Source: Candidatus Saccharimonadota bacterium | GTDB taxonomy: Bacteria; Patescibacteriota; Saccharimonadia; Saccharimonadales; Saccharimonadaceae | Direction of reading: 5' to 3' | Length of the DNA: 64,000 bases | Assembly: GCA_017511965.1 (NCBI GenBank) | Contig: JAFWHT010000012.1 | Coordinates: forward strand, 1,596 to 65,595 | In this document: positions 1 through 64,000 of the stretch, one piece after another | Layout: each line of letters begins with the position of its first letter | How positions within the stretch are numbered: position 1 is the first letter of the stretch | Translations under genes and position numbers: made by a program | The notes under the pieces: generated by a model | The model's database searches: none | What the model was told of the DNA's origin: nothing | The model's input: only the letters and a program-made list of their open reading frames with translations

Positions 1-241
1 TTTTATCTCGCGACGGGTCCGCATAAAACGGCGATACGTCCTCGTCATTTGAAATCAATGCAAAAGTTACCGGGCAAGATTTTACTCCCGAGTGTAAATT
101 AGAAAGGGCCTCAGAAATCCCCTCTGCAATTCGTGAATTTGACTTAAATAAATAATAAGCATATCGCTCGGCTGTTTTTGGCCCCACTCCCGGCAACATA
201 CCGAGCGCGTTAATTACTTCTTCTAATGCTTTCGGTAGCAT
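1..241 (-). CDS. recR: Recombination protein RecR (3' part cut by window edge)
   Basis: Not in ORF track because it runs off the edge. ATG at 241 gives MLPKALEEVINALGMLPGVGPKTAERYAYYLF..., with the RecR helix-hairpin-helix motif LPGVGPKTAER. It lies directly downstream of ybaB, the conserved ybaB-recR pair. Confidence 0.8.
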   Translation of the reverse strand, partial: MLPKALEEVINALGMLPGVGPKTAERYAYYLFKSNSRIAEGISEALSNLHSGVKSCPVTFALISNDEDVSPFYADPSRDK

Positions 242-243
242 TC

Positions 244-549
244 TTACATTCCGCCAAGACCTAAGTTTGAAAGCCCGCCCATCAGAGGCTTCATCTTGTC
301 GGTAGCAATCTCCTGTGCTTTAGCAAATCCATCACGCATACAGTTTTCGATCCAACGCTCAAGTTCTCGCATATCATCAAAGTCAATTTTTTCCGGATCT
401 AATTTGACCTTTTTTACTTTTAGTTCACCATTAATCTGTATAACTACCGCACCGTCGCCAGCTTCTACTTCAACTATCTCGTTTTTCAGCTCTTTTTGTG
501 CTTTGCGTAGCTGATTCAATAATTTCATTTGGTCCATTGTCTGACCCAT
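244..549 (-). CDS. ybaB: YbaB/EbfC nucleoid-associated DNA-binding protein
   Basis: 101 aa. Typical YbaB pattern (MKLLNQLRKAQKEL...VEVEAGDGAVVIQINGELKVKKVKLDP...) and position upstream of recR. Confidence 0.85.
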   Translation of the reverse strand: MGQTMDQMKLLNQLRKAQKELKNEIVEVEAGDGAVVIQINGELKVKKVKLDPEKIDFDDMRELERWIENCMRDGFAKAQEIATDKMKPLMGGLSNLGLGGM

Positions 550-550
550 G

Positions 551-1990
551 TTATTCTCCTTCTTTTACAGTATATAGATATATTATATCAGAATCCTCTT
601 TCATTGGCGATGTGAAAATCCGCATAAGTTGGTATCCTTCACTTAAGTCTTTTGGCTTTCCCAAAAACGCCACCGTGCCCGGAGTCTCCTTTAGGTTGTT
701 GATTACTTTAATATCAGTTTTTTGTTCTAAAATTTTATAAAAATCATAATTGTCAAAAACAAATAATTCCCCATCTTTGATATTTTTATTGATCACTTCT
801 AACTTATACGAAAACTGATTCGCCACCGTTGGGTTATAGCGATACCCATAAATATATTGAAGCAGCCCAGGTATTATAATAAATCCAAACAAAATTGTTA
901 GCGGGAATAAGGCAAAAATCCTCGCATACGGATTTTCCGGAAAAAGTCCATACCATTTTTCAAGCAGATATTTGATGCCATGCGCAATCAAAATCGAAAA
1001 TGGCAAAATCAAGAAAATAATTGCATTTGGATTAAACCCGGCAATAATCACACAAAAAACCAAGAGTAGCGACGCGATTGAATTTCGCGAAGCAAAAAAT
1101 CCTTTAGTGGTAGAAAATAGCCCTACCAACGCCAAGACAAAAGTCGGCAAACTTATCAGTGGCGACAAGAAAACTCCCTCTACGCTATGATGCCACGAAA
1201 ACACCGGAGCCAACCCTGCCGAGATGTTATCCAAAAAATTACCTAGCTGAAAATCTTTACTCAAGAATAATTCCGCCACAATTTCGTGGTTTCGGTAAAT
1301 CCCAAATCCTAGCAAGAAAAACCCACCTAAAATAATCAACATTACCAACGCTAACGGAAATTTGGGCAACTCTTTAATCAAAAATCTTAGATGTGGTTGG
1401 AACAAAACAAATAATACGCAAAAAATTGCAAAATATACCATGTATGGCGTAAAAATCGCTACTAGCATTGAGATAGCAAACAAAAAACAATAAAACGGCC
1501 GGGGCTTTTTTTCGCCGTGGATTTTCGAGCCAAGCCACAAAAGTAGTGTTGGCCAAAAAACTATCATGATTAGTGGCGTACCAGAGCCAGCCAAAAACAA
1601 AAATGGCGTGGAAAGCACCACCAAGCATGACGCCAAAAGCGACACATTACTTTTAAACCAACGGTTTAAAAGAAGTACCAAGAGTAAACCTAAAACTAAA
1701 CCAACCAAAACGCTCGGTAATTTTATTGCAAACGGAGTTAGTCCAAAGAGTAAAATCGAACATTTTTGTAGTAGATGATACGGAAAATTTAACAAGTCAC
1801 CATTTAGCAAATTACTTTTACCTAAATAAAAAGATTTTGTCGCCGAAGCGATTTCATCCGTCGATAAACCTCTTTGTGCAACTAATGGCAATAAAAAGAG
1901 TAGCGCAATAAAAGTTAGTCCGAGCACAATATAGCCGATAATAAACCTATATCGATATAAAAAAAGTTTAGAAATAATAATTTTCTTCAC
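551..1990 (-). CDS. Polytopic membrane protein, candidate GT-C fold (ArnT/PMT-like) glycosyltransferase
   Basis: 479 aa with more than 10 hydrophobic segments and a C-terminal soluble domain. The topology resembles GT39/GT83-type enzymes. I recognised no catalytic motif with certainty. Confidence 0.35.
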   Translation of the reverse strand: MKKIIISKLFLYRYRFIIGYIVLGLTFIALLFLLPLVAQRGLSTDEIASATKSFYLGKSNLLNGDLLNFPYHLLQKCSILLFGLTPFAIKLPSVLVGLVLGLLLVLLLNRWFKSNVSLLASCLVVLSTPFLFLAGSGTPLIMIVFWPTLLLWLGSKIHGEKKPRPFYCFLFAISMLVAIFTPYMVYFAIFCVLFVLFQPHLRFLIKELPKFPLALVMLIILGGFFLLGFGIYRNHEIVAELFLSKDFQLGNFLDNISAGLAPVFSWHHSVEGVFLSPLISLPTFVLALVGLFSTTKGFFASRNSIASLLLVFCVIIAGFNPNAIIFLILPFSILIAHGIKYLLEKWYGLFPENPYARIFALFPLTILFGFIIIPGLLQYIYGYRYNPTVANQFSYKLEVINKNIKDGELFVFDNYDFYKILEQKTDIKVINNLKETPGTVAFLGKPKDLSEGYQLMRIFTSPMKEDSDIIYLYTVKEGE

Positions 1991-2007
1991 ATAACCATTA
2001 TATCATA

Positions 2008-3366
2008 CTAGTGTTCTTTGTCGAGCGTCATGAATCTTGAGCGTTCTTTGTCAAAGTATAGTTCTATTGTACCGAGCGCTCCACGTCGATGCTTCCTGAT
2101 AATTAATTCGGTGATATTTGTATCTTCTTCATCTTTTTTCTTATAATAATCAACTCGGTGAATAAAAATTGCAAGGTCGGCGTCCTGCTCAATCGAACCC
2201 GAATCTCTTAAATCCGACAAAACCGGCCTGGGATCTTCTCGCCCTTCTACATTACGCGACAACTGCGCCAAAGCTACAACCGGAACACTAAGTTCTCTCG
2301 CTAAAATTTTTAATCCACGCGAAATCTCGGTAATTTCCTGCACTCGATTACCAGCATATCGATCAGATCCCGTAATAAGTTGCAAATAATCAAGCACGAT
2401 AATTCCGATGTCGTGATCGTGCGCCGCACGTCGCGCTTTATTGCGTAGCTCGGTAATCGTCATCGAGCTTGTATCGTCAATATAAATCGGCACCTCATCC
2501 ATTTCGCCCAGCGCATCGCCAATTTTCGCAAATTCCGTATCCGACAAATTCCCTGTTCGCATTTTCCAGCTATCAACTCCCGAAACGCTCGAAATCATAT
2601 TATCGATAATTTCGTTTGCCGCCATCTCCATCGAGAAAAACAAAACGCCTCGCTTATTAATACTCGCGATATTGTAAGCTAAATTTTGGGCAAAAGTCGT
2701 TTTACCCATCGACGGACGCGCCCCGACGATAATCAAATCGCCTTTCTGAAAACCAGCAGTCTTTTTATCGAGGTCAGAAAATCCAGTTTTTAGTCCACGT
2801 AATGCCCCCTTGTTTTTTTGTAATTCCTCCAACCGATCAAACGCATCTGCCAAAAGCTCATCCATCGCCACATAATCACTCTTAATAATCTTATCCGAAA
2901 CCTCAAATAATTCCTGCTCGGCTCGCCCAACTAAATCATCCGCATTCGCATCATCTTCATAAGCCTTATTCGCGATTTCCGTCCCAGCTTTAATCAAACG
3001 TCGCCTTACCGCCGCCTTTTCAATAATATCCGCATACGCCTTCGCGTGCGCCGCCGCTGGCACAAATTCCGAAAGCTCGGTTAAATACGCCGCTCCGCCA
3101 ACCTCTTTTAATTTTTTCTTACTTCGAAGTTCCGCCGTCAAGGTCAAAAGATCGATCGGTTTATGCGCATCATATAAATCGGTTATCGCTTGAAAAATAG
3201 CCTCATGCCGTTTTTCATAAAAATCCGCCGGCTTTAAAACGGTCAAAATATCCGGCAAAGTACCATTGTCGAGCATAATTGCCCCAAGTAGTGACTTCTC
3301 AGCTTCGACGTCTTGTGGTGGTACCCTACCACTCTGCGCTTTAGAACGGGCTTTTTCCTCCATCAT
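2008..3366 (-). CDS. dnaB: Replicative DNA helicase DnaB
   Basis: 452 aa. N-terminal DnaB domain (PPQDVEAEKSLLGAIMLD), Walker A GARPSMGKTTFA, and DYLQL / SRGLK motifs. Confidence 0.95.
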   Translation of the reverse strand: MMEEKARSKAQSGRVPPQDVEAEKSLLGAIMLDNGTLPDILTVLKPADFYEKRHEAIFQAITDLYDAHKPIDLLTLTAELRSKKKLKEVGGAAYLTELSEFVPAAAHAKAYADIIEKAAVRRRLIKAGTEIANKAYEDDANADDLVGRAEQELFEVSDKIIKSDYVAMDELLADAFDRLEELQKNKGALRGLKTGFSDLDKKTAGFQKGDLIIVGARPSMGKTTFAQNLAYNIASINKRGVLFFSMEMAANEIIDNMISSVSGVDSWKMRTGNLSDTEFAKIGDALGEMDEVPIYIDDTSSMTITELRNKARRAAHDHDIGIIVLDYLQLITGSDRYAGNRVQEITEISRGLKILARELSVPVVALAQLSRNVEGREDPRPVLSDLRDSGSIEQDADLAIFIHRVDYYKKKDEEDTNITELIIRKHRRGALGTIELYFDKERSRFMTLDKEH

Positions 3367-4618
3367 TTATTACCTCTCCTCCCATTATATCAGAAAACCG
3401 CGCCAAAGTTTCGTCTTTTGTTTTATTTTTTTCAACCTCTCCAATCTCAATTTTAAAGCCGTTCGCTACACCAGTTAGTACGCGCAAATTATTCTCCCGC
3501 GAAAGAATAGTTTTAACGATATTTTTGTCCGGATAAATTTTTAAAACTCCATTTGAAAATTCATAACTACACTTTAAAAGTTGCGCCGAAATTGCATCAT
3601 TTTGCTCGCTAACTTTCCCCACGAAGCTTTCCCAGTTGAAACTAGTTATTGTGTTGGCAGGGGTGACTGAACCGGTCTTTACTGGTTTAGTCAGGACCCC
3701 TGCCAATGCAACTAGCAGCTTCGCTTCCGCAAACGGCGCTTTAACTTCTGGCAATTTCTCGAGCAACTTAAGATACTCAGACTCCGGATTTTCAATAATA
3801 AATGAAATGATTTCTTCGGCCAAAGTTTCCGGTTTTACGCCAGAAGACAATAAATTTTTCAAAATAGTTGTAATTTTTACAACATCACCAGATAGATATA
3901 CTTTTAGTAATTCGGCAATCTTTTCGTCTGCCGGCAAACCCAACGCTGAAATTACCATCTCTTTAGTGATTAAACCCGAAGACAACGTAGCAATTTGATC
4001 GAGCAAAGACAAAGAATCCCTAAACGAACCGCCACCTCGTTTAACAATAACGCCTAGGGCCTCTGGCTCAATTTCAATCCCCTCTTTTTTCGCGACTTCC
4101 TCCAAAAACGCGAGCATTGTTTTAGTATCTGCAAGCGTAAAAGTATAAACTTGTGCTCGAGAGACAATTGTCACCGGGACTTTATGCGCATCTGTTGTCG
4201 CCATAATAAAAATTACATGCTTTGGCGGCTCTTCTAAAATTTTCAAAAGCGCATTAAATGCTTCTTTTGTTAGCATATGTACTTCATCTATAATATATAC
4301 TTTATATTTTCCGCTTGTTGGTGCAATCAAGGCCTTTTCGCGTAGTTCCCTAATGTCGTCGATTCCACGATTGCTCGCCCCGTCAATTTCGATAATATCT
4401 ACATAATCATCTTCGATTTCGTATGAGAATCCGTTAATTTCGTGCGCAAAAATTCGTGCTACAGAAGTTTTGCCAGTTCCACGTGGCCCAATAAACAAAT
4501 ACGCATGCGAAATCTTGCCTTGCTTTAGTGAACTAGTCAAGATATCAGTGACTTGCGACTGCCCAACAACCTCATCAAGTTTACAAGGTCGATATTTTCG
4601 ATATAAAGCCTTCGCCAT
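3341..4618 (-). CDS. dnaX: DNA polymerase III subunit gamma/tau
   Basis: MAKALYRKYRP..., Walker A GPRGTGKTS, DEVHML box, SRAQ sensor. The track start at 4645 is a TTG extension. The ATG at 4618 overlaps the upstream stop as TAATG. Confidence 0.9.
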   Translation of the reverse strand: MAKALYRKYRPCKLDEVVGQSQVTDILTSSLKQGKISHAYLFIGPRGTGKTSVARIFAHEINGFSYEIEDDYVDIIEIDGASNRGIDDIRELREKALIAPTSGKYKVYIIDEVHMLTKEAFNALLKILEEPPKHVIFIMATTDAHKVPVTIVSRAQVYTFTLADTKTMLAFLEEVAKKEGIEIEPEALGVIVKRGGGSFRDSLSLLDQIATLSSGLITKEMVISALGLPADEKIAELLKVYLSGDVVKITTILKNLLSSGVKPETLAEEIISFIIENPESEYLKLLEKLPEVKAPFAEAKLLVALAGVLTKPVKTGSVTPANTITSFNWESFVGKVSEQNDAISAQLLKCSYEFSNGVLKIYPDKNIVKTILSRENNLRVLTGVANGFKIEIGEVEKNKTKDETLARFSDIMGGEVINDGGKSPF

Positions 4619-5139
4619 TATAGAGCAGCTTCGACCGCCGCCCAAGTCGCATCCGGATTACTTGCTGGTACAATCACAGAAACCTGCGAACCTTCACGCA
4701 GATGAAAATAAGTCACCGAAGCGTAGAGGATTTGGTATTCTTTCCCTGCAACCTCTACAAAGTATTTGTCGTCATGATGAATCAAGGTTCCAATTACGGT
4801 TTTCCTGTCAACCGGGCCAATTTGTTTATAAAGGAATTTTCCATCTTCGGTAATCGTGAGTTTCATAATATCGCCTTCAACTAGCTTTGATTTTGAAGCA
4901 TAGTTTGCCGGGACTGGATAATTCTTGCCATCGGGGCCAATCATAATCTGACCATCGAAAATCCCTTCGATTACTTTTCCTTCTGGGCCAGTTACGATTG
5001 TCTCACGTGGCGCCGAAATCGTCTCGCCATCGCCCAAAATCGAAATTAAAAGCTCTTTTGCGGCCGATAAATTTGTCTCCGCTTCGCCAAGTAGCGTTCG
5101 TAACCTCTTTATTTGTTTTTCTGGTATTTCAGACATCAC
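4618..5139 (-). CDS. Hypothetical protein (173 aa)
   Basis: Clean ORF with GAGGTG SD-like sequence upstream. Its stop overlaps the dnaX start. No family recognised. Confidence 0.5.
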   Translation of the reverse strand: MMSEIPEKQIKRLRTLLGEAETNLSAAKELLISILGDGETISAPRETIVTGPEGKVIEGIFDGQIMIGPDGKNYPVPANYASKSKLVEGDIMKLTITEDGKFLYKQIGPVDRKTVIGTLIHHDDKYFVEVAGKEYQILYASVTYFHLREGSQVSVIVPASNPDATWAAVEAAL

Positions 5140-5263
5140 CTCGCATCCTGTCTAAATATATTATTACTATTATATTATATCGTTCCATCCAAAAAGTCAA
5201 GCATTTTAAGAAAAAAAGTTTTCCACCAATTCTCCATCGGTTGTATCAAAATCGTTGTAATTT

Positions 5264-6316
5264 TTACATAGTCGGATGACGTCCAGTATGTTTTTTGCCG
5301 TCATAGATAGTAGTCGGGATACCTTTAACATGTAACTCTTTTTCGATAATCTCGCGATTTTCGTTCATCTTGTCGGTAATTTCTGGATAATCTACTATCT
5401 TGCGAAGCTCTGCCAAACCATCCTTATCAAACCCATCTGCCACAATCCATTCCTCTAGTTTTTCTGACGCCTCTTCGCGTGAATAATCTTCATTAAACAC
5501 GTTTTGATACAAAACTCCATCTTCATTTTTTTCGGTAAACAGCCTATCTAATATATTTACTGCCATTCCCGAACGTAGTTGTTCGATCGCGAGCATATAG
5601 CGCACGATAATTTCTGAGTTTTTAAACTTATAATTTCCACTCGAATCCGCAATCGCAAACGGCACCAACCTTACCTCATAATTATCAAAAAATCCTGTCT
5701 CTTTTTGATTTTGATATGAGCTCATACATACAAAACAGCCTGGATCAAAAATATCTATCGCAACCGGCTTGTCTGCCCCCTCGTTTGGATTCATTACAAT
5801 ATAATTTAAATCAAAATCTTCTGCCTTGTAACTACGAAACTTATCTGGAATTGCCTCAAAAATCTCGCCCCATTCCGTAAACCATCGCCCCGTCGCTTCA
5901 AGTGGACCTTTCGGTGCGCTTTCGTCAATTGAGCAAACTTCCGCTCCGAGCGTACAAGCTTCTGGCTTTGTTACGTTGCAAGTCCCAAGCGCCCAGAGTG
6001 CGAGCAGGGATTTTATTGACGTCAAAATTGCCCAAACTGCTACAATTACGATAACTACCGAAATAATCTCAACCATTACCGACAACGGTTTTACCCATTT
6101 TGGATGTTTTATAATTACACGGCTAAGGAGTGTATTTTTTACATCTTCTTTAAAACCAGTTTCGCATTTTTGCAGACGTACTTTTTTCCATAAGCACCCC
6201 CAAGCCTTCTTAAATATCTTTGTGTAAGCCTTCCAAACTTTTGGCTTAAAAATTGACACGACCCCCACAAAAACCCCCATCACTGCTAAAATAATAAAAG
6301 CTGCAATACAAACCAT
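5264..6316 (-). CDS. Membrane-anchored DsbA-like thioredoxin-fold oxidoreductase
   Basis: CxxC (PGCFVC) plus a cis-Pro-type loop (VKGIPTT) in the C-terminal domain. The N-terminal part has 2 TM helices and extra Cys pairs (CLWKKVRLQKC; CNVTKPEACTLGAEVC). Start moved to ATG 6316, preceded by TGcTATAAT 6 nt upstream. The track start at 6415 would overlap the divergent gene. Confidence 0.55.
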   Translation of the reverse strand: MVCIAAFIILAVMGVFVGVVSIFKPKVWKAYTKIFKKAWGCLWKKVRLQKCETGFKEDVKNTLLSRVIIKHPKWVKPLSVMVEIISVVIVIVAVWAILTSIKSLLALWALGTCNVTKPEACTLGAEVCSIDESAPKGPLEATGRWFTEWGEIFEAIPDKFRSYKAEDFDLNYIVMNPNEGADKPVAIDIFDPGCFVCMSSYQNQKETGFFDNYEVRLVPFAIADSSGNYKFKNSEIIVRYMLAIEQLRSGMAVNILDRLFTEKNEDGVLYQNVFNEDYSREEASEKLEEWIVADGFDKDGLAELRKIVDYPEITDKMNENREIIEKELHVKGIPTTIYDGKKHTGRHPTM

Positions 6317-6322
6317 AAATAC

Positions 6323-6331
6323 ATTATAGCA
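6323..6331 (-). promoter_or_regulatory. Extended -10 element (TGcTATAAT) 6 nt upstream of ATG 6316
   Basis: Minus-strand reading is ggTGcTATAATgtatttATG with no SD. This implies a leaderless or near-leaderless mRNA. Confidence 0.45.
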
Positions 6332-6353
6332 CCCTTGCTTTATTTGTGGTATA

Positions 6354-6359
6354 TATAAT
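6354..6359 (+). promoter_or_regulatory. -10 hexamer TATAAT 6 nt upstream of ATG 6366
   Basis: tatataatatatacATG with no SD between the hexamer and the start codon. Confidence 0.35.
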
Positions 6360-6365
6360 ATATAC

Positions 6366-7085
6366 ATGGAAACCAAAGTTTTTGACCGAATCGAGAAAAA
6401 ATACCTCATTACCAAAACTCAAAAAAGAAATCTTTTGCGAGTCATCAAAAAACACATGTCAAAAGACAAGTATTTTCGCTCGGAGGTTTTTAATTTATAT
6501 TTTGATACCGACAATTACGACCTTATCATCCAATCCATCGACCAGCCAATTTTTAAAGAAAAACTTCGTGCACGTTCTTATAGTGGCTATGATCGTGTAT
6601 TTTTAGAAGTCAAAACCAAGCTTCGAGGTCGCGACGTTAATCCGGGCTACAAGCGTCGTGTTATGATTACCGGCAAAGATCTAAAAGAACTTATTTCAAA
6701 AAAAGCCACCGCTAAAGAACTCGCCTCTCGCGTTATCGAAACCGAGCACGATTCGCAAATTGCCAAAGAAGTAGATTATTTAATTGAAAAATTTGATTTA
6801 AAACCAAAAATTTTAGTTATGTATAAACGCGAAAGTTATCAAGGCGAAGACAAACTTCGTGTTACTTTTGATGCCAATTTAAAATATCGCGAAAAAAATC
6901 TCAGCCTTTTTAAAGAAAAAAATGATAAAATATATTTTAAGGACAAGCGGAATATCATTATGGAGATTAAAGCGCACGGTGCCTTGCCTCTTTGGTTAGT
7001 TAAGGCGCTCTCCGAAAACAAAGCTTATCCTCAGCAATTTAGCAAAGTTGGCAAAATTTTTGAAAAATTAACTAGAAAGGAATAA
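6366..7085 (+). CDS. VTC-domain (CYTH-like polyphosphate polymerase domain) protein
   Basis: 239 aa. N-terminus FDRIEKKYLI...NLYFDTDNYDL...EKLRARSY is typical of bacterial VTC-domain proteins. It is followed by the usual DUF4956 partner. Confidence 0.7.
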   Translation: METKVFDRIEKKYLITKTQKRNLLRVIKKHMSKDKYFRSEVFNLYFDTDNYDLIIQSIDQPIFKEKLRARSYSGYDRVFLEVKTKLRGRDVNPGYKRRVMITGKDLKELISKKATAKELASRVIETEHDSQIAKEVDYLIEKFDLKPKILVMYKRESYQGEDKLRVTFDANLKYREKNLSLFKEKNDKIYFKDKRNIIMEIKAHGALPLWLVKALSENKAYPQQFSKVGKIFEKLTRKE

Positions 7086-7086
7086 A

Positions 7087-7758
7087 ATGTTTGACACAAT
7101 TTTCGATTCAACTGCGATTGGCCTAAATATCGAAAGCGCCCTTATCGCCGCCGCTGTGGCTTTGGGGTTAGGTATTGTTATTGCTGTAACCCACATGATT
7201 ACCACACGTACTAATAAAAGTTTTCTTGTAACACTTGCTACTCTACCACTTCTTGTTATGGCAGTCATGATTATGATTAATGGTAATCTCGGTACGTCAA
7301 TTGCTATTTTAGGCGCCTTTTCTTTAATTCGTTTTCGTTCTATTCAAGGTAGCGCCAAAGAGCTACTTAGTATTTTCTTTGCTATGACGGTAGGCCTTGC
7401 TTGTGGTATGGGCCATGTTTTATTCGGTTCGGTTATCACTGCTATTGCAGTTGTTGCCATCTGTTTCCTTTCGTGGACTAATTTTCTCGAACCCAATCGC
7501 TGTCGTCGTGTTCTTAAAGTTGTTATCCCCGAAGATTTAGACTACGACGAAGTTTTTTCCGAAGTATTTAAAAGATATACTCGTCGCGCTGAGTTAGTGC
7601 GCATGAAAACCGTTAATATGGGAAGTCTTTATAAATTAACCTACGACATTACCCTAAAACACGGCGTCAAAGAAAAAGCCTTTCTTGACGAAATTCGAGT
7701 AAAAAATTGCAACCTCAAAGTCCTGCTCTCTCAGCCTACTCTTGAGGAGGAAATTTAA
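7087..7758 (+). CDS. DUF4956-family membrane protein
   Basis: 223 aa with 4 TM segments and the LIRFRS...ELLSIFFAMTVGLACGMG core. Canonical neighbour of VTC-domain genes. Confidence 0.65.
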   Translation: MFDTIFDSTAIGLNIESALIAAAVALGLGIVIAVTHMITTRTNKSFLVTLATLPLLVMAVMIMINGNLGTSIAILGAFSLIRFRSIQGSAKELLSIFFAMTVGLACGMGHVLFGSVITAIAVVAICFLSWTNFLEPNRCRRVLKVVIPEDLDYDEVFSEVFKRYTRRAELVRMKTVNMGSLYKLTYDITLKHGVKEKAFLDEIRVKNCNLKVLLSQPTLEEEI

Positions 7759-9407
7759 TGGTTGCCAAAAAAACTTCCTCAAAAAAATCACCCCCTCGAA
7801 AATCTATCCCCAAAAAACCTAATACGACTACCACGTTCGAGCGTGAACGTAGCCACGATTTTCGCTGGCTATTTTTAATCTTGCTTTTGCCACTGATTAT
7901 TTTTGCCTGCATTAAATTTAACCCCATCAACGCCGACCATACTGCTTCCGATCTCATCAATGCTATGGATATTGATAATGGCGACGAAAAGGTCAATTGG
8001 GATAGCTTAGCTACTACCAAAATTAATCTAACCAAAACTCTAACCATCACCCAGGCTGGCATTTATTATATCACTGGCTCTTTAAGCGACGGTTCAATTA
8101 TCGTCAATGTTACCAAAGAGCAAGCCGTTAAACTCATCCTAGATGATGTTACAATTAAAAATCCTGCTGGCCCCGCAATTTCTTGTCTTGAGGGCGATGA
8201 TTTGGTGATTGAACTAGTTGGCAATAATACCTTAGAAGACGGCGCCACCTATTCGGCCGATTTAGATGTAGATATCAAAGGCGCAATTTATTCTAAAGCC
8301 GATTTGACTTTCGAAGGTAACGGTGTTCTTAATCTCACTGCTCGTCACGAAGATGGCATTGTTGGTAAAGACGATCTAAAAATTAAATCTGGTACTTATA
8401 ATATCACAGCCGCAGATGACGCTATTCGTGGCAAAGATTCAGTTTATATTCTTGATGGTAATTTTAATTTAACTTCTCAAGCCGACGGTATTAAATCCAC
8501 CGAAGAACTTGCCATGAGAAAAGGTTTTGTTTTAATAAAAAACGGCAATTTTGTCATTGATGCTGGCGCCAAAGGTATCAAAGCCCCCAAACACGTTCTT
8601 ATCCAAAATGGTAATTTCACACTCAAAACTTTTGACGACGCTCTTCATTCCAACGATTGTCTAGGTATCACGGGTGGCGATATTAACATTACCGCTGGCG
8701 ACGATGCTATCCATGCTGATTACGAGCTGATTGTAGACGGTGGTCGAATTAATATCGAGCGTGGTTACGAGGGGATTGAAGCTCAAGTTGTTACTATTAA
8801 TGATGGTGATATTACTCTTTATACCGCCGATGACGGTATCAATGCTGGTTCTGGAGCCGATGCCTCTGCCCTCAATCGTCCGGGTGCCAATAATTTTAAG
8901 GACGACGAAGATTCTGTCATTAACATCAATGGTGGTGTTATTCGTATCAACGCCACTGGTGACGGTATCGATTCAAACGGCTATCTCTATTTTAATGGTG
9001 GTACTACTATTATTGATGGCCCTACCAAAGATACCAATGGCGCTCTCGATGCCGGGCTTGGTATTATTATGAATGGTGGCGAGGTAATCGCTGTGGGTGC
9101 TTCGGGTATGGCAGTACCTTTGGGGCAAAATTCCAGAATCTACAATGTTAGCGTCTTTTTCCCAGAAAGTTTTCCTGCTGATACCGAAATCGAAATCAGA
9201 GATGCCGACGGAAATCTTGTTTTATCTCACACTTCTGCCAAAAAATTCAGTCACCTCTCAGCCGGCTCTTCAAAGTTTATCCCTACCAAAGAATATACTA
9301 TATATATAAATGATAAAATCTATGAAAAATTTGTTATCTCCAGTATTCTTACTACCGTCAAAAATTCAAATCAAAGTTTACCACAGCCAGCGCAGGGATC
9401 ACATTAA
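7758..9407 (+). CDS. Cthe_2159-like beta-helix carbohydrate-binding domain protein, N-terminal TM anchor
   Basis: 549 aa. Basic N-tail plus one TM helix, then repeated DDAI(R/H) / GDGIDSNG / GG..I motifs typical of the Cthe_2159 (PF14262-type) family. The start overlaps the DUF4956 stop (TAATG). Confidence 0.6.
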   Translation: MVAKKTSSKKSPPRKSIPKKPNTTTTFERERSHDFRWLFLILLLPLIIFACIKFNPINADHTASDLINAMDIDNGDEKVNWDSLATTKINLTKTLTITQAGIYYITGSLSDGSIIVNVTKEQAVKLILDDVTIKNPAGPAISCLEGDDLVIELVGNNTLEDGATYSADLDVDIKGAIYSKADLTFEGNGVLNLTARHEDGIVGKDDLKIKSGTYNITAADDAIRGKDSVYILDGNFNLTSQADGIKSTEELAMRKGFVLIKNGNFVIDAGAKGIKAPKHVLIQNGNFTLKTFDDALHSNDCLGITGGDINITAGDDAIHADYELIVDGGRINIERGYEGIEAQVVTINDGDITLYTADDGINAGSGADASALNRPGANNFKDDEDSVININGGVIRINATGDGIDSNGYLYFNGGTTIIDGPTKDTNGALDAGLGIIMNGGEVIAVGASGMAVPLGQNSRIYNVSVFFPESFPADTEIEIRDADGNLVLSHTSAKKFSHLSAGSSKFIPTKEYTIYINDKIYEKFVISSILTTVKNSNQSLPQPAQGSH

Positions 9408-9410
9408 TTA

Positions 9411-9419
9411 TGATATAAT
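9411..9419 (+). promoter_or_regulatory. Extended -10 (TGaTATAAT) 6 nt upstream of ATG 9426
   Basis: ttaTGaTATAATaattttATG with no SD. Confidence 0.5.
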
Positions 9420-9425
9420 AATTTT

Positions 9426-10388
9426 ATGGCAGCAGCAACCTTAAGAAAGACTCGTTGGACAATTCTACTTTCGCTCAATGCGGCCGCTATTTTAATCGCT
9501 GGTATCGCTATTTCTAGTGCCATTTGGTTTAATGGTGGGCTAGAATTTCGCGTTGTTGGCGAGCGTTCTGATATTATTGATAAGCCTACCGAAGAAACCG
9601 AGCTTCTTGAATCCGTTTCTAGTTCGGGCGAAGTCACCGTCGAAGAAATCAATTTTACCGGCAACGACGATTATATTTCTACTTCTAGCCATGAATTTGA
9701 TAATTCAGACGTTTCTTCTAGTGAGCTCTGGAACGAAACCGCTATCACGATTTATGCTACTCCCGATATTGATATTTGTGTCGGTGGAGGTCTATCAGAT
9801 CTTGGTGAAATGTATTGGCAAACTTCCAATCCCAAAGTTATCGCTGGCTTTTATGATTCAGCACGTTCGTGGCTCGGCTACGATAGCGAAACTTGTCGCT
9901 ACCCTGTGATTAAGGGTACCGGCACCACTACTATTACTGCCGGCACTTACGATGGCAAACGCAAAGACTCTATCATCGTTACCGTGCTCAATCCACCAGT
10001 CAAACAATGGGAGCACGAAGTTTTAACTCTTGTTAACAAAATTCGCACCAAAAATAATCTCGGCCAATTAGCCTGGGGTGCTTTTTGTGAGTCCGCCGCC
10101 GAAACTCGCGCTGCCGAGACAATCACTCTTTATAGCCATACTCGTCCAGACGGTTCTAGCTGGTCTACTGTTTGCCCAGCCCCAGCTTCCGGTGGTGTTA
10201 ACGGCGAAAATCTCGCCATCGGTAATGCCGCTGTTTCTCCCGCCACTGTCGTTTCGCTTTGGATGGGTTCTGAGGCTCACCGCGCCAATATCTTAAACCC
10301 TAGCTACACCAAACTTGCTGTTGGTTTTGTTTTCGACCTAAACTCCAACTATCGCACCCACTGGTCGCAATTCTTCAGCACTTATTAA
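9426..10388 (+). CDS. CAP/SCP (YkwD-like) domain protein with N-terminal TM anchor
   Basis: 320 aa. C-terminal domain carries LVNKIRTKNNLGQLAW...GENLAIG...WMGSEAHRANILNPSYTKLAVGF, the CAP-domain signature. Confidence 0.7.
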   Translation: MAAATLRKTRWTILLSLNAAAILIAGIAISSAIWFNGGLEFRVVGERSDIIDKPTEETELLESVSSSGEVTVEEINFTGNDDYISTSSHEFDNSDVSSSELWNETAITIYATPDIDICVGGGLSDLGEMYWQTSNPKVIAGFYDSARSWLGYDSETCRYPVIKGTGTTTITAGTYDGKRKDSIIVTVLNPPVKQWEHEVLTLVNKIRTKNNLGQLAWGAFCESAAETRAAETITLYSHTRPDGSSWSTVCPAPASGGVNGENLAIGNAAVSPATVVSLWMGSEAHRANILNPSYTKLAVGFVFDLNSNYRTHWSQFFSTY

Positions 10389-10399
10389 CCTTGAGCTTA

Positions 10400-10408
10400 T
10401 GATATAAT
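10400..10408 (+). promoter_or_regulatory. Extended -10 (TGaTATAAT) 6 nt upstream of ATG 10415
   Basis: cttaTGaTATAATataattATG, nearly identical to the element at 9411. Confidence 0.5.
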
Positions 10409-10414
10409 ATAATT

Positions 10415-12376
10415 ATGCTTAAGTGGGCTAACTTGTTTTCTATTCAAAAAACACACGAGACCATTTCTTCACCAGATGGTGGCGTAGTCTGTCATATATC
10501 CGTAGCGTCTGGTGGCGTAGTTTATCATATCGACAAAAACAATAAGCCAGTTGTTAAATCCTCAAGGCTTGGCTTTTTATTTTTTGGCGAAAAACCACTT
10601 TATAGCAACTTAAAAATCGTTCGTGCAGTACGCAAAAAAAATCGTGAAATAGTTAAATTATTGTGGGGCGAAGATAGTGAGATTTCTAATAATTGTAATG
10701 AATTAATTTTATATCTTTCCGAAAAAACTCCACCCGAGCGCATCTTTACGCTACGTTTTAGAGTTTTTAATGACGGTGTTGCTTTTCGCTACGAGATTCC
10801 ACCCCAGCCAAAGTTTCAACGTCTTTCCGTCGAAGAAGAATTAACCGAGTTTAATTTTGATTTAAATAGTGCTGTTTGGAAAATCCCTGCCTACCAACCC
10901 GATCGCTACGAATATAATTACGAAAAAAACATCGCCGCGAATCTCACCGAATCTGCCCATACCCCACTCACTTTTAAAACCCCAAACGGTGTTTATGCTA
11001 GCATTCACGAAGCTGCGCTCTACGATTATGGCTCGATGAATGTCAAGCTAAACAGCTCAAGTATTTTATCTTCCGACATCACTCCACTTTCCGACAATAG
11101 CAAGGCTCATATCAATTTGCCATTTAATACTCCGTGGCGAGTCATTATGCTGGCCGATTCGGCCATTGAGCTTACCACCAATCGAATGATTTACGCATTA
11201 AATCCACCACCAACACAGGATTTTTCGTGGGTTAAAACTTTAAAGTTTCTCGGTATTTGGTGGGCGATGTACGTAGGCGAATGGACTTGGGCACCGGGCG
11301 AAAATCATGGCGCCACCACTGCCCACGCCAAAGATTATATCGACGCCGCTCTAAGTTTGGGTATTAGTGGTCTTTTGATCGAAGGTTGGAATGATGGATG
11401 GGAAGGTGACTGGCTCGAAAACGGCATCAATAATAAATTCACTGTTTCTACTTCGGACTTTGACTTACCAAGAGTTGCTAGTTATGCCAAAAGTCGCAAT
11501 ATCGAGCTTGTCGGGCATCACGAAACCGTCGGCTTTATCGATAATTACGAGAAGCAACTCGAGAGTGCCTATAATTATTATGCAAGTAATGGTATTAACT
11601 ACATCAAAACTGGTTATGCAGGTAGCAAAATGCTTATCCACGGCTGCCGCGAATATCATCATTCTCAGCTTGGCGTTAACCATTATCAAAAAACCGTCGA
11701 ACTTGCCGCTAAAAAACACATTTGTCTTGACATTCACGAGCCTATCAAAGGTACAGGTATCGAGCGTACTTGGCCAAATCTTCTTACTCGCGAAGGTGCC
11801 CGTGGTCAAGAGTATGAAGGTGGTGCTCTTAGTCCCTCACACGTTTGTTTTTTGCCCTACACTCGGCTTCTTGCTGGTGGCATGGATTACACCAGTGGGA
11901 TTTTTGATCTCGATCATCCTACCAAAAAAATCCACACTACGATCACTCGCCAGCTAGCTTATTTTGTAGTAATTTATTCTGGCATGCAAATGGTTGCTGA
12001 TCGCCCGCATCTTTATGAAGCAAAATTCGCCCCACTCTTTAAGTTTATCAAAAATGTACCTACTAATTTTGCCAAAACTTTGCCACTAGCTGGTGAAATC
12101 GGCGAGTATTATATTGTTGCAAGACAAGATCGTGATAGTAGCGATTGGTATATCGGCGGAGTCACCAACGAAGATTCTCGTCACGCTAATTTGTACTTAA
12201 ACTTTTTGAGTGACGGCGAATATCTTGCCGAAATTTACGCCGATGCCACAGACGCCAATTATCAAACCAACAAATTTGCTCATAAAATTTTCGAGCAAAA
12301 AGTCACCAAAGATTCCATCATTAAAATCTTCATGGCACCAGGTGGTGGCTTTGCTATTCGTTTGCGTAAATTATAA
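10415..12376 (+). CDS. Glycoside hydrolase family 97 (alpha-glucosidase-like), no signal peptide
   Basis: 653 aa. Motifs FNDGVAFRYEIP, LIEGWNDGWEGDW, YIKTGYAG and REGARGQEYEG match my recollection of GH97 (SusB-like) enzymes. Confidence 0.7.
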   Translation: MLKWANLFSIQKTHETISSPDGGVVCHISVASGGVVYHIDKNNKPVVKSSRLGFLFFGEKPLYSNLKIVRAVRKKNREIVKLLWGEDSEISNNCNELILYLSEKTPPERIFTLRFRVFNDGVAFRYEIPPQPKFQRLSVEEELTEFNFDLNSAVWKIPAYQPDRYEYNYEKNIAANLTESAHTPLTFKTPNGVYASIHEAALYDYGSMNVKLNSSSILSSDITPLSDNSKAHINLPFNTPWRVIMLADSAIELTTNRMIYALNPPPTQDFSWVKTLKFLGIWWAMYVGEWTWAPGENHGATTAHAKDYIDAALSLGISGLLIEGWNDGWEGDWLENGINNKFTVSTSDFDLPRVASYAKSRNIELVGHHETVGFIDNYEKQLESAYNYYASNGINYIKTGYAGSKMLIHGCREYHHSQLGVNHYQKTVELAAKKHICLDIHEPIKGTGIERTWPNLLTREGARGQEYEGGALSPSHVCFLPYTRLLAGGMDYTSGIFDLDHPTKKIHTTITRQLAYFVVIYSGMQMVADRPHLYEAKFAPLFKFIKNVPTNFAKTLPLAGEIGEYYIVARQDRDSSDWYIGGVTNEDSRHANLYLNFLSDGEYLAEIYADATDANYQTNKFAHKIFEQKVTKDSIIKIFMAPGGGFAIRLRKL

Positions 12377-12877
12377 TTTTGTTGCCGTAACAATCAATCG
12401 ATGCGTCGCATCCATGTTTTCCAACATTTCACCTGCACAAGTCATCAATACTATCGTGTCGTCTGATTCGTTTTTTAAAACTTGTCGCATCGAAATCTCA
12501 TTTTTTTCTAATAATTCCCTTTTTTTAACTTTATAAAGTTTGCTTTTATAAATCACCGTATCATTTATTTTTAACTTATCTAGATTTTCAAAAATTGTTG
12601 TCGAATGTCCAACCAAAAGAGTTTTGTTTTCTGCTCTCGAAAAACTTCCTACAATTAAATCTGGCGTGTCTAGTTTGCCGTTTTTTGATTCTAAAATTGT
12701 GACGTCCGAAACTAGATTGATCGCTGGGATTTTTAACTGCGTGTCTATCGCGTAAATTGATTTAGTTGGCAGAAAACCAACTATCAAGTATACCGAGAGC
12801 AAAAAACTATACAAAATAATAAAAACTTTTCTAAGTGAAAAACGTTTTTTTAACTCCACCTCTCCTCCTGATTTCAA
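12371..12877 (-). CDS. Sortase-family transpeptidase (paralog 1)
   Basis: 168 aa. N-terminal TM helix, LLVGHST (His), IVLMTCAG (Cys) and THRLIV (Arg), the sortase catalytic-triad layout. Confidence 0.65.
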   Translation of the reverse strand: MKSGGEVELKKRFSLRKVFIILYSFLLSVYLIVGFLPTKSIYAIDTQLKIPAINLVSDVTILESKNGKLDTPDLIVGSFSRAENKTLLVGHSTTIFENLDKLKINDTVIYKSKLYKVKKRELLEKNEISMRQVLKNESDDTIVLMTCAGEMLENMDATHRLIVTATKL

Positions 12878-12894
12878 TTATAGCACAAGCAATT

Positions 12895-13449
12895 TCAAAG
12901 TCCAGGATTAAAATGTTTTATTTTTTTCTCATGCAATCGATAGTTCTTATCATGTGTACCCACTTCGCGCCAAAAATCTCGCGAATGATTCATGTGATTT
13001 AAATGCGCCAACTCGTGTAAAATCACGTAGTCACGTAAAACTTCCGGAACTTTCATCAATCCAATGTTAAGAGAAATTGTTTTGTTTGATGAACAACTCC
13101 CCCACCTAGTGTTTGCGTGTGTTAGTCGGCATTTGTTATATTCATAGCCATACAATTTTGCAAAGTATTCCAATCGATAAGGTAAGTATTCCCTAGCTTT
13201 TTTCATTAAAATCTTTTTTTGGTAATCTCGCGCTCGTTGTTCTTTAGGGTTTTTGAGTGGTAATTTTTCGCGAATCATTTTGCGATTTAAATCCAAGATT
13301 CTTTTTACGAAAAAATCCGAAGTGTGTTTTGGTACCGACATCGCCAGTCGTCCGGATGTCGAAACAGAAAATCTTGCCCCTCGCGAAAGTGGCGATTTTC
13401 TTACGATTACTTCGCCAAATTCCTTGTCGTTTAAAATCATTGGAAACAA
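12895..13449 (-). CDS. YgjP-like (DUF45 / M48-like) metal-dependent hydrolase
   Basis: 184 aa with HELAHLNHMNHSRDFW, the DUF45 HExxH...NHS..FW signature. Confidence 0.7.
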   Translation of the reverse strand: MFPMILNDKEFGEVIVRKSPLSRGARFSVSTSGRLAMSVPKHTSDFFVKRILDLNRKMIREKLPLKNPKEQRARDYQKKILMKKAREYLPYRLEYFAKLYGYEYNKCRLTHANTRWGSCSSNKTISLNIGLMKVPEVLRDYVILHELAHLNHMNHSRDFWREVGTHDKNYRLHEKKIKHFNPGL

Positions 13450-13938
13450 TTACAAATTAGCCAAACCCGAAATCACATGCTTGGTTTGAGTCTCGAAAGT
13501 GTGTTTACCAGAAAGAATGATTGGATGTTCATATTCTGCTGGTGCATCCATTTCTGCAATTGCTTTGTCGTAAACTACCTTAGCTTTTGATACGTCTTTG
13601 TAGCGTGTTTTCAAACGATTGCGAATCGTTGATACGTCAGTCTGAATCCAAATGAGAGACGGTGTGTAGCCAGATTTTCGGAGTAAGTTTCGTACTTCTT
13701 CGCGATCTTTTTCTGTCTTGGTCGCTCCTTCAATTAGAATAGTTTGACGCGTCCTTAGCATCAAATCCAGAATTACCAGAATTTGTTCTCTAGTAAAATT
13801 ATTTTTTTCTTGTAATTCGTCTAGGTCAAAAAACGCTAGTCCAAATTTTTTGGCAAATTTTTTGCCGAATGTTGTTTTGCCGCTGCATGGCGCTCCAAAC
13901 ACTAAAAGCGCTCGCGGTTTTGATTTATTACCTTCCAT
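13450..13938 (-). CDS. P-loop NTPase / small-molecule kinase-like protein
   Basis: Walker A GAPCSGKTT. Start set at MEGNKSK, with GGAGG 5 nt upstream. The track's longer start at 13995 would overlap tRNA-Trp. Confidence 0.55.
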   Translation of the reverse strand: MEGNKSKPRALLVFGAPCSGKTTFGKKFAKKFGLAFFDLDELQEKNNFTREQILVILDLMLRTRQTILIEGATKTEKDREEVRNLLRKSGYTPSLIWIQTDVSTIRNRLKTRYKDVSKAKVVYDKAIAEMDAPAEYEHPIILSGKHTFETQTKHVISGLANL

Positions 13939-13962
13939 AATACCTCCATTATAACACACTTT

Positions 13963-14038
13963 TGGCAGGGGCGGCAGGACTTGAACCCACGACACGCGGT
14001 TTTGGAGACCGCTGCTCTACCAACTGAGCTACACCCCT
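13963..14038 (-). tRNA. tRNA-Trp (anticodon CCA), 3'-CCA encoded
   Basis: Hand-folded cloverleaf: acceptor aggggtg/cgcccct, anticodon arm gcggt-ctCCAaa-accgc, T-loop ttcaagt. The T-stem has two G-U pairs. Confidence 0.85.
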
Positions 14039-14091
14039 TCAAATGTTCCTGTTCTATTTTATCACATTTTTTACACAAAACATAACTTTTA

Positions 14092-14100
14092 TGCTAAAAT
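14092..14100 (+). promoter_or_regulatory. Extended -10 (TGcTAAAAT) 6 nt upstream of ATG 14107
   Basis: ttaTGcTAAAATaaaaagATG with no SD. Confidence 0.45.
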
Positions 14101-14106
14101 AAAAAG

Positions 14107-15318
14107 ATGAAGATTTTAATGCTCGGTTGGGAGCTTCCTCCGCACAATAGCGGTGGTTTGGGCGTAGCCTGTTACAACATGGCGCGTGCTTTGAGCAAGG
14201 AGGGCGTCAAAATTAATTTTGTTTTGCCGTATAACGCTAAGCATCCCAAAATCGATTTTATGAAAATTCATGCCGCGACCAATCTTGATCCACTATTTCG
14301 TTTTGGTGGCGGTGCTTACGTATCTTCTAATGTCACCGATCATCTTATTCCTAATCCAAGTAGCGAACAGCTTACTTCGATTCGCGAAATTCAAAATGAG
14401 TATTGTGAATTCACTAAAAATCTAGTCGCCAAAGATATGCCCGACGTCGTTCATGCTCACGACTGGCTTACCTATGAAGCCGGCGTTGCTATCAAAGAAA
14501 AATACGGCGTTCCGTTGGTTGCCCATGTTCATGCTACCGAATTTGATCGTTCTGGCGGTAGTGCTGGCAACCCTTTAATCCACGCAATCGAATACGAGGG
14601 TTTAAGAGCCGCCGATAAAATCATCGCCGTCTCCGAGCTTACCAAGCACATCATTCATGAAAAATACGGCATTCCTTTATCCAAAATTGACGTCGTTTAC
14701 AATTCCCTCGACGAAGATTATCGCAACGACGAGTATGCCTTCGAAGAAGAATACTATCAATATGCCAAATCTAAAAAATCTGCAGGCTACACTATTATTT
14801 CTACCGTCGGTCGTTTCACTATTCAAAAAGGCCTTAGTTTCTTAATGTTTGCCGCCAAGAAAGCCATTGCTAAAAATCCTAAGTTGTTGTTTATTTTTGC
14901 TGGCGATGGCGAAGAACGCGATAAGCTAATCAACCTTTCTGCTGAGCTTGGTATTTCAGAAAATGTAATTTTTACCGGTTTTATTCGTGGCACGCGCTTG
15001 CGCGATATTTATACTCTTTCCGATATTTTTATCATGAGTTCAATATCTGAGCCATTTGGTCTTACCGCACTCGAAGCCGCTTATCACGGCGATGCGCTCA
15101 TTCTCACCAAAGAATCTGGCGTTTCCGAAATTATCTCCTCTGCCTTTAAATATCATTTTTGGGACGAAAACAAACTCTCTAGTCAAATTTTAGCTCTAAG
15201 CTCTAGTCCAACTTTGCTAAAAACTCTCCAAAAAAATGCCAAACAAGAATTTGAACAAATCTCTTGGGAACAAATCGCCAAAGAGTGTCTCGAGATTTAC
15301 CATTTAGCGAAAGGTTAA
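14107..15318 (+). CDS. GT4/GT5-type glycosyltransferase (alpha-glucan/glycogen synthase-like)
   Basis: 403 aa. N-terminus MKILMLGWELPPHNSGGLGVACYNMARAL and a C-terminal EPFGLTALEA motif. It is adjacent to a GH57 gene. Confidence 0.65.
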   Translation: MKILMLGWELPPHNSGGLGVACYNMARALSKEGVKINFVLPYNAKHPKIDFMKIHAATNLDPLFRFGGGAYVSSNVTDHLIPNPSSEQLTSIREIQNEYCEFTKNLVAKDMPDVVHAHDWLTYEAGVAIKEKYGVPLVAHVHATEFDRSGGSAGNPLIHAIEYEGLRAADKIIAVSELTKHIIHEKYGIPLSKIDVVYNSLDEDYRNDEYAFEEEYYQYAKSKKSAGYTIISTVGRFTIQKGLSFLMFAAKKAIAKNPKLLFIFAGDGEERDKLINLSAELGISENVIFTGFIRGTRLRDIYTLSDIFIMSSISEPFGLTALEAAYHGDALILTKESGVSEIISSAFKYHFWDENKLSSQILALSSSPTLLKTLQKNAKQEFEQISWEQIAKECLEIYHLAKG

Positions 15319-15322
15319 AACA

Positions 15323-16525
15323 TTGCGCGCTATTTGTCTTTATCTCCACATCCATCAGCCTATTCGCTATCGCGATTATTCGGCTTTCGACATAGGTAAT
15401 AATTCTGATTATTTTGATTCTGCCTATTATACTCGCTGGAACAATCAAAAAATTTTCGAAAAGGTTGCATCAAAAAGTTATCATCCCATGCTCGATTTAC
15501 TCGAAAAAAAGATGCATGAGTTTCCCGAATTTAAAGTGTCTTTTAGTATTACTGGTACTTGGTTAGAACAAGCCGAAAAATGGGATCCTAGTTTAATCGC
15601 ACAAATTAAACGTATGGTAGAGCGTGGTCAAGTCGAGCTACTTAGCGAAACTTATTATCACTCACTCGCCTATTTTTTCGATCTTGATGAGTTTAACGCT
15701 CAGGTTGATCAGCATTCGGCCAAAATCAAAAAACTTTTCAATGTCAAACCTAAAGTTTTTCGCAATACCGAATTAGCTTATAATAATAGCCTCGCTAAGT
15801 GGGCCGAAAAAAAGGGCTACCAAGGCATTTTAGCCGAAGGTTGGGATAAAATTCTTGGTTGGCGTAGCCCAAATCATGTTTATCGTCCAGTCGATTGCTC
15901 AAAAATTAAGTTGTTACTTAAAAATTATCGTCTTTCCGACGACATCGCTTTTCGTTTTTCTAATCGCGATTGGAAAGAGCATCCTCTCACCGTCAAAAAA
16001 TATCAACGCTGGATAAACGACGATTGTTTGCGGGGTAATTTAATTAATTTATTTATGGATTTTGAAACTTTCGGCGAACATCAGTGGGCAGATACGGGTA
16101 TTTTCAAATTTTTCGACCAATTTGTTACCAGCTGGATGAAAGAATACGACAACAAATTTGTTACCGCTTCTGAGGCTTGCCAACTAGAATCACCGGTCGA
16201 CGAAATTTCCATGCCAAACACAATCACTTGGGCCGACACCGAGCGTGATTTATCGGCTTGGCTATCAAATTCAATGCAAAACTCTGCCCTAGAGACGCTA
16301 TTTTCCTTCAAAGATTTGGTTTTTAAAACCAAAGACCAAAAGCTTATCTCCGATTGGCGTCTTCTTACTACTTCCGATCATCCATATTCAATGTGCACCA
16401 AATACTGGCGCGACGGCGATGTCCACGCCTATTTTTCTGCTTACGCCTCACCGTACGAGAGCTTCATGTATTTCATGAATATCTTACGAGACCTAGAATA
16501 TAGACTTAGCGTTTCTTCTCTTTAA
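15323..16525 (+). CDS. Glycoside hydrolase family 57 protein
   Basis: 400 aa with a TTG start. The N-terminal CLYLHIHQP motif and overall length are typical of GH57 alpha-amylase/branching-type enzymes. Confidence 0.7.
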
Positions 16526-16715
16526 CTTCGTTTCGTCCAAGATTTTTCTTGGTTTCTACAAACAAAACATGCTTGCGTAAAACCGGATCGTACTTTTTAA
16601 GACTTAATTTATCCGGCGTATTCATGGTATTTTTCTTGGTATAATAAGCTCGAACTCCCGATTCTTCCGAAACGAGCCCAACTAACTTTCTCTTGGTATT
16701 ATTCTTTTTTGCCAT
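16506..16715 (-). CDS. rpmG: 50S ribosomal protein L33 (Cys-free type)
   Basis: 69 aa: [18 protein letters not shown]...YYTKKN...[21 protein letters not shown]. No cysteines, and a basic C-terminal extension. Confidence 0.8.
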
Positions 16716-16743
16716 AACTGACTACCATTTTATCACAAATCCA

Positions 16744-16776
16744 GGAAAAAGGCAAGGTTTTGTCAACCTCGCCTTT
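16744..16776 (-). terminator. Rho-independent terminator after the small zinc-ribbon gene
   Basis: Minus strand: aaggcgagg-ttgacaaaa-ccttgcctt followed by TTTTT. 9-bp stem with one G-U pair. Confidence 0.6.
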
Positions 16777-16783
16777 AGGTGAA

Positions 16784-16993
16784 TTATACTCTGCCACTAC
16801 CACGACAATTAGGGCATTCGCCACCCCAGGTATTTTTACCTGAGCCAAAACAAACTCCACAAACTCCCCAGCTGTCTGACCGCCGGTAGCCCTGCTCATG
16901 TTCACGCTGGATGTGCTCTGTCAAGATACGCTGAATCTCTGAGCTGTCGCCATACGCTACAAAAGAACACCGTGGACAAGTTTGATGAGCCAA
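16784..16993 (-). CDS. Small Cys-rich protein with two DnaJ-type CxxCxGxG motifs
   Basis: 69 aa with a TTG start. It has CPRC...H...H, then CGVCFGSG and CPNCRGSG. It has its own terminator and looks locally GC-richer by eye. The start codon and SD spacing are uncertain. Confidence 0.45.
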   Translation of the reverse strand: MAHQTCPRCSFVAYGDSSEIQRILTEHIQREHEQGYRRSDSWGVCGVCFGSGKNTWGGECPNCRGSGRV

Positions 16994-17061
16994 TCACCTC
17001 ACCCCCTTTCAAAAGGACCATATATATTATATATACCGCAAGTATTATATCTATTTTTACT

Positions 17062-20000
17062 TTACTTTGCAAGCAAAAGCGCAATAAAATTTCGGATGTC
17101 TTTCAAGCCTAAATTGCTATCTGCTGGCACAAAAATTTCCGCATTATCTATAAAACTCAATGTGGCAATTTGACGATACACTGCCGTCATCAGTGTTTTT
17201 AATTCAGACTCATCTTGTTCGTTGAATTCATAAACCTTGTCGTGAACTTGTTCGTCTCCATCTGGCGTCACAAACAGAATATGCCCACGCTTTATCTTAT
17301 ACTTAGCGTAAGTTGGCGAGTTATTTAGTAGTAGTTTATAAAATTCTAGTTGCAACATATATTTAAATAGTGTTGCATGCGATTGCCAAGCTTTATTTTT
17401 GTATCCTCCAGTTTTAAAATCGTAAATCTCAATTGTTTTATTAGTTTCATCTATTATAATATGGTCTATTTTGCCAGTTACCGGCACACCGTTAATCGAA
17501 AGTTTCTCTGGCCCCAAATTAACTTCCGCTTTACCGTTTTTCAAAATCGTATCAAACGCTTCTAACGCCACCACAATATCTTCGGTTCCTTTTTCGCGCA
17601 TCCTTCTTAATACTTCGCTCTCTAACTCTTTTTTCTCTAACTCGGATCTAAAAAACTCCAGCGCCGCTTCTTTAGAAGCTTTTTTATTAGTCACAAATTC
17701 GAAAGTCTTATGCACCAAATCTCCATAAGCCATAACTTCCGTCTCTGGTTCGCGTGGTGCTTGCAAAATATAATTTTTGAAAAACTCTTGTGGCCCCGCA
17801 TAAACGATATCGATAAATGAAGTCAAACTTGATGCCGACATCCTAAACCGATTTACGCGCTCTTGGTAAATTGCCCGCATATCTGGCGTTGGCTTAATAA
17901 ACGGTGTTAACCAATTTTTAAGAGGTTTTTCGGAATAATCATAGGCGCTTGCTTCATAGTGCGTCATTACTTTTGCTCTTGGAATTAATGGAGAAATTAC
18001 CTTATCGCCATCAATACTTTCGTCAAAATACTCCAATCTTTCTGGTGATTTGCCATTAAAATCTCGCAAAGAGTTAGTGATATATAATACTTCTTTAGCT
18101 CGCGTCAAAGCTACATATAAAATCCTAAGTTTTTCCCCATCTGTCGTACCAGTATGTCGAATCTGAGTTAGATTTTTTGGTAGCACCAACATACTGTTGT
18201 TTCCCTTACCTTTGCCCCAGGCCGCATGATCTGCTGTTAGTATAAATACGTACGAAAATTCTAAACCCTTTGCTTTATGCGCCGAAAGAATCGACACGGC
18301 CTCACTCGATTCTCTGTAAGGGCTAGTGGTGTTTATTGCCATTTCGGCTTCTGTATAATCATCTAACATCGCGATTAAATCAGCCAGTTTTAATTTGCGT
18401 TCATCGCCAAAGTGTTGTTTTAGTTTACCACGTAGTGCCGCCAAGTTTTCGTATAGCGAAAATGCTTCGTAATCGTCTTTTGAGTAATATCGTAAAAATG
18501 GTGATTTATATCCATCTATTTCTGTTGCGCCAATCAAATAATCAAAGAAAATTTCCAGAGGCTCGTTAAATGATTTTGCTACCAAATTTCCTAAAAACTC
18601 TGCCACTTTTGCAATTTTGGGATTGTCCGAATCTGCCAGTACTGCAAAAATTGCTTTTTTGTCGGCCCTAGCTTTATCGGTTAATTTTACTATTTCCAAA
18701 ATTGGCAATTCTAAAAACGGATACGATAACACCTCTAGTGCCGAAACCGAGGGCTTTTTGTTATTGGCCAACTCATATACGTACCGTGCCAAGTTTAAAA
18801 GTTGGTAGATTTTTTCGTCTTCTAGAATGTTGTTCTTTTTTTCGTAGGCAATGTTTATCTCTGGATGTGATTTTAAAAACGGCAAAAGTGGCATAAAATA
18901 CTTAAGTTTATATGAAATTACTGCAATTTCATTTTGCGAAACACCACTTTTAATTAGCCGTGCGATTTCGTCTGCCACAAAGGCATATTCCATGTCGCTC
19001 GATAAAAATTCGTGTCGATAAATCTGCGACTTTGGCAGCGCTTTTTTGTGCGCAATTAGTTCTTTATCTGCAAACCGGTCTGGCGCTTGCTCGATAATTT
19101 TATGCGAAAAATCTAAAATTTCTTGCGTGCTACGGTAGTTTTCGACTAGTGCAATTACATTAGCATTATAATGTTTTTGAAAATCTGTCAAATTAGTCGA
19201 TAATGCTCCTTGAAATTCGTAAATCGCTTGATCATCATCACCTACCGCCATAATCATTGGCTTTTCGTAATCGGTCAATTCTTTAATAATCGCAAATTGC
19301 GACGGATTAGTATCCTGAAACTCATCCAGCATAATAAATTGGTAACGTTCAGACAGCGTTGCTTTAAATCCGGCATCCGTTTTTAGTACTCGCGTTGCTT
19401 CTTTAATCATATCATCAAAATCATATAGTCCATTTTCTTTCAGATATGCATCATATTTTTCCATTACAAAAGCAAGACTAAGTAACTTCTTATTTGCTAC
19501 TCTGTCCTTTAACCGATAATTCCCTTTTTCGTCTTTCTCGAAGTATTTATCTTTCCAAGCGCTAAGAGGCTTAATTTTTTCTTCGCTTTCTGCTTCTAGA
19601 ATTGCCTCTTTCAAATCTTTTGCGATATAATTTATATTTCTTTCAACATTCGATACGATCGGTTTAGTATTTTCATATTTATGCAATATATTATATATAG
19701 GACTATATGCATTTTCGTATGATTTTTTGAAGTTGCGTGGCACGATTTTTAAAAGAAATGGTGAAATGGTTTTTGATAAAACTTCTGAATCTTCGAGATT
19801 GACTTCTGCGATTTTCTGAAGCTGTTTGCTCGTGAGCCCTGCCGATTTTGCCGCCGAAATCACCGACACGATATCTTTTACTGCGTCGCCTCGCAAAATA
19901 TCTTTTCCCGAAAGCCCTTCCTGAACTAATCGCACAATTTTAAATTGTGTTACTTCATCAATCGCCGCGTCCAATCTTCTATCGTAATCTTCTGCATAAT

Positions 20001-20286
20001 TTTTGTATTGTGCTAAAATCTCCGAACCAAATGCATGATAAGTTGAAATGTTTACTCTAGTACCGATTTTTCCTATAATCGACTTTAGCCTCTCGCGCAT
20101 ATTATTTGCGCCGGACTCCGTAAACGTCATACATAAAATGTTTTCCGGATTAGTATCAGTTTCGTGTAAAATATAGGCGACTTTTTCGGATAATAATTGT
20201 GTTTTGCCCGTTCCTGGCCCCGCCAGTACTAAAAGCGGTCCATCCAAATATCTAACCGCTTCTTTTTGTTTTTGGTTTAGGCCCAT
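17062..20286 (-). CDS. UvrD/PcrA-family helicase fused to a C-terminal PD-(D/E)XK (Cas4/AddB-like) nuclease domain
   Basis: 1074 aa. Has LAGPGTGKTQ (Walker A), DEFQDT and VENYRST helicase motifs. The C-terminus has GKIDHIIID...IYDFKTG...QLEFYKLL, a nuclease-like core. Confidence 0.8.
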   Translation of the reverse strand: MGLNQKQKEAVRYLDGPLLVLAGPGTGKTQLLSEKVAYILHETDTNPENILCMTFTESGANNMRERLKSIIGKIGTRVNISTYHAFGSEILAQYKNYAEDYDRRLDAAIDEVTQFKIVRLVQEGLSGKDILRGDAVKDIVSVISAAKSAGLTSKQLQKIAEVNLEDSEVLSKTISPFLLKIVPRNFKKSYENAYSPIYNILHKYENTKPIVSNVERNINYIAKDLKEAILEAESEEKIKPLSAWKDKYFEKDEKGNYRLKDRVANKKLLSLAFVMEKYDAYLKENGLYDFDDMIKEATRVLKTDAGFKATLSERYQFIMLDEFQDTNPSQFAIIKELTDYEKPMIMAVGDDDQAIYEFQGALSTNLTDFQKHYNANVIALVENYRSTQEILDFSHKIIEQAPDRFADKELIAHKKALPKSQIYRHEFLSSDMEYAFVADEIARLIKSGVSQNEIAVISYKLKYFMPLLPFLKSHPEINIAYEKKNNILEDEKIYQLLNLARYVYELANNKKPSVSALEVLSYPFLELPILEIVKLTDKARADKKAIFAVLADSDNPKIAKVAEFLGNLVAKSFNEPLEIFFDYLIGATEIDGYKSPFLRYYSKDDYEAFSLYENLAALRGKLKQHFGDERKLKLADLIAMLDDYTEAEMAINTTSPYRESSEAVSILSAHKAKGLEFSYVFILTADHAAWGKGKGNNSMLVLPKNLTQIRHTGTTDGEKLRILYVALTRAKEVLYITNSLRDFNGKSPERLEYFDESIDGDKVISPLIPRAKVMTHYEASAYDYSEKPLKNWLTPFIKPTPDMRAIYQERVNRFRMSASSLTSFIDIVYAGPQEFFKNYILQAPREPETEVMAYGDLVHKTFEFVTNKKASKEAALEFFRSELEKKELESEVLRRMREKGTEDIVVALEAFDTILKNGKAEVNLGPEKLSINGVPVTGKIDHIIIDETNKTIEIYDFKTGGYKNKAWQSHATLFKYMLQLEFYKLLLNNSPTYAKYKIKRGHILFVTPDGDEQVHDKVYEFNEQDESELKTLMTAVYRQIATLSFIDNAEIFVPADSNLGLKDIRNFIALLLAK

Positions 20287-21056
20287 TTTTCGCTAATCCT
20301 CATTAACTCTCTTAGCACGGTTGCGTCTTTTGGTACTTTAATCTCGCCTCGCTTAATTCGCTTTAAAGCCGAAATACCCTCAACTGTTTTTTCTGGCTGG
20401 TAATTTGGATTATGTCGCAATTTATCCCCGAATTCATAATTTCGTGAAGGATAAGCGCAGGTTAATTTTAAATCCCCTACCCCGCAAGCTAAATCAACGG
20501 TCTCCTCTCTCGCTCCATTTTCTTTTAGTACTGCTCTCATTTCGTCTAAAATAGAATCAATATACGAATTCCATCTGTCGCTTTCCTTTTCTAGCCCCAA
20601 AAGCCCCGCATAAATCGCATAGACATTTTTAAGTGCCCCACACATCAACACGCCGTTTTCGTCGTCTGTTGAATCAAAAATTAAATAATCTGCTTTAAAT
20701 AATTCTTCTACCCTTAAATCCGTGGCAGTTAAGTATGTTTTTTTCTGCGCTTTGATGTCTACTGCAAATCCCGGCCCCGACAGCACCATATAATCTTTAA
20801 ATTTCTCAAAAGTTTTTGCTGATAAAATCCCCTTTGTTGCGATAATTAAAGGAACATCGGTCGGCAAATATGGTAAAACGTGCGAAATTGAAGCTGACGG
20901 TACCACGATTAAAATAAATTTTGAGCCTGCTACTACATCTGATAGTCGCTCTTTTTCAATCCTCGAATCATAGTAATCGATATCATAACCATTCCCAGCC
21001 AAAATCCCACCTAATGCTGTTCCGAATGCTCCCGCCCCCAAAATTGCAATTTTCAT
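20277..21056 (-). CDS. gpsA: NAD(P)H-dependent glycerol-3-phosphate dehydrogenase
   Basis: MKIAILGAGAFGTALG Rossmann start, GALKNVYAIYAG, and GVGDLKLTC..SRNYEFG. Start moved from the track's 21131 to ATG 21056. Confidence 0.75.
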   Translation of the reverse strand: MKIAILGAGAFGTALGGILAGNGYDIDYYDSRIEKERLSDVVAGSKFILIVVPSASISHVLPYLPTDVPLIIATKGILSAKTFEKFKDYMVLSGPGFAVDIKAQKKTYLTATDLRVEELFKADYLIFDSTDDENGVLMCGALKNVYAIYAGLLGLEKESDRWNSYIDSILDEMRAVLKENGAREETVDLACGVGDLKLTCAYPSRNYEFGDKLRHNPNYQPEKTVEGISALKRIKRGEIKVPKDATVLRELMRISEKWA

Positions 21057-21057
21057 T

Positions 21058-21915
21058 TTAGGCTTTCTCGATTGTTTTAGCTTTTTTGTGCTTCTTGATA
21101 ATAGCCACAATAGTTGCCACAATCGCCGCAAGCGTTACGCCCACTAAAACCATAAACCAAATCGGGCAAATAAATACATCTTTGACAACCTCCGAAACAT
21201 CACCTTGGTAATAAATTGTTTGTTTAATTCGCACCATGCCTAACCCCGGCAACCCACTTACTTCTCGCGTCACTGCTCGTGTACTTTCAGGCATAATTAG
21301 TTCGCTATACCGACCACTATTTTCTTCGGTTGGCAAAATTACTTCTCCCGTAAATACGTTTGAGACCGCAATTACAAAAGTAGCATCTTCGTGAACATTC
21401 CCGTTATTTGAGATTAAAGCGCTAAGTGTTATTGGTGTCGAAAGCACAAATCCAGGCACATTGTTTTCGATGATTTCGCCCTCATGTACAATCTCGCCAT
21501 CTACGTGTCCATAAATCAAACTCGCTAACTCAAATATATTGTCAATCGCCACTGCCCCGTCGCTTCCTGTTGTATTGTCAGAGCTTACCGCAATCGTTGC
21601 GTATTGCCCTCCACCAGGTGCGTCTTTTGGCACTGTGATAGTAAATTCAACGTCCTTAGTTTCGTTGGGCTTTACTGTGCCGGTAGGTTCTTTGATTGTA
21701 ATCCAATCTACAATTTGTGTTCGATTAGTGATTGATACTAAGTCGGCTGTATAATTTTCGTCGGTTACCCCATAAGGTGTAACCGAGACTCTATAAGCAA
21801 AATCCGCACTTGCGTCCGCCGGATTAATGACCGACACTTTACCCTCATAGGTTTTTCCCGGCTCTAAGCTAAACCTTTGAGTCATCGGTAGTACCGTAAA
21901 AGAATTATTATCCAT
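21058..21915 (-). CDS. Hypothetical beta-rich protein with a single C-terminal TM anchor and no signal peptide
   Basis: 285 aa. GGAGG sits upstream of the ATG. The C-terminus is WFMVLVGVTLAAIVATIVAIIKKHKK. The body loosely resembles DUF916/DUF3324-type surface proteins, which is a weak impression only. Confidence 0.4.
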   Translation of the reverse strand: MDNNSFTVLPMTQRFSLEPGKTYEGKVSVINPADASADFAYRVSVTPYGVTDENYTADLVSITNRTQIVDWITIKEPTGTVKPNETKDVEFTITVPKDAPGGGQYATIAVSSDNTTGSDGAVAIDNIFELASLIYGHVDGEIVHEGEIIENNVPGFVLSTPITLSALISNNGNVHEDATFVIAVSNVFTGEVILPTEENSGRYSELIMPESTRAVTREVSGLPGLGMVRIKQTIYYQGDVSEVVKDVFICPIWFMVLVGVTLAAIVATIVAIIKKHKKAKTIEKA

Positions 21916-21953
21916 TAAACCTCCACATTAATTATAATTATTATAGCAAATAA

Positions 21954-22517
21954 TTATTCAATTGACAAAGTTTTTCCGGTACCGACTTTCATTCTAATTA
22001 GTCGCTGATTTTTAGAACCTCGAAATCGTAAACTCAAATCTCGTTGGCCTAAAATAAACGGCCCATCAATAATCACGTCCAATGATTTTAAAAATTCTAA
22101 AGGCTCTCTACCATATTCTTCGATAATTTCTTTTGTAAAACCCGAAAAACTCCAAACATTCCAACCGAGCTCTTTTCTAACGTAATCTGCAATTTCTTTG
22201 CATGCTTTTGCTTGCACAAATGGCTCTCCCCCACAAAATGTCAATCCCGATTGCCCACGAAAACTCGCCAACTCTTCTTTGATGTCTTCAATTTTGCGTA
22301 GTTCTCCCGCTTCGTAGTCCCAAGTTTCTGGGTTTTGACAACCCGGACAAGCATTTGGGCAACCTTGAGTCCAGAGTACTGCTCGCAATCCTTCGCCATT
22401 TACGATGTTATCATGCTCGAGAGGTCCGGAGACCCGGATGTATCCATCCGGCGTCTCCAATTGCTTAGCGATTTTTTCTAACGAAATTTTATGCCAATCA
22501 ACCATTTTAACATTCAC
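21954..22517 (-). CDS. nrdG: Anaerobic ribonucleoside-triphosphate reductase activating protein (radical SAM)
   Basis: 187 aa with NIVNGEGLRAVLWTQGCPNACPGCQNPETW, the NrdG CxxxCxxC cluster region. It overlaps the nrdD end. The GTG start in the track is uncertain, and an internal ATG lies 4 codons later. Confidence 0.85.
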   Translation of the reverse strand: MNVKMVDWHKISLEKIAKQLETPDGYIRVSGPLEHDNIVNGEGLRAVLWTQGCPNACPGCQNPETWDYEAGELRKIEDIKEELASFRGQSGLTFCGGEPFVQAKACKEIADYVRKELGWNVWSFSGFTKEIIEEYGREPLEFLKSLDVIIDGPFILGQRDLSLRFRGSKNQRLIRMKVGTGKTLSIE

Positions 22518-24693
22518 AACTTAATTTTTGAAATGCAACATCCCCTTCAAGTCGTCCACAATGTGGGCAACGCTCGCCACGAATCACACCGGAGAATCCA
22601 CACACTGGATCGCGGTCTACTGGATGGTTGACCGAACCATAGCCAATCCCCTCGTCGTGCATTTTGCGAATTACCGCTTCATATGCTTCGATGTTTTGCG
22701 ACGGGTCACCATCAAGCTCGATATAAGTAATATGCCCAGCGTTACAAAGGTTATGATATGGCGCCTCAATCTCGATTTTTTCAAAAGCCGAAATCGGGTA
22801 ATAAACCGGCACATGGAACGAGTTGGTATAAAAGTCGCGATCCGTTACACCCGGAATTATGCCATATTCTTTTTTATCAATTTTCGTAAAGCGCCCTGCG
22901 ATACCCTCAGCTGGCGTTGCGAGCAAGGTAAAGTTCAACTTATACTTTTTCGCAAATCCATCAATTACTTCGCGCATGTGCGTAATAATGTCAAGCCCGA
23001 GCTCTCTCGCTTCCTCATCTTCGCCATGATGTTTTCCGACCATCGCAACCAGCGTTTCTGCGAGGCCAATAAACCCAATCGACAAAGAACCGTGCTTAAT
23101 CACATCGCGCAGGGTATCGTTTGGCCCTAATTTTTCGCTTCCAAACCAGTTGCCTTGCCCCATCAAGAACGGGAAGTTTCTAACGTGTTGGTTAGCTTGA
23201 AATTCGTATCGCTCTAATAACTCATCTTTGACAAGATTTAGTTTTTCGTCGAGCTCTTTATAAAATCCATTCCAATCTGCCTCTTTGCGCTCGCCAAGAC
23301 AAATTCCGTGTTTAATGCCGAGACGGACTAAATTAATCGTTGTAAACGATAAATTCCCGCGCCCGGTTACAATTCCGTCTGATTCCGGGAAGACCGATGC
23401 AAACACTCGCGTTCTACAACCCATCGTCGCAATCTCAGTTCGATAATCGCCTTTCTTGTAGTATTTCAAGTTAAACGGCGCATCAATAAAGCAGAAATTT
23501 GGGAACAATCGTTTCGCCGAAACTTCCATCGAACGCCTAAAGAGGTCGTAGTTTGGATCTTTTGGATTATAGTTAATCCCTTCTTTAACTTTCAAAATCG
23601 AAATCGGAAAAATCGGCGTCTCACCCTTGCCAAGCCCGTTTTCGGTTGCCTGTAAAAGATTCAAAGAAACCAAACGCCCGGCCGGTGTCGTATCAGTCCC
23701 AAAGTTAATCGACGTAAACGGAACTTGCGCCCCAGCACGCGAATGCATCGTGTTTAGGTTATGGATAAACCCTTCCATCGCTTGCAAAGTCTCTTTTTCA
23801 ACATCTTCATTCGAAACTTCAATCACTTCTTTTGGCCATTTTGCCTTCTCTAATTTTTTATCATCCCCGTATTCATAAGTCTCTTTAATTTCTAGGTCGA
23901 GTTTTTTCTTTGCGAATTTATTATATTTCGCCAAATTTCGCTTCAAAGCTTTTCTAAATGATTTATTTACGCCCGGCGCCATTGCATAATCAAAATTCGG
24001 AATCGATTGACCACCGTGCTGTTCGTTTTGGTTGGCTTGAAGCAAAATTGCCGCTAGTGCCGCATAAGAACCAATCGAATTTGGCGTACGAAGATGCCCG
24101 TGTCCAGTATTAAAACCACCGTTTTCGAACAAAACAAACGGATCCGACTGACAACAAGTTAAAGTCCCCGTCGCATAAAAATCTAGGTCGTGGATATGAA
24201 TATCGCCGTTATCATGCGCCGCCGCAATCTCTGGGTCGAGTAGTAGAGTCTTCGCAAAGACCTTCGAGCCTTCCGCGCCAAATTGTAACATCTTCCCCAT
24301 CGCCGAATCGCCATCGACGTTTGCGTTCGAGCGCTTAACATCCGAGTCGTCTGCCGCATCTGCATGAGAAATCGTGCGATAAATCATCATGAGATCGCTT
24401 TTTGCATCACGCACTCTCGAGCGTTCTTGGCGATAACGAATGTAAGCTCGCGCCGTTTTTTTATATTTTGATTCCATCAAAACTTCCTCGACGATGTCTT
24501 GAATTTGCTCAACATTTGGCGTTCTAGCCGTAATTTTTTCTTCTGCCTTTTTTAAAACTTTTTCTGCGAGCGCCTTAGCACGGTCTGCCTTAAATTCTTC
24601 AGTCGCGATTCCGGCTTTTGCAATCGCTTCAATGATTTTTTCTGGATCAAATTTTACAATTTTCCCATCTCTTTTTACAATTCTTTTAAACAT
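22507..24693 (-). CDS. nrdD: Anaerobic ribonucleoside-triphosphate reductase (class III), C-terminus atypical
   Basis: ATP-cone start MFKRIVKRDGKIVKFDPEKI with GGAGG 5 nt upstream. Core motifs are SRAGAQVPFTSINFG, MGCRTRV, GRGNLSFTTINL and GYGSVNHPVDRDPVCG...CPHCG. The ORF ends 16 aa after CPHCG (see findings). Confidence 0.85.
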   Translation of the reverse strand: MFKRIVKRDGKIVKFDPEKIIEAIAKAGIATEEFKADRAKALAEKVLKKAEEKITARTPNVEQIQDIVEEVLMESKYKKTARAYIRYRQERSRVRDAKSDLMMIYRTISHADAADDSDVKRSNANVDGDSAMGKMLQFGAEGSKVFAKTLLLDPEIAAAHDNGDIHIHDLDFYATGTLTCCQSDPFVLFENGGFNTGHGHLRTPNSIGSYAALAAILLQANQNEQHGGQSIPNFDYAMAPGVNKSFRKALKRNLAKYNKFAKKKLDLEIKETYEYGDDKKLEKAKWPKEVIEVSNEDVEKETLQAMEGFIHNLNTMHSRAGAQVPFTSINFGTDTTPAGRLVSLNLLQATENGLGKGETPIFPISILKVKEGINYNPKDPNYDLFRRSMEVSAKRLFPNFCFIDAPFNLKYYKKGDYRTEIATMGCRTRVFASVFPESDGIVTGRGNLSFTTINLVRLGIKHGICLGERKEADWNGFYKELDEKLNLVKDELLERYEFQANQHVRNFPFLMGQGNWFGSEKLGPNDTLRDVIKHGSLSIGFIGLAETLVAMVGKHHGEDEEARELGLDIITHMREVIDGFAKKYKLNFTLLATPAEGIAGRFTKIDKKEYGIIPGVTDRDFYTNSFHVPVYYPISAFEKIEIEAPYHNLCNAGHITYIELDGDPSQNIEAYEAVIRKMHDEGIGYGSVNHPVDRDPVCGFSGVIRGERCPHCGRLEGDVAFQKLSCEC

Positions 24694-24766
24694 CTTCACC
24701 TCCACAAACACAATTCGGACAATCACAGTCTGGTCCACATGGGCAAGTTCCATTTTTAGTGAGCAT
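24686..24766 (-). CDS. Cys-rich micro-ORF (26 aa, MLTKNGTCPCGPDCDCPNCVCGGEDV) overlapping the nrdD start
   Basis: Below the ORF-track size cutoff. AAGGAGG lies 5 nt upstream of ATG 24766. The peptide has 6 Cys arranged CxC-x3-CxC-x2-CxC. Its TAA stop overlaps the nrdD ATG region by 8 nt in another frame. Confidence 0.5.
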   Translation of the reverse strand: MLTKNGTCPCGPDCDCPNCVCGGEDV

Positions 24767-24884
24767 AAAAACCTCCTTATAATTCACTATTTTATTTTAC
24801 AAATATGACCTTTTTGTAGTTTCAATAGACTTTTGTTAGGTAATGCTTTTCGCCTTTCGACCCTACATCTAGTGTCTTATACCT

Positions 24885-24913
24885 ATAATACACCACTAAA
24901 TATGGATTTGCAA
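24885..24913 (-). promoter_or_regulatory. Sigma70-type promoter for the micro-ORF/nrdDG unit
   Basis: Minus strand: TTGCAA, 17 nt, TATTAT. This predicts a leader of about 110 nt before the micro-ORF. Confidence 0.5.
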
Positions 24914-24948
24914 GCCTTTTATGCTAAAAAATGTAAAAATTACAACAA

Positions 24949-25872
24949 CTACTTCAAAAACCCATTAATAATCTGACTTTCGGCTTCTGCTCGCGAGAGT
25001 CCTAGCGTCATCAGCTTCTCAAGTTGCTCGCCCGCAATTTTTCCAATCGCCGCTTCGTGTATCAGCTCTGCATCTACACTTGCCGCATCAAGCGACGGCA
25101 CCGCCAACACCCGCGCCTGATCCATAATAATTGCATCACACTCCGAATGCCCTCGGCATTTATTATTTCCCACAATCTTCGAGCGAAAAATCTGTTCTGA
25201 GACGTCTTGCGCTACTGAACGTGATGCGATTGTTGAACTCGCGTCCTCTCCATCAAGCGACACCTCATAAATACTCTCCGCCTTTTGTCGTCCATGTGTC
25301 ATCAATCGCTCTTTTACTACTAATTTCGCCCTACGCCCAAGTGTCGCTACGGTCTTTCTAATCGTCGAGTCCACTCCCTTAATCTGTTCCATCACCAGCT
25401 CTGCTTCTGCTCCCTCTTCTAAAAACACTTCCGTCACCGGATTCAAAATTCGCCCTCCACGCCCTGGCCCAAACCCATAATGCTTCTCAATATATCGCAC
25501 CTTCGCCCCCTTGCCTACAAAAAACCGATGTATCCCATCATGTACCGAATCAACTGGCCCACAATTATAAATCCCACACCCCGCCACAATCGTCACATCC
25601 GCCCCTTCCCCAACATGAAAATCATTATAAACCGTTTCTTTTAAGCCCGTCGCTGAGATCGCTACCGGAATATGTACCGACTCATCAATCGTCCCCGGAT
25701 TAATATAAATCTCAAGCCCCGAAACGTCCTTTTTTGACACTATATTTATATTCTTGCTCGATTTTCGCCCCACCGACTTTCCGTTCACTCGGAAATTATA
25801 TGCACCCTTCGGTGGCTCACTTGTTCCAGTCACCTCGCAAAAAATCTCTTGCTCATATTCATTAAAATTCAT
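24949..25872 (-). CDS. sufD: SufB/SufD-family Fe-S cluster assembly protein
   Basis: 307 aa beta-helix-type SufBD pattern with a C-terminal LIHEAAIGKI...LSRAEAESQIINGFL. It overlaps sufC. Confidence 0.7.
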   Translation of the reverse strand: MNFNEYEQEIFCEVTGTSEPPKGAYNFRVNGKSVGRKSSKNINIVSKKDVSGLEIYINPGTIDESVHIPVAISATGLKETVYNDFHVGEGADVTIVAGCGIYNCGPVDSVHDGIHRFFVGKGAKVRYIEKHYGFGPGRGGRILNPVTEVFLEEGAEAELVMEQIKGVDSTIRKTVATLGRRAKLVVKERLMTHGRQKAESIYEVSLDGEDASSTIASRSVAQDVSEQIFRSKIVGNNKCRGHSECDAIIMDQARVLAVPSLDAASVDAELIHEAAIGKIAGEQLEKLMTLGLSRAEAESQIINGFLK

Positions 25873-26563
25873 CTTCTGACCCCTGTATTTTCGGCAAAAC
25901 CTTACGCGCTTCGTTGAGCTTAAAGATTCGCCCCTTCTTTAAAATCATGATTCTATCTGCAATTTTTAAAATCCGCTCTTGATGCGAAATCACGATAATT
26001 GTCTTACCCTCTCTATGTAACTTCCGAAAAACTTTCACCAAATCATCAAAACTCCAAAGATCAATCCCTGCTTCCGGTTCATCAAAAATCAAAAGCTCTG
26101 AATTTCGTGCTAAAATCATTGCAATCTCAATCCGTTTCAATTCCCCACCCGACAATTTCCCATTTACTTCTCGATTTAGATATTCTTCTGCAGGTAGCCC
26201 CACTTGCTTTAAAATTTTCTCCGCCTCCTCCGGGCTTATCATTTCTCCGTTTGCGATATTTAATAAATCATAAACCGTCAGCCCCTTAAATTTTACCGGC
26301 TGTTGAAACGAAAACGAAATTCCTTTTTGCGCTCGCTGAGGGATCGACAACTCAGAAATATCTTCTCCATTAAGCAAAATCTTCCCCCTAGTCTGTTTAG
26401 CGAGTCCCATAATAATTTTAGCCAAACTCGACTTCCCACCTCCGTTCGGTCCCGTCACTACCAAAAATTCCCCAGGCCGTACTTTAAATGAAATTTTATC
26501 TAAAATTTTTTTCTTTCGCCCCTCTTCCGAAACTAAAAACGAAACATCCCGAACCTCTAACAT
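25862..26563 (-). CDS. sufC: Fe-S cluster assembly ATPase SufC
   Basis: 233 aa. Walker A GPNGGGKSS, signature LSGGELKR, Walker B LLIFDEPEAGID. Confidence 0.8.
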   Translation of the reverse strand: MLEVRDVSFLVSEEGRKKKILDKISFKVRPGEFLVVTGPNGGGKSSLAKIIMGLAKQTRGKILLNGEDISELSIPQRAQKGISFSFQQPVKFKGLTVYDLLNIANGEMISPEEAEKILKQVGLPAEEYLNREVNGKLSGGELKRIEIAMILARNSELLIFDEPEAGIDLWSFDDLVKVFRKLHREGKTIIVISHQERILKIADRIMILKKGRIFKLNEARKVLPKIQGSEDEF

Positions 26564-26610
26564 AGTACCAAAATTATATCACAAATCTATCAACTAAAAT
26601 CTAAAAATTT

Positions 26611-27366
26611 CTAAATCTCCAAATCTTTATATTGGAATAAAATCATCGTTACTACGCTTGGGATTATAATATAAGCCATTAATACTAAGTAATCATTCGT
26701 CACAATTTCCTTGCCTAGAGATAAACTCTCCGTTGTTTCTCTTAGTGCGTGCGATGCCAAATACGATTGAAGATATACAGTATCCTCATTTAATAATACA
26801 AACGATAGTAAATAAATTGCGCTTGTTGCAACAATCACATAAATAATAATTCCCGCAATTGAACTTTGAAACCAAAACATCACTGGCGAAATCAGTGCGA
26901 TTATCGCCACCACAAACAGCGCTTCCGTTAAAAATATACAAAAAATTGTTAGATAATTAAGCATCCTCGTTTCAATTCCTAACGATAGCATGGAAAAAAT
27001 CACCACTATTGCACTTATCCCACCAATTAGCACTGCCAAAACCGCTACTTCAAGCATTTTTGCCAAAAAAACTTTAAAACGCGCTATCCCCGACCCGATT
27101 GCATTCGACATTATTTTTGCTTTAAAATCATCATGAAATACCGAAATCAATATCGCGATACCAGCAAATATCGAAAATACCTCTGGTAAAATCGCAATAT
27201 CTCTCAGGGCAATCGCAACGTCATAACCAGACAAATAATGGCTTGACTGAATCATCAAAATTCCAGTAATCGCCAATCCCGGAATCAACGCTAAAATCCA
27301 AAAACTCACCTTGCTAACTACGCGCAGTATATCAGTATAAAAATATCTAAACATTGCTTCCTCCAA
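26611..27366 (-). CDS. ABC-2 type transporter permease
   Basis: 251 aa with 6 TM segments, overlapping the upstream ABC ATPase gene. Confidence 0.5.
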   Translation of the reverse strand: MEEAMFRYFYTDILRVVSKVSFWILALIPGLAITGILMIQSSHYLSGYDVAIALRDIAILPEVFSIFAGIAILISVFHDDFKAKIMSNAIGSGIARFKVFLAKMLEVAVLAVLIGGISAIVVIFSMLSLGIETRMLNYLTIFCIFLTEALFVVAIIALISPVMFWFQSSIAGIIIYVIVATSAIYLLSFVLLNEDTVYLQSYLASHALRETTESLSLGKEIVTNDYLVLMAYIIIPSVVTMILFQYKDLEI

Positions 27367-28144
27367 TTAGTTCAAAATAATAATCTTCCAGCGAAGTCGC
27401 ATCTAATCCTTCTCCAAAAACTTTTATACCGGCTTTCTTAAGAGCCGTTTTTGCTTTTGCTAAATCATTAATTTTTAATTTTACATAATTAGTAGAAGAT
27501 TTTAAGTCATTTTTCTGAAGCTCTTTTAAGACTTTACCTTCGTCAATAATTCCAAATCGCGTCGCTGTATGTTCAAGCTCACCCAAAATATGCGACGAAA
27601 TCAAAATTGTCTTCCCGTCTTTATTCAATTTTTTCATCAGCGCCCGAATATCGGCGATTCCCTGTGGGTCCAAGCCGTTTGCTGGCTCGTCAAAAATTAA
27701 AATTTCCGGATTTCCTAAAATCGCTCGCGCAATTCCCAGCCTTTGTTTCATCCCCATCGAAAACGATTTATAACGCTTTCTAACTTTCTCGAGCCCAACA
27801 ACCTCCAAAACTCGCTGAATCTCGGCTTTTTGATTTTTAACCCCCAGTAGTCGGCAATAATATCTTAAATTTTCTCGCGCACTCAAATTGTTAAAAAATC
27901 CACTATCAATAAAAAAACCAATTTTCCGTCGGTTTTTTAAAAATTCAAACGAATTTTTACTTCCCGCAATCGAAATTTCACCAGAATATCTCACCAATCC
28001 TAAAATCGCTTTAAAAATCGTCGTTTTTCCCGCGCCATTTTTCCCCACCAAACCATAAATATCGCCTTTTTTTACATCAAGCGAAACATCCGCCAAAGCC
28101 CGAAACTTCCCATAACGTTTATTGACTTTATGTAGTTTTATCAT
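27347..28144 (-). CDS. ABC transporter ATP-binding protein (BcrA/lantibiotic-export-like)
   Basis: 265 aa. Walker A GKNGAGKTT, signature FSMGMKQR, Walker B ILIFDEPANGLD. Confidence 0.8.
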   Translation of the reverse strand: MIKLHKVNKRYGKFRALADVSLDVKKGDIYGLVGKNGAGKTTIFKAILGLVRYSGEISIAGSKNSFEFLKNRRKIGFFIDSGFFNNLSARENLRYYCRLLGVKNQKAEIQRVLEVVGLEKVRKRYKSFSMGMKQRLGIARAILGNPEILIFDEPANGLDPQGIADIRALMKKLNKDGKTILISSHILGELEHTATRFGIIDEGKVLKELQKNDLKSSTNYVKLKINDLAKAKTALKKAGIKVFGEGLDATSLEDYYFELIGGSNV

Positions 28145-28274
28145 ATGTACATATTATAACACAAACTTATTGGTGGGGGCGAATTGGGCAGGCATTAACA
28201 CTATATAGAGAAGACTTGCAGGCGAAGTTGGATTGTGAACGTGGTATAATTAAACTAATATAAGCGGAGGCTCT

Positions 28275-28700
28275 ATGCAGGATATTATTAAAATTGGAAT
28301 TGGAGTGATGCTCCTTGATGATGACAAAATCTTATTGGGGCATCGAGCTACCAATAAAAAAGATACTGGTGGTATATATGAAACAGACTGTTGGACTCTT
28401 CCTGGAGGAAAACAAGAATATGATGAAACGTTTTTTGAGAGCGCGAAACGGGAAGTTAAGGAAGAAACTAATTTAGATATTGATAAACTAGAATTATTTG
28501 GTGCGGCAGATGATATCCAACCAGATAGGCATTATATTACTATGCACGTAATTGCTAGGGAGTTCAGTGGCAAGCTTAAGGTTATGGAACCGGAGAGCGA
28601 AGATGAATGGCGATGGTTTTCACTGGATAAACTACCAGATAATCTTTATTCCCCGTCTGAGAAATTTATAAAAGCATACCTAGAATCCAAGAAAGCGTAA
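28275..28700 (+). CDS. NUDIX hydrolase
   Basis: 141 aa with Nudix box GGKQEYDETFFESAKREVKEETNL. AGGAGG-like SD (GCGGAGG) upstream. AT-rich, with AGA/AGG/GGA-type codons that look atypical for the window. Confidence 0.8.
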   Translation: MQDIIKIGIGVMLLDDDKILLGHRATNKKDTGGIYETDCWTLPGGKQEYDETFFESAKREVKEETNLDIDKLELFGAADDIQPDRHYITMHVIAREFSGKLKVMEPESEDEWRWFSLDKLPDNLYSPSEKFIKAYLESKKA

Positions 28701-28839
28701 CTTGTACTGAATAATTATTTAGGGTATTAACAGACGATTTTATAGGAGTAAAAATGCACCTTTTGCCCCATTTTTCATGCAGAATCGGCGCAAGATAGCA
28801 CCCTAGAATCCAGAGGGTACTTAACAGAAATTTACTACT

Positions 28840-28863
28840 AAAAAATCGGCCAAAATGCCGATT
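28840..28863 (-). terminator. Terminator downstream of tRNA-Val
   Basis: Minus strand: atcggc-attttg-gccgat followed by TTTTTT. Confidence 0.5.
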
Positions 28864-28874
28864 TAGATACGTTG

Positions 28875-28951
28875 TGGTGGGGTTTACAGGGCTTGAACCT
28901 GTGACCTCACGAATGTGAATCGTGCGCTCTAGCCAACTGAGCTAAAACCCC
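28875..28951 (-). tRNA. tRNA-Val (anticodon CAC), 3'-CCA encoded
   Basis: Hand fold: ggggttt acceptor, D arm gctc-agttggcta-gagc, anticodon arm cacga-ttCACat-tcgtg, T arm acagg-ttcaagc-cctgt. Confidence 0.9.
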
Positions 28952-28957
28952 ATCATA

Positions 28958-28966
28958 TGGTATAAT
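28958..28966 (+). promoter_or_regulatory. Extended -10 (TGgTATAAT) 8 nt upstream of prfA ATG
   Basis: ataTGgTATAATtataccatATG with no SD. It overlaps the 5' flank of the opposite-strand tRNA-Val. Confidence 0.45.
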
Positions 28967-28974
28967 TATACCAT

Positions 28975-30009
28975 ATGGAAAAGATAAATTTCGAAAATGA
29001 ATTAAAAGAGCTCGAGGCTTTTTTAGCAAAACCCGACGCTTACTCCGATCCTGAATTTGGCGCGAAAAGTAAGCGCGCTGGGCTTGTTCGCGAAATTATT
29101 GAACTCATAACAAATCTCGAAACCGACGAAAAAAATCTTGCCGAAGCAAAAGAACTACTAAACGATCCTGAGCTTGGCGAAATTGCCAAAGCCGATGTCG
29201 AAGCCTTAACCGAAAAAATCGCATCCAACCAAAAAACTCTCGACGAACTTCTTATTCCACGCGACCCCGAAGACGACAAGCCGGCCATTATCGAAATCCG
29301 CGCTGGCGCCGGCGGCGACGAGGCCAGCCTTTTTGCCGGCGAACTTTACCGATTATATATGAAATACGCCGAAAAGCACGGCTTAAAATTTGAGCCGATT
29401 TCCGAAAACCTAAACGAAGCTGGCGGCACTAAAGAAGTTATCTTCAAGATTTCCGGCGACAACGCCTATGGGCAATTAAAATTCGAAGGCGGTGTCCACC
29501 GCGTCCAACGTGTTCCGGTGACCGAATCTCAGGGCCGTATCCATACCAGCACTGTTACTGTCGCCGTTCTCCCCGAAGCTTCCGAAGAAGACCTTGAGAT
29601 TAAACAAGAGGATCTTCGTATTGACATCTATCGCTCTGGTGGGCATGGTGGTCAAGGCGTCAATACTACCGACTCTGCCGTTCGCATTACCCACCTCCCA
29701 ACCGGCATTGTCGTCGCGATGCAAGACGAGCGCTCTCAGCAACAAAACCGTATTAAGGCTATGAACGTTCTTCGTTCTCGTCTTCTCGAGAAAAAGAAAG
29801 AGGAAGAACAAAAATCCGCTTCCGAGGCACGAAAATCCCTCATCGGCACCGGCGATCGTTCCGAAAAAATCCGCACTTATAATTTCCCCCAAGACCGCAT
29901 CACCGACCACCGCATCCACTACTCCCGCTCTAACATCCCCGCCGCGATGGACGGTGATATTGACGACATCATTGATGAACTAGTAAAACATGAACGAGAG
30001 CTTAATTAA
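28975..30009 (+). CDS. prfA: Peptide chain release factor 1
   Basis: 344 aa. GGQ motif ([24 protein letters not shown]) and a PVT tripeptide in [17 protein letters not shown], which is RF1-type. Confidence 0.95.
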
Positions 30010-30655
30010 TTTCTACGGGCGCGATTTTTTTGTTAATCAGCACGTCCTCACTCCTCGCCCCGAAACCGAACAACTGATTGACGAAGTTTTAAATCTCGCC
30101 GGCAAACCCTATCTCCCAGGCATCAAATCAGCGCCTAGGGTTTTGCCGAAAAACCCCTATATTCTCGACGTCGGCACCGGCTCTGGCTGTATCGCGATTA
30201 CCTTGAGGCTTATGCTAAAAAACGCTAGAATTCAGGCTACTGACATCTCGAAAGATGCTTTAGAAATCGCACAAAAAAACGCCAAGAAATTTGGCGTTGA
30301 CGACCCCCATCTTTTTATTATATCAAATTTACTCGAAAATGTCAAATTTACCCCTGAAAACACGCCTGATTTAATTGTTGCAAACCTACCTTATGTCGAT
30401 AAAAACTGGGATTGGGTTAAGCCAGAAACTCTAAAATCCGACCCCGACCTAGCTCTCTATGCCGAGGACGGCGGCCTCGAGCTAATTAAGAAACTCATCG
30501 ATGAGGCCGAAAAATACCAAATCAAATACCTCATCCTCGAAGCCGATCCCTGCCAGCATCAAGCCTTAGAAACCTACGCCGAATCTAAAAACTATCACCT
30601 AAAAACCACCAACGGCTTTATCTTGACTTTTTATAGAAAGTATGATACAATATAA
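29990..30655 (+). CDS. prmC: Release-factor glutamine N5-methyltransferase PrmC/HemK (short form)
   Basis: 221 aa. SAM motif [12 protein letters not shown] and an NPPY-like VANLPYV. It overlaps the prfA end. Confidence 0.8.
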
Positions 30656-30733
30656 AAATATAATCTCTAAAGTGGGAGCAACTTAAAAACCAGTCTACTC
30701 TAAATACACAGCGTTTTTTAAAGGAGGGCAAAG

Positions 30734-31294
30734 ATGAAAAAACGTGCGTTAATACTGTTGTTAGCTTGTGTCTTATCTACTTGCGGGCAAAAACCTGCAT
30801 CAAGTAAAGCCACAACCCAAGTCACGATAATAGACCGGCAAGAGACCAAGACGGAAACAGAGGTCGAACCGCCCAAGGCGTCAGAGCCTCCCAATGAATC
30901 TTCGCACGACATGCGCGAGGATAACCTCGCTGAGGATTGGCCCGACTGGTTCGTGGCACCTACCGGCGTCCCGGAAGACGAAGAGGTAAAGCAAGCTATC
31001 CAAGGCGCAGAATTCGACGCTTTGCCAAAATGGATGCAAGTGGTCGCCGTCCGACCACGCTCTGTAGTGGCTTGGCTGGAGATGACCAGACTAGTCACTC
31101 CACCGATTAACCCAGAGCTGTTTACGGGCTTTCTCAAAGAAAATCCTGAGTATATCATGCCAATCATGAGCCGGTTAAAAATCATATTCGAGAAAGCTGA
31201 AGCCGGCGAACAAAGCAATAACGTTGGCAGTCTTCCGCAAGAATTCATCGAAATACAGGATATCGTAAACGAAATTGCGCGTCAACTAGAGTAG
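30734..31294 (+). CDS. Acidic putative lipoprotein (186 aa) in a GC-rich patch
   Basis: AGGAGG lies 6 nt upstream. Signal peptide MKKRALILLLACVLSTC has a lipobox-like LSTC. Sampled 60-nt blocks are 57-62% GC, well above most of the window. Confidence 0.6.
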   Translation: MKKRALILLLACVLSTCGQKPASSKATTQVTIIDRQETKTETEVEPPKASEPPNESSHDMREDNLAEDWPDWFVAPTGVPEDEEVKQAIQGAEFDALPKWMQVVAVRPRSVVAWLEMTRLVTPPINPELFTGFLKENPEYIMPIMSRLKIIFEKAEAGEQSNNVGSLPQEFIEIQDIVNEIARQLE

Positions 31295-31297
31295 ACC

Positions 31298-31328
31298 AAA
31301 AACCCTAGGGTAAAACCTAGGGTTTTTT
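31298..31328. terminator. Bidirectional rho-independent terminator
   Basis: aaaaaccctagg-gtaaaa-cctagggtttttt, an A-run, stem and T-run between convergent genes. Confidence 0.75.
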
Positions 31329-31338
31329 AATGGTAAAA

Positions 31339-33864
31339 TTAAGCACTAAACGTTACTGAATTTCTTAAATCCCGATACAGACTTCGCCGAGTTAACAGCG
31401 CTAACATATCATAAAAATCTTTATCTTCTGTCAAAATATCGATTCTAAACTCTACCGGCTCTACTTTTACAAAAGCATACCGTTCCTCCGGGTTATATCT
31501 TGCCAAATAATCCATATAGTCCATATATCCAAGCGCTATTTCCGCGTCTTCTCGACTCATCCCACTCCGGCGTGCCAGAATTGCTTCTCGCGAATTATCC
31601 TGTGGGTATTTGGCCTCATACTCCTCTTTCCAGATTGCCGTGTCGCTCTTTTTTTCATCTAAAAGCGCCGAAACTGTATCTAGCAAAGTATAAGCAGAAA
31701 AAACTTCTATAGCTTCTTTGAATTGGTTAGAACTACTTATGGTGTATTTCGAACCAATCGCTACTTCTGGTGGCGGAGTAAGTAAACCACCAAGTATCGG
31801 TATATCAATCGGTGATTCGCAGGCATTATCCAAGGCAAGAAGATTACTTAGCAAAGCAGAAATTTTTCCCAAAGGTCCACCATATTTTTCTTTCCATTTC
31901 TCGCAAATCACCGCATCTTGAATCCCAACCGTAGTTTGCCGCCCCATAGCTAAATCACGCAGTTCGTCCATAGATACTTTTAGTCCCGCCAGCATTGATC
32001 CGAGCGCTTCTTTAGTTTGCCCCATTCTAGAAGTATCAATTGTATTGTGTGTCGTACAATACATATCTCCAACCACCCCAGCCGCCGTCACTGCCGTTGG
32101 GCAATTTCCGTTAGTTGTCAAATAAGATTCCTCTGCCTCCGCCAAAACTGTGTTAGAAGTTAAATCTTGCACCGATTCTTTAAACAAATCCGCTACCGAA
32201 TTGAATAACCCAGTCCCTGCCGAACTCCCACTTCTGGCGAAATTTTGTACTGCAATTACCCCAAATTTATGCGCTAAACTCCCCAAAAATGTATGCTTCG
32301 AGCTAATGTCAAACGGGCTTAGTGTTGCTCGGTCGGCTGCCGCTCGTCGGGCAAAGACTTCATCAACTACTTCTTTATAGCCCAAGACTGCTTCTGCGTC
32401 TGACGGCGCCGCAGCAAGCACCCGCGAATTGATATTGTTCGACAAAAACGACCCACCCATCGGCGTCCGTTCTCCACCAATCGTTGACTTAGTTAGCTCA
32501 TAAGTATCATCATAAAATGTCGTCGCAAGACTATTTGACGCTCTTAAAACTCGCTCGTCTGTATTTCCCTTCTCTTTCATCCTGATCAAAACATTAAATC
32601 GCTTATTTGCATTTGTCGCCATAGTGGTTCGATTAATTATGTCAGTCGCCGCCCCACCCGACATCTCAAGGATTCGGTCCCTCGAATAATCTGCCGCTTC
32701 GGATACTGAATACGAACGATTCAGTACCGTCGCCAAGAAATTCGGCGTCCTTATCAGCGAGTTCGTCGTGGTTTTGTTTGCGCCGGTTTTTACATCCGTT
32801 ACTGTTACCGTATTGACTTGGGTAAAAGTATTTAGCAACGGATCGACTAAATCCGAATGCTCGCTGTCGATTCGCGCCACATTCAACCCCTCTTCTAACG
32901 TCGAAAATGTTGCCGCTGCGATGTATGGTTCATTCGCCGAAACCGCCGTATTAAGTAGCGATACGGCCTTTTCCGTTGCTCTCTCTCCTTGAACATTCCC
33001 CCCAATCATTGTTGCAAGCGCTGCGCCACTATTTGCATCTGTTCTTTCCTCTGTCGTAAAAGAGCGAGTCTTGCATGGGCAATCTTCAATGGTCGCATCT
33101 TTGCCAGTTTGTTGTTTAAATGCCGCCGCACATTCCTCGTCTATTTTTTCGCCATCATATTTACAATCCTCATCGCACCCATTCAGCCCCACGCTCGACA
33201 CTTTTCTGATAATCCGATCAAAAATTTTTTCAAACTGCTCTTGGTCTCCCTCTATACTCCCCGTTGTCTTCCAGCTTGCAAAATTATTACGGCTCAGTCC
33301 AAACTCTTTATAAACTTTATTTACGTCATCACTATAATAAAATCTCGATGTCATATCTGTCGCTAACGCAAACGCCGCATAAAGTCGCGGGTTTGACTCA
33401 ACTTTTGCCACAAAGTCATCTGCTACAATAATTTCGCCTTCAAACCGCATTGCTAGTTCACCAGTACTATGATCATAAAATACCCCATCGCTCGCTACTT
33501 CCGTCTCTAATTCAGCCGAATAATTATTTGTTCGTACGAATTCGCCTACTAAAGTTGTCTGTCCAACCTCAACTCCATGCTTTTCAAAATCTGCCGCTAG
33601 AGTTTCATTAAAATATCCTCGTTTTAATTGACTCGCGACTACATATTCGGCCTGCTTTTCGATAACCGCCGAAGTCTCATCAAATCCTAACGCCCTCTGC
33701 AAACCGTAATCAATCGTTGCCATTACTGCTATCGGAATTGCAAACAACAAAGCCGCCGCCGCTACTGCTATAATTATTACAATCATAACAGTAGCCCCTA
33801 CAGCCATTGCGACTTTTTTGTTTTTGTTCTTACCAGTTATATTTTCTTGTTCATCGTTTTCCAT
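31339..33864 (-). CDS. Large bitopic protein (841 aa), N-terminal TM anchor, family unknown
   Basis: N-terminal KNKNKK plus a long hydrophobic helix, then about 780 aa of hydrophilic sequence with a Cys cluster (NGCDEDCKYDGEKIDEECAAAF...DCPCK). No Walker motif or hydrolase motif seen. Last gene of the operon. Confidence 0.6.
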   Translation of the reverse strand: MENDEQENITGKNKNKKVAMAVGATVMIVIIIAVAAAALLFAIPIAVMATIDYGLQRALGFDETSAVIEKQAEYVVASQLKRGYFNETLAADFEKHGVEVGQTTLVGEFVRTNNYSAELETEVASDGVFYDHSTGELAMRFEGEIIVADDFVAKVESNPRLYAAFALATDMTSRFYYSDDVNKVYKEFGLSRNNFASWKTTGSIEGDQEQFEKIFDRIIRKVSSVGLNGCDEDCKYDGEKIDEECAAAFKQQTGKDATIEDCPCKTRSFTTEERTDANSGAALATMIGGNVQGERATEKAVSLLNTAVSANEPYIAAATFSTLEEGLNVARIDSEHSDLVDPLLNTFTQVNTVTVTDVKTGANKTTTNSLIRTPNFLATVLNRSYSVSEAADYSRDRILEMSGGAATDIINRTTMATNANKRFNVLIRMKEKGNTDERVLRASNSLATTFYDDTYELTKSTIGGERTPMGGSFLSNNINSRVLAAAPSDAEAVLGYKEVVDEVFARRAAADRATLSPFDISSKHTFLGSLAHKFGVIAVQNFARSGSSAGTGLFNSVADLFKESVQDLTSNTVLAEAEESYLTTNGNCPTAVTAAGVVGDMYCTTHNTIDTSRMGQTKEALGSMLAGLKVSMDELRDLAMGRQTTVGIQDAVICEKWKEKYGGPLGKISALLSNLLALDNACESPIDIPILGGLLTPPPEVAIGSKYTISSSNQFKEAIEVFSAYTLLDTVSALLDEKKSDTAIWKEEYEAKYPQDNSREAILARRSGMSREDAEIALGYMDYMDYLARYNPEERYAFVKVEPVEFRIDILTEDKDFYDMLALLTRRSLYRDLRNSVTFSA

Positions 33865-33867
33865 AAA

Positions 33868-35802
33868 TTACATGATCCCGCCCGTCCAAGGATTACGTTT
33901 TGCTCCGCCATTGTTTTGATTTGTGGAGCCATTAGAGCTATTGGATCCACTAGGACCATTGCCACTCGAGCCACTCGAGCTAGTAGAGCCTCCCCCAGCT
34001 CCCGTAGAACCACCCGTAGTTCCTTGTGGCGGCAGATTTCTTCCTTGATATTCCTCCCGCACCGCTAGCTGTGATCCCTCTGCGATATCACCCAGATTAT
34101 ACGCACTAGCATTATTGTGCAATCCGCTGAGTCGCGCATCGCTCACGTGCTTGACCAATTCCTTTACCTCGCTTGTAGATTGCGTCATAAAGTCCTTATC
34201 TTTATCAAGCACCTTACGCGCGATATTTTGGACGACAGTTGTGCCATCAACTTGTCTTCCAGCAGTTTGTTCGCTCTGCATCCAGTTAGCCTGATCTTGT
34301 CTCATTTCTGCATGATTAGCAAACGTAGCTTTTCGCCCAGCCGCCGCTTCTTCGCGCCGATGGGTCAAATAATCATTATTCATAGCATCATATTGCTCTT
34401 GCGTCGTATCGGCAGAAATCGCACCCGAAGCAATATCAGAAAGCCTCGAAGAAGTTCGGCGACTCTTACTATCCATCGCATTCTTTACTGCATTATTCTT
34501 CGCCATCGCTTCACCCATTAACTCTGCCGATGTGCCAGTTCTTCCTTCGCTCGCCTTAGCGATTTGCTTTGCGCCCCCCATCATACCAGATAATTGCGAA
34601 GTTAGAGCGTCGATCTTCCTTAGCTCGCCAGCATTTAATGTCTCTCCTTGATCTACTCTATTTAGAAGACCACTCAACTGATTCCCCATAATATCAACGT
34701 TGTAATTTCCGGTCTCTTCACGCATCGCCATTTTGGTTGCTTCGATATCCTCAGCTGCACCTCGTTCAGCTAACGATTGATTTCTCGCAAAGCCTCTTTC
34801 TCCTCCCGAAATCCAAGCGCGGAATCGCTGTCTTCCACTCGCAGTGCCAGCCCGTACTGCCTTATAGGCATCGGCATTTCTTTTTGCTCGGCCAAGCATA
34901 GCTGTTCTCTCTGCATCTTTATAAATTGCCGAATTCTGTACGACTCCCTCTGCTTGCCTTAAACCACTCTTGACATTAGCGCCAATTCTCTGTAGATAAC
35001 CACCCATCTCGCCAAATACCGCCAACGCTTTTTCAAGAATCTTCGGCGCTGCCGCTAGTGGCAAGAATATCATTACTATTGCCACTATTGCTAGTCCCGG
35101 ATTATCACCATTAGCACTCGATATCGCAAGTAGTCGCATTATCCTTGAAGCTGCCAAAATCGCCGCACAAACCGGATAAACCATCAAAATAATTTTAAAA
35201 GCATCAAACCATTTTTTATAAATTTGTTGAGTATTCGGCAAAATATAGCAAAGCATTGCTAGTGGTGCTACTGCTACCAAAAGCGCCGCAAGTAGTTGTC
35301 GAAGCCCTACCATCAAGAAGAATATAATCACCGAAACCAACGCATAAAGAGCCAAGAAAATTATCGGAATCAACCAAAACATCCCGCCAACCGTAAGTGC
35401 TGCAGCTATTGATCCAGCTACTGCTCCCCCTGCCGAAGCAACTCCAAAAAGTGAAGCAAATATCGCTCCAAAAGTTAGCGCAGAGCCATCGACTCCAGTT
35501 TGACTTTGTACACTATAATAAGCATCACGTGCAGCAGCTATAATTCCTTTTCCGATAATGTTTGACAAATCTACTGCTACCTGGCAAATTAAATAAGACA
35601 GATTAATCAAAATTGCCACAATAATCAACTTCGGCAACATTTTCTTGATACCATAGTTATCAATTCCAAACCCAGTTAATTGTGAGAAAATAATTGCCAG
35701 TAGAATAACAATCATCCCAGCATTGGCGAAAGTCATTAGATTTTGCCAAATCAAAAATGTGGCACTGCCGTCTCCAAAAAGGTTAGCTTCTAACTGAAAC
35801 AT
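33868..35802 (-). CDS. Polytopic membrane protein, VirB6/TrbL-like (tentative), with long hydrophilic C-terminal domain and G/S/N-rich tail
   Basis: 644 aa. Residues 1-260 carry about 6 TM helices (LPKLIIVAILINLSYLICQVAVDLSNIIG...), followed by about 380 aa of soluble sequence ending GTTGGSTGAGGGSTSSSGSSGNGPSGSNSSNGSTNQNN. Assignment rests on architecture and recollection, not on a search. Confidence 0.45.
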   Translation of the reverse strand: MFQLEANLFGDGSATFLIWQNLMTFANAGMIVILLAIIFSQLTGFGIDNYGIKKMLPKLIIVAILINLSYLICQVAVDLSNIIGKGIIAAARDAYYSVQSQTGVDGSALTFGAIFASLFGVASAGGAVAGSIAAALTVGGMFWLIPIIFLALYALVSVIIFFLMVGLRQLLAALLVAVAPLAMLCYILPNTQQIYKKWFDAFKIILMVYPVCAAILAASRIMRLLAISSANGDNPGLAIVAIVMIFLPLAAAPKILEKALAVFGEMGGYLQRIGANVKSGLRQAEGVVQNSAIYKDAERTAMLGRAKRNADAYKAVRAGTASGRQRFRAWISGGERGFARNQSLAERGAAEDIEATKMAMREETGNYNVDIMGNQLSGLLNRVDQGETLNAGELRKIDALTSQLSGMMGGAKQIAKASEGRTGTSAELMGEAMAKNNAVKNAMDSKSRRTSSRLSDIASGAISADTTQEQYDAMNNDYLTHRREEAAAGRKATFANHAEMRQDQANWMQSEQTAGRQVDGTTVVQNIARKVLDKDKDFMTQSTSEVKELVKHVSDARLSGLHNNASAYNLGDIAEGSQLAVREEYQGRNLPPQGTTGGSTGAGGGSTSSSGSSGNGPSGSNSSNGSTNQNNGGAKRNPWTGGIM

Positions 35803-36077
35803 TATTCAAAAAACTCCTCTATTTTAGTACTTAATGCATCCACCGCCCCCGCGAGCGTTCGGATTACCGGGCAAACCACCCAGCCCAAACTTACAGATTT
35901 TTTACATTCCTCAATAAATTCCTCTTTATCTAGTACATAAGAATCGCTTGCAAAAGAACCACTCCTCCCACCGTGCTGTCTGCTGTCGTCTTCTGCATTT
36001 GCAATCTGTCCTACCAAAAACAGCGAACTAATCATTATAACTGCTACTATTATTAATTTTAGCTTTTTTCTTCTCAT
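35802..36077 (-). CDS. Small secreted protein (91 aa) carrying the shared WVVCP...LAGAVD...FFE C-terminal module
   Basis: Signal peptide MRRKKLKLIIVAVIMISSLFLVGQIANA. ATGA overlap with the upstream gene and TAATG overlap with the downstream gene. Confidence 0.65.
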   Translation of the reverse strand: MRRKKLKLIIVAVIMISSLFLVGQIANAEDDSRQHGGRSGSFASDSYVLDKEEFIEECKKSVSLGWVVCPVIRTLAGAVDALSTKIEEFFE

Positions 36078-37591
36078 TCAAAAAACCCTTCTATTCCATT
36101 AGCTAACATATCTACCGCGCCCGCTAGCGCGTCAATCATTGGACAAACCACCCAAGGTAATAAAATCTCTTCGCTCTGCAAGCACGCATCGTAAAAATTC
36201 TCTGCCTGAAAATCTCCTAAAAGCTCATCTTCCGAATGTATTGTGATATTAAATCCTGCCAATGTATCTCTACAGGTCCAAATAAAATCAGTTGGCACTT
36301 CTCCACCCGTGAATTGAATTAATTCCTCGCCACCACTAGCGTCTCTTTTTGCTACATGTTCTCCCGTACGTTGAACTCTTTCGTATTCATTTAGTACCTC
36401 TCTCGCCGCTGCTTTTTCTTCTTCGTTTCTTTCAGGATCATTTAATACTTTTTCTTCGATTTCGCTTTTCTTTTTCGCAATCTCTTTATTAATCTCTTGG
36501 CGACAGTAATTCAAAATCTTCTCATTTACAAATTTTACATACTCGCCTATCGTATCGTTCATTTTGCGAATTAACGCTCGACAAGTTTTAGTATCACTGC
36601 CAGAGCTCATCGCAAAACTCCCCTTTGCAGTATCTTTAGACGAATCATTGATGTAGTAAGAACCAGATTTTACATTACCGCTAGAATCCACTTTAAATCC
36701 GACTTCTCCATCTGTTGCGCCTTCTACGAAAGTCGCCGAAATACTACTGCACTGTTTTTCGAAATCTAAACTATATAGATAAAAACCATCAACCTTGTCA
36801 TAATTATGCAAATCATCAAAAGAAATTCGCTGGATATATTCGTTACCAGATTTTGCCTGAAAATCTTGATAAAGTTGTTTTAGGAAAGCGTCTCTTTGCC
36901 CTGCATCTTCGTTAAATTTAAACACTTCGGCGTCTGTGCAAGAAATACTCGAGTCGGCCTCGACTTTTTGCGTGACAAGATCAAACGCCGTTGTCCCGTC
37001 GTTACCGAGATTTATCGCATCGCCATACTTTGCGGGTTTAAAAATACCCGTACCTGCATCATTGCAGGCTACTTTCAAGATATCTTCTTTACTCACCGAA
37101 ACCGAACCAGACAATGCAAAATCAGAGTTATAGTTTTTATATACGTAGGCCGCCATACTCATCAGACTTCCTCCGCTTTTTAATTGGTCGGTACATTTAA
37201 TGTTGCCGTCATTTTTGCCGTCCCCGTCAGTAAAATGCCCCTCAAACCACACGCCAGTCCCGATATTCGTCGGTCTCGAATAAACGTTGCCACTTGCTAC
37301 ATCTTTAGCCGAAAAACCTTGCGTTGTTGTGCTACCGGTAGTAGCTCTAGTTACGCTATCCATGCATCGTCCAAATTTCTGGAAGACCAAATGCGCCTGT
37401 GCCGCATTTTTAATTTTCGACCATTGGTCATACAAATCAACATTCGTTGCACTAAGGCCTAATTTTTGATACGTTACTTCGAGATCTGCATAAGCTTTAA
37501 GTGGTACAAGGAAAAACTGCACTGCTAACACCACCACAACAAATATACTCATCCATCTTTTACTCTTCGCTATATTCATCGTATCCTCCAA
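36074..37591 (-). CDS. Secreted protein (505 aa) with coiled-coil segment and the same C-terminal module
   Basis: Signal peptide ...KSKRWMSIFVVVVLAVQFFLVPLKAYA. It has a charged helical stretch (EINKEIAKKKSEIEEKVLNDPERNEEEKAAAREVLNEYERV) and ends LPWVVCPMIDALAGAVDMLANGIEGFFE. Confidence 0.65.
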   Translation of the reverse strand: MEDTMNIAKSKRWMSIFVVVVLAVQFFLVPLKAYADLEVTYQKLGLSATNVDLYDQWSKIKNAAQAHLVFQKFGRCMDSVTRATTGSTTTQGFSAKDVASGNVYSRPTNIGTGVWFEGHFTDGDGKNDGNIKCTDQLKSGGSLMSMAAYVYKNYNSDFALSGSVSVSKEDILKVACNDAGTGIFKPAKYGDAINLGNDGTTAFDLVTQKVEADSSISCTDAEVFKFNEDAGQRDAFLKQLYQDFQAKSGNEYIQRISFDDLHNYDKVDGFYLYSLDFEKQCSSISATFVEGATDGEVGFKVDSSGNVKSGSYYINDSSKDTAKGSFAMSSGSDTKTCRALIRKMNDTIGEYVKFVNEKILNYCRQEINKEIAKKKSEIEEKVLNDPERNEEEKAAAREVLNEYERVQRTGEHVAKRDASGGEELIQFTGGEVPTDFIWTCRDTLAGFNITIHSEDELLGDFQAENFYDACLQSEEILLPWVVCPMIDALAGAVDMLANGIEGFFE

Positions 37592-38255
37592 AATCTCTTA
37601 CCAGTGCGATAATACGTCCCATCACATCACAATAATATATCTCGTCAAAGGCTTCATAATCAGTATAAACTGCCAAAATCTCTTCCGACATTCCAGGATA
37701 AACCAGCGTCCCATCTTTTGCCGCTGCATCAATTTTATCTACAATGCTAGTAATTTTTTGATTGTTAAGTGCAAGTAATTGTTTTCGTTTATCTGCACTA
37801 TAATCATTTTCGATATATTCGTACAATAAGTTATATAATGTTACGGTATCAGTATAAGCAGGTAGATTTGTTTTCATACTTTCCAGTAATGTTGTAAAAT
37901 CTTCCAACACCAGTTCGTCTGTAATTTCATTTACATTCACATTATTTAAATCCGTGCTAAATTTATTCATTATTTCACCGATTTTATTTATCGAATCTTT
38001 AGTGTTTTTAAAGAAAAATTCTAATCCAAAAGCATAACTACCGTTAGCCATGTCTTCAAAAAGCCCTTGCGCCCAACCAACATCATTATAATTATTGTCC
38101 AACATTTCTGAAATCGAAATATCTACTTCTCCATCATCCTGTTCTTCCCCGCTTGTAAATATCGTCATAATACCAAAAACAAGACCGAGCACTAAAATAA
38201 TCCCAATCACCAAAAACCAAACCTTATTCTTAGTACTCACCCTATTGGTATCCAT
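37560..38255 (-). CDS. Bitopic acidic protein (231 aa), N-terminal TM anchor
   Basis: VWFLVIGIILVLGLVFGIMTIF helix followed by an acidic ectodomain. Its size and topology resemble VirB8-type components, but no motif supports this. Confidence 0.5.
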   Translation of the reverse strand: MDTNRVSTKNKVWFLVIGIILVLGLVFGIMTIFTSGEEQDDGEVDISISEMLDNNYNDVGWAQGLFEDMANGSYAFGLEFFFKNTKDSINKIGEIMNKFSTDLNNVNVNEITDELVLEDFTTLLESMKTNLPAYTDTVTLYNLLYEYIENDYSADKRKQLLALNNQKITSIVDKIDAAAKDGTLVYPGMSEEILAVYTDYEAFDEIYYCDVMGRIIALVRDFGGYDEYSEE

Positions 38256-38296
38256 ACTATTATATTACCATAAGCATCTTGTTAGGACAAGACTTT

Positions 38297-39442
38297 TTAT
38301 TTTTTATAACCTTCTAATGTGACATTTACGGCCGTTTCGCCACCATTGCGATATACGGTTAGCTGTACTGTATCACCCGGCTCGTATTCCGAAACCAAAT
38401 TCGCCAAAGATCCAGCCGCGCCAACTTTTACACCGTTTACTGCTGTTACAATATCTTTGTCGAGTAGTCCCGCTTTAGCCGCCGGACTATTTTTAATAAT
38501 TGCCGAATAAGTCGACGAACTATAAAGATATGCTCCCGACGAAACCGGTAATTCATAGGCTTTTGCGATTTCTGGAGTGATGTCTACCGAATATACGCCA
38601 AGATAAGTTCGCTCTGCCGAGCCGTTTTTGACTAACTGTTTTAACATCCCCTTTACGCTCGAAATCGGAATCGCAAAACCCATATTCTCCGCCGAAGTCG
38701 AAACCGCCGTATTAATTCCAATCACTTCTCCCGCCGCATTAACGAGCGGCCCACCGGAGTTACCAGAGTTAATCGCCGCATCAGTTTGAATCATATCGGT
38801 CAAAGTTTCTGTATTATAACCAGTACTATCTGACGCCGTTACTGAACGCCCCGTACCCGAAACAATCCCAGAAGTTACAGTATTTTGATATTCGCCCAAA
38901 GCATTACCTATCGCAATTACTTGTTGGCCGACTGTAATTGTTTTAGAGTCGCCTAAAGTCACTGCCGGCAAATCCGAAACATCTTTTATTCTTAGAAATG
39001 CCACATCGTTTAGCGGGTCCGTCGCCACTGTCTCAACTTCCTCATAAATTGTTCCGTCATCTAATACCACGTATACTTTATTTGCATCATTTATTACGTG
39101 TTTGTTGGTTAAAATATATCCGTCGCTCGTTACGATTATACCAGTCCCTGCCGCCGAAGAATCATAACTTCGTCCAAAAAAATCTGCCGATTTTACTGAC
39201 GTTACTATCGACACCACCGATTTAGATACTTTGTCTGCGATTTCTGCAATTGATCCTTCAATAAAATTTGCCGAGTTTCCATCTACCCCGCCTCCCAAAA
39301 ACGTAATCGGTGTCGAAACTTTGGTGTAAGCCATCAGCCCAAAAGTCAATCCACTCCCGCCAACTAGTATCGAAATTAAGACCAAAAACACCAAAATTCC
39401 ATTTACGTTAGTCTTTTTTTCTTCTTTCTCTTTCATTTCCAC
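38297..39442 (-). CDS. htrA: HtrA/DegP-family serine protease with PDZ domain, N-terminal TM anchor
   Basis: 381 aa. GTGIIVTSDGYILTNKHV (His), DVAFL (Asp), GNSGGPLVN (Ser) and a C-terminal PDZ-like region. Confidence 0.9.
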   Translation of the reverse strand: MEMKEKEEKKTNVNGILVFLVLISILVGGSGLTFGLMAYTKVSTPITFLGGGVDGNSANFIEGSIAEIADKVSKSVVSIVTSVKSADFFGRSYDSSAAGTGIIVTSDGYILTNKHVINDANKVYVVLDDGTIYEEVETVATDPLNDVAFLRIKDVSDLPAVTLGDSKTITVGQQVIAIGNALGEYQNTVTSGIVSGTGRSVTASDSTGYNTETLTDMIQTDAAINSGNSGGPLVNAAGEVIGINTAVSTSAENMGFAIPISSVKGMLKQLVKNGSAERTYLGVYSVDITPEIAKAYELPVSSGAYLYSSSTYSAIIKNSPAAKAGLLDKDIVTAVNGVKVGAAGSLANLVSEYEPGDTVQLTVYRNGGETAVNVTLEGYKK

Positions 39443-39448
39443 CTCCTT

Positions 39449-40249
39449 TTAGTTTAATAAAATCGTAAATCTTGGATCACTAAAGAATACCACAATCACC
39501 CCTATAAGCACCAGTCCAAAAATTACTGGTCCAGCAATATGTACAAACCTAAAATCGTCTTGGTATTTTATCATTGCTTGACGGGCATAATTATATACAA
39601 ATGCAAAAATTGTCAAAATTATCGCCAGCTGCGGCAATTTTACGCCTGACAAACCAAAATTTTCATAAGTATAAATAATCGACCAAACCGACGATAGGTA
39701 AGTCACTTCTGCAAAAATTAGTCCACAAATCAAAGTTGCTAGTGTAAAATTTTTATCGCTACCTTGCGCCAAAACATGGCGACTTGCCGCATAGCCAATC
39801 ATAAAAGATATCAGCACCAACCAAATTGAGTTTAACCCCGATGTTAGTAGTACTCCAGCTGATATTCCCAAAAACACTGCCACCAACGCTTGCACCAGGG
39901 TGGCTGTTTCTGACGATAGTGGCTTAATAAATAACAGCCATACCGGATAAAACACCATTAAAATTATATCCGAAATCAAAAATGTTGTTCCACCAGCATA
40001 CGCTAATAATACTACGCTAATTCCCACGATTATATCCACCAAGTTAGCTTTTAAATTAACAAAAAAATACCGTGATCTTACTGCAAAAATTCGCCATTTC
40101 GACACTAACACTAGCAAAATTCCAATCAGTGGGCTTCCTGACAAAACCGTCACTAGTACCGCTCCTACTCCCAACAAGATATTCAAAAACACTTGTACCA
40201 TGCTACTCGCGATGTTTCGAGATTTTCTAGCTAACACATAATCCGCCAT
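39449..40249 (-). CDS. Polytopic membrane protein (266 aa), unknown family
   Basis: About 8 hydrophobic helices. First gene of the minus-strand operon. TGgTAATAT lies 7 nt upstream of the ATG. Confidence 0.55.
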   Translation of the reverse strand: MADYVLARKSRNIASSMVQVFLNILLGVGAVLVTVLSGSPLIGILLVLVSKWRIFAVRSRYFFVNLKANLVDIIVGISVVLLAYAGGTTFLISDIILMVFYPVWLLFIKPLSSETATLVQALVAVFLGISAGVLLTSGLNSIWLVLISFMIGYAASRHVLAQGSDKNFTLATLICGLIFAEVTYLSSVWSIIYTYENFGLSGVKLPQLAIILTIFAFVYNYARQAMIKYQDDFRFVHIAGPVIFGLVLIGVIVVFFSDPRFTILLN

Positions 40250-40256
40250 ATATTAT

Positions 40257-40265
40257 ATATTACCA
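40257..40265 (-). promoter_or_regulatory. Extended -10 (TGgTAATAT) 7 nt upstream of ATG 40249
   Basis: Minus strand: aattgTGgTAATATataatatATG with no SD. An alternative TATAAT register sits only 2 nt from the ATG, so the assignment is tentative. Confidence 0.4.
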
Positions 40266-40291
40266 CAATTATTTAAAAATAAACTTAAAAA

Positions 40292-40300
40292 TGATATAAT
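40292..40300 (+). promoter_or_regulatory. Extended -10 (TGaTATAAT) 7 nt upstream of lepB ATG
   Basis: aaaaTGaTATAATaacttttATG with no SD. Confidence 0.5.
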
Positions 40301-40307
40301 AACTTTT

Positions 40308-40973
40308 ATGAAACCAACATTTTTTCAGAAACATCCGTTATTTAAAGATTTACTAAGTCTAGCTTCGTTCATCGTTGCAATTGTGCTTGGTACTTTGTTT
40401 TTGAATACTTTTATTTATCGCTCTTATAATGTTGTTGGTGGAAGTATGGAAAACACGCTTCATGAAGACGATCGCGTAATTGTTAATCGTGCCGCTGTTT
40501 CTTGGTCGCATTTTCTCGGCCAGGAATATGTGCCCGAGCGTGGTCAAATCATCGTTTTCTTAAACGAAGATGAAAATGCAAAGAAAAAATATCAAGCCGA
40601 AGGCATTGAAAACCCAATGACTTGCTCGGTTCCATCAAACATTTCCGACCAATATATTATCAAGCGCGTCATCGCTTTTCCGGGTGAACGTGTCGTCGTA
40701 AAAGACAACATAATGACAATTTACAACGAAGAACATCCCGAAGGTTTTGTCTACGACAATACTTGGCGCGACAAAAATAGTGGTCCAAAAGAGCATACTT
40801 CTGGCGAAGTCGACTTAATAGTCCCTGCCGGTGAGCTTTTTGTTTCTGGCGATAATCGTGAGGGTTCTCATTCTTGGGATTCAAGAAATGGCCTTGGTAC
40901 AATTCCGTATTGTCGCATTATCGGCCCAGTTGTTTTAAGACTCTTTCCTTTAGACAAAATTAGAACCTTCTAA
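40308..40973 (+). CDS. lepB: Signal peptidase I
   Basis: 221 aa. GGSMENTL (catalytic Ser box), IKRVIAFPGERV (Lys box) and GDNREGSHSWDSR. Confidence 0.9.
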   Translation: MKPTFFQKHPLFKDLLSLASFIVAIVLGTLFLNTFIYRSYNVVGGSMENTLHEDDRVIVNRAAVSWSHFLGQEYVPERGQIIVFLNEDENAKKKYQAEGIENPMTCSVPSNISDQYIIKRVIAFPGERVVVKDNIMTIYNEEHPEGFVYDNTWRDKNSGPKEHTSGEVDLIVPAGELFVSGDNREGSHSWDSRNGLGTIPYCRIIGPVVLRLFPLDKIRTF

Positions 40974-42088
40974 ACTTCCCCAATCAATTTAACCGAATCT
41001 GCTTCCGGAAGCTCTTCGACTGATTTTAATTTTCGCTCAATTTGGCGTGATGTTGTCGCTGCCGATTCGATTTTGTGTGCTGATTCAGTTAATTTTTTAT
41101 GCGTCGCCTCAAGCAAATCACCAAATTTCGAGAACTGAGTTTTAACTGCGCCGAGTGTTTGTAAAACTTCATGACTGCGCTCAGAAATCGCAATCGTCCG
41201 AAAGCCCGACTGTAACCCCGAAATAATCGCTGGCAAGGTCGAAGGACTAACGATATTAACGTTTAACTTCGAACGAATCTCGTCCGAAAGCCCTGGAATC
41301 CTTAAAATCTCTGCGTATAATGATTCCGTCGGTACAAACATCACCGCCATAGGCGTCGTCGCCGGCGGATCGAGATATTTGGTGCTAATTTTTTTCGCCT
41401 GCTCTTTGACGTCAACACTTAAAGCCTTTTGGTATTTTGCGATTTCTGTCTTATCTCCCGAATCATACGCCGCGATGAGCCGTGAATAATTTTCAACCGG
41501 AAACTTCGAGTCGATTGGCAGATAAACCGGAGTTTTATCCTGCCCCGGCATCTTAATCGCAAACTCAACCCGATCCGAAGAGCCTTTTTTTGTAATAATG
41601 TTTTCTTCGTATTGCCCAGGGCTTAGCATGTCAGATAGTATCGAACCGAGCTGAACCTCGCCGTAAATTCCACGCGTTTTTACCCCTTCCATCACCTTTT
41701 TCAAATCGCCAACATCATTCGTTAGCCCCTTAACCTCACCAATGCCTTCGTAAACTTGCGTCAGTTGTTGGGAAAGAGTTTTAAAACTCTCATTGAATCG
41801 TTTCTCGACGCTCGCTTTTAGCTTCTCGTCAACCGTCTCGCGCATCTCTTCTAATTTTTTCTCATTCCCATTTTGGAGCCGTTCCAAATTTTCCGAAATC
41901 TCCTTTCGATTCTCCCGGAAATTTCGATCGATCGATGGATTAATTTTTTCGACCTCGCCCTGAAGTTGGATTAATTTCTCCTCCATCGCCTTAAAATCAT
42001 TCGGCACTTCAACCTTCGGTTTTTTCAAAATCAAAATAATTAAAAGAATAATTGCCGCCCCCAGCATAACCACTAACACTATATCCAT
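40970..42088 (-). CDS. rmuC: DNA recombination protein RmuC
   Basis: 372 aa. N-terminal TM helix, long coiled coil, and a C-terminal RmuC nuclease-like region (VEFAIKMPG...YLPIDSKFP...VMFVPTESLY). Confidence 0.7.
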   Translation of the reverse strand: MDIVLVVMLGAAIILLIILILKKPKVEVPNDFKAMEEKLIQLQGEVEKINPSIDRNFRENRKEISENLERLQNGNEKKLEEMRETVDEKLKASVEKRFNESFKTLSQQLTQVYEGIGEVKGLTNDVGDLKKVMEGVKTRGIYGEVQLGSILSDMLSPGQYEENIITKKGSSDRVEFAIKMPGQDKTPVYLPIDSKFPVENYSRLIAAYDSGDKTEIAKYQKALSVDVKEQAKKISTKYLDPPATTPMAVMFVPTESLYAEILRIPGLSDEIRSKLNVNIVSPSTLPAIISGLQSGFRTIAISERSHEVLQTLGAVKTQFSKFGDLLEATHKKLTESAHKIESAATTSRQIERKLKSVEELPEADSVKLIGEV

Positions 42089-42137
42089 AAAAAAATTATA
42101 CCATATATAATATATAGTGTGGTATAATAATTCTATT

Positions 42138-42213
42138 GCCGCCTTAGCTCAGTTGGTAGAGCAACGGTTTTGTAAACCGTAGGTCGTCAGTTCAAGCCTG
42201 ACAGGCGGCTCCA
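42138..42213 (+). tRNA. tRNA-Thr (anticodon TGT), 3'-CCA encoded
   Basis: gccgcct acceptor, anticodon arm acggt-ttTGTaa-accgt, T arm tcagttcaagcctga. TGgTATAAT lies 10 nt upstream. Confidence 0.9.
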
Positions 42214-42218
42214 CGAGA

Positions 42219-42257
42219 GAAAACAAAAGAGAGCATTTATGCTCTCGCTTTGTTTTC
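42219..42257. terminator. Long imperfect hairpin between tRNA-Thr and the convergent SDR gene
   Basis: gaaaacaaaagagagcat-tt-atgctctcgctttgttttc, a stem of about 17 bp with one bulge and A/T runs on both sides. Confidence 0.6.
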
Positions 42258-42299
42258 CGAGTGGAGTAGGCTACAGCAACCCCACCATACCGCCTGAGT

Positions 42300-43121
42300 T
42301 TATTTTCGCTTCGTTCCTTTTATCGTTCCACCATCAACCAAGACATCAACCCCCGCAAGATAGCCATTTCGTTCATCAACAATCGTCGCAATCGCAAATC
42401 CAAGCTCTTTCGGCTCGCCCATTCGATTTTCGCATGAACACTTAATAAACTGCCCGCCGTTTTCTTCTTCGAGCTTACCCATCCCAGTCGCAATCAACCC
42501 CGGACTAACCGAAACAACCCTTATACCTTTTTTGCCGAGTCGAAACGCCATCTCCTCCGTATACCAAACCACAAAATTCTTCGAAATCCCATACGCCAGC
42601 CCAAGACTCTTATAACTATCCTTCATTTTCTTCGCCATCTTCAGCGTCTTTTTCAAAAACAACGCCTCATCCGTCTCGGCAAGCGGAAACGCTTTTTTCG
42701 GAATGATAAATTTCGGCAATTGATAAGCCGACATCGAAGCAACATTTAAAATTGCCGTCCCCTTTTTCATCACTTTCCCAAACTCTTGATCAACGTAAAC
42801 CGTCCCCAGCGCGTTGATTCGCATCAGCTTTTCTGGCTCGCCACCCATCGCTGGCGAAACTCCCGCCGCATTAATTACATTCGTAATTTCGCCGAGTTTC
42901 GACGCAAATTTTACGAGTTCCTTGACCGATTTTCGATCCGACGTATCGCAGGCCTTCGCGTAAGCCTTGAATCCTAGTCGCCCCAGTTCTTTGATCGCTT
43001 TTTCGAGCTTGGTTTTCGTCCGCCCAGACAAAACAATAATTTTAGTTTTGTCCATAAACTTCGCGGCCTCAAGCCCCATCCCCGAACCACCACCGGTTAT
43101 TACAACAACCTTTTTCGCCAT
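42300..43121 (-). CDS. SDR-family oxidoreductase
   Basis: MAKKVVVITGGGSGMG Rossmann motif plus an active-site Y..xK region (AYGISKNF). Start moved from 43148 to ATG 43121. Confidence 0.75.
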   Translation of the reverse strand: MAKKVVVITGGGSGMGLEAAKFMDKTKIIVLSGRTKTKLEKAIKELGRLGFKAYAKACDTSDRKSVKELVKFASKLGEITNVINAAGVSPAMGGEPEKLMRINALGTVYVDQEFGKVMKKGTAILNVASMSAYQLPKFIIPKKAFPLAETDEALFLKKTLKMAKKMKDSYKSLGLAYGISKNFVVWYTEEMAFRLGKKGIRVVSVSPGLIATGMGKLEEENGGQFIKCSCENRMGEPKELGFAIATIVDERNGYLAGVDVLVDGGTIKGTKRK

Positions 43122-43122
43122 T

Positions 43123-43668
43123 TTAATAATTTTCTGCCTTAATTTCAAAGAAACTTTGCGGATGGTTGCAAACCGGACAAACTTCTGGCGCGTCTTTTCC
43201 TACCACAATATGACCACAATTTCGGCAAATCCAAATTGCATCGCCATCTCTTGAGAAAACTTTTTTGTCTTCGATGTTCTTAAGCAACTTGCGATAGCGC
43301 TCTTCATGGGCTTTTTCGATCGCCGCCACACCGTCAAATTTTTTCGCCAATTCCTCAAACCCTTCTTCGCGCGCGACTTTAGCAAATTCATCATACATAT
43401 CTGTCCATTCATAATTTTCACCCTCAGCCGCCTCGACTAAATTATCAGTCGTAGTCGGCATCTCGCCACCATGAAGCTCTTTGTACCAAAGTTTGGCGTG
43501 TTCTTTTTCGTTGTTTGCAGTCTCTTCAAATATCGCCGCAATTTGTTCGTACCCATCTTTCTTTGCCTTCGACGCAAAAAAAGTATATTTAGTGCGTGCC
43601 TGGGCTTCGCCCGCAAACGCAATTTTTAAGTTTTCTTCAGTTTTAGTACCACTATATTTAGTTTTCAT
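43123..43668 (-). CDS. rbr: Rubrerythrin
   Basis: 181 aa. Ferritin-like diiron domain (EAQARTKY...EKEHAKLW...EGENYEW...EKAHEERY) plus a C-terminal rubredoxin CRNCG...CPVC. Confidence 0.9.
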
Positions 43669-43686
43669 ATAATCTCCTTTCTTATA

Positions 43687-44448
43687 TTATATAGCTGTAT
43701 AACCACCATCAACTGGCAAAATCACTCCCGTTACATAACGCGATTCTTCGCTCGCTAAAAAGACCGCCGCCGCGTCGAGCTCGCCCGCCTGACCATACCT
43801 TTGCATCGGCACATGTGTCTTTGCGAATTCCTGGAACGTCGGCGTATCGAGCGCCTCAGTCGTCAACTCTGTATAGAAAAATCCCGGACAAATCGCATTA
43901 CACGTAATCCCGTCTAGCGCTAACTCCGCCGCCACTGCTCGCGTCAAATTAACCACCGCGCCTTTTGAAGCATGATATGCCGTTGTATGGATTTCGGTAT
44001 TCCCGACCAAACCATAAATCGACGCGATATTAATAATTCGCCCGTATTTTTTCTTCTTCATGATTTTTGCAAACGCTCGCGTCATCTTAAACACGCTCGT
44101 CTCATCCGTATCAATCGTAAAATCCCACTCTTCATCCGTCATGTTTAATACGTTATTATTTTTTGCCGAACCAGCGCAGTTTAGTAAAATATCAACCTTC
44201 TTAAATTCCTTCTCAACTGCTTTAGCAACCGCATCAACTTCCTCGGTTGAAGTCACATCACATTTATAAGCAACCACTTTTCCCGCGCCCGCTTTTTCTA
44301 GTTTCGGCTTAAACTCTTCAAGCCTCTCGACTCGCCTTGCTAAAATCGCAATATCCGCCCCTTGCCGAGCAAACGCTAAAGCCATTTGTTGGCCAAGCCC
44401 AGAAGATGCCCCTGAGACAACTGCCACCCTTCCTTTCAAATCAAACAT
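43687..44448 (-). CDS. SDR-family oxidoreductase (FabG/gluconate 5-dehydrogenase-like)
   Basis: 253 aa with GASSGLGQ, NCAG, and the YHASKGAV catalytic Y-x3-K. Confidence 0.8.
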   Translation of the reverse strand: MFDLKGRVAVVSGASSGLGQQMALAFARQGADIAILARRVERLEEFKPKLEKAGAGKVVAYKCDVTSTEEVDAVAKAVEKEFKKVDILLNCAGSAKNNNVLNMTDEEWDFTIDTDETSVFKMTRAFAKIMKKKKYGRIINIASIYGLVGNTEIHTTAYHASKGAVVNLTRAVAAELALDGITCNAICPGFFYTELTTEALDTPTFQEFAKTHVPMQRYGQAGELDAAAVFLASEESRYVTGVILPVDGGYTAI

Positions 44449-44492
44449 TTTCCTCCTTTCTGTAACCTTTGTCTACTAATTATACCAAACTA

Positions 44493-44501
44493 TGCTAAAA
44501 T
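44493..44501 (+). promoter_or_regulatory. Extended -10 (TGcTAAAAT) 7 nt upstream of ATG 44509
   Basis: ctaTGcTAAAATtaaaaccATG with no SD. Confidence 0.45.
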
Positions 44502-44508
44502 TAAAACC

Positions 44509-45168
44509 ATGGAAAAGAATCGTAGCAAAGAAATTATGAAATCTGGTTACCTATTTATCGCAATAAATTTTTTGCTGGCGATTTTTAATCTTCTTATCGG
44601 TTTCGTTTCTAATTCAATCGCGATTGTATCTGATGCTACGCATAGCCTAATCGATTCGATCTCTGGTTTTCTTGTCATAATAACCGAAAAAATCGCAAGC
44701 GCAAAAAAATATGCCAAAAAACGCGAAAAAATCGAACGTATGACAACGATTTTGATTGCGATTATTATTATCCTCGTTGGTGTTCATATCATCCATGAAT
44801 CAATCGAAAAAATCCTCGAACCCGAAGAAGTCGAATACTCTATCCCGGTTCTTATCGTTCTTGTAGCAAGCATCATCGCAAAGTTCTTGCTCGCAAAATA
44901 CCTAAAAGAAACCGGCCGTAAAATTAAATCAAGCGTCGTTTCCGCCTCTGGCGCCGAAACCTTAAACGATTTTTTCATCTCGGTCGCAGTTTTAATCTCC
45001 GCACTAATTTATCTAATTTGGCATGTCGATATCGAGGCTTACCTTAGTATCGCCATCGCTCTCGTGATTTTCAAAATCGGCCTCGAGTTTATCTTCCCAC
45101 ATATCTCAAAACACCACCATCACCACCTCGAACAAAACTCCGACCACGATCATTGCCACAAAAAATAA
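44509..45168 (+). CDS. Cation diffusion facilitator-type transporter (membrane domain only) with His-rich tail
   Basis: 219 aa. SNSIAIVSDATHSLIDSISGF motif, 5-6 TM segments, and a C-terminus KHHHHHLEQNSDHDHCHKK. Confidence 0.6.
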   Translation: MEKNRSKEIMKSGYLFIAINFLLAIFNLLIGFVSNSIAIVSDATHSLIDSISGFLVIITEKIASAKKYAKKREKIERMTTILIAIIIILVGVHIIHESIEKILEPEEVEYSIPVLIVLVASIIAKFLLAKYLKETGRKIKSSVVSASGAETLNDFFISVAVLISALIYLIWHVDIEAYLSIAIALVIFKIGLEFIFPHISKHHHHHLEQNSDHDHCHKK

Positions 45169-45211
45169 ACCAAAAAATAATCCCCGGCGTGTTGATGCCG
45201 GGGATGGATAC

Positions 45212-45643
45212 TTATTTGGTAGTTACAGATTTCAGAGCCTTAAGCGACTCCCGAAATTGCTTGTCAAGCGAAGGGTTGAGATTGTACTCGATTAGCGCCT
45301 CAAACATTTCGATACGCTTCTCGATGTATTTCTCTCGTTCGGACTTCGGCATGCTTTTAATCAGCATGCGATCAATCAGTCCGCACCGCTTCGCCGGGGT
45401 GCTAGTTTTTGGTGCCATTCCCTTATAGGGCCCGCAACAGATGCATTCATGCAGTCCTGCGTATATAGCATATTGCTTGTCGGCATTGTTGTCGACAATT
45501 ACGAGATTTTTCTCCGAGTCATATTTTACCAACCCATCCGTAATCTCATCGGCCGACACTCCAACCTGCTTAGCAACTTGCTCGCGAAGATTACCACGAG
45601 CGATATTATACGTCACTACCCTTCCGTTTAGTTCTACTTTCAT
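45212..45643 (-). CDS. Hypothetical protein (143 aa) with ECICCGP motif
   Basis: Driven by a near-consensus promoter and an AGGAGG SD. No family recognised. Confidence 0.55.
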   Translation of the reverse strand: MKVELNGRVVTYNIARGNLREQVAKQVGVSADEITDGLVKYDSEKNLVIVDNNADKQYAIYAGLHECICCGPYKGMAPKTSTPAKRCGLIDRMLIKSMPKSEREKYIEKRIEMFEALIEYNLNPSLDKQFRESLKALKSVTTK

Positions 45644-45686
45644 CTCTCTCCTCCTTTTTGTGAAAGTACGACACCCCTATCCCCCT

Positions 45687-45715
45687 ATTATACCACACTT
45701 CTTAAGTTTAGTCAA
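45687..45715 (-). promoter_or_regulatory. Near-consensus sigma70 promoter (TTGACT-17-TGgTATAAT)
   Basis: Minus strand: TTGACTaaacttaagaagtgTGgTATAAT, about 45 nt upstream of AGGAGG and ATG 45643. Confidence 0.7.
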
Positions 45716-45730
45716 TAGCATTTTATCGTC

Positions 45731-45753
45731 AAAAAAGAACCCTTGCGAGGTTC
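45731..45753 (-). terminator. Terminator after the tRNA-Tyr/tRNA-Thr pair
   Basis: Minus strand: gaacc-tcgcaag-ggttc followed by TTTTTT. Confidence 0.55.
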
Positions 45754-45766
45754 AACCCAAATTCTC

Positions 45767-45842
45767 TGGAGCCGCCAACCAGGTTTGAACTGGTGACCTC
45801 ATCCTTACCATGGATGCGCTCTACCAACTGAGCTATAGCGGC
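45767..45842 (-). tRNA. tRNA-Thr (anticodon GGT), 3'-CCA encoded
   Basis: gccgcta acceptor, anticodon arm catcc-atGGTaa-ggatg, T arm accagttcaaacctggt. Confidence 0.9.
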
Positions 45843-45855
45843 ACTCACTTAAAAA

Positions 45856-45941
<86 letters not shown>

Positions 45942-45974
45942 AACAATCTAATTATACCAAAAAAACCTAAAAAC

Positions 45975-46754
45975 TCAAATTCTTTTTCGCCCGACGTGAG
46001 TTTTTTGCACTCGATTTGCCGACTTTGGACCAGCTTTAGTTGTTTTTGAGGCTCGTCGCCCATCAAGCACCTTTTCACCTCTGCTCAAATTGTTTTTACG
46101 AACTTTATTAGTTAATGCGCGTCGTTTTTTAAATTCCTCGTCTCGCGCCATTTGTGTCTCAATTCGCGCCGCTGTCGCTTCTACCGCTTCTGCATCGCCA
46201 TTATTTTCGTGAATCGCTAAAATCTGTCGCAAAGTCGTGATTTTAGGATCTAGCTCGTAAGCGTTTTCCAAGGCTTCTACGGCTTTTTTGTAATTCCCTA
46301 ATTTTTCTTCAGCTTTAGATAAAGCCAAAAATCGCGCCGGTATATCGCCCTCAAGCTCAATCGCTTGATTAAATGCCATCGCCGCCTTTTCATACGCACC
46401 TGTTTCTAGATAAATCAACCCCACATTATGAATCGAGGCTGGGTTATTATCCAAACTCTGCGCAATCTCAAAACATTCCACCGCCTCATCGTATTTTTGC
46501 CCCTTAGCATACAAAATCCCCAGTCGGTTATAAGCTGCCGCATTTTTTTCGTCAAATTTCAAAATTGTGAGAAGTGCCTTTTCGGCCCTAAATGGCTTCC
46601 TTTCTTTCATTGAAGTTTGGGCAATTTGCCATAATTTTTTCATCTGCGCAGTATATTTTGGTGAACGCACTTCTTTTTTCTTCTCTTTTGTTTCGAGTGG
46701 AAAAAAGAACACCAAGTAACAAACAAAAACCAAAATAGCGCTAATCGCAACCAT
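45975..46754 (-). CDS. TPR-repeat protein with N-terminal TM anchor
   Basis: 259 aa. Several 34-aa TPR units (AAYNRLGILYAKGQKYDEAVECFEIAQSLDNN...), followed by a basic C-terminal tail. Confidence 0.7.
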   Translation of the reverse strand: MVAISAILVFVCYLVFFFPLETKEKKKEVRSPKYTAQMKKLWQIAQTSMKERKPFRAEKALLTILKFDEKNAAAYNRLGILYAKGQKYDEAVECFEIAQSLDNNPASIHNVGLIYLETGAYEKAAMAFNQAIELEGDIPARFLALSKAEEKLGNYKKAVEALENAYELDPKITTLRQILAIHENNGDAEAVEATAARIETQMARDEEFKKRRALTNKVRKNNLSRGEKVLDGRRASKTTKAGPKSANRVQKTHVGRKRI

Positions 46755-46781
46755 ATGTAATATATTAGCACAAAAAGATTC

Positions 46782-47441
46782 TTAGCACAAATCCGCTACA
46801 ATATGGAGTTTTATGTGCCCATTTCGCTCTAAATTTTCATAAAGCTCTAAAAACCTAGGTAATTTTTGCACAAAAATTTCTTTGCCAGTTACAAAATAAG
46901 ATTTATAAAACATTTCGATTGCTAACCCTACTATCTTCAAAGCATACTCGCGCGCGCCGGTTTTTTTTGCGGTAATTTCCTCTGTTATTTTCACCAAATC
47001 TTTTGGCCCTGCCGTCATTAATTTTTTTGCCAGTGCTTTATCTTTTTCATCGGCATCAATTTTAGTAAAATCTATCTCGCTACGCAAAAAATAAATTTCT
47101 GCCCGCGAAAGAATCGTTGGCAAAAGTCTAGACGGATGCGCTGTAACCAAGCAAAAATGTACCTTTTCGTTTGACTCTTCCAGATTTTTCAAAAATGCAT
47201 TCGCTGCCACCTCGCTCATTTTGTCTGCCGGGCGAATTATGATGTATTTTTCTTCGGTCTGTTTTACCGTTAGCGAGCCAATCACTTCTCGCACCTGCTC
47301 TACCGTAATTGTTGTTTTGGATTCTGGTGCTAGAGTTAAGGCCCCCTTTATTTCTAGTTTTTCAGTCTCTGGTACCACAAAAATTGCACAATTCGTTTTG
47401 GTCGCAATCGGCAAAATATCATCAATCTTCTCGAAAAACAT
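46782..47441 (-). CDS. holB: DNA polymerase III delta' subunit-like protein (HolB)
   Basis: ANAFLKNLEESNEKVHFCLVT...LLPTILSRAEIYFL matches the clamp-loader delta' sensor region. No Walker A motif. Start chosen at ATG 47441, with GAGG upstream. The track start is 47489. Confidence 0.6.
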   Translation of the reverse strand: MFFEKIDDILPIATKTNCAIFVVPETEKLEIKGALTLAPESKTTITVEQVREVIGSLTVKQTEEKYIIIRPADKMSEVAANAFLKNLEESNEKVHFCLVTAHPSRLLPTILSRAEIYFLRSEIDFTKIDADEKDKALAKKLMTAGPKDLVKITEEITAKKTGAREYALKIVGLAIEMFYKSYFVTGKEIFVQKLPRFLELYENLERNGHIKLHIVADLC

Positions 47442-48309
47442 CCAAAAATTCCTCTGGTAGTTTTGCTTCAAACATCCGACGCTCGCCATTTGGCAAATCT
47501 ACTTCCAATCGATTTGCGTGCAAAAACAATCTATCTGCCCTATCTCCACCATAAACCATATCTCCCAAAATTGGATGCCCTAAGTATTTCATATGCACAC
47601 GTAATTGATGTGTCCGCCCCGAAGTTGGCTTCAACTCCACCAAAGAATACCCGTTGCCCGACCGCACCACGCTATAAAATGTCTCGGCTTCCTTGCCGTT
47701 AGCATCCACTCGAAACGTTGTTGGTCGTTTTAAATCTCGTTTTATTGGCAGATCTATTCGCGCTTCGTCTAGTTTTGATCGCCCAGACACCACTGCAAAA
47801 TAGGTTTTCTTAGTGGTTCGATTTTGAAATTGTTTTTTTAAAAAATCTTGCGCTTTTTCGTTTTTAGCCAATATCATTACTCCACTCGTATCTCTATCTA
47901 GTCGATGCGCAATTAGCCCAAAATCTGCCAAAGTTCGCTCTGGGCAATACTCGCCCTTAGCTTCAGACAACAGCCCCGCTGGCTTGTTTACCACCAAGAC
48001 ATCTTCATCTTCGTAGATTACCTCTGGTTTTACATCTGCGTTTTTCATTTCCTCTGGTATATTAAGCTCTACTCGCACTCCACGCAAAATTTGCGTGTTA
48101 GGCTTTAAAATTACTTTACCGTCTACCGTCACAAAACCTTTACGAATAAACTTTTGCAAAGTCGCTCGCGAATAACTCTTAAACACCTCAGTCATCACTG
48201 TATCGAGCCGTACCAATTCTGGCTTTTTAGGCGCATCCGGCAAAATAGAATCGCCGTTTATTACTCGCGACATCTCTGGTTTGCTAAACTTCTTCCCAGT
48301 TCGAATCAT
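47422..48309 (-). CDS. rluD: RluA-family 23S rRNA pseudouridine synthase (RluD-like) with S4 domain
   Basis: 295 aa with the HRLDRDTSGVMILAK catalytic motif and GRTHQLRVH. Confidence 0.85.
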   Translation of the reverse strand: MIRTGKKFSKPEMSRVINGDSILPDAPKKPELVRLDTVMTEVFKSYSRATLQKFIRKGFVTVDGKVILKPNTQILRGVRVELNIPEEMKNADVKPEVIYEDEDVLVVNKPAGLLSEAKGEYCPERTLADFGLIAHRLDRDTSGVMILAKNEKAQDFLKKQFQNRTTKKTYFAVVSGRSKLDEARIDLPIKRDLKRPTTFRVDANGKEAETFYSVVRSGNGYSLVELKPTSGRTHQLRVHMKYLGHPILGDMVYGGDRADRLFLHANRLEVDLPNGERRMFEAKLPEEFLDVFRED

Positions 48310-48316
48310 ACCGTTT

Positions 48317-49327
48317 TTATCGTAATCCTACTGCTTTTTGAACCTCTAAAAGCTTGGCGTTCGCAATTTCATTGGCGTATTTTTCGCCTTCTTCAAGCAA
48401 TAAAATCACATCCTCATCCGAAATTTCTTTAAGTCGTGCCTGAAACTCCTCCAGCATCTTCGCGACCGTCTCGGAAACCTGCTTTTTTAAATCCCCATAG
48501 CTCGTTTTGCCATCCCATTCTGCCGTAACTTCTGACAAGGGCCGGTTTGAAACTAGCGCCTCAATCTGTAAAAGATTTGAAATACCCGGTTGATTTACCA
48601 TATCAAAATGAATCACCCCAACCGAATCTGTTGTCGCCGACATGATTTTTTTCCGTACGGCTTCTGGTGTGTCATCTAGCATAATCTTCGAATTCTCCGC
48701 CACGGTTGATTTGCTCATTTTCTTTTCTGGCGAAATCAAATCCCGAATCCGGATTGCCTTTTCGATCTCCATAAATTTTATTTGTTCGGCAGTTTTGGCC
48801 GGCAACACAAACACCTCGCCGTGTTTATGATTAAAACGCTCGGCAATATCTCGCGTGATTTCGATATGCTGGAATTGATCTTCGCCTAGAGGGATAAACT
48901 CGGCGCTGTACAACAAAATATCCGCCGCCATCAGTACCGGATAATCAAAAATCCCAACATTACAACTTGCTTTGCCTTCGGATTTTTCTTTGTATTGCGT
49001 CATTCGCGACATTTCGCCCATCGTCGCCGTACAATTTAAGATCCAACAAAGCTCTGCATGCGCCGGTACGTAAGATTGTCGATAAATATGCACATTTTTA
49101 TTTACTAACAGTCCCGCCGCTAGATAGTATTTTAAAGTTCTGAGTGTGTTTTCTTTAAAATTTCCATCAATCTCTGAAATAATCGAATGCAAATCCGGGA
49201 CAAAAACATTAAATTGGTACTCGCCAGAGTATTTATTTGCGAGCCTCACCATCGGAAGCAAAGCCCCAAGATAATTCCCCAAGGTTAAAACTGAGTTCGA
49301 TCTAATACCTGTCAAAATCGTTTTCAT
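48317..49327 (-). CDS. trpS: Tryptophan--tRNA ligase
   Basis: 336 aa. Class I signature region TLGNYLGAL (HIGH-like), GEDQFQH, and KMSKS. Confidence 0.9.
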   Translation of the reverse strand: MKTILTGIRSNSVLTLGNYLGALLPMVRLANKYSGEYQFNVFVPDLHSIISEIDGNFKENTLRTLKYYLAAGLLVNKNVHIYRQSYVPAHAELCWILNCTATMGEMSRMTQYKEKSEGKASCNVGIFDYPVLMAADILLYSAEFIPLGEDQFQHIEITRDIAERFNHKHGEVFVLPAKTAEQIKFMEIEKAIRIRDLISPEKKMSKSTVAENSKIMLDDTPEAVRKKIMSATTDSVGVIHFDMVNQPGISNLLQIEALVSNRPLSEVTAEWDGKTSYGDLKKQVSETVAKMLEEFQARLKEISDEDVILLLEEGEKYANEIANAKLLEVQKAVGLR

Positions 49328-49365
49328 ATTTTCATTATAACAAATTTATGATAAAATGAAAACAC

Positions 49366-49442
49366 GGGGCGTTAGCTCAGCTGATTAGAGCGCTACTATG
49401 GCATAGTAGAGGTCATGAGTTTGAATCTCATACGCTCCACCA
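49366..49442 (+). tRNA. tRNA-Ala (anticodon GGC), 3'-CCA encoded
   Basis: Acceptor ggggcgt/acgctcc with the G3-U70 identity pair. Anticodon arm ctact-atGGCat-agtag. Confidence 0.9.
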
Positions 49443-49458
49443 GAGTAGGAGCCGAGCA

Positions 49459-49487
49459 AAAATCCAAAGCTTGCTTTGGATTTTTTG
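49459..49487 (+). terminator. Rho-independent terminator after tRNA-Ala(GGC)
   Basis: aaaaatccaaagc-tt-gctttggattttttg. Confidence 0.7.
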
Positions 49488-49536
49488 AGGCGACGCCCTC
49501 TGGAAGACTCGCGCAGCGAGTCTACCAAGGCCTTTT

Positions 49537-50136
49537 TTATTGTGCGTTCGCAAAAACCACCAACCGATGCGACGCATCACCGTTACCGTACGACACACCC
49601 GCACAAGTAAATAAAGCCACATCATACCCAAGCGCCGTATTTGCGATTCGTCCCATCAATTTTGCATCTCCGTTCAAAAACCCTTCTGCTGTTTTTTGGT
49701 ATGTCTGCACCGCAGTCACTTGGTATTGTCGCGCCACCCCACCCTCAGTAATCGTAATTGTCTCTCCTACGTATCGATTCGACAAATTACCTAGTAAATT
49801 ATAAGAATTATGGCCATAAATCATCTTATTATATTTATAAAGCCCGTTATAGCTTAAATTCAAAGCAGTTGCCTCATATTCGGCCGCCGAACCAATATAG
49901 TATGATACTTGATAATTTGCCATCGCTGGTGCCGTATTTACCGGCGCTGTATTAACTGGTGCAGTATAACTAACCGTTGATTCTACTACTGGTTCTGGCT
50001 CTGGTTCTGGCTCTACCGTCAAAACCGCATCCGCACCTGGACTTTTTGCCAAAATATGGTCTGCCATTAAAAATTCTGGGGACGTAATCACCCCTATAAG
50101 GCTAAAAATAAATATCGAAAAAATTAACTTCACCAT
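49537..50136 (-). CDS. Sortase-family transpeptidase (paralog 2) with low-complexity linker
   Basis: Start at MVKLIFSIF, with GGAG 6 nt upstream. It has a TM helix, EPEPEPEP and APVNTAPVNTAP repeats, then YGHNS (His), ALFTCAG (Cys) and SHRLVV (Arg). Confidence 0.6.
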   Translation of the reverse strand: MVKLIFSIFIFSLIGVITSPEFLMADHILAKSPGADAVLTVEPEPEPEPVVESTVSYTAPVNTAPVNTAPAMANYQVSYYIGSAAEYEATALNLSYNGLYKYNKMIYGHNSYNLLGNLSNRYVGETITITEGGVARQYQVTAVQTYQKTAEGFLNGDAKLMGRIANTALGYDVALFTCAGVSYGNGDASHRLVVFANAQ

Positions 50137-50245
50137 TATAACTCCATTTATGACCAAGTTATACAATCATTATAGCATACTTTGCCGAAAAAGTCAAGAT
50201 ATGCTATAATTTAACAGAGGGGAGTACATTAAAAGGAGGAAAAGG

Positions 50246-51067
50246 ATGAATCTTAGAGAAGAATTTTCAAGGATTATTTTGCACGAAGCGGCTCTGGCTA
50301 CTAACATATGGGATATCCCTAGTGTAGACGAAATTTATGCCACTGCCACCTATCTGGCCGAAATCGCCGCATCTTCATTGGTTCTGAGGTCTTACAACAA
50401 CAGATATCATCTTACCTGGGACAAAATTGCTTTTGAGTCTGTCGGCGCCCACACCAACCTTATGATGGCTTTAGTTGATCGTATGTTAGGCTTTTACTAT
50501 GGGCCAGACGTTAATTTGCCAGACAGTAACTTCACTTATCGCGAAATCATGGAGGCTATACGTCTTCACGATTTACCCGAAAATATCATCGGCGACATTC
50601 CCGATAATGGCTCTGGCGATATTGAAGAAAAACGCGCACAAGAAGAGTGTTATTATGAGACTTTTTCGCATCATTATCTAAAGCGCGAAACCGTTTTTAA
50701 GCAGCATGTTTTGAGGCTTCTCGAGGAGATGAACAACCAGCTCACTGATCTTGGCAAAATTCTCTATTGCGCTGATAAGGTTTCGGCTACGTTAATTACT
50801 CTTCAATACGACGCCATAGGCATTATTCCGCGTCTCCATGACGACGATAAATCCGCCTCTGCGCGTGATTGTAGAGAAATGGCCTTATGCGACGAAGGTG
50901 TTGACGGCTATCACCGTGCTAGCGAAATGTGGACGATTGATTACCTCAAAGAACGTCGTCTTGTCGACTACGACACCACCGGGTATTTCACTGCCATACT
51001 CATCATGCGCACTCTGCAAGTTCGTCAGCATTGGTATGCTTGGCGCGAAAAAGATTACTGTATTTAA
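50246..51067 (+). CDS. HD-domain phosphohydrolase, YfbR-like 5'-deoxynucleotidase candidate
   Basis: 273 aa with GAHTNLMMAL...AIRLHDLPENIIGDIPD, resembling the YfbR H...HD...D layout. GGAGG SD upstream. Confidence 0.5.
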   Translation: MNLREEFSRIILHEAALATNIWDIPSVDEIYATATYLAEIAASSLVLRSYNNRYHLTWDKIAFESVGAHTNLMMALVDRMLGFYYGPDVNLPDSNFTYREIMEAIRLHDLPENIIGDIPDNGSGDIEEKRAQEECYYETFSHHYLKRETVFKQHVLRLLEEMNNQLTDLGKILYCADKVSATLITLQYDAIGIIPRLHDDDKSASARDCREMALCDEGVDGYHRASEMWTIDYLKERRLVDYDTTGYFTAILIMRTLQVRQHWYAWREKDYCI

Positions 51068-51138
51068 CCCTCCCCCACACTAGCCCCGAGTTTTTGCTCG
51101 GGGCTTTTTCATGCTATAATTATAAAAAAGGAGGTTTA

Positions 51139-52104
51139 ATGAGTAAATTTGATGATCAATATATCGCTCTTTGTCGGCGAATTCTCGACGAGGGCGAAAA
51201 AGTAACTAATTATCGGAAAAAAGATACGCGTTCTTCTAAAACCGCCTCGGCAATTCCCGATCACACTGCCCAAGCAAATTCCGAAGCAAAAACCATTCGT
51301 CTTCCACACCAAGTATTACAGTTTGATCTCGAAGAAGAATTTCCAATTTTAGTTTCAAAACAAGTTGGTTTTAAAACCGCTGTCCTCGAGATTCTCTGGA
51401 TTTATCAGGTCGCCTCTAATGATGTGCGCTGGCTAAGAAAGCGTAATGTCAAGATTTGGAACGAATGGGAAATTTCTGAAACTGGCGAATATCAAGGGCG
51501 CAATATCAACGAGATATTTAAGAAAAATCATCCCGAAGAACCCACAACCAATTTTGCCCACACTATCGGCACCGCCTACGGCTGGATTGTAAACCGTTAT
51601 AATTTAATCGGTAATTTAATCGAAACTTTGAAACAAAACCCTGGTAATCGCCGTATGGTTCTCTCGCTCTGGCAAAACGAATGGCTAGAGACCGCCGCCT
51701 TGCCAAGCTGCGTCTGGAATTCCCAATGGAACTTAATTGATGGCCGGCTAAATGTTCTCGTGACTTCTCGTTCATCCGATGTTCCCTTAGGCCTTCCCTT
51801 TAACGTCGTTCAGTACTCTGTTTTGTGTCACTTAATCGCTCGTTCGATCGGTGCAAAACCCGGGCAACTCACTTTCATCACAAACGACGCCCACATCTAC
51901 GAAAACCAAATCGACGGCATTAAAGAGCAAATCGCTCGCTACGATGAAGCAGTTAAAAACGGCACATTGCCAAAACCTCCAAAACTTTGGCTAAATCCTG
52001 AAATTAAGGATTTTTATGATTTCGACAATTCCCACGAGCTAAAAGATATCAAATTAGAAGGCTACGAAAATCTCGGCAAAATCGTTATGCCGGTTACGGA
52101 GTAA
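51139..52104 (+). CDS. thyA: Thymidylate synthase (ThyA family, long variant)
   Basis: Start at MSKFDDQYIALCRRIL, with AGGAGG upstream. It has the catalytic Cys in ALPSCVWNSQW and the dUMP-specific SRSSDVPLGLPFNVVQY (Asn retained). There is an extra segment of about 35 aa after residue 25. Confidence 0.85.
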   Translation: MSKFDDQYIALCRRILDEGEKVTNYRKKDTRSSKTASAIPDHTAQANSEAKTIRLPHQVLQFDLEEEFPILVSKQVGFKTAVLEILWIYQVASNDVRWLRKRNVKIWNEWEISETGEYQGRNINEIFKKNHPEEPTTNFAHTIGTAYGWIVNRYNLIGNLIETLKQNPGNRRMVLSLWQNEWLETAALPSCVWNSQWNLIDGRLNVLVTSRSSDVPLGLPFNVVQYSVLCHLIARSIGAKPGQLTFITNDAHIYENQIDGIKEQIARYDEAVKNGTLPKPPKLWLNPEIKDFYDFDNSHELKDIKLEGYENLGKIVMPVTE

Positions 52105-52106
52105 AT

Positions 52107-52580
52107 ATGTTTAGTATTATCGCGGCAATCGGCAAAAATAATGAGTTGGGAATTAACGGCAACCTCTGTTTTCACATCAAAGAAGATATGAAGTTTTTCC
52201 GTGAAAAGACTACGGGGCACAAAATTGTTATGGGCCGAAAAACTTGGGAATCTTTGCCCGGGAAATTACCTGGCCGCGAAAATATCGTAATTTCTAGCCG
52301 TGAATTCGATGGCCCAGACCACATAATTCATGATGTCGACGAATTTATCAGTCAAAATAAAGATACTAAAGAAGAGATTTTTATCATCGGCGGCGGGACG
52401 GTTTATTCGCAATTTCTTCCCTACGCCAAAATTCTCTATCTAACCGAAATCGACGCCGAATGTAAATCCGCCACCACCTTCTTCCCCGAATTCGATAAAT
52501 CTAAGTATAACAAAGAGACGATTAGGAAAGGTACCGAAAATGATCTAGCTTATACTTTTGCTAAATATATTATTAAATAA
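52107..52580 (+). CDS. folA: Dihydrofolate reductase
   Basis: 157 aa with IIAAIGKNNELG...MGRKTWESLP...IIGGGTVY. Confidence 0.9.
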   Translation: MFSIIAAIGKNNELGINGNLCFHIKEDMKFFREKTTGHKIVMGRKTWESLPGKLPGRENIVISSREFDGPDHIIHDVDEFISQNKDTKEEIFIIGGGTVYSQFLPYAKILYLTEIDAECKSATTFFPEFDKSKYNKETIRKGTENDLAYTFAKYIIK

Positions 52581-52589
52581 GGAGAAAAT

Positions 52590-53975
52590 ATGAAAGATTT
52601 AGTATTTGATTTAATCGAGCAAGAAAAAATTCGCCAAAGCGAAGGACTTGAGCTAATTCCGAGCGAAAACTACGTTTCAAAAGCAGTTTTAGAAGCCGCC
52701 GGTTCTATTTTAACTAATAAGTATTCCGAGGGTTACCCTAGTTTTGAAGGTGTGCCGGGTTGGAGTGAGGAAAAGATTGCCGAAGAGATTTTACCAAATT
52801 TCCGCTACTACGGTGGCCAAATCAACGTCGATCGTATCGAAAGGCTCGCTATTGATCGCGCCTGCCGCTTGTTTAAAGCCGACCACGCCAATGTCCAGCC
52901 CCACTCTGGCGCCAACGCCAACGAAGCGGTCTATTTCGCTTGGTTAAACCCTGGCGATAAAGTTCTCGCCATGAATCTTGGCCATGGTGGCCACCTAACC
53001 CACGGCTCACCCGTTACCCGTTCCGCTAAAATCTACGAATTCATCCCTTATGGAACAAACCTAGCAACCGGCGATATCGACTATAACGAAATGGAAAAAC
53101 TAGCGCTAGACCACGACATCAAACTCCTTCTCGTCGGCTATTCTGCCTTTATGAAAGTCCCAGATTTTAAGCGTGTCGCCGAAATTCGTGATAAAGCCGA
53201 GCAAAAATGGGGCCACGAAATCTTGCTCATGGCCGATATGGCCCATGTTGCCGGCCTTATCGCCGCCGGAATCCACGATAATCCTCTTGATTTTGGTTTT
53301 AATGTCATGACAACTACTACTCATAAAACCCTTCGTGGTCCGCGTGGTGGTCTCATCCTCTCAAAAGGCCGCGTCGGCTCACCTTTAAAGAAACTTGAAG
53401 AAAAAAATCTCGAGAACATCCCAACCATGATCGACAAAGCCGTTTTCCCAGGTACTCAGGGTGGCCCGCTCGAACATATTATCGCCGCTAAAGCTGTCGC
53501 TTTTGGCGAGGCCTTAAAGCCCGAATTTAAAACTTATGCTAAAAATATCGTCAAAAACGCCAAAACCCTCGCCGAAGAATTAAAAAAGCGTGGCTTTAAA
53601 TTAATCGGCGACGGAACCGAAAACCACCTCATTCTCGCCGACATGATGAAAAGTTTCAATATCAACGGCAAAACCTACGAAAAAGCCCTCGATGCAGTCG
53701 GTTTAACCTTGAATGCAAACGCCCTACCCGGCGATACCGGCGGTGCCTTTAAGCCAAATGGCGTTCGTCTCGGCACACCAGCAATCACAACCCGCGGACT
53801 CGGCGAAAAAGAAATGATAGAAATCGCAAAATGGATGGCAGAAGTAGCCAAAATCTGTCAAAAAGCCGACGAAAACGGTGACGAAAATCCCGAAAAAACC
53901 TATGCCGAAGATTTTGCTAGCTTACGAGATGAGGTAAAAAACTTAACCAAAAACTTCCCCGTCCCTGGAATATAA
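52590..53975 (+). CDS. glyA: Serine hydroxymethyltransferase
   Basis: 461 aa with ELIPSENY, a PLP-lysine motif TTTTHKTLRGPRGG, and an insertion near the N-terminus. Confidence 0.95.
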   Translation: MKDLVFDLIEQEKIRQSEGLELIPSENYVSKAVLEAAGSILTNKYSEGYPSFEGVPGWSEEKIAEEILPNFRYYGGQINVDRIERLAIDRACRLFKADHANVQPHSGANANEAVYFAWLNPGDKVLAMNLGHGGHLTHGSPVTRSAKIYEFIPYGTNLATGDIDYNEMEKLALDHDIKLLLVGYSAFMKVPDFKRVAEIRDKAEQKWGHEILLMADMAHVAGLIAAGIHDNPLDFGFNVMTTTTHKTLRGPRGGLILSKGRVGSPLKKLEEKNLENIPTMIDKAVFPGTQGGPLEHIIAAKAVAFGEALKPEFKTYAKNIVKNAKTLAEELKKRGFKLIGDGTENHLILADMMKSFNINGKTYEKALDAVGLTLNANALPGDTGGAFKPNGVRLGTPAITTRGLGEKEMIEIAKWMAEVAKICQKADENGDENPEKTYAEDFASLRDEVKNLTKNFPVPGI

Positions 53976-54021
53976 CAAAAACACTATCCTTTTATTATAT
54001 TTTATGATATAATAAAGGTAT

Positions 54022-54097
54022 GGGGCGTTAGCTCAGCTGATAGAGCGCTACATTCGCATTGTAGAGGTCATGAGTTTGAATCTCATACGCTCCACCA
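54022..54097 (+). tRNA. tRNA-Ala (anticodon CGC), 3'-CCA encoded
   Basis: Same acceptor, D and T arms as the gene at 49366. Anticodon arm ctaca-ttCGCat-tgtag. Confidence 0.9.
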
Positions 54098-54105
54098 TAT
54101 TCACT

Positions 54106-54137
54106 AAGTCAAGATTTTATGCTTGACTTTTATTTTA
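54106..54137 (+). terminator. Terminator after tRNA-Ala(CGC)
   Basis: aagtcaag-attttatg-cttgactt followed by ttattttatt. Confidence 0.55.
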
Positions 54138-54198
54138 TTCAGTAGTAAAATAGATACCTGGGGTTTAGCAAAAACCAGTACATTAAAAGGAGGATAGA

Positions 54199-54762
54199 AT
54201 GGTAATAAAAAGAATTAAAGCAGTCTCTTGGTGTATCATTTTAATTTGTTTTATCTCTATACTATTTCCAAGAAATGACACTACAGTTTCCGCTATGGAA
54301 CCCGTCAATCCTGGCATCGAAACTGCCAACACCATGGTATTTCCTTTTTCTGAAGGAGATTTAATTGTGCTTGCTAAAACTCTTTACGGTGAAGCAAACA
54401 ACGTTAAATCAAAAGCTGAAAAGGCTATGGTGATTTGGTGTATTTTAAATCGTTACGATGCAAAAGTTTTTGGGGCCACCATTACGGAAATCTGTACCAA
54501 ACCACGTCAATTCGTCGGATACAGTCCAGGTAATCCGGTAACCGAAGAAAATCTAATGCTTGTTGGCGATGTCGTAAACCGTTGGTTTATGGAGAAAAAC
54601 AGCACCGAGCCAATTGGGCGAACCTTGCCTATCGGATTTTACTATTTTTGTAGTGATTCAAATCCAGCCAAAGGCGAGTGGCACAACAAATTCTATTACT
54701 ATGATCTAAACGGCAACAGAATCTACTATGATTATAGAAATCCCATTTCTAACCCCTACTAA
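54199..54762 (+). CDS. Secreted SleB-like cell-wall hydrolase (Hydrolase_2-type) candidate
   Basis: 187 aa with a signal peptide. LAKTLYGEANNV...AMVIWCILNR resembles the SleB/CwlJ catalytic-domain opening. Confidence 0.5.
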   Translation: MVIKRIKAVSWCIILICFISILFPRNDTTVSAMEPVNPGIETANTMVFPFSEGDLIVLAKTLYGEANNVKSKAEKAMVIWCILNRYDAKVFGATITEICTKPRQFVGYSPGNPVTEENLMLVGDVVNRWFMEKNSTEPIGRTLPIGFYYFCSDSNPAKGEWHNKFYYYDLNGNRIYYDYRNPISNPY

Positions 54763-54763
54763 A

Positions 54764-54794
54764 CAAAACCCACCCTTGAAAGGGTGGGTTTTTC
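54764..54794. terminator. Bidirectional terminator
   Basis: caaaacccaccct-tgaa-agggtgggttttt, between convergent genes. Confidence 0.75.
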
Positions 54795-54815
54795 CTATTT
54801 TTGGTAAAACGTAAA

Positions 54816-55217
54816 TTAACGTTTCGAGAATTGTTCGCGCTTTCTTGCCGAACGTAAGCCATATTTTTTGCGTTCTTTTTCGCGTGGATCACGTTTCATC
54901 ATTCCAGCCTTTTTAAGTACTGGACGCAAATCGGCCGCTTCCGTTACTAAAGCTTTCGAAATTGCAAGCTTGATTGCGTCAACTTGCCCCGCAAGACCTC
55001 CGCCTTTTACGATAATCGTAATATCAAACTCTTTTTGCTTTTCAGCCAATGCTAACGGATCGGTAATCTCTGCAAGAAATGTCTTATTTCCCGAAAGATA
55101 CTCAAGTGCCGGCTTATTGTTAATTGTAATTTCGCCTTTACCTTTATAGAGACGCGCGGTAGCCGTAGCGCTTTTTCGTCGCCCTAAACCATAGGTGTAT
55201 TTTTTCGTAGTAGCCAT
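54816..55217 (-). CDS. rpsI: 30S ribosomal protein S9
   Basis: 133 aa ending RKYGLRSARKREQFSKR. Confidence 0.95.
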   Translation of the reverse strand: MATTKKYTYGLGRRKSATATARLYKGKGEITINNKPALEYLSGNKTFLAEITDPLALAEKQKEFDITIIVKGGGLAGQVDAIKLAISKALVTEAADLRPVLKKAGMMKRDPREKERKKYGLRSARKREQFSKR

Positions 55218-55642
55218 TATTTAATCTCCTTTGGATTTTGCGCCACGTGGGTATGTTCCGCGCCTGCAAAGACACGAAGTCTCTTCAATCGCTCGGACGC
55301 CAATTTATTTTTTGGCATCATCCCCTTCACGGCTTCAACTATCGCTCGAGCAGGTTCTTTTTCAATCACTTCTTCCAAGCGAAGTTCTTTAATTCCACCA
55401 GGGTATCCACTATGACGGTAATACTTCTTCTGAATCATTTTATCTCCGGTTACCACTAAATTTTTAGCATTTACCACTACCACAAAATCACCATTGTCGA
55501 TATGTGGAGTGTAAGTCACCTTCGATTTACCCATTAATTTATCAGCAATCACTACCGCTAATTTACCAAGTGGCATACTCCCAGCGTCAATCAACCACCA
55601 TTCACGCTTAATTTCGTTTCCTTTTTGACTATAAGTTTTCAT
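55217..55642 (-). CDS. rplM: 50S ribosomal protein L13
   Basis: 141 aa with REWWLIDA...YTPH.D.GDFVVVVNA...YYRHSGYPGG. Confidence 0.95.
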   Translation of the reverse strand: MKTYSQKGNEIKREWWLIDAGSMPLGKLAVVIADKLMGKSKVTYTPHIDNGDFVVVVNAKNLVVTGDKMIQKKYYRHSGYPGGIKELRLEEVIEKEPARAIVEAVKGMMPKNKLASERLKRLRVFAGAEHTHVAQNPKEIK

Positions 55643-56043
55643 TACTTAGCCTCCTTCTTCGCCGGCGCTTCCTTTGTCTCAAACGAAATTTCATCTACGA
55701 ATGCAATCGTACCCATTTCGGCATTGTCACCTCGCCGAAAACCAGCACGTGTAATTCTTAAATACCCAGAATCTCGCTTAATTTGCGGCGCAATTTTATC
55801 GATAAGTAATGTAGCTGCTTCTAAATCACCTAACCGTGCAATAATTAGCCGACGATTAAACAATCCACCCTTTTTTGCACGCGTGATTAACTTTTCAGCT
55901 TCCCCACGAATCTCTTTCGCGCGCGCCAGAGTCGTGGTAATTTCTTGTTCCCGAATCAAAGAGCTAATTAACCCCCGCACTAAAGCCCTTCGTTGATCGG
56001 TCTCACGGCCAAACTTTCGGCCCTTATATCCATGGCGGTGCAT
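55642..56043 (-). CDS. rplQ: 50S ribosomal protein L17
   Basis: 133 aa beginning MHRHGYKGRKFGRETDQRRAL. Confidence 0.95.
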   Translation of the reverse strand: MHRHGYKGRKFGRETDQRRALVRGLISSLIREQEITTTLARAKEIRGEAEKLITRAKKGGLFNRRLIIARLGDLEAATLLIDKIAPQIKRDSGYLRITRAGFRRGDNAEMGTIAFVDEISFETKEAPAKKEAK

Positions 56044-56993
56044 TATATATTTAACTCCATTAGCTTTTCTTTAACTTCGTCCAATGCTTTCGTCCCAAAG
56101 CCCTTCAAATCTTTAAGATCGTTCTCCGAAAGCATTACTAGGTCTCGAATCGTCTTGATGTCATTATTAAGAAGTGCGTTAGCTGTCCGTGCCGACAAAT
56201 CAAGCTCTTCAATTGGTAACATCAAACCAGAATCATCTTCTTCCTTGTTCGAGCCAGGCGCTGGCGTCGATTCAACTGTAGTCGAACCAGCTAATGCGAT
56301 GTATTGATTTACCAAAATCGCCGCCGCTTCTTCAAACGCCTCACGTGGTGTCAAAGTTCCGTCAGTTTCAACCATCAAAGTCAACTGTTGCAAATTGGTA
56401 TCTTGTCCTACGCGAGTGTTCTCAACTTTATAGCGCACGCGCAAAACTGGCGTAAATACTGCATCAATTGCAATCATGTCGCTATGTACTCTATTTTCGC
56501 TCGATTCGTCAATCGTAAGATATCCTCGGCCCGATTCAACGATAAATCGCATTTTTAAAGTCTTTTTCGGATCATCAATGTGGCAAATCACTTGGTGTGG
56601 ATTAGCAATTTCCACTTCCGCTGGTAATTTAATATCACCTGCTACCACGCGCTTATCACCATTTTTTTCTGATTGCTTATCGCCCTTCATTTCGAGCGAA
56701 AGCTCAACCGGCGCATCCGTATGTACTTTAAAACGAATCGTCTTTAAGTTTAGCATAATATCAACTACGTCTTCGCGAATGCCAGGAATCGTAGTAAATT
56801 CATGGCTCGATCCATCGACCGAAAAAGCCGTAATCGCTGCACCCTTTACGCTTGAAAGTAAAACTCGACGTAAAGAGTTACCGAGAGTATTGCCATACCC
56901 ATAATAAAGCGGCTTGACGATGAACTCTGCTTGCGTCTTACTGATTTCTTTAACTTCAGCAAGCGCTGCTTCGTGGATATTTTTCGTTGTCAT
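56043..56993 (-). CDS. rpoA: DNA-directed RNA polymerase alpha subunit
   Basis: GNTLGNSLRRVLLSS motif and a C-terminal domain with LSARTANAL. Start set at MTTKNIHE, with GGAG right after the rpsD stop. The track start is 57029. Confidence 0.92.
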   Translation of the reverse strand: MTTKNIHEAALAEVKEISKTQAEFIVKPLYYGYGNTLGNSLRRVLLSSVKGAAITAFSVDGSSHEFTTIPGIREDVVDIMLNLKTIRFKVHTDAPVELSLEMKGDKQSEKNGDKRVVAGDIKLPAEVEIANPHQVICHIDDPKKTLKMRFIVESGRGYLTIDESSENRVHSDMIAIDAVFTPVLRVRYKVENTRVGQDTNLQQLTLMVETDGTLTPREAFEEAAAILVNQYIALAGSTTVESTPAPGSNKEEDDSGLMLPIEELDLSARTANALLNNDIKTIRDLVMLSENDLKDLKGFGTKALDEVKEKLMELNI

Positions 56994-57006
56994 ATTCCTT
57001 TTCTCC

Positions 57007-57624
57007 TTAGCGTGAGTAATACTCAACAATTAATTGTTCATTAATACCAGGTTCTACCTCTTCGCGTTTCGGTAAACCTGTAATTTCGATTTTCATTTTC
57101 TTGCCGTCGACCTTCATCCAGGAAAGCGGAGTTGCCCCCGACACTCCAATGATGTTCGCAAGATTTTTGAAATACTCAGTTTTACCTGATTTCGACTTTA
57201 CTTCAAGAACATCACCCGGGTTCAATCTAATCGATGGGACATCGATTTTACGACCGTTCAACATAAAGTGTCCATGTGATACTAACTGTCTAGCTTGACG
57301 ACGAGTTAATGCAAATCCCGAGCGAAACACTACGTTGTCTGCTCGTCTTTCCAAAAATTCCAATAACTTTTCGCCAGTTAAACCTTCGGCTCGCTGAGCC
57401 TCATGCATCAATTTTGCAAATTGTTTTTCAAGTAATCCGTACATCCGGCGCACTTTTTGCTTTTCGCGAAGTTGCGTTAAGTATAGGCTACCGCCTCGTA
57501 CTCTCTTATCGCCATGTTGGCCCGGAATACCAGACTTCTTCGCCATAATTTTGCGCGCTTTTGGCGCCAACGCCACCCCTTCGCGCCGACTTTGTTTTAC
57601 AATTGGAGAATTATCCCTAGCCAT
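57007..57624 (-). CDS. rpsD: 30S ribosomal protein S4
   Basis: 205 aa with YLTQLREKQKVRRMYGLLEKQF and an S4 RNA-binding domain. Confidence 0.95.
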   Translation of the reverse strand: MARDNSPIVKQSRREGVALAPKARKIMAKKSGIPGQHGDKRVRGGSLYLTQLREKQKVRRMYGLLEKQFAKLMHEAQRAEGLTGEKLLEFLERRADNVVFRSGFALTRRQARQLVSHGHFMLNGRKIDVPSIRLNPGDVLEVKSKSGKTEYFKNLANIIGVSGATPLSWMKVDGKKMKIEITGLPKREEVEPGINEQLIVEYYSR

Positions 57625-58061
57625 TATGGTTTCCTTTCTCCCTTTGGTCGCACACCACCATGTGCAATCGGGGTTACATCTGTAATACTATCAATCTTAA
57701 TGCCAACCGTCGAAATTGCCCTCACAGCCGCATCGCGACCAAGTCCAATTCCCGAAACAAACACGTCAACCGAGTTCAATGCGTGATTCTTTTTTGCAGC
57801 CTCAAGAGCTTTCTCTGCTGCAACACCTGCCGCAAAAGCTGTACCCTTTTTTGAACCACGAAAACCGTTTGCACCTGCACTTGACGCAGACAAAACCCCG
57901 CCGTTTTTATCGGTTACACTAATAATCGTATTATTGAAGGTTGATTGAATATGTACCGCCCCCGCATTAACAATTCGTTTAACCTTTTTATTCTTTTTCG
58001 CCTTCGTAGAAACTTCCGGAGTCTCTGCGACAGTCGTATTTTTAATTTCTTCTTCTGCCAT
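57624..58061 (-). CDS. rpsK: 30S ribosomal protein S11
   Basis: 145 aa with VHIQSTFNNTIISVTD...GSKKGTAFAA. Confidence 0.95.
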   Translation of the reverse strand: MAEEEIKNTTVAETPEVSTKAKKNKKVKRIVNAGAVHIQSTFNNTIISVTDKNGGVLSASSAGANGFRGSKKGTAFAAGVAAEKALEAAKKNHALNSVDVFVSGIGLGRDAAVRAISTVGIKIDSITDVTPIAHGGVRPKGERKP

Positions 58062-58070
58062 ATTACTCCT

Positions 58071-58457
58071 TTAAGTTTTACTCGCTGCTTTAGGTTGCGC
58101 TCCACCAACTGCAATCGCCTTACCCTTACGCGTACGTGCATTCGTTCGGGTGCGTTGACCGTTGACTGGTAACTTCGCCTTGTGACGCATTCCTTTATAG
58201 GAATTAATGTCTTTAATTCGTTTGATATTATTGCTCACGAGACGGCGCAAATCACCTTCAACATGGTATTTTCTAGAAATAATGTCGTTGATTTTTTGTT
58301 CGTCAGCCTCGGTGAGATCTTTCACCCGAGTGGTAGGCTCGATTTTAGCCTCCGCAAGGATTTTTTTACTGGTCGTTCTTCCAATTCCGTAAACGTAAGT
58401 CAATGCAATCCAGACTTGCTTTTCGGAAGGAATCACAACGCTAGCAATTCTAGCCAT
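58071..58457 (-). CDS. rpsM: 30S ribosomal protein S13
   Basis: 128 aa with [10 protein letters not shown]...[17 protein letters not shown]. Confidence 0.95.
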
Positions 58458-58461
58458 ATAT

Positions 58462-58578
58462 TTAACCCTGCCTTTGCTTATTCTTAGGTTTTTTCTTATT
58501 GATGACTCTTAAGACACCCTTCCGGCGAACTATGATGTCATCAGGTGATATTTTTTTAACACTTGCACGTACTTTCAT
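58462..58578 (-). CDS. rpmJ: 50S ribosomal protein L36 (Cys-free type)
   Basis: Not in ORF track (38 aa). Hand translation gives [38 protein letters not shown]. It sits in the canonical position between infA and rpsM. Confidence 0.9.
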
Positions 58579-58607
58579 AGTGTTATAAATACCTTTCCTT
58601 CTTTTAA

Positions 58608-58667
58608 GTTGTAAAAATTTCTTTTAGCTTGTTGCAACGAAGCTAAAACGTTGTGATTTTTACAACG
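58608..58667 (-). ncRNA. Structured infA-rpmJ intergenic RNA element (nested/alternative hairpins)
   Basis: Outer inverted repeat gttgtaaaaat (58608-58618) / atttttacaac (58656-58666). Inner stem ttttagctt (58622-58630) / aagctaaaa (58640-58648). A competing hairpin cgttgt-gattttt-acaacg lies at 58649-58667. Confidence 0.45.
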
Positions 58668-58674
58668 GTTGATA

Positions 58675-58899
58675 TTAATCTCTGAGTCGGAAACTGATTC
58701 TGCCCTTTGTAAGATCGTAGGGGGTTAACTCAACTTCGACTCTGTCGCCCGGGACCAAACGAATGTAGTTTTTTCGCATTCGCCCGCTCATATGAGCGAC
58801 AATAATATGACCATTCTCGAGTTCCACTCGAAACTGAGTATTAGGCAACGCCTCAACAACGCTACCCGTGAGTTTAATCACTTCCTTTTGACTAGCCAT
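58675..58899 (-). CDS. infA: Translation initiation factor IF-1
   Basis: 74 aa with an S1-like fold sequence: [66 protein letters not shown]. Confidence 0.95.
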
Positions 58900-58912
58900 A
58901 AATTACCCTCCC

Positions 58913-58941
58913 AGTATAGCACATAAATCAAGCCTTGTAAA
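58913..58941 (-). promoter_or_regulatory. Sigma70-type promoter for infA-rpmJ-rpsM... (TTTACA-17-TATACT)
   Basis: Minus strand: TTTACAaggcttgatttatgtgcTATACTgGGAGGgtaatttATG. Confidence 0.55.
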
Positions 58942-58966
58942 CCCCATTTTTCAAGCAAAAACCCAA

Positions 58967-61900
58967 TTACCGCGCCACGCAACGGATATTGTGACCAAAA
59001 GCGATATTTGAGGAATAAGAATCATTATAGCTTGCGTTATGGTTGAAATAATAGGCCGTATTAAATACATACATCGGGCCTCCGGCGGTTGAGGACCAGT
59101 AAGAGCCGGCATCACCGACACCCTGTAATTCGCTACCCTGATCAATCGCCCCACCTCGTGTAAAGTAAAGCGGTGAGGCAATCAGTCCAGAATCAGTAGA
59201 ATTTACGCCGTTATTATACAACCGGTTTAGCTCCTTAAACTCGTCAACATGGCCTGTAATTTCATTGGCGATAATCGGCAATCGCCAACCTTTCGGACAA
59301 ATTGAGGTCTGCGGATTTTGCGAAGGGTCGGTTTCTGTGCCATTAGAATACGCACCGGAATCGTTTACTGCTAGCGCGGCGGTCCAGTTGTAATAGTTCC
59401 CTATTCTACTATGGCGATTAGTTGAGCCATCCCAATAAGCCTCACCCGGATCGGCCGAAGCAAGGCCATTATCACCAAACGCACCAACCCAGCCCGCAAC
59501 GCTCTCACCAACATTCAAGCCTTGGATGTTGATAGTTGAAACATCTGGAGTCCAGTCGCTAGAAATATCCGTATCGGCCGGGGTGTAAGTCTTCGTCGCG
59601 TCGATATCGTGGTCTAGGTTTTCGATCATCCAGCAGTTGCCGTCTTTGAGTTTCGCCACCGAATAAGTTTTGCCATCACGCGTGTCTTTTAGGACCGCCT
59701 CGGTCCCAACCGGCGTAGCCGAGCAAATACCCGGAGTCATTTCTTGCATGGTAGAAATTTGTTCGAGTGGGGTAGGTTCGGCCCATTGGGCGTAAAGGGT
59801 GATGGTTTCGCCTTTACCGACGAGGTCGGTAACTTCTTGTTCGTTAGCATAGGAGTCGCCGGTGCCGTCGTTTTTAGTATTCCACCCGGTAAAGACCTTG
59901 GGGTTATTCGTAAATGTATTAGCGGAGAGTTTAGTCGCAACATCGGTATAAATAGTTTGGTCGGGCATATCACCGGAGCCACCATTGGCGTCAAATTTTA
60001 CCGTATAGTTTTCTCTCGCAATGCAACGCACCGCCGTACCAGAAGATTTTGCATAGTTACTGGTGCCTGGATACAATCGTTTGAGCGCGGGATTTAACGT
60101 AAAAATATATGCAGCGTTTTCGTTTGCGGCAGTAGATGTGTAAAGCATAGTATAAGCACTATTTTTCTCACTATTAGTCTGCCAGTCGCCATTTTCATGA
60201 AAATTGTTGGGGTAATCCCTAAGGGCATCCATGGCAGTTTTGCCCGATACGTTAGTTTCGGTACCTTGATAATAGAAATTATTTTGTGGAGCAAAACCCA
60301 TAATACTCAAACTTAGTTGCCAATAATCGCTATTTGTCGCATTGGCTACACCTCCACCTTTTGGTAGGCGCCATCCAGCTGGACAAATAGAGCCAGAAAC
60401 ACTAGTATTATTAGTGGTTATAGCACTAGTGCCATTTCCAGCGGTAGCCGAATACCAGTTATAATAATTACCGCGGGAATAGATTTTAGCAGTGCCACCG
60501 CCCCAAACCGTTATCGGATTTGCTGTATTGCTCGTATTGAGTTTCGATTGATCATAACAGTGTACGCCGAGCTGAGCATCATTTGAGAGACACCAGTCAT
60601 CCGAAGTGGGCGAAAGGTGGTTTGATGTAGTACCATTATAGACATTTACAAGTGGGAGGATAGGATTATCAGTATTTTCGCGAGTAATCTCCGCCGAATC
60701 ATCCAAACGAAGATTTTCGATTGTCCAACATTTATTATCAGCAAGTTTAGCGACAGCATAAACTTCATTATCGCGAATGTCAGTTAAGGCGGTAACATCA
60801 CCAATATTCATGCTATTGCAGCCATTCCAGTTTTGTAAGTTCCCAGCCGAAGGGATCCAATTTGCATAAAGATACAGACCTTTTATATGAATATCAGGAA
60901 GGTCAACAACCTCATTTGGGCCATAACTTATGCCAGTGCCATCGGCTTTAGTGTTCCAACCGGCAAAACCATAACCTTCACGTTGGAAATTTGAAACTCT
61001 TAGCATTACACTAGTCGTATTAACTACGACGCCCTGATCAGACATCGTGGTGGGTGAATTCTCTGCGCCGTTGCTATCGTAATGGATGAGATATCTTGGA
61101 TAGCCCCATTGGGCGTAAAGGGTGATCGTTTCGCCGGCGGTGGTGAGGTCGGTGACCTCTTGTTCGTTGGTGTAGGAATCGCCGGTGCCGTCGGGCTTAG
61201 TGTTCCAGCCCACAAAAGGCTCGGTATTAGTAAAAGTATTAGCAGAAAGCTTAGTCGCAATACCGACTTGGATGGATTGGTCCGCCATATCACCAGAGCC
61301 ACCATTAGCGTCAAAAGAAACCGTGTAGCGCTCATCAACAACGCATCGCGCTGGCATTCCGGTAAATTTACTAGCCGAAGAAGTCCCCGGATTAACCGAC
61401 TTACTAAAGCTTACCATACCAAAATTATAGGCATTGCCATATTCTGAGTAAAACGTAGAAGTCCAGAAACTCCCAATAGTACTACGATTATTTGGACTAT
61501 CCTTTTCATACCTGCCAGAGTAAACAAAATTGTTTGGGTATTTTGTCATAATTTTAATTAATTCCTCTCCTTCGTTGAGGTAGATTGGTTGATCTGTATT
61601 ATCGTAATTACTTGGCTGGACGCCATTATTAAAGTGGTTCACAATTAGATCCCAGACATCGTTATTGGTCTGGTTATTTTTATCTCCGCCTCTTGGTAAA
61701 CGCCAACCAGCTGGACAGATTGAGATGCTAGAAAGCGACACATTTCGAATCAGTACTTTGTCCACGTTAGCGACTATCGCTGTCCAAGTATAATAATTTC
61801 CTAGTGAATAAATATTTTCCGTGCCGGTCCACGAAGTCAAAGTTTCAACTGCGTTAGCGGTATTGATATTATTGTAGCGTGGCATTTGCGTATTATTATT

Positions 61901-64000
61901 GTTTACATCCGCAGCCGAATACAATGAGTTCGACGCCGTAGAATAATCAAAGTTAGAAGATTCTGGCTCCGCAAGACCGATAAAACCAGTTCCGTAGCCT
62001 TGCGACAGAGCAACATCTTCTGCGCTGGTGGTATACTGATTATCAAGACGTAGGTTTTCAGTCATCCAACATTTACCGTCGGCGAGTTTAGCGACGGCAT
62101 AAGTCTGGTTGTCGCGTTTGTCGGTAAGGGCCGTAACATCGCCAATATTCATGGTAGCACAACCATCCCAACTTTGGATATCACCAGCCGATTTTATCCA
62201 AGTCGCGTAAAGAGCCAGGCCGTCTGTTTTGATATTATTTATAGTAGTATCGTCAAAGATTGTTTCATTTGGGCCATACATAGTTCCGGTGCCGTCAGCC
62301 TTAGTGTTCCAGCCAGCAAATCCATAACCAGAGCGCTGGAAGTTCGACGGCCAAAGCAGCGCGCTAGTATCAGAATCACCAACCGATTGTTTACCCATGC
62401 TGGTCGGGCTATTAGCGGCACCGTTCTTATCGTAGCAAATATTGCCGGGCGGACAGCCCCATTGGGCGTAAAGGGTGATGGATTGGCCGGCGGTGGTAAG
62501 GTTAGTAACCTCTTGTTCGTTAGCATAAGAAGTGCCAGTGCCATCTGGTTTCGTGTTCCAGCCGAGAAATACTTGCCAAGCCTCTGGCGCGGTGAAGGTG
62601 GCGGGGTTTAGAGTGGTGGAGGTGTTGCGATAGATGGCTTGGTCGGGCATAGTGCCAGTGCCGCCGTTTTTGTCAAAGGTGATGGTGTAGTAGTCGGAGC
62701 GGGCGATGCAGCGGATGGTTTCGCCGTTGTATTTAGTATCATGAGCATCGCCTGGCAATATTCTACTACTACCGGTGTCAATAAGGAGATTAAAACCGTA
62801 ACTTTCGCCATAAAGTGTTCGAGTCCAATAAACTGCGCCTGAACCACGATAACTATACCTTGAAGTGTAATATCCGCCCGAATAGACAAAATTATTAGGA
62901 TAAGAGCGCCAACGATTAAAGACTGCGGAAGAAACATTTTGATTGCTACCTGTGCCACCGATTGACACATCTAGAGCACCGAAACTGCCAGACGAAGTAG
63001 TGTTGCCAAGAGGTAGCGTCCAGCCCCTCGGACAGATGGAAGTAGAAACACTACCAGAGGAATAAGCACTGGTAGAGCCAATAGCGGCCGGCCAAGTATA
63101 ATAGACACCGTAAGAGTAAATATTAGCATTAGTGCCGGTCATATTGGCAACGGTATTTAATTTGTTAATAGCGTTTTGACGGATGGAGTTAATAGTGTTG
63201 TATGAATTTGAGAATGAAGTAGTGGAAGCTGGGAATGTGAGGTTGGCGTTAATAGAAGTATCGTTTGGAGTAAGGGTGATTGTAGTGTTAGAACCGAGAC
63301 GCAAATTTTCAATCATCCAACAATTGCCGTCGGGGAGTTTGGCGACAGTGTAGGCTTCGCCATCGCGAGTGTCTAGGAGCGCGGTGACGGAGGAGAGATT
63401 GGCAGTGACGGTGCCGTTTAAATAGGTGGCCTGGGTTAGTTTCGGGCAGCCGGTCCAGTTTTGGATGGTGTCTTTGGCCTCAATCCAGACGGCGTAGAGT
63501 TTTTTGCCTTTGGTGGTAAGATCGCCAGTTTGAGCGGCGGCGAGGGTTTGCTGTGGGCCGTAGATAATGTCGGTGGTGGTGGGGGTGGGGGTTTCGGCCC
63601 AGCCAGCGAAACCGTAGCCTTTGCGCTGGAAGTTGGTCGGCCAGAGAGTTGTGGCGGTGTTGGACGATGCGGATTGGTTGTCCATGGTAGTGGGGGAGCT
63701 GGCGCCGTTGTCAAAGTAGCAGATTTTGCTAGCGGGGCAGTTCCATTGGGCGTAGAGAGTGATGTTTTGGTTGGAGCCGGAGAGGGTAACTTCTTGTTCA
63801 TCGGTGTAGTGGGTGCCGGAGCCGTCGGGCTGGGTGTTCCAGCCGATGAAGCCGTCTTGGTCATTGCTGGATGTATAGGTGTTTTTAGTGAGGGTGGTGG
63901 GGGTGTTTTCGGTGATTTGTTGGGTAGGCATCTGGGCGCCGGAGCCGCCGTTAGGGTCAAAGGAGATATTATAGTAATTAACGCAGGTTGGGCTAGTTGT
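58967..64000 (-). CDS. Giant modular surface-type protein (>1677 aa, N-terminus beyond window): alternating Listeria-Bacteroides (Flg_new) repeats and Fibrobacter-type paralogous (FISUMP) domains
   Basis: The frame stays open from 63931 to 64000: TTSPTCVNYYNISFDPNGGSGAQ precedes the track's M and is itself a repeat start. Flg_new-type units: Y(T/N)(V/I)xFDxNGG(S/T)G...GWNTKxDGTG..Y...LYAQW. FISUMP-type units: L(T/K)D.RD...Y.VAKL.D..CWM.ENL...GNYY.W.A...ICP.GWRLP...W(S/T)ST...RC(V/I). Confidence 0.8.
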   Translation of the reverse strand, partial: TTSPTCVNYYNISFDPNGGSGAQMPTQQITENTPTTLTKNTYTSSNDQDGFIGWNTQPDGSGTHYTDEQEVTLSGSNQNITLYAQWNCPASKICYFDNGASSPTTMDNQSASSNTATTLWPTNFQRKGYGFAGWAETPTPTTTDIIYGPQQTLAAAQTGDLTTKGKKLYAVWIEAKDTIQNWTGCPKLTQATYLNGTVTANLSSVTALLDTRDGEAYTVAKLPDGNCWMIENLRLGSNTTITLTPNDTSINANLTFPASTTSFSNSYNTINSIRQNAINKLNTVANMTGTNANIYSYGVYYTWPAAIGSTSAYSSGSVSTSICPRGWTLPLGNTTSSGSFGALDVSIGGTGSNQNVSSAVFNRWRSYPNNFVYSGGYYTSRYSYRGSGAVYWTRTLYGESYGFNLLIDTGSSRILPGDAHDTKYNGETIRCIARSDYYTITFDKNGGTGTMPDQAIYRNTSTTLNPATFTAPEAWQVFLGWNTKPDGTGTSYANEQEVTNLTTAGQSITLYAQWGCPPGNICYDKNGAANSPTSMGKQSVGDSDTSALLWPSNFQRSGYGFAGWNTKADGTGTMYGPNETIFDDTTINNIKTDGLALYATWIKSAGDIQSWDGCATMNIGDVTALTDKRDNQTYAVAKLADGKCWMTENLRLDNQYTTSAEDVALSQGYGTGFIGLAEPESSNFDYSTASNSLYSAADVNNNNTQMPRYNNINTANAVETLTSWTGTENIYSLGNYYTWTAIVANVDKVLIRNVSLSSISICPAGWRLPRGGDKNNQTNNDVWDLIVNHFNNGVQPSNYDNTDQPIYLNEGEELIKIMTKYPNNFVYSGRYEKDSPNNRSTIGSFWTSTFYSEYGNAYNFGMVSFSKSVNPGTSSASKFTGMPARCVVDERYTVSFDANGGSGDMADQSIQVGIATKLSANTFTNTEPFVGWNTKPDGTGDSYTNEQEVTDLTTAGETITLYAQWGYPRYLIHYDSNGAENSPTTMSDQGVVVNTTSVMLRVSNFQREGYGFAGWNTKADGTGISYGPNEVVDLPDIHIKGLYLYANWIPSAGNLQNWNGCNSMNIGDVTALTDIRDNEVYAVAKLADNKCWTIENLRLDDSAEITRENTDNPILPLVNVYNGTTSNHLSPTSDDWCLSNDAQLGVHCYDQSKLNTSNTANPITVWGGGTAKIYSRGNYYNWYSATAGNGTSAITTNNTSVSGSICPAGWRLPKGGGVANATNSDYWQLSLSIMGFAPQNNFYYQGTETNVSGKTAMDALRDYPNNFHENGDWQTNSEKNSAYTMLYTSTAANENAAYIFTLNPALKRLYPGTSNYAKSSGTAVRCIARENYTVKFDANGGSGDMPDQTIYTDVATKLSANTFTNNPKVFTGWNTKNDGTGDSYANEQEVTDLVGKGETITLYAQWAEPTPLEQISTMQEMTPGICSATPVGTEAVLKDTRDGKTYSVAKLKDGNCWMIENLDHDIDATKTYTPADTDISSDWTPDVSTINIQGLNVGESVAGWVGAFGDNGLASADPGEAYWDGSTNRHSRIGNYYNWTAALAVNDSGAYSNGTETDPSQNPQTSICPKGWRLPIIANEITGHVDEFKELNRLYNNGVNSTDSGLIASPLYFTRGGAIDQGSELQGVGDAGSYWSSTAGGPMYVFNTAYYFNHNASYNDSYSSNIAFGHNIRCVAR
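58970..59782 (-). repeat. FISUMP-like domain copy 4, C-terminal (aa ~1384-1654)
   Basis: LKDTRDGKTYSVAKLKDGNCWMIENL...IGNYYNWTAA...ICPKGWRLP...YWSST...IRCVAR, then the stop. Confidence 0.65.
60014..60844 (-). repeat. FISUMP-like domain copy 3 (aa ~1030-1306)
   Basis: LTDIRDNEVYAVAKLADNKCWTIENLRL...RGNYYNWYSA...ICPAGWRLPKGG...VRCIAR. Confidence 0.65.
61337..62185 (-). repeat. FISUMP-like domain copy 2 (aa ~583-865)
   Basis: LTDKRDNQTYAVAKLADGKCWMTENLRL...LGNYYTWTA...ICPAGWRLPRGG...FWTST...ARCVV. Confidence 0.65.
62699..63469 (-). repeat. FISUMP-like domain copy 1 (aa ~155-411 of track numbering)
   Basis: LDTRDGEAYTVAKLPDGNCWMIENLRL...YGVYYTWPAA...SICPRGWTLP...YWTRT...IRCIAR. Confidence 0.65.

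What the first reader, a model, noticed from the sequence alone, without database searches (positions are those of the whole stretch)
24686..24766. Hidden six-cysteine micro-ORF (26 aa) with strong SD, translationally coupled to nrdD
**What the sequence shows.** Minus strand reads ataAGGAGGtttttATG CTC ACT AAA AAT GGA ACT TGC CCA TGT GGA CCA GAC TGT GAT TGT CCG AAT TGT GTT TGT GGA GGT GAA GAT GTT TAA. This encodes MLTKNGTCPCGPDCDCPNCVCGGEDV. The last 8 nt (ATGTTTAA) contain the nrdD ATG in another frame, and the nrdD SD (GGAGG) is encoded by the peptide's GG codons. The ORF-track alternative, an in-frame 20-aa extension of nrdD from 24753, has no SD and would precede the ATP-cone.

**Established knowledge.** CxC-x3-CxC-x2-CxC spacing is metallothionein-like. 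Small Cys-rich peptides also occur as radical-SAM substrates (for example six-Cys SCIFF peptides), and the operon ends with the radical-SAM activase nrdG.

**Inference.** It could be a metal-binding or redox micro-protein serving the class III RNR, a Cys- or metal-sensing leader peptide controlling nrdDG translation, or a chance ORF.
Basis: partly seen in the sequence, partly recalled or inferred. Interest (0 to 1): 0.6.

Follow-up and report, generated by a model that had tools for sequence, protein, structure and literature searches.

The report
Young metallothionein-like micro-gene before nrdD
A 26-codon, six-cysteine mini-gene really does sit in front of the anaerobic ribonucleotide reductase gene of this rumen/gut Saccharibacterium, but it is a 73-base insertion found only in this species; it belongs to a set of metallothionein-like cysteine modules scattered through the genus, and what it does is untested.

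Summary
On the minus strand, 24766-24686 reads MLTKNGTCPCGPDCDCPNCVCGGEDV. AAGGAGGT lies 5 nt upstream, and ATGTTTAA overlaps the true nrdD start (24693).

The ORF is not conserved in relatives. Thirty congeneric nrdD loci and a second copy in the same bin go straight from AGGAGGT to ATGTTYAAR. The ORF is a 73-nt insertion that took over nrdD's ancestral ribosome-binding site.

It is real DNA. Contigs from four other gut metagenome studies carry it, with no listed change in three and one V20A change in the fourth.

It is not isolated in kind. A Cys-spacing pattern finds clean CxC modules in other species of the genus:
- 26-30-aa ORFs between trxA and trxB (one passes Pfam Metallothionein)
- a tail on NrdD itself
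- modules fused to GrpE and to small membrane or basic proteins

A 400-genome sample of the rest of the phylum gave no clean hit.

Best reading (about 0.5): a recently gained, translated metallothionein-like peptide, translationally coupled to nrdD. A neutral young insertion and a regulatory uORF remain open. The SCIFF/radical-SAM substrate idea is not supported.

This scan has already noted similar unannotated metallothionein-like mini-genes on other DNA, including GrpE fusions in rumen bacteria.

The parts
24686..24766 (-). 26-codon micro-ORF (ATG 24766, TAA 24688-24686) encoding MLTKNGTCPCGPDCDCPNCVCGGEDV. It has six Cys spaced CxC-x3-CxC-x2-CxC and no aromatic residue or His.
   Evidence: It is present unchanged in contigs of other studies.
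24694..24766 (-). 73-nt segment between the two ATGs. It is absent from all congeneric nrdD loci examined, so it is a lineage-specific insertion.
   Evidence: alignment. No source copy exists in the own genome, and there is no similarity to the flanks.
24771..24778 (-). AAGGAGGT Shine-Dalgarno of the micro-ORF. By position it is the ancestral nrdD ribosome-binding site.
   Evidence: Its distance from the conserved 'ggtcatat' leader piece is the same as in relatives.
24699..24703 (-). Second GGAGG, inside the Gly-Gly codons of the micro-ORF and 5 nt before the nrdD ATG.
24686..24693 (-). ATGTTTAA overlap: the nrdD start and the micro-ORF stop, a translational-coupling geometry.
   Evidence: The same style of junction is seen in the trxA-microORF-trxB operons of G089 and G192.
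22507..24693 (-). nrdD (728 aa, ATP-cone plus NRDD domains). It ends ...CPHCGRLEGDVAFQKLSCEC.
21954..22517 (-). nrdG activase. Its start is probably the ATG at 22505; a GTG at 22517 is also in frame.
24885..24913 (-). Promoter-like site TTGCAA-17-TATTAT, conserved in position in congeners.
24893..24908 (-). NrdR-box-like sequence 1 (AATCCATATTTAGTGG), overlapping the promoter spacer.
   Evidence: Read by eye. An NrdR homologue is present in the genome. The box definition comes from PMC13584703 (abstract).
24860..24875 (-). NrdR-box-like sequence 2 (ACACTAGATGTAGGGT), just downstream of the -10 element.
   Evidence: By my delineation it is 33 bp start to start from box 1 (17-bp linker, against the published 15-16).

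Best explanation
The micro-ORF is a recently gained, genuinely translated gene for a metallothionein-like hexa-cysteine peptide.

Shown:
- A 73-nt segment was inserted at the nrdD start of one Saccharibacteria species.
- The ancestral strong RBS and ATG now open the 26-codon ORF.
- nrdD keeps its native first codon behind a new GGAGG that lies inside the ORF, with an ATGTTTAA stop/start overlap.
- The same kind of CxC module occurs elsewhere in the genus as coupled micro-ORFs in a gpx-trxA-[ORF]-trxB operon, as a C-terminal tail on NrdD, and fused to GrpE and to small membrane or basic proteins. In these, the Cys are kept while the residues between them vary.

Inferred:
- The mRNA comes from the NrdR-type promoter.
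- Ribosomes load at the first RBS and make the peptide. They then start nrdD either by re-initiation at the overlap or independently at the second SD, so peptide and NrdD are made together.
- The peptide folds only around metal ions through its six thiolates, for example as an M2Cys6-type Zn(II) or Cu(I) cluster. It acts as a thiol/metal buffer or donor.
- Whether it serves NrdD/NrdG specifically or merely rides on a well-expressed operon is not decided.
- The block of about 190 nt without listed differences around the insert, in strains otherwise 5-7% diverged nearby, suggests recent spread by recombination.
For: - Sequence anatomy.
- The nrdD start is fixed at MFK by Pfam and by 30 congeners.
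- The insertion is absent in 30 congeneric loci, in the second copy in the same bin, and in the 368 other species of the genus by pattern search.
- The first SD sits at the ancestral position.
- The ORF is a genome-wide outlier for Cys density combined with an SD.
- Independent contigs from four studies carry the ORF without indels. All listed nrdD differences fall at third codon positions, and none is listed in 24599-24781 for X11, X14 and X17.
- Metallothionein resemblance: PDB phmmer top hits are 2kak and 1m0j, with all six Cys aligned. BLASTP against the G192 micro-ORF gives E 2e-5 for the pair.
- Genus-level modules: 7 other genomes hit (6 of them clean modules) against 1 control genome; further ones and 61/62.
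- The G192 micro-ORF passes Pfam Metallothionein at 25.2 bits (cut-off 23).
- GrpE of G255 carries a Metallothio_2 hit at 23.3 bits (cut-off 23).
- The G192 and G089 micro-ORFs keep all 8 Cys despite 35% divergence and in-frame indels.
- NrdD tails with 4-6 Cys occur in 7 of 120 homologue clusters and in G011. G011 has no micro-ORF upstream.
- The motif CPCGPxCxCPxCxCG recurs in small ORFs of unrelated soil bacteria.
Against: - There is no direct evidence of translation or metal binding.
- The ORF has no orthologue. Within-species variation is almost nil, so purifying selection on the peptide cannot be measured. The single change seen is non-synonymous (V20A, from a depth-2 contig).
- Pfam, NCBIfam and a 1.84-billion-protein HMMER search give no significant match for this peptide itself.
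- Similarity between short Cys-rich sequences can be convergent.
- The invariant block could reflect youth alone.
- One search left 2 rows of differences unshown, so 'no difference' means 'none listed'.
- The modules sit on many unrelated proteins, which weakens any nrdD-specific role.
Confidence: 0.5

Rival explanations
1. The ORF is a neutral young insertion. A 73-nt piece of TGY-rich DNA landed in the nrdD initiation region. It is translated only because the old RBS and ATG are still there. The peptide has no function, and selection acts only on keeping nrdD expressed through the new SD.
For: - It is present in a single species among 369 and absent in the closest relatives.
- There is almost no variation with which to show constraint.
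- No database family matches.
- Three CxC units in a row could arise by micro-duplication.
Against: - A random insert giving an open frame, six regularly spaced Cys, no aromatic residues, and a correctly spaced new SD plus ATG overlap is improbable.
- The motif matches CxCGPDCDC modules that are conserved in other genes of the genus, and it matches CPCGP-type small ORFs elsewhere.
- It is found in at least four independent studies.
Confidence: 0.27
2. The ORF is a regulatory upstream ORF. Its translation sets the level of nrdDG translation. Ribosomes pausing on the six Cys codons (low Cys-tRNA), or a metal-dependent nascent-chain effect, would cover the nrdD SD and ATG directly downstream and lower NrdD synthesis.
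For: - The last Cys codon (24706-24704) abuts the nrdD SD (24703-24699), so a paused ribosome would occlude it.
- The stop/start overlap favours coupling.
Against: - There is no alternative RNA structure or terminator. The folds are no better than shuffles, and Rfam finds nothing.
- All relatives regulate nrdD without it.
- The same module occurs as protein tails, where it cannot act as a leader.
Confidence: 0.12
3. A programmed +1 frameshift at GUU-UAA-A fuses the module to NrdD (...GGEDV-KRIVKRDG...). This would give an N-terminally Cys-tagged NrdD in part of the molecules, analogous to the N-terminal module on GrpE or the C-terminal module on NrdD in other species.
For: - nrdD is in the +1 frame of the micro-ORF.
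- An SD-like GGAGGU lies upstream of a codon followed by an in-frame stop.
- Fused versions of the module exist in the genus.
Against: - The SD is 6 nt, not 3 nt, from the shift codon.
- GUU-U is a poor slip site compared with CUU-U of prfB (from my own knowledge).
- nrdD has its own intact start and SD, and there is no conservation to test.
Confidence: 0.04
4. The ORF is an assembly or binning artefact.
For: The bin holds a second, different nrdD fragment on contig C20.
Against: Contigs from four other studies bridge nrdD, the micro-ORF and the upstream leader with no indel. Three further studies hold all or nearly all of the words.
Confidence: 0.01

Closest known systems
Metallothioneins (Pfam PF00131, PF01439, PF02068; for example the fish MT beta-domain 1m0j and wheat Ec-1 2kak)
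   Same: - It is short, 23% Cys, and has no aromatic residue or His.
- The spacing C-x-C-G-x-x-C-x-C-x-x-C-x-C is identical to a stretch of fish MT and of Ec-1, with all six Cys aligning.
- A sister micro-ORF in the genus passes the Pfam cut-off.
   Different: - It has only six Cys in 26 aa, about half a classical domain.
- This peptide itself gets no significant family hit.
- It is bacterial (Saccharibacteria), encoded as a uORF coupled to nrdD.
- Metal binding is untested.
Small bacterial metallothioneins such as MymT of Mycobacterium tuberculosis and SmtA/BmtA
   Same: It is a small cytosolic Cys-rich peptide of a bacterium with sporadic phylogenetic distribution.
   Different: - There is no sequence similarity.
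- No CsoR/RicR/SmtB-type metal sensor was seen next to it.
- Expression would instead follow the NrdR-type nrdDG promoter.
Unannotated metallothionein-like mini-genes noted earlier in this scan (e1-2851008, e1-4717872, e1-4298763, e1-3987055, e1-2798809)
   Same: - They are tiny unannotated Cys-rich ORFs in gut/rumen or uncultured organisms.
- They include fusions of the module to GrpE, positions next to thioredoxin genes, and positions next to ECF sigma factors. All three contexts were also seen here.
   Different: - Those are AI notes on other DNA, and I could not compare the sequences.
- None is described as sitting on the RBS of nrdD.
Translationally coupled upstream ORFs and leader peptides of bacterial operons
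   Same: It has a strong SD, a short ORF, a stop overlapping the next start, and the downstream SD inside the uORF.
   Different: There is no attenuator structure, and it is not conserved across relatives.
SCIFF six-cysteine ranthipeptide precursors (TIGR03973)
   Same: It is a short peptide with six Cys, and a radical-SAM gene lies in the same operon.
   Different: - There is no HMM match.
- The length and motif differ.
- NrdG is the RNR activase with no SPASM-type maturase features.

Membership tests
Metallothionein (operational definition plus Pfam models) | Low molecular weight, Cys content of roughly 15-30%, and few or no aromatic residues or His | tested here: met
   26 aa, 6 Cys (23%), and no F, Y, W or H.
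Metallothionein (operational definition plus Pfam models) | Cys arranged in CxC/CxxC clusters typical of metal-thiolate domains | tested here: met
   The spacing is CxC-x3-CxC-x2-CxC. All six Cys align with 2kak and 1m0j, but E is 0.17 and 1.1.
Metallothionein (operational definition plus Pfam models) | Significant match to a curated MT family model | tested here: not met
   There is no Pfam or NCBIfam hit at E <= 1 or E <= 10. The sister ORF of G192 does pass PF00131 (25.2 bits against a cut-off of 23).
Metallothionein (operational definition plus Pfam models) | Binds metal ions in thiolate clusters | not testable with these tools
   This needs metal titration or ICP-MS of the peptide.
SCIFF / ranthipeptide precursor | Match to TIGR03973 and an adjacent SPASM-domain radical-SAM maturase | tested here: not met
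   There is no NCBIfam hit. The operon's radical-SAM protein is NrdG (Fer4_12 plus Radical_SAM only).
Attenuator-type leader peptide | Alternative RNA hairpins or a terminator coupled to translation of codons for the sensed amino acid | tested here: not met
   Fold z-scores are +0.60 and +1.24. No terminator-like site lies in the leader, and there is no Rfam match.
Translationally coupled gene pair | Upstream stop overlapping or abutting the downstream start, with the downstream SD inside the upstream ORF | tested here: met
   There is an ATGTTTAA overlap, and GGAGG lies 5 nt before the nrdD ATG inside the ORF. Actual coupling is not testable here.
prfB-type programmed +1 frameshift site | SD-like element 3 nt upstream of a CUU-U type slippery codon followed by a poor stop | tested here: not met
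   The spacing is 6 nt and the codon is GUU-U, followed by UAA-A.
NrdR-regulated RNR operon | Two 16-bp partially palindromic NrdR boxes with a 15-16 bp linker at the promoter, and NrdR encoded in the genome | tested here: inconclusive
   Two box-like sequences are conserved in all 30 loci. By my delineation the linker is 17 bp, against the published 15-16 (PMC13584703 abstract). The NrdR homologue scores 115.9 bits, just under the cut-off of 124.65.

The most novel reading that the evidence does not exclude
The hexa-cysteine module is a dedicated accessory of this clade's atypical NrdD. That NrdD ends in a short CxC tail where the canonical RxxGY glycyl-radical segment is expected. The module is supplied either fused to the NrdD C-terminus (the G011/P0048 lineage) or as a co-translated micro-protein (this species). 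It would act as a metal (Zn/Fe) or dithiol-redox partner of the reductase, in parallel with the 8-Cys micro-ORFs embedded in gpx-trxA-trxB operons of sister species.
Probability: 0.12. Interest if true: 0.75.

Novelty: new variant of a known kind. Interest (0 to 1): 0.45.

Why it matters
If the peptide is made and binds metal, it would, as far as I could find, be the first metallothionein-type protein described in Saccharibacteria/Patescibacteria. A full-text search returned no listed paper that mentions metallothionein together with these groups.

It would also be a clean natural example of how a micro-gene is born. A 73-nt insertion captured the ribosome-binding site of an essential operon and then spread through rumen and gut populations.

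The scattered CxC modules in this genus form a small natural experiment on metal or thiol handling in ultra-reduced genomes from livestock guts. They appear as micro-ORFs in thioredoxin operons and as tails on NrdD, on GrpE, and on small membrane or basic proteins.

If the ORF is only a neutral insertion, it still shows that gene callers miss such ORFs, and that the annotated alternative nrdD start at 24753 is wrong.

Tried and rejected
- **Query-length limits.** The search for homologous proteins and the search for related loci refuse a 26-aa query (minimum 40).
- I therefore could not fetch DNA of the 93%-identical NrdD clusters to date the insertion or collect variants.
- **HMMER over 1.84 billion representatives** with the 33-aa GTG-start version gave only a spurious hit to a repetitive 3,751-aa adhesin.
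- **Profile and word searches with soil relatives** found one near-identical hypothetical protein or nothing.
- **Rfam** found nothing relevant. RNA folding gave no structure beyond shuffles.
- **SCIFF and other NCBIfam families** gave no hit.
- **Origin of the insert.** There is no second copy in the genome, and no similarity to the nrdD start or the leader beyond chance. DNA identity to the congeneric CECGPDCDC modules is only about 60% (my own base count on the sequences printed), so no donor can be named.
- **Expression.** No RNA holder was listed for this stretch.
It also gave a few true small MT-like ORFs in other phyla, none demonstrably related.
- **Weak hits with an in-frame TGA** are antisense frames of a conserved gene.
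- **The looser pattern** CxCxxCxCxxCxC is noisy (about 14 control hits). Only hits that I inspected are used.
- **Small basic protein upstream of nusB.** It looks bL32-like by eye, but Pfam did not confirm this.
- **Rest of the phylum.** The pattern is not enriched (3 junk hits against 3 control hits in 400 genomes).
Full report
**1. The observation**

- Reading 24500-25100 on the minus strand gives ataAGGAGGtttttATG CTC ACT ... GAT GTT TAA. The ORF is 24766-24686 and encodes MLTKNGTCPCGPDCDCPNCVCGGEDV.
- GGAGG (24776-24772) lies 5 nt before the ATG.
- A second GGAGG (24703-24699) sits in the Gly-Gly codons, 5 nt before the nrdD ATG (24693).
- The TAA (24688-24686) falls inside nrdD codons 2-3, giving the overlap ATGTTTAA.
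- Read from 24693, NrdD has its ATP-cone at residues 4-92 and the NRDD domain at 123-714.
- The ORF lister's longer nrdD (ATG 24753) has no SD. It is contradicted by 30 congeneric genes that all begin MFK.

**2. Chance**

- The 695-kb genome holds 4,074 ATG ORFs of 15-60 aa in six frames. Only four have 6 or more Cys, and the other three are long R/F-rich off-frame products without an SD.
- This ORF is the only one with at least 6 Cys and an SD, and it has by far the highest Cys density.
- A scan of all open frames for CxC-rich 16-residue windows gives it as the only non-junk case in this genome.

**3. Organism and operon**

- The window lies in a 0.695-Mb, 97%-complete genome.
- Its NrdD relatives are named Candidatus Saccharibacteria. 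One, at 89% identity, is Ca. Nanosyncoccus alces.
- The stretch is held by gut, bovine-gut and sheep-gut metagenome runs.
- Upstream is a SufBD-type gene and downstream is nrdG.
- The leader has a promoter-like TTGCAA-17-TATTAT flanked by two NrdR-box-like sequences. These are conserved in all congeneric loci.
- An NrdR homologue is encoded on contig C31 (115.9 bits, just under the curated cut-off).
- By my delineation the boxes have a 17-bp linker, against the published 15-16 bp (abstract of PMC13584703), so I call them NrdR-box-like only.

**4. The ORF is a species-specific insertion**

- nrdD is present in 36 of 36 sampled congeners and was not found in 24 other families of the order with this query.
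- In all 30 fetched loci, and in a second nrdD fragment in the same bin (contig C20, 90% aa identity), AGGAGGT is followed after 3-9 nt directly by ATGTTYAAR.
- The peptide finds nothing in 60 relatives. A degenerate Cys-spacing pattern finds nothing upstream of nrdD in the 368 other species of the genus.
- The alignment shows about 73 extra bases in the window.
- The first SD lies at the same distance from a conserved leader piece ('ggtcatat') as the nrdD SD of relatives. The micro-ORF therefore uses the ancestral nrdD initiation signals, and nrdD now starts behind a new internal SD.
- The two ATGs are 73 nt apart (72 + 1), so the ORFs are out of frame.
- The insert has no second copy in the genome and no above-chance similarity to its flanks.

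**5. The insertion is real and present in natural populations**

- Logan contigs of four runs from four studies were laid on 24400-25000.
- X11 record 1 (depth 18; 13 differences), X17 record 13 (25 differences, 2 gaps) and X14 record 9 bridge nrdD, the micro-ORF and the leader without any indel in the ORF.
- All listed differences inside nrdD are at third codon positions.
- No difference is listed between about 24599 and 24781 in these three contigs. The flanks differ at 5-7% in X11 and X17.
- X19 (depth 2) has one change, 24708 A>G, which is V20A at an inter-cysteine position.
- Other contigs in the same runs match nrdD up to 24693 and then diverge. This is what species without the insert should give.
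- Caveat: the tool left two difference rows unshown, so 'none' means 'none listed'.
- Between species, the first nrdD codons vary freely at synonymous sites. The invariant block is therefore better explained by recent origin and recombinational spread than by nucleotide-level constraint. This is an inference.

**6. What the peptide resembles**

- Pfam and NCBIfam give nothing.
- A full HMMER pass over 1.84 billion representatives, using the 33-aa version, gives only a spurious repeat-protein hit.
- Against PDB sequences, the two best matches are metallothioneins: wheat Ec-1 (2kak) and fish MT (1m0j). All six Cys and the Gly align, but E is 0.17 and 1.1.
- A stricter pattern (CPCGxxCxCPxCxCG) over metagenome contigs gave nine hits, forming six distinct small ORFs or modules from GC-rich contigs. 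Examples:
  - MTNATTCPCGPECDCPICTCGPLCPCTKK
  - a 40-aa ORF with an SD upstream of two ECF sigma-factor genes
  - signal-peptide proteins ending in CPCGPDCDCPDCPCGD
- In all of them the free position after CPCG is Pro, as in the window. CPCGPxCxCPxCxCG is therefore a recurrent motif, whether by homology or by convergence.

**7. The same kind of module is scattered through this genus**

Pattern CxCGxxCxCxxCxC over 369 genus genomes hit 8 genomes, against 1 genome for the reversed-pattern control. Inspection of these hits and of further searches shows the following contexts.

(a) In G100, G117, G245, G248 and G078, and by the second pattern in G197, a small glycine-zipper membrane protein encoded upstream of dnaE carries CECGPDCDCD[DG]CKC or related modules. 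The G000 orthologue lacks any Cys.

(b) In G192 and G089, a 30-aa and a 26-aa ORF lie between trxA and trxB in a gpx-trxA-ORF-trxB row. They read MNNCGCIEGKECTCGENCTCENCTCKTSEA and MHNCGCRNGKPCTCTNCTCDNCNCEA.
   - Their junctions are ATGCATAA (trxA stop over the micro-ORF start in G089), TAAATG (G089 and G192) and TAGATG (G192).
   - All eight Cys are kept at 65% identity, with TGT/TGC switches and in-frame indels.
   - The G192 peptide passes Pfam Metallothionein (25.2 bits; cut-off 23).

(c) GrpE of G255 has an N-terminal module that passes Metallothio_2 (23.3 bits; cut-off 23).

(d) A small basic protein upstream of nusB ends in CACKACGCKNCKCKK or CDCRKCDCKDCKCKNCKK in at least six species.

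(e) A membrane protein of G166 starts MEQEKKPAECSCEKCKCECCKCGK.

(f) NrdD itself. Among 120 homologue clusters, the C-terminal tail after CPHCGRLEGD..FEK carries 0-6 Cys. Seven clusters, and G011, have VCDC(VNCDC)ADCSCTKKD. G011 has no micro-ORF upstream of nrdD.

The pattern is not enriched in a 400-genome sample of the rest of the phylum (3 junk hits, 3 control hits). In G000, the nrdD micro-ORF is the only such module, and trxB has no upstream micro-ORF.

**8. Mechanism**

Shown:
- the anatomy;
- the capture of the ancestral RBS;
- the internal SD and the overlap;
- the absence of leader structure;
- the recurrence of the module with conserved Cys.

Inferred:
- Ribosomes initiate efficiently at 24766, make the peptide, and terminate 5 nt past the nrdD AUG. 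There they can re-initiate, and the internal SD also allows independent initiation.
- The peptide should be disordered without metal. With six thiolates it could hold two divalent ions (an M2Cys6-type cluster, as in the Ec-1 gamma domain; from my own knowledge) or several Cu(I).

Three facts hint at a thiol/metal role near redox enzymes: the fusion of a hexa-Cys tail to NrdD in a sister lineage, the micro-ORFs in thioredoxin operons, and the Zn-ribbon and 4Fe-4S sites of NrdD/NrdG. The presence of the module on GrpE and on membrane or basic proteins argues for a more general function.

I put 0.5 on 'translated, selected metallothionein-like peptide', 0.27 on a neutral young insertion, 0.12 on a regulatory uORF, 0.04 on frameshift fusion, and 0.01 on an artefact. 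The rest is unassigned.

**9. Comparison with known things**

- It behaves like a metallothionein by composition and spacing, but it fails a curated-model test, and metal binding is untested.
- It is not a SCIFF-type substrate, and it is not an attenuator by structure.
- A full-text search returned no listed paper that mentions metallothionein together with Saccharibacteria or Patescibacteria.
- Earlier notes of this scan describe unannotated metallothionein-like mini-genes on other DNA. These include a rumen/gut family fused to GrpE (e1-2851008), Cys micro-ORFs beside Trx/Grx genes in a DPANN archaeon (e1-2798809), and tiny Cys-peptide genes beside metal-sensing sigma factors (e1-4298763, e1-3987055). 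My GrpE, trx and ECF-sigma observations parallel them. They are leads, not support.

**10. Verdict**

The feature is a new variant of a known kind: a metallothionein-like micro-gene created by a recent insertion that hijacked the nrdD ribosome-binding site. Interest is moderate (0.45). The birth-of-a-micro-gene story and the genus-wide modules are attractive, but function and even translation are unproven.

Noticed in passing
window 22507-22600 (nrdD 3' end); proteins P0003-P0122: NrdD of this whole clade ends 13-26 aa after the CPHCG half-site. A conserved GRLEGD[VL]PFEK is followed by a variable tail with 0-6 Cys, and no RxxGY glycyl-radical motif is visible. The best solved relative (8p23, 743 aa) aligns only to its residue 705. 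Pfam Gly_radical finds nothing else in the genome. This is a clade feature, not a truncation in this bin.
   Followed up: partly
L168:1468-1557 (G192) and L173:1501-1578 (G089): Unannotated 30-aa and 26-aa eight-Cys ORFs lie between trxA and trxB, behind a glutathione-peroxidase-like gene, with overlapping or abutting stops and starts. All Cys are conserved between the two species. The G192 peptide passes Pfam Metallothionein.
   Followed up: partly
L164-L166, L170, L171, L217; L186; L197, L200, L202, L205-L207; L213: CxC-rich modules are fused to several proteins in congeners: a glycine-zipper membrane protein upstream of dnaE, the N-terminus of GrpE, a small basic protein upstream of nusB (bL32-like by eye, not confirmed by Pfam), and the N-terminus of a membrane protein.
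   Followed up: partly
G000 contig C20 (L032:1-1100): The bin contains a second nrdD fragment, 90% identical at the protein level. It has its own promoter and boxes and no micro-ORF. This points to a second strain or species in the bin.
   Followed up: partly
window 24800-24845 and the same place in L006, L013, L015, L016, L019: A conserved leader piece (gcattacc ... aaaggtcata) lies between the NrdR-like boxes and the SD in a subset of species. It has no Rfam match and no significant fold.
   Followed up: no
L155-L163 (metagenome contigs): GC-rich contigs encode small ORFs with CPCGPxCxCPxCxCG. One pair lies upstream of two ECF sigma-factor genes (L157/L159), one lies beside a MIP channel gene (L161/L163), and some sit behind signal peptides (L155, L156, L160).
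   Followed up: partly
L037 (NZ_JAKOGG010000124.1, 305 nt): A 305-nt contig filed under Shewanella electrica encodes a 62-aa protein that looks like a plant-type metallothionein. It is probably contamination of that assembly.
   Followed up: no
window 24632-24808 (+) and 24753 (-): The mechanical ORF list offers a 748-aa nrdD starting at 24753 and a 58-aa antisense ORF over the micro-ORF. Neither has support.
   Followed up: yes

Follow-up and report, generated by a model that had tools for sequence, protein, structure and literature searches.

A chromosomal module of a gut Saccharibacterium encodes a VirB6-like membrane protein whose cysteine-rich outer domain is now a separate secreted protein

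The window, by which we mean the whole 64-kb stretch of DNA that was analysed, comes from a gut Saccharibacterium, and the module described here is chromosomal. As originally predicted, the list of open reading frames (ORFs) gives exactly seven genes lying head to tail on the minus strand (Table 1), and the recomputed junctions of +6, +41, -32, -4 (ATGA), -1 (TAATG) and +3 nt match the earlier values, the 91-aa gene overlapping both of its neighbours. The stated topologies are also backed by crude Kyte-Doolittle hydropathy, according to which the 266-aa and 644-aa proteins are polytopic and the HtrA, 231-aa and 841-aa proteins have a single N-terminal hydrophobic segment apiece; the 505-aa and 91-aa proteins begin with cleavable-looking signal peptides (AYA↓D and ANA↓E, respectively). 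Two starts more likely lie inside the listed frames, judging from the boxes that precede them: that of the 505-aa gene at ATG 37579, behind a GGAGG box, which would give a product of 501 aa and an overlap of 20 nt, and that of the HtrA gene at ATG 39436, behind AAGGAGG. The HtrA assignment was confirmed by Pfam (Trypsin_2, 1.5e-34; PDZ_2, 4.2e-14), and the protein matches the Do-family model TIGR02037 at 9.7e-86 with 288 bits, under the 416-bit equivalog cut-off because it has one PDZ domain instead of two, while the 266-aa protein found no match in Pfam, NCBIfam or the PDB. The genes flanking the cluster encode RmuC, signal peptidase, PrmC and RF1, and their synteny is preserved in a relative; the signal peptidase gene is divergently adjacent to the cluster, and a 186-aa lipoprotein gene (30734-31294, plus strand) is convergent with the 841-aa gene. 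The GC content of the cluster (0.38-0.45, versus a window range of 0.37-0.50) shows no obvious composition break.

Table 1. Genes and candidate signals of the locus, with positions in the window and the basis of each assignment.
Feature	Position	Strand	Basis
266-aa polytopic membrane protein, no known family	39449..40249	-	ORF list, hydropathy
HtrA/DegP-type serine protease, 381 aa, one PDZ, N-terminal membrane anchor	38297..39442	-	Pfam
231-aa bitopic protein	37560..38255	-	hydropathy and charge, synteny
505-aa secreted cysteine-rich protein	36074..37591	-	phmmer, colinear alignment
91-aa mini-paralog	35802..36077	-	similarity to 505-aa C-terminus
644-aa VirB6/TrbL-like protein	33868..35802	-	homolog family, TrbL profile
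841-aa bitopic protein	31339..33864	-	narrow family, synteny
Extended -10 TGGTAATAT, 7 nt before 266-aa ATG	40257..40265	-	sequence read, exact-match search
Second extended -10 TGGTAATAT, 6 nt before 231-aa ATG	38262..38270	-	exact-match search
Terminator hairpin, 11-bp stem between A-run and T-run	31299..31326		RNA fold, sequence

The extended -10 element predicted ahead of the 266-aa gene is present as claimed, and an exact-match search found only two copies of this 9-mer in the window; the second copy, ahead of the 231-aa gene, had been missed by the original prediction. Both boxes are sequence matches rather than mapped transcription starts. The 266-aa gene has no Shine-Dalgarno box, so an mRNA initiated from the upstream box is probably leaderless or nearly so, and this box would be promoter 1, serving the 266-aa gene and HtrA; at the equivalent place the homologous locus L001 has TGTTATAAT. 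The 231-aa gene also has no Shine-Dalgarno box, and the box before it would be promoter 2, giving rise to a leaderless mRNA of the five genes that follow. At three related loci (L001, L007 and L009) the start codon of the 231-aa homolog is preceded, at a distance of 6 nt, by TGCTAATAT or TGCTAAAAT, and the DNA around the box is not conserved there, so that, with the window, four genomes have an extended -10 at this distance from the first module gene. A weak 7-bp hairpin without a U-tract follows directly after the HtrA stop codon, ahead of the second box. The predicted strong terminator, located between the convergent 841-aa and lipoprotein genes, is borne out by folding (-18.9 kcal/mol, z = -3.8, with 0 of 200 shuffles equally stable), and a pattern scanner had overlooked it because the T-run falls within the stem. 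The original prediction of a single seven-gene transcription unit is doubtful. Among 90 loci, the closest relative is alone in linking the HtrA gene, and likewise the 266-aa gene (L001/L002/L008), to the module, and the second -10 is conserved; the likely units are therefore one of two genes and one of five. The functional unit is likely to be the five-gene module 231-505-91-644-841, which would have its own leaderless-type promoter and end at the terminator, with the 266-aa gene as a neighbour probably outside the VirB6-like module and HtrA as another, probably an envelope housekeeping protein.

An exhaustive phmmer search with the 505-aa protein against 1.84 billion representatives returned only 36 matches, about ten of them free-standing proteins (480-540 aa) and about 18 lying within the N-terminal ~30-470 residues of long proteins (1,036-1,665 aa). 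One of the fused VirB6-like proteins, the 1,110-aa L070, matches the 505-aa protein at 4e-21 in a local phmmer search, and when the 505-aa and 644-aa sequences are concatenated a single BLASTP alignment joins positions 56-796 to positions 44-736 of L070 (E 1e-82), the stop and start of the split falling exactly between ...IExFF and ...LxAxLF. All 10 cysteines of the 505-aa protein are invariant across split and fused forms, around which the body of the ectodomain retains a mean identity of 22%, and its C-terminus carries the junction motif WVVCPxIxxLAGAVDxLxxxIExFFE. By these alignments the 505-aa protein is the N-terminal ectodomain, here detached, that other Saccharibacteria carry on their "long-form" VirB6-like proteins (1,000-1,300 aa). 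By the same comparison, the VirB6-like protein of most Saccharibacteria bears an N-terminal ectodomain of ~450-500 aa with ten invariant cysteines, and in the clade of the window the gene is split exactly at the boundary between ectodomain and TM1, the ectodomain now being exported via its own signal peptide. The AF2 model of the 505-aa protein (pLDDT 81.7, falling to 41-58 in the C-terminal helix) has no Foldseek match in the PDB (best E 2.5) or BFVD, and the sequence has no match in Pfam or NCBIfam.

Between the two halves of the split gene, the 91-aa protein consists of a signal peptide and a linker of ~25 aa that leads into a second copy of the junction motif, including its two cysteines. 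Over residues 52-91 it shares 55% identity with the 505-aa C-terminus (final 42 residues; E 5e-12), and the two genes are similar at the DNA level across the junction motif and the stop codon. An equivalent gene, of 102 aa, occurs at L089 between the 3' end of a 505-like gene and a TrbL-like gene, in the same three-gene order, and the gene is absent from L001, L007 and L009. The similarity marks the 91-aa protein as a truncated paralog of the 505-aa C-terminus, and its recurrence as a conserved mini-version. The split itself is found intact (ORFs, signal peptides, Shine-Dalgarno boxes and ten cysteines) in at least five divergent genomes, and on a rough tree a second split form, L018, falls in a separate clade.

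The prediction that the 644-aa protein is VirB6/TrbL-like holds at the level of its family and not through a direct Pfam match, of which the protein itself has none at E <= 1. It has 369 homologs, those with a named source being Saccharibacteria, and a precomputed PF19590 (TrbL_3) assignment is found on most of the homologs listed, including the 92%-identical P0001. The TrbL model PF04610 is matched by 9 of 31 aligned family members, which are homologs of the 644-aa protein at E ~1e-47 to 1e-50; re-scanning six members put four above the gathering score (28.4-32.1 bits versus a cut-off of 25.9 bits), and the alignments extend over most of the model's 215 positions (17-212, for example). A search of the PDB with the family profile found no VirB6 chain, and tblastn against PLSDB found no similarity to plasmid-borne VirB6. 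Taken at the level of the family, the matches place the 644-aa protein in a Saccharibacteria-specific branch of TrbL/VirB6. Crude Kyte-Doolittle hydropathy detects about six hydrophobic segments in residues 27-255, within a polytopic domain of ~260 aa that carries the family signature SQLTGxGIDNYGIKKMLPKLI. This domain is followed by a basic, cysteine-free soluble domain of ~340 aa, presumed to be cytoplasmic, and by a G/S/N-rich tail. A K-rich loop after the first helix (GIDNYGIKKMLPK) is consistent with an N-out orientation, and in the fused homologs a Sec-exported ectodomain precedes the equivalent helix.

The module begins and ends with genes for bitopic proteins. The 231-aa protein has a short cytoplasmic N-terminus, a TM segment at residues 14-32 and an acidic, helical-looking C-terminal ectodomain, and its syntenic homologs are 24-28% identical. 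An iterated profile finds the family at 29 loci, with its gene immediately ahead of the VirB6-like gene in 15 of 71 fused forms and, in split forms, ahead of the 505-like gene. The original prediction saw in this protein the format of VirB8, which stands as far as size and bitopic topology are concerned; identity with VirB8 is without support, as the protein has no Pfam match, neither it nor 16 family members match VirB8, PrgL or NTF2, and against the PDB the family profile finds nothing but helical bundles and chemoreceptor and SipD chains (best E 1e-4). The 841-aa protein, which is 100% identical to NCBI IKF03_01375, has a large, mostly helical ectodomain with conserved cysteines, and its family is narrow, with only 19 homologs, all in Saccharibacteria. 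Its gene immediately follows the VirB6-like gene in the window and at L001, L007, L009, L036, L051 and L086, and occurs alone at L005 and L006. Neither its AF2 model (pLDDT 69.8, pTM 0.72) nor a profile search found a match in the PDB. On this distribution, the 231-aa and 841-aa proteins appear to be lineage-restricted partners of the VirB6-like protein.

Gene order is kept in related Saccharibacteria, as 231-505-644-841 at L001/L008, L007 and L009, with different upstream genes at L007 and L009. The L007 locus abuts an IS66 transposase. The original prediction saw no secretion ATPase, relaxase or pilin near the module, and this extends to the whole window: the larger ORFs of the 64 kb match only housekeeping or cell-surface families in Pfam, with no VirB4, VirD4, VirB11 or relaxase, no integrase or coupling protein was found among the ORFs scanned, no PrgI gene was recognised among those examined, and no pilin-like gene was seen when the N-termini of small ORFs were read by eye. 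Among the ORFs examined in the window, VirB6 is not accompanied by a recognisable VirB4 or other type IV secretion system (T4SS) gene. As had been supposed, this is not an ordinary conjugative element, because its flanks are housekeeping genes; nor do the scanned ORFs include a relaxase or ATPase family. A crude Walker-A screen of 87 related loci likewise revealed no VirB4-like ORF cluster at a distance of up to 10 kb from the VirB6-like gene, and several related genomes have at least two VirB6-like paralogs, usually unlinked to VirB4. The long-form family members at L004 are 5-9 kb away from genes annotated by Pfam as T4SS_pilin and from Hsp20, and the same order recurs at L075, where pilin-like small ORFs were recognised by eye and ComF-like and Hsp20-like genes are present; the order at both loci mirrors that of Southlakia epibionticum ML1.

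We consider it most likely (with a probability of about 0.6) that the module supplies the type IV secretion-like apparatus of Saccharibacteria with a paralogous "extended VirB6" subassembly, most likely a dispersed T4SS subassembly. Counting against this reading are the want of a recognised VirB4, VirD4, PrgI or pilin gene among the ORFs examined, the outcome of the Walker-A screen, the failure of the 644-aa protein itself to match the TrbL model, the PDB search that returned no VirB6 chain, and the low confidence of the C-terminal helix in the 505-aa model. It is possible, if rather unlikely, that the VirB6-like domain has instead been exapted as the anchor or conduit of a cysteine-rich adhesin or host-contact ectodomain, in a surface complex that works independently of an ATPase, without VirB4 or pilins, which is the nearest version of the "novel apparatus" of the original prediction. 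The near absence of VirB4-like Walker-A ATPases within 10 kb at the 87 loci and the dispersal of two or more paralogs beside housekeeping genes in several genomes would fit such a complex, as would an ectodomain and an 841-aa protein without detectable structural relatives and the fast divergence of the ectodomain around its invariant cysteines, which is expected of a surface-recognition domain. However, the only experimentally studied relatives sit in an essential, VirB4-containing T4SS cluster (PMC10633639), some family members adjoin T4SS pilin arrays, and T4SS genes are known to be dispersed in other reduced genomes, such as that of Rickettsia, by the account that PMC12102498 gives of the work it cites.

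Two further readings concern the limits and the integrity of the module. It is improbable that all seven genes form one envelope operon, with HtrA and the 266-aa protein devoted to assembling or processing the VirB6-like complex. At L007, L009 and every other family locus outside the closest relatives neither gene is found near the module, in four genomes the 231-aa gene is immediately preceded by a conserved extended -10, and HtrA serves quality control in general. In favour of a single operon are the tight same-strand packing, the lack of a strong terminator between HtrA and the 231-aa gene, the divergently adjacent signal peptidase gene and the persistence of the seven-gene order, minus the 91-aa gene, in a relative at 55% identity. 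Least probable is the decay of a conjugative element, with the split gene and the 91-aa ORF as pseudogene fragments. Although the gene is fragmented relative to its fused homologs, no ATPase or relaxase is nearby and a related locus abuts an IS66 transposase, decay is hard to reconcile with the integrity of the split form in at least five divergent genomes, the conservation of the mini-gene in a second genome, the separate split in another clade of the rough tree, and housekeeping flanks with neither an integrase nor an obvious break in base composition.

In the favoured reading of a dispersed T4SS subassembly, the junction helix of the 505-aa and 91-aa proteins would dock non-covalently on the extracellular N-terminus of the 644-aa protein and so recreate the fused architecture, a proposal whose basis is the colinearity of the 505-aa and 644-aa proteins with the fused forms. 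Together with the bitopic 231-aa and 841-aa partners, the complex would constitute the membrane-to-surface platform of a T4SS-like machine, with the genes for its VirB4 ATPase, VirB3/PrgI and pilins lying elsewhere in the genome, and the machine would serve host contact or transfer, not conjugation; HtrA and the 266-aa gene would be a separate, adjacent pair with functions in envelope housekeeping. A more speculative and, on balance, unlikely extension is that this machine carries the cysteine-rich ectodomain as a modular surface "tip" that can be exchanged and that takes on the job done by VirB5 in Gram-negative systems, on a VirB6 platform to which it would attach via the conserved junction helix. 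If so, splitting, which on the rough tree occurred at least twice, would allow 505-aa ectodomains and bare 91-aa docking peptides to share a single oligomeric platform, host recognition could be tuned or masked by this mixture, and the 841-aa protein would be a second, previously unrecognised wall-spanning component.

The order of a secreted, a small secreted and a polytopic VirB6/TrbL-like protein superficially resembles the TrbJ-TrbK-TrbL and VirB5-VirB6 orders of Gram-negative conjugative T4SS. This analogy, drawn in the original prediction, breaks down: the homology of the 505-aa protein is to the N-terminus of VirB6-like proteins instead of TrbJ or VirB5, and the 91-aa protein, unlike TrbK, is its paralog without a lipobox. 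As a candidate VirB5/TrbJ, the 505-aa protein was rejected, given that Pfam and NCBIfam returned no match and phmmer found only Saccharibacteria ectodomains; no VirB5/TraC-type structure is among the PDB matches because its model matches nothing in the PDB. The 91-aa protein was likewise rejected as a TrbK-type lipoprotein, its signal peptide having no lipobox cysteine and its C-terminal part being 55% identical to that of the 505-aa protein. With the NTF2-like subunits VirB8, PrgL and TraM, the 231-aa protein shares size class, bitopic N-in topology and a place next to VirB6, and differs from them in a family profile that matches helical-bundle PDB chains only. A further parallel is offered by the extended VirB6 proteins (Rvh, TcpH), whose likeness to the module is in part established knowledge. 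The Rvh VirB6 paralogs of Rickettsiales and the 700-900-aa VirB6 homologs of Gram-positive MPF-FA systems, TcpH among them, combine a hydrophobic TrbL/VirB6 core with large hydrophilic extensions and share the occurrence of multiple paralogs and of T4SS genes scattered in reduced genomes (PMC12857230, PMC12102498). The extensions described for them are central or C-proximal (PMC12857230), whereas here the extension is a Sec-exported, disulfide-rich N-terminal ectodomain, either fused or separate.

The closest known systems are those of Saccharibacteria and other Patescibacteria, in which VirB4 was found in 2,417 of 3,035 assemblies (PMC12102498) and 176 of 480 VirB6 homologs were not near virB4 (survey of Quinonero-Coronel et al. 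2025; PMC12102498). Southlakia epibionticum ML1 has an essential T4SS cluster, SEML1_0006-0019, with VirB4, PrgI and pilins, and within it SEML1_0013 (~1,090 aa), whose best structural match is TrbL/VirB6, and SEML1_0011 (~1,000 aa), best matched by an entry labelled "Type IV secretion system protein" (PMC10633639 supplements). With these proteins and the TM7x region the family shares phylum-specific, long (~1,000-1,100 aa) VirB6/TrbL-like proteins, multiple paralogs per genome, the absence of a nearby relaxase and, sometimes, a place beside VirB2-like pilin arrays, Hsp20 and ComF, a likeness to the ML1 proteins that is one of size, annotation and gene context. It differs from the cluster in that no VirB4, PrgI or pilin was recognised in the 64 kb, and from SEML1_0013 and SEML1_0011 in that the N-terminal ectodomain is a gene of its own, that a mini-paralog of the ectodomain C-terminus sits between the two halves and that the 841-aa partner follows the VirB6-like gene. 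The "stripped-down or novel" apparatus of the original prediction was therefore overstated, since the Saccharibacteria T4SS is already known to include VirB6-like genes of this family (PMC10633639, PMC12102498), which are paralogous and sometimes lie beside pilin genes; the module is a variation on that described parts list, not a new kind of machine.

As had been predicted, the 644-aa protein is VirB6/TrbL-like, a call that holds at the level of the family. Searched alone it matched nothing in Pfam, NCBIfam or the PDB, and its family profile found no real relatives in the PDB; the assignment is carried by the other family members, since Pfam TrbL was matched by 9 of the 31 proteins in the family alignment, its curated cut-off was passed over most of the model by four of six re-scanned members, and precomputed TrbL_3 annotations are found on most of the homologs listed. 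The 369 homologs, wherever their source is named, all come from Saccharibacteria, and their core carries a signature, SQLTGxGIDNYGIKKMLPKLI, that is invariant in the 31-member alignment. Scanning one genome per GTDB species for the pattern GIDNYGIK yielded 279 relatives, from which 80 loci were kept; the titles of 77 name Saccharibacteria or Nanosyncoccus, the remaining three being two unclassified "bacterium" MAGs and one MAG labelled Oscillospiraceae, which is probably mis-binned. No match was returned when 72,556 plasmids were searched by tblastn with the TrbL-like core.

Most members of this family are 1,000-1,300 aa long, with a Sec signal and an N-terminal domain of ~450-500 aa ahead of the first membrane helix, and four results show that the 505-aa protein is this same domain split off from the VirB6-like protein. 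An exhaustive HMMER search with it against 1.84 billion representatives matched 36 proteins, ~10 of them stand-alone (480-540 aa) and ~18 long (1,036-1,665 aa) and aligned only across their N-terminal ~30-470 residues, the others being fragments. Among the ORFs of the fetched loci it directly matched fused VirB6-like proteins, including the 1,110-aa homolog of L070 at 4e-21, and the concatenated 505- and 644-aa proteins matched that fused homolog in one colinear BLASTP alignment (residues 56-796 versus 44-736, E 1e-82). Its ten cysteines are all invariant across split and fused forms. In the split forms the stop and start divide the sequence at a single, well-defined site, with ...IExFF ahead of it and ...LxAxLF behind. 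The AF2 model of the protein is confident (pLDDT 81.7, pTM 0.81) and gave no Foldseek match with E below 0.4 in the PDB or BFVD; the proposed analogy with TrbJ/VirB5 therefore falls, the protein being a VirB6-like ectodomain with no fold relatives there. In a rough neighbour-joining tree the window shares a split-form clade with L001 (its closest relative), L007, L009 and L032, and the sister of this clade is a fused one that includes L012. The position of L018, another split form elsewhere in this tree, suggests that it arose by independent fission.

The 91-aa protein is a mini-copy of the junction between these two parts. Over its final 40 residues it shares 55% identity with the C-terminus of the 505-aa protein, the similarity of the two genes in DNA spans the motif and runs on past the stop codon, and what is left of the protein consists of a signal peptide plus a short linker; the analogy with TrbK that had been drawn for it thus fails. 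Almost every fused homolog has the motif concerned, C...WVxCPxI...AVDxL...IExFF, directly ahead of its first membrane helix. The mini-gene is missing from a relative at 55% identity. A metagenomic contig, L089, keeps the same gene order, a 505-like 3' end being followed by a 102-aa mini-gene (its product begins MRRKKIKL) that overlaps by 1 nt a TrbL-like gene, the N-terminus of which is by eye about three-quarters identical to that of the window; the mini-gene is thus no chance product of one genome. We also considered that the 91-aa ORF might be the N-terminus of a frameshifted 644-aa gene, an explanation rejected because the closest fused or long homolog, P0002, lacks it and because L089 has it as a separate gene.

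Two further families accompany the VirB6-like protein. The 231-aa protein, which found only itself in a word-indexed homolog search, is fast-evolving, and it took synteny and an iterated local profile to bring out its homologs. The syntenic counterparts in L001 and L007 are 26-27% identical, and the profile defined a family of bitopic proteins of 170-430 aa in 29 loci, whose genes, in the maps inspected, immediately precede the VirB6-like gene or the one for its detached head. The family has no Pfam match, and its profile retrieved from the PDB helical-bundle chains only, with no real relatives, which leaves the suggested VirB8 identity without support. In L009 the homolog seems to begin at ATG 7646 and is broken near a G run at ~7745, a break that could reflect either a frameshift from sequencing or assembly or a tract that is phase-variable. 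The 841-aa family comprises just 19 clusters, and its gene directly follows the VirB6-like gene in the window and in L001, L007, L009, L036, L051 and L086. Neither Foldseek of the 841-aa model (pLDDT 69.8, pTM 0.72; none with E below 0.4) nor the family profile found relatives in the PDB. Lone 841-like genes occur in L005 and L006, between a MIP channel gene and pheS, each preceded by a gene for a conserved 78-80-aa tail-anchored protein beginning MG(V/I)IVNKE; tried as homologs of the 91-aa protein, these small proteins turned out to be unrelated.

All seven minus-strand ORFs of the cluster appear in the ORF list where they had been predicted, with the predicted junctions when recomputed (+6, +41, -32, -4, -1 and +3 nt), and the HtrA assignment is confirmed by profile matches to trypsin-like and PDZ domains. 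HtrA is the only one of the seven products identified in Pfam and NCBIfam scans; PADLOC and PHROGs scans of the other six gave no meaningful match, and a PDB sequence search with the 266-aa protein found no real relatives. The window belongs to an NCBI metagenome-assembled genome labelled "Candidatus Saccharibacteria bacterium"; its 841-aa protein matches IKF03_01375 with 100% identity, and the genomes nearest to it are ruminant-gut MAGs. The true starts of HtrA and of the 505-aa gene probably lie slightly downstream of the mechanical ORF starts. Both the predicted extended -10 element and the terminator are present; the two -10 boxes and the terminator all escaped a pattern scanner and were confirmed by sequence reading, exact-motif search and folding.

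Features of the window and of related loci
Feature	Locus	Position	Strand	Remark
TGGTAATAT copy (predicted extended -10)	window	40257-40265	minus	7 nt before 266-aa ATG
TGGTAATAT copy	window	38262-38270	minus	6 nt before 231-aa ATG
HtrA likely start (ATG)	window	39436	minus	AAGGAGG ahead
505-aa gene likely start (ATG)	window	37579	minus	GGAGG ahead; product 501 aa
Terminator hairpin	window	~31299-31326		-18.9 kcal/mol, z = -3.8
Predicted lipoprotein, 186 aa	window	30734-31294	plus	lipobox LSTC; no Pfam family
Glycan-related secreted block	window	7758-12376	plus	Cthe_2159 carbohydrate-binding, CAP-domain and GH97 glycoside hydrolase proteins
Sortase-domain gene	window	49537-50166
Secreted 187-aa protein	window	54199-54762	plus	TLYGEAN motif; 14 kb from module
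Giant surface protein	window	58967-63931	minus	1,654 aa; seven Listeria-Bacteroides repeats
Boxes of relative	L001	~7642-7650, ~5616-5624
Box of relative	L007	~5519-5527
Box of relative	L009	~7631-7639
Giant protein of homologous type	L001	1-3749		2,098 aa
Tail-anchored small protein	L005	9743-9979
Tail-anchored small protein	L006	9706-9948
231-aa homolog	L009	7646-8411
VirB6-like gene	L063	1448-5140		1,230 aa
VirB6-like gene	L063	5884-9570		1,228 aa
Module-bearing contig	L007	1-22205		JGI 3300010282 Ga0129307_1000413; module 43-48% GC
Neighbouring 2-kb bin	L007	2001-4000		67% GC

The 9-mer TGGTAATAT has two copies in the 64 kb by exact-motif search, one ahead of the first gene of the cluster and one ahead of the 231-aa gene. 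At the homologous site in L001, L007 and L009, TGCTAATAT or TGCTAAAAT lies 6 nt before the ATG, in DNA that is otherwise unconserved. Boxes of the form TGnTAAWAT thus sit 6-8 nt ahead of start codons devoid of a Shine-Dalgarno sequence, at a position conserved in four genomes, which suggests that leaderless mRNAs may be used for these envelope genes in this lineage of Saccharibacteria. The Shine-Dalgarno sequence is absent from both first genes (266-aa and 231-aa), and purine-rich boxes resembling it are found on the HtrA, 505-aa, 91-aa and 644-aa genes. We infer two putative promoters of the leaderless type and transcription units of 2 + 5 genes; read-through from HtrA into the 231-aa gene may occur, given that HtrA is followed only by a weak hairpin lacking a U-tract. 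At the other end of the cluster, the gene for the 186-aa lipoprotein converges on the 841-aa gene, the terminator hairpin being common to both.

Scanned against Pfam, the larger ORFs of the 64 kb yielded proteins for replication, repair and translation along with glycan and surface proteins, and no VirB4, VirD4, VirB11 or relaxase, and a reading of the small ORFs found none that is pilin-like; for the ORFs so covered, the predicted lack of a secretion ATPase, relaxase or pilin in view holds. The window also holds a sortase-domain gene, a giant repeat protein (one of homologous type lies beside the module region in L001, directly upstream of rmuC), a secreted protein whose TLYGEAN motif we take to resemble SleB-type cell-wall hydrolases, and a glycan-related block, equipment for metabolism and the cell surface that a reduced genome would not usually carry.

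The locus contains a VirB6-like core, a gene fission, a mini-paralog, a conserved four- or five-gene module (231-505-91-644-841, or the same without the 91-aa gene) and a separate promoter-like box. In the reading that we favour, with a probability of roughly 0.6 for the whole, the 505- and 91-aa proteins, predicted to be secreted, would be exported, and their junction helix would dock onto the extracellular N-terminus of the 644-aa protein; together with the 231- and 841-aa partners, this complex would form a surface-exposed platform of a T4SS-like machine whose motor is encoded elsewhere. A crude Walker-A screen recognised no VirB4-like gene within 10 kb in 87 loci, and a surface complex that works independently of any ATPase is a serious competitor, if a clearly less probable one. 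That all seven genes, HtrA included, form one functional operon, as their tight packing had led the original prediction to propose, is improbable: among the relatives, only the closest (L001/L002/L008) has HtrA and the 266-aa gene beside the module, different genes flank the four-gene module in L007 and L009, and a separate box precedes the 231-aa gene, so that a single seven-gene transcription unit is doubtful. Least credible of all, and very improbable, is that the cluster is a decaying remnant. What stands of the original prediction, then, beside its observation of the cluster, is the VirB6 call and the conclusion that this is not a conjugation module.

The locus shows that the N-terminal extension of Saccharibacterial VirB6-like proteins is an autonomous, disulfide-rich domain, predicted to be exported by Sec, which could function as a separate polypeptide. 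It pins down the exact putative docking motif and reveals two conserved, unannotated partner families, 231-like and 841-like, and the ectodomain, the junction peptide and the membrane core offer concrete constructs for interaction and localisation work. It also carries a warning for annotation, as stand-alone proteins of ~500 and ~90 aa should be regarded as VirB6 fragments rather than as VirB5/TrbJ-like or TrbK-like. What "extended" VirB6 domains do is a question that reviewers regard as open (PMC12857230). The papers found by full-text searching and read make no mention of the split disulfide-rich ectodomain, the docking motif, the mini-gene or the two partner families.

The VirB6-like family behaves in the related loci as a dispersed, multi-copy component. 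RGIG9952 (GCA_017645955.1), a close relative, has a locus of the window type (L008) and a second one (L012) with a 285-aa gene and a 1,281-aa VirB6-like gene adjoining folD and murB, and three more genomes occur twice among the 80 loci. L063 carries two long VirB6-like genes in tandem, near neighbours in the rough tree, which looks like a recent duplication. On the contig of L007, of mixed composition, an IS66 transposase set directly follows the 841-like gene and surface proteins with SLH and Big_2 domains are encoded; this could be a chimeric assembly or a module moved into another genome.

The system itself has already been described, and no new class of secretion system is revealed here. 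The T4SS belongs to the small set of machines that Saccharibacteria have been shown to need for living as epibionts. Its essential cluster in Southlakia epibionticum ML1, SEML1_0006-0019, carries genes for cell-wall hydrolases, VirB4, PrgI, an NTF2-like protein and six pilins, together with SEML1_0013 (~1,090 aa, best structural match TrbL/VirB6) and SEML1_0011 (~1,000 aa, best match labelled "Type IV secretion system protein") (PMC10633639). A phylum-wide survey found VirB4 in 2,417 of 3,035 assemblies and 480 VirB6 homologs, 304 of them near virB4 (PMC12102498). Among our loci, L004 has T4SS_pilin genes (annotated by Pfam) and Hsp20 at a distance of 5-9 kb from a long-form member, with another VirB6-like gene coming next, and L075 has the same layout, with small ORFs that are pilin-like by eye and ComF-like and Hsp20-like genes; the arrangement of both echoes the gene order of the ML1 T4SS.

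Follow-up and report, generated by a model that had tools for sequence, protein, structure and literature searches.

Why would two adjacent secreted proteins of very different size, 505 and 91 aa long, end in the same Cys-containing module immediately before the gene of a VirB6-like membrane protein? This question was raised by a first-pass annotation of the window, a stretch of 64,000 nucleotides from a Candidatus Saccharimonadota bacterium. The answer favored here, which is considered probable, is that the locus holds a fissioned long-head VirB6 whose secreted necks most likely dock non-covalently on the membrane-embedded base. The relevant features, in the order of the genes, are the following:

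37560..38255, minus strand: 231-aa single-pass membrane protein, a conserved neighbor directly upstream of the head gene
36074..37591, minus strand: head protein, 505 aa from a TTG start in the ORF list; signal peptide, Cys-rich variable ectodomain of ~430 aa and C-terminal neck module
36077..36196, minus strand: neck module copy 1 (FYDAC...WVVCP...FFE), profile match E = 1.7e-17
35802..36077, minus strand: headless mini-protein, 91 aa; signal peptide, linker of ~25 aa and neck module
35805..35918, minus strand: neck module copy 2 (FIEEC...WVVCP...FFE), profile match E = 3.4e-19
33868..35802, minus strand: VirB6/TrbL-like base, 644 aa; short acidic N-tail without signal peptide, polytopic membrane domain (~residues 1-275) and cytoplasmic tail
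31339..33864, minus strand: 841-aa single-pass membrane protein, directly downstream of the base gene and a conserved neighbor of the split VirB6

Database gene callers start the head gene at ATG 37579, which gives a protein of 501 aa. The head, 91-aa and 644-aa genes are contiguous, with ATGA and TAATG stop/start overlaps; all three abut, and their placement before the VirB6-like gene had been described correctly. Homologues of the 231-aa protein are found directly upstream of the head gene at the loci L059 (253 aa) and L063 (290 aa), while those of the 841-aa protein are encoded directly after the base gene in L059 (1162 aa) and upstream of a fused VirB6 in L050 (1071 aa). The five proteins of the cluster gave no significant family in Pfam or NCBIfam, and this includes the 841-aa protein. 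The cluster around the split VirB6 contains neither an ATPase nor PrgI, and therefore the window's VirB6 is regarded as an orphan VirB6 paralogue; a second paralogue of the same genome, which belongs to its single T4SS on contig C18, is encoded with VirB4 and VirB3, whereas that of the window is not.

The similarity between the two secreted proteins lies entirely at their C-termini, ...FYDACLQSEEILLPWVVCPMIDALAGAVDMLANGIEGFFE for the 505-aa protein and ...FIEECKKSVSLGWVVCPVIRTLAGAVDALSTKIEEFFE for the 91-aa protein, each followed by the stop. BLASTP aligned the two with 23/42 identities (E = 5e-12) over this region only, a similarity far beyond chance, and the description in the first-pass annotation holds in its details: 18 of the last 26 residues are identical, both proteins terminate at FFE according to the ORF sequences, a second Cys precedes the WVVCP Cys by 10 or 12 residues, and both N-termini resemble signal peptides (...IANA/EDD and ...KAYA/DLE). 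The underlying DNA is also similar, as had been noticed, forming a 79-nt direct repeat (35804-35882 / 36076-36154) with 72% identity. The two copies are, to judge from their divergence, old duplicates, because their nucleotide identity is as low as 69% and 8 of the 18 codons for identical residues differ synonymously; the synonymous sites of the module are near saturation between the copies, while the protein sequence has been kept. A recent gene conversion between them was ruled out by the 69-72% nucleotide identity and the lack of a long exact repeat.

The module is ~40 aa long and has two elements, a Cys loop with the pattern C-x10-12-C within ...LGW[LVI][VIL]CP and, behind it, an amphipathic helix of ~20 residues, which is predicted with a hydrophobic moment of ~0.45 and has a heptad-like pattern. 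Eight positions are invariant in 86 module sequences, namely C74, G82, W83, C86, P87, D97, Y100 and L107. The mature 91-aa protein has exactly two Cys, both within the module, and the genome has two DsbA-like genes (PF13462); the invariant Cys, the export of the proteins and these genes suggest that a disulfide closes the loop. Thus, the earlier proposal of a disulfide-stapled amphipathic helix fits as a structural description, its disulfide being the predicted part. The statement that the module belongs to no described family also stands, since Pfam, NCBIfam and the PDB sequences gave nothing, the module profile matching the latter at the level of noise alone (E > 0.9). In AlphaFold monomer models the module has low confidence, with pLDDT values of ~50-57 when it is part of a fused protein and of 30-38 when it is part of the 505-aa protein.

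The meaning of the module emerged from the relatives. The genome carries a third copy, but an internal one: it occupies residues 74-107 of a canonical VirB6 of 1093 aa, whose gene on contig C18 adjoins those of PrgI, VirB4, a wall hydrolase and three T4SS pilins. The 644-aa base is 38% identical to this protein over 266 aa, and the alignment begins at residue 116, exactly behind the module. The same arrangement is widespread: at least 164 clusters of Saccharibacteria VirB6-like proteins, ~1000-1260 aa in length, carry the module at residues ~37-190, and their N-terminal part consists of a signal peptide, a variable head and the module, which is separated by ~25 residues from the first membrane helix. 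An exhaustive profile search returned 214 matches among 1.84 billion representative proteins, and when 201 genomes sampled from the whole phylum were searched, the matches came only from the window's own family. Among 41 related genomes, module copies and VirB6 copies agree closely in number, and each module shortly precedes the membrane-domain match within one long frame; only the window's genome and G032, which is frame-split, deviate from this. The module is therefore a conserved extracytoplasmic neck of Saccharibacteria VirB6/TrbL-like proteins and not a free-standing tag, so that the earlier picture of a shared C-terminal tag on two carriers was misleading. In the window it came to be C-terminal when the gene of an extended VirB6 was divided at the neck/base boundary.

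The assignment of the 644-aa protein to VirB6/TrbL is based on the match of its family profile and of its paralogue, and not on a single-sequence Pfam hit, as the protein alone scored below significance against Pfam TrbL. A base-domain profile built from 15 sequences, with that of the window as the first row, matched only TrwI/VirB6 (7o3v_F) in the PDB (E = 1.9e-4), and 10 of the 15 family members matched PF04610 TrbL, the best with E = 2.6e-6. In addition, a precomputed match to PF19590 TrbL_3 exists for the product of L055, which is 94.5% identical in nucleotides. The homology to the VirB6/TrbL polytopic domain is established by these matches. Hydrophobic segments are visible in the 644-aa sequence, the domain has five or more hydrophobic helices, and the AlphaFold model of the paralogue contains long helices at residues 119-148, 157-202, 241-286, 291-328 and 332-371. 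This monomer model is confident for the cytoplasmic C-terminal domain only, the module and membrane part having pLDDT values of ~50-70, and Foldseek found no significant match for it. The cytoplasmic tail of the 644-aa base terminates in a Gly/Ser-rich stretch. As for the topology, the N-tails of the split bases lack Lys and Arg, and the loop after the first membrane helix contains three Lys, a distribution that suggests an outward-facing N-tail.

The protein that links the head and the base is a fused 1073-aa homologue from the same genus (G013), whose residues 1-467 align with the 505-aa protein (E = 2.6e-19) and residues 476-817 with the 644-aa base (E = 1e-55). Because one protein aligns in order, and without overlap, with the products of two window genes, the window holds a fissioned long-head VirB6; together with the nesting of split forms among fused ones, this is the signature of a gene fission (a Rosetta-stone pair). 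Long-head paralogues of the same genus are built from a signal peptide, a head of 190-535 aa, the module and the membrane domain, and of the 20 such loci sampled, the module is fused in one frame at 16, three have in-frame stops and one lacks the module. The assumption that fused long-head genes share the prfA/prmC neighborhood of the window proved wrong, as they are located by folD, murB and recA; this neighborhood is common only to the split locus L059. In the trees, the split bases group together as one clade (100/98 support), which is placed within the fused long-head proteins with 99-100% support, and on this evidence the split arose once, from a fused ancestor.

The split itself is real, and it was found in at least 11 assemblies, in two-part and three-part forms. 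Four independent assemblies (L055-L058) have identical junctions, which excluded both a frameshift and an error of assembly at the T6 run. Word-based homologue searches with the 91-aa and 505-aa proteins returned near-identical sequences only, and the diverged split forms surfaced only in the exhaustive profile search: a two-part split in L059-L062 and L063, and a three-part split in L064/L065, where an orthologue of the 91-aa protein, 40% identical, occupies the same position. Diverged head orthologues, P0234 (524 aa) and P0250 (539 aa), end in FFK/FFE directly before the VirB6 base gene, and the ending FF[EKQ] is conserved in the split clade. The module is thus kept at the split loci of diverged lineages, and not absent from the orthologous operons as expected for a local duplication without functional constraint.

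From these data the following scenario can be proposed. The ancestor comprised a signal peptide, a variable head, the neck, a polytopic VirB6 base and a cytoplasmic tail. This long-head paralogue split once in the window's lineage, exactly behind the neck helix, and as a consequence its surface parts are encoded as separate proteins; the head gene was later duplicated, one copy then losing its head. The three translationally coupled genes would produce two Sec-exported proteins, the head plus neck of 505 aa and the headless neck of 91 aa, and the VirB6 base (644 aa), whose short acidic N-tail would still face outward. The necks most likely bind the outer face of the base, which is probably oligomeric, without a covalent bond, and this docking would keep the head on the surface of a single-membrane cell. 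The role of the 91-aa protein, which might take the same sites as a filler or competitor, is a guess. Docking on the downstream membrane protein had been one of the three options offered in the first-pass annotation, and it is the best supported of them, the gene fusion in relatives being the basis of this view.

A parallel comes from plasmid R388, in which VirB5 is secreted separately and, as a pentamer, rests on a pentamer of VirB6, whose deletion leads to the loss of VirB5 (PMC9259494). In this stalk (TrwJ/TrwI, PMC9259494), VirB5 is a separate Sec-exported protein, encoded just upstream of virB6 and seated non-covalently, as is proposed for the 505-aa and 91-aa proteins. Unlike VirB5, the window's partners descend by fission from the N-terminus of VirB6 itself, in an organism with a single membrane. 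The base shares with TrwI (PDB 7O3V; PF04610) a homologous polytopic membrane domain, although VirB6 proteins of the TrwI type have no signal peptide, N-terminal extracellular head or Cys-loop/helix neck of the kind found in the Saccharibacteria family, and in the window the head and neck are encoded by separate genes.

According to the strongest competing explanation, considered unlikely here, the neck is mainly a self-association helix: the heads would assemble with one another, perhaps through a five-helix collar, and then leave the base, either to be released or to travel, as VirB5 does, on the tip of the T4SS pilus, so that the module would be no stable anchor to VirB6. The amphipathic helix with its heptad-like pattern suits this idea, two different module-bearing proteins per base would suit a mixed oligomer, and these Saccharibacteria have T4SS pilins and lack a recognizable VirB5 (PMC12857230). 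Moreover, growth of the pilus in R388 pushes VirB5 outward from its initial position on VirB6 (PMC9259494). However, the neck of most relatives is joined covalently to the base, which it cannot leave, pilin genes are not adjacent to the split locus, and no similarity to VirB5 was found in sequence or fold. In particular, the 505-aa protein showed no likeness to the VirB5 architecture of a three-helix bundle with a globular appendage; together with seven relatives it gave no match in Pfam, and Foldseek against the PDB returned nothing with E < 3 for the head, of which the model is weak (pLDDT 60, from an alignment of 8 rows).

The fissioned VirB6 is also set against the possibility that the three ORFs are fragments of a decaying paralogue and that the module likeness is the leftover of a local duplication. 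The gene is in one piece at most sampled loci of the genus (16/20), and the base gene is broken a second time in one assembly, L060. Against decay, dN/dS is 0.03 for the C-terminal 190 aa of the 505-aa protein and 0.14 for the 91-aa protein, both versus L055 (the module of the latter having five synonymous and two conservative changes), and 0.135 for the 644-aa base, so that all three genes are under purifying selection (0.03-0.14). The signal peptides and the coupled stop/start overlaps are intact, the split is kept across lineages less than 50% identical in a single clade, and the protein sequence of the module is conserved despite the near-saturated synonymous sites; decay is largely refuted and very improbable.

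Hardly more credible is the sorting signal that had also been suggested, taken here as a C-terminal signal for sorting or anchoring that a dedicated enzyme would recognize and process, as with LPXTG or PEP-CTERM. Its location at the extreme C-terminus of two exported proteins and the conserved FF[EKQ] ending agree with this, but the module is internal in more than 200 homologues, outside the split clade, the ...IEEFFE end is acidic and lacks a hydrophobic span with a basic tail behind it, and the cluster contains no sortase- or exosortase-like gene. Finally, ribosomal frameshifting that restores a fused VirB6 can be dismissed almost entirely, for although the downstream gene is always in the same relative frame (-1/+2) beside a T6 run, a TGA in the downstream frame 1-2 codons before each ATG leaves a window of 1-3 nt without a slippery heptamer, a 505-aa/91-aa fusion would bury a signal peptide in mid-product, and the stop/start overlaps are of the ordinary kind seen with translational coupling.

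The fissioned long-head VirB6 can be compared with other elaborated T4SSs. The extended VirB6 proteins of Rickettsiales (Anaplasma/Ehrlichia VirB6-1 to -4, PMC7648143; 'extended-VirB6' in PMC12857230) likewise occur as several paralogues per small genome in a host-cell-dependent organism, with large hydrophilic extensions of unknown role. Their extensions are central or C-terminal, whereas the variable part of the Saccharibacteria proteins is N-terminal, extracellular, joined by the neck and, in the split clade, detached. In the Trw system of Bartonella, trwJ-trwI-trwH and trwL occur in amplified, variable copies, and these duplicated and diverging surface components of the T4SS, next to VirB6, are thought to widen host binding (PMC12857230); they are whole-gene tandem copies of VirB5, VirB6 and VirB7, while the window has one base and two alternative neck-bearing partners. 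Closer to the organism, the available text of PMC10633639 and PMC12102498 reports that the chromosomal T4SS of Southlakia epibionticum ML1 (SEML1_0006-0019) is essential by Tn-seq, and a system of this type is present here on contig C18, with pilins, VirB6, PrgI, VirB4 and hydrolase. That same text contains no description of the neck module, the long-head paralogue or the split form.

These results bear on two issues. The T4SS is essential for the epibiotic growth of Saccharibacteria, its function being unknown according to PMC10633639, and PMC12857230 acknowledges that the role of the extensions in extended VirB6 is an open question. A split that is natural and under selection gives the exact position of a domain boundary, and it predicts that the short conserved neck and the VirB6 base share a protein-protein interface, for which the 91-aa protein offers a ready-made minimal binding probe. 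The heads, which vary and seem to be exchangeable above an unchanging neck, are candidates for recognition of the host surface. A bolder and rather doubtful extension is that the head plus neck is the single-membrane (CPR) counterpart of VirB5, that is, a set of exchangeable secreted recognition subunits placed on VirB6 via a universal neck, with the 91-aa protein tuning the number of heads or capping sites. The head and base family trees are discordant, which in this view suggests an exchange of heads between lineages at the neck. If this is true, the neck would be a plug-in socket for the host-recognition domains of the epibiont's essential secretion machine.

Three adjacent genes of the window run head to tail, and their stop and start codons overlap (ATGA and TAATG):

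36074..37591, minus strand: 505-aa ORF, the head protein (501 aa from the ATG at 37579)
35802..36077, minus strand: 91-aa ORF, between the 505-aa and 644-aa ORFs
33868..35802, minus strand: 644-aa ORF, the base, last in the series

The first-pass annotation claimed that the first two proteins end in the same Cys-containing module, and this was borne out. Their C-termini, ...WVVCPMIDALAGAVDMLANGIEGFFE and ...WVVCPVIRTLAGAVDALSTKIEEFFE, are identical at 18 of 26 residues, and the tails alone align by BLASTP (23/42 identities, E = 5e-12). The accompanying observations held as well, as a second Cys lies 10 or 12 residues upstream in each tail, the two coding stretches form a 79-nt repeat with 72% identity, and both proteins begin with signal-peptide-like segments. 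Searches of Pfam and NCBIfam with the cluster's five proteins gave no match.

Comparison with fused relatives, in which the module is internal, replaces the reading as a new C-terminal tag: the module is the neck of VirB6, detached in the window by a split of the gene. The window comes from a 695-kb genome (97% complete) with exactly three module copies. The third occupies residues 74-107 of a protein of 1093 aa on contig C18, in which a signal peptide and a Thr/Glu-rich linker precede the module and a polytopic domain follows it. Its gene is the first of a canonical Gram-positive-type T4SS cluster, where three T4SS pilins (PF18895) in opposite orientation are followed by the VirB6-like gene, a PrgI fusion, a 314-aa protein, VirB4 and a glucosaminidase-CHAP hydrolase. 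The 644-aa protein is 38% identical to the C18 protein over 266 residues, and since this alignment begins at residue 116, directly after the module, the 91-aa and 644-aa proteins, joined one after the other, correspond to the fused protein in the same order. At least 164 Saccharibacteria protein clusters of ~990-1260 aa carry a nearly invariant module near the N-terminus, with C74, G82, W83, C86, P87, D97, Y100 and L107 invariant in 86 sequences. An exhaustive profile search of 1.84 billion representative proteins returned only 214 module matches. In most, the module is part of a long protein and lies at residues ~40-210 or ~330-520; in seven of the matching clusters it forms the C-terminal end, e.g., P0234 (524 aa, ...EEFFK), P0250 (539 aa, ...GGFFE) and P0205 (a small protein, ...EGFFQ).

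Genomes of the same genus carry two or three VirB6-like paralogues each, and those of other families of the order mostly one. The second paralogues (20/20 fetched) all have the same arrangement of a signal peptide, a Cys-rich head of 190-535 aa, the module, a ~25-residue linker and the membrane domain. In a fused 1073-aa protein of the same-genus genome G013, residues 1-467 align with the 505-aa protein (E = 2.6e-19) and residues 476-817 with the 644-aa protein (E = 1e-55). The 505-aa protein, too, is therefore a piece of a VirB6, and the window contains a fissioned long-head VirB6 with an extra headless copy of the signal peptide and neck. Among membrane-domain matches at E <1e-16, the window's copy alone is a 645-aa frame beginning at the membrane domain; all others lie in frames of 626-1299 aa, at least 860 aa in all but three.

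The base-domain profile, built from 15 members with the window's sequence as first row, had a single match in the PDB, TrwI/VirB6 of R388 (E = 1.9e-4). Pfam TrbL was matched by 10 of the 15 base domains (best E = 2.6e-6), the window's 644-aa protein by itself falling below threshold, and the near-identical base product of locus L055 has a precomputed TrbL_3 match. There is no ATPase or PrgI at the split locus, and the window's split VirB6 is therefore an orphan paralogue.

Copy number and linkage to VirB6, which the first-pass annotation had proposed as a check, were examined in 41 related genomes. Module count closely tracks VirB6 paralogue count, and each module match shares its frame with a VirB6 membrane-domain match that follows shortly downstream. 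Two genomes are exceptions: that of the window, where the modules are in frames of 91 and 507 aa, and G032, from another family of the order, in which a break behind the first membrane helix interrupts the canonical VirB6. Among 201 genomes sampled over the phylum, module matches occurred in the window's own family only; in other families of the order, weaker matches were found in about half. The broken G032 gene (L078, G032:C16:11500-16500) lies beside pilin genes and comprises a 397-aa piece (ORF 2547-3740, minus strand), made up of the head, a module in which CA replaces CP, and TM1, and a 601-aa piece (ORF 742-2547, minus strand) whose start overlaps the stop of the first. The break site is not that of the window, and the break reflects either a frameshift or a fission of independent origin.

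The three genes recur with identical junctions in the independent assemblies L055, L056, L057 and L058, L055 being 94.5% identical to the window over 2983 nt and L057 and L058 >99% identical. Relative to L055, dN/dS is 0.03 for the head (last 190 residues), 0.14 for the 91-aa gene and 0.135 for the base; the split is conserved and selected, and is not decay. The contigs behind the clusters that end in the module show more distant forms: a two-part split in L059-L062 (a 524-aa head, overlapping as TAATG with a 900-aa TrbL_3 base, and then a 1162-aa protein), which adjoins prmC and prfA like the window's, another in L063 (ATGA overlap), and a three-part split in L064/L065, where ...DFF and a stop are followed by a 101-aa small protein and a base starting MFQL.... 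The window's 91-aa protein and the L064 small protein share 40% identity (E = 5e-20). In one assembly with a locus of the L059 type (L060, 3515-6218), gene calling divides the 900-aa base into pieces of 212 aa and 705 aa, which reflects either an assembly error or a frameshift at strain level.

Maximum-likelihood base-domain trees unite the split forms in one clade (support 100/98-99) inside the long-head clade (99/98), branching as (L063,(L059,(window,L055))), and place the canonical short-head VirB6 proteins in a distant clade. Such nesting means a single fission, with the small gene arising later. Recent conversion between the window's two modules was rejected, as they share 69% DNA identity and 8 of 18 identical-residue codons differ synonymously; the duplication is therefore old, and its protein likeness is maintained by selection. 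A recent local duplication without constraint, the alternative raised in the first-pass annotation, fits neither the old copies nor the retention of the split in diverged relatives.

The heads are homologous in patches only, the window's matching those of P0234, P0250 and G013. Head similarity pairs L036 with L053, L047 with L054, L035 with L050 and L040 with the window, and the base tree pairs L036 with L040 and the split clade with L035/L037/L038. Several head similarities thus conflict with the base tree (L035-L054 and window 36074-37591), which suggests that heads may have been exchanged between VirB6 paralogues or lineages at or near the conserved neck.

Published work describes the T4SS of Saccharibacteria, VirB6 included, which is essential in S. 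epibionticum (PMC10633639, PMC12102498). Also known are extended VirB6 proteins, whose extensions are unexplained (PMC12857230), and the Rickettsiales paralogues (PMC7648143); no description of the neck module, the N-terminal heads or the split form was found in these papers. At residues ~500-1000, the canonical VirB6 on G000:C18 (L004:7929-11210) has a cytoplasmic C-terminal domain of ~500 aa, predicted all-helical with pLDDT >90; it gave weak solenoid-like matches only against the PDB (best E = 0.026) and is a confidently predicted fold without known relative. Directly upstream of the window's cluster and on its strand (38297-40249), genes for an HtrA-type protease (Trypsin_2 + PDZ, 381 aa) and a 266-aa polytopic membrane protein without family may be in an operon with it. 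Between prmC and the cluster (30718-31294, plus strand) lies a 186-aa lipoprotein-like gene (MKKRALILLLACVLSTCG...) with a full-length antisense ORF of 176 aa.

In the fused proteins the neck lies between the signal peptide and the first membrane helix, which establishes that it is extracytoplasmic there. The N-tail of the split bases has no Lys/Arg and the loop following the first helix has three Lys, a pattern that fits an outward-facing N-terminus without signal peptide. The module is predicted, at low confidence, as a short helix and a ~25-residue helix, the module helix being amphipathic (hydrophobic moment 0.43-0.50). The only Cys of the 91-aa protein are the two of the module, which probably form a disulfide; the base is probably oligomeric. 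The window's genome has two DsbA-like genes (PF13462; G000:C27:25323-25793 and G000:C37:13795-14250) and only a weak VKOR-like match, on C17. The DsbA-like pair in a 695-kb genome bears on its many Cys-rich exported proteins.

The C-terminal FF[EKQ] is conserved and special to the split clade. As these cells have one membrane, a secreted head would be lost unless bound to something, and the base is the one covalent partner in all relatives; for these reasons it is most likely through the neck that both secreted proteins, of 505 aa and 91 aa, dock onto the VirB6 base. A docking module for the downstream membrane protein, one of the readings first proposed, thus gains support from gene fusion. 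A precedent for a secreted protein seated on VirB6 is provided by R388, where secreted VirB5 forms a pentamer on top of the VirB6 pentamer, each VirB5 resting between two VirB6 subunits; in the absence of VirB6, VirB5 is lost (PMC9259494). As a guess, the headless 91-aa protein might act as a filler, cap or competitor for the neck sites.
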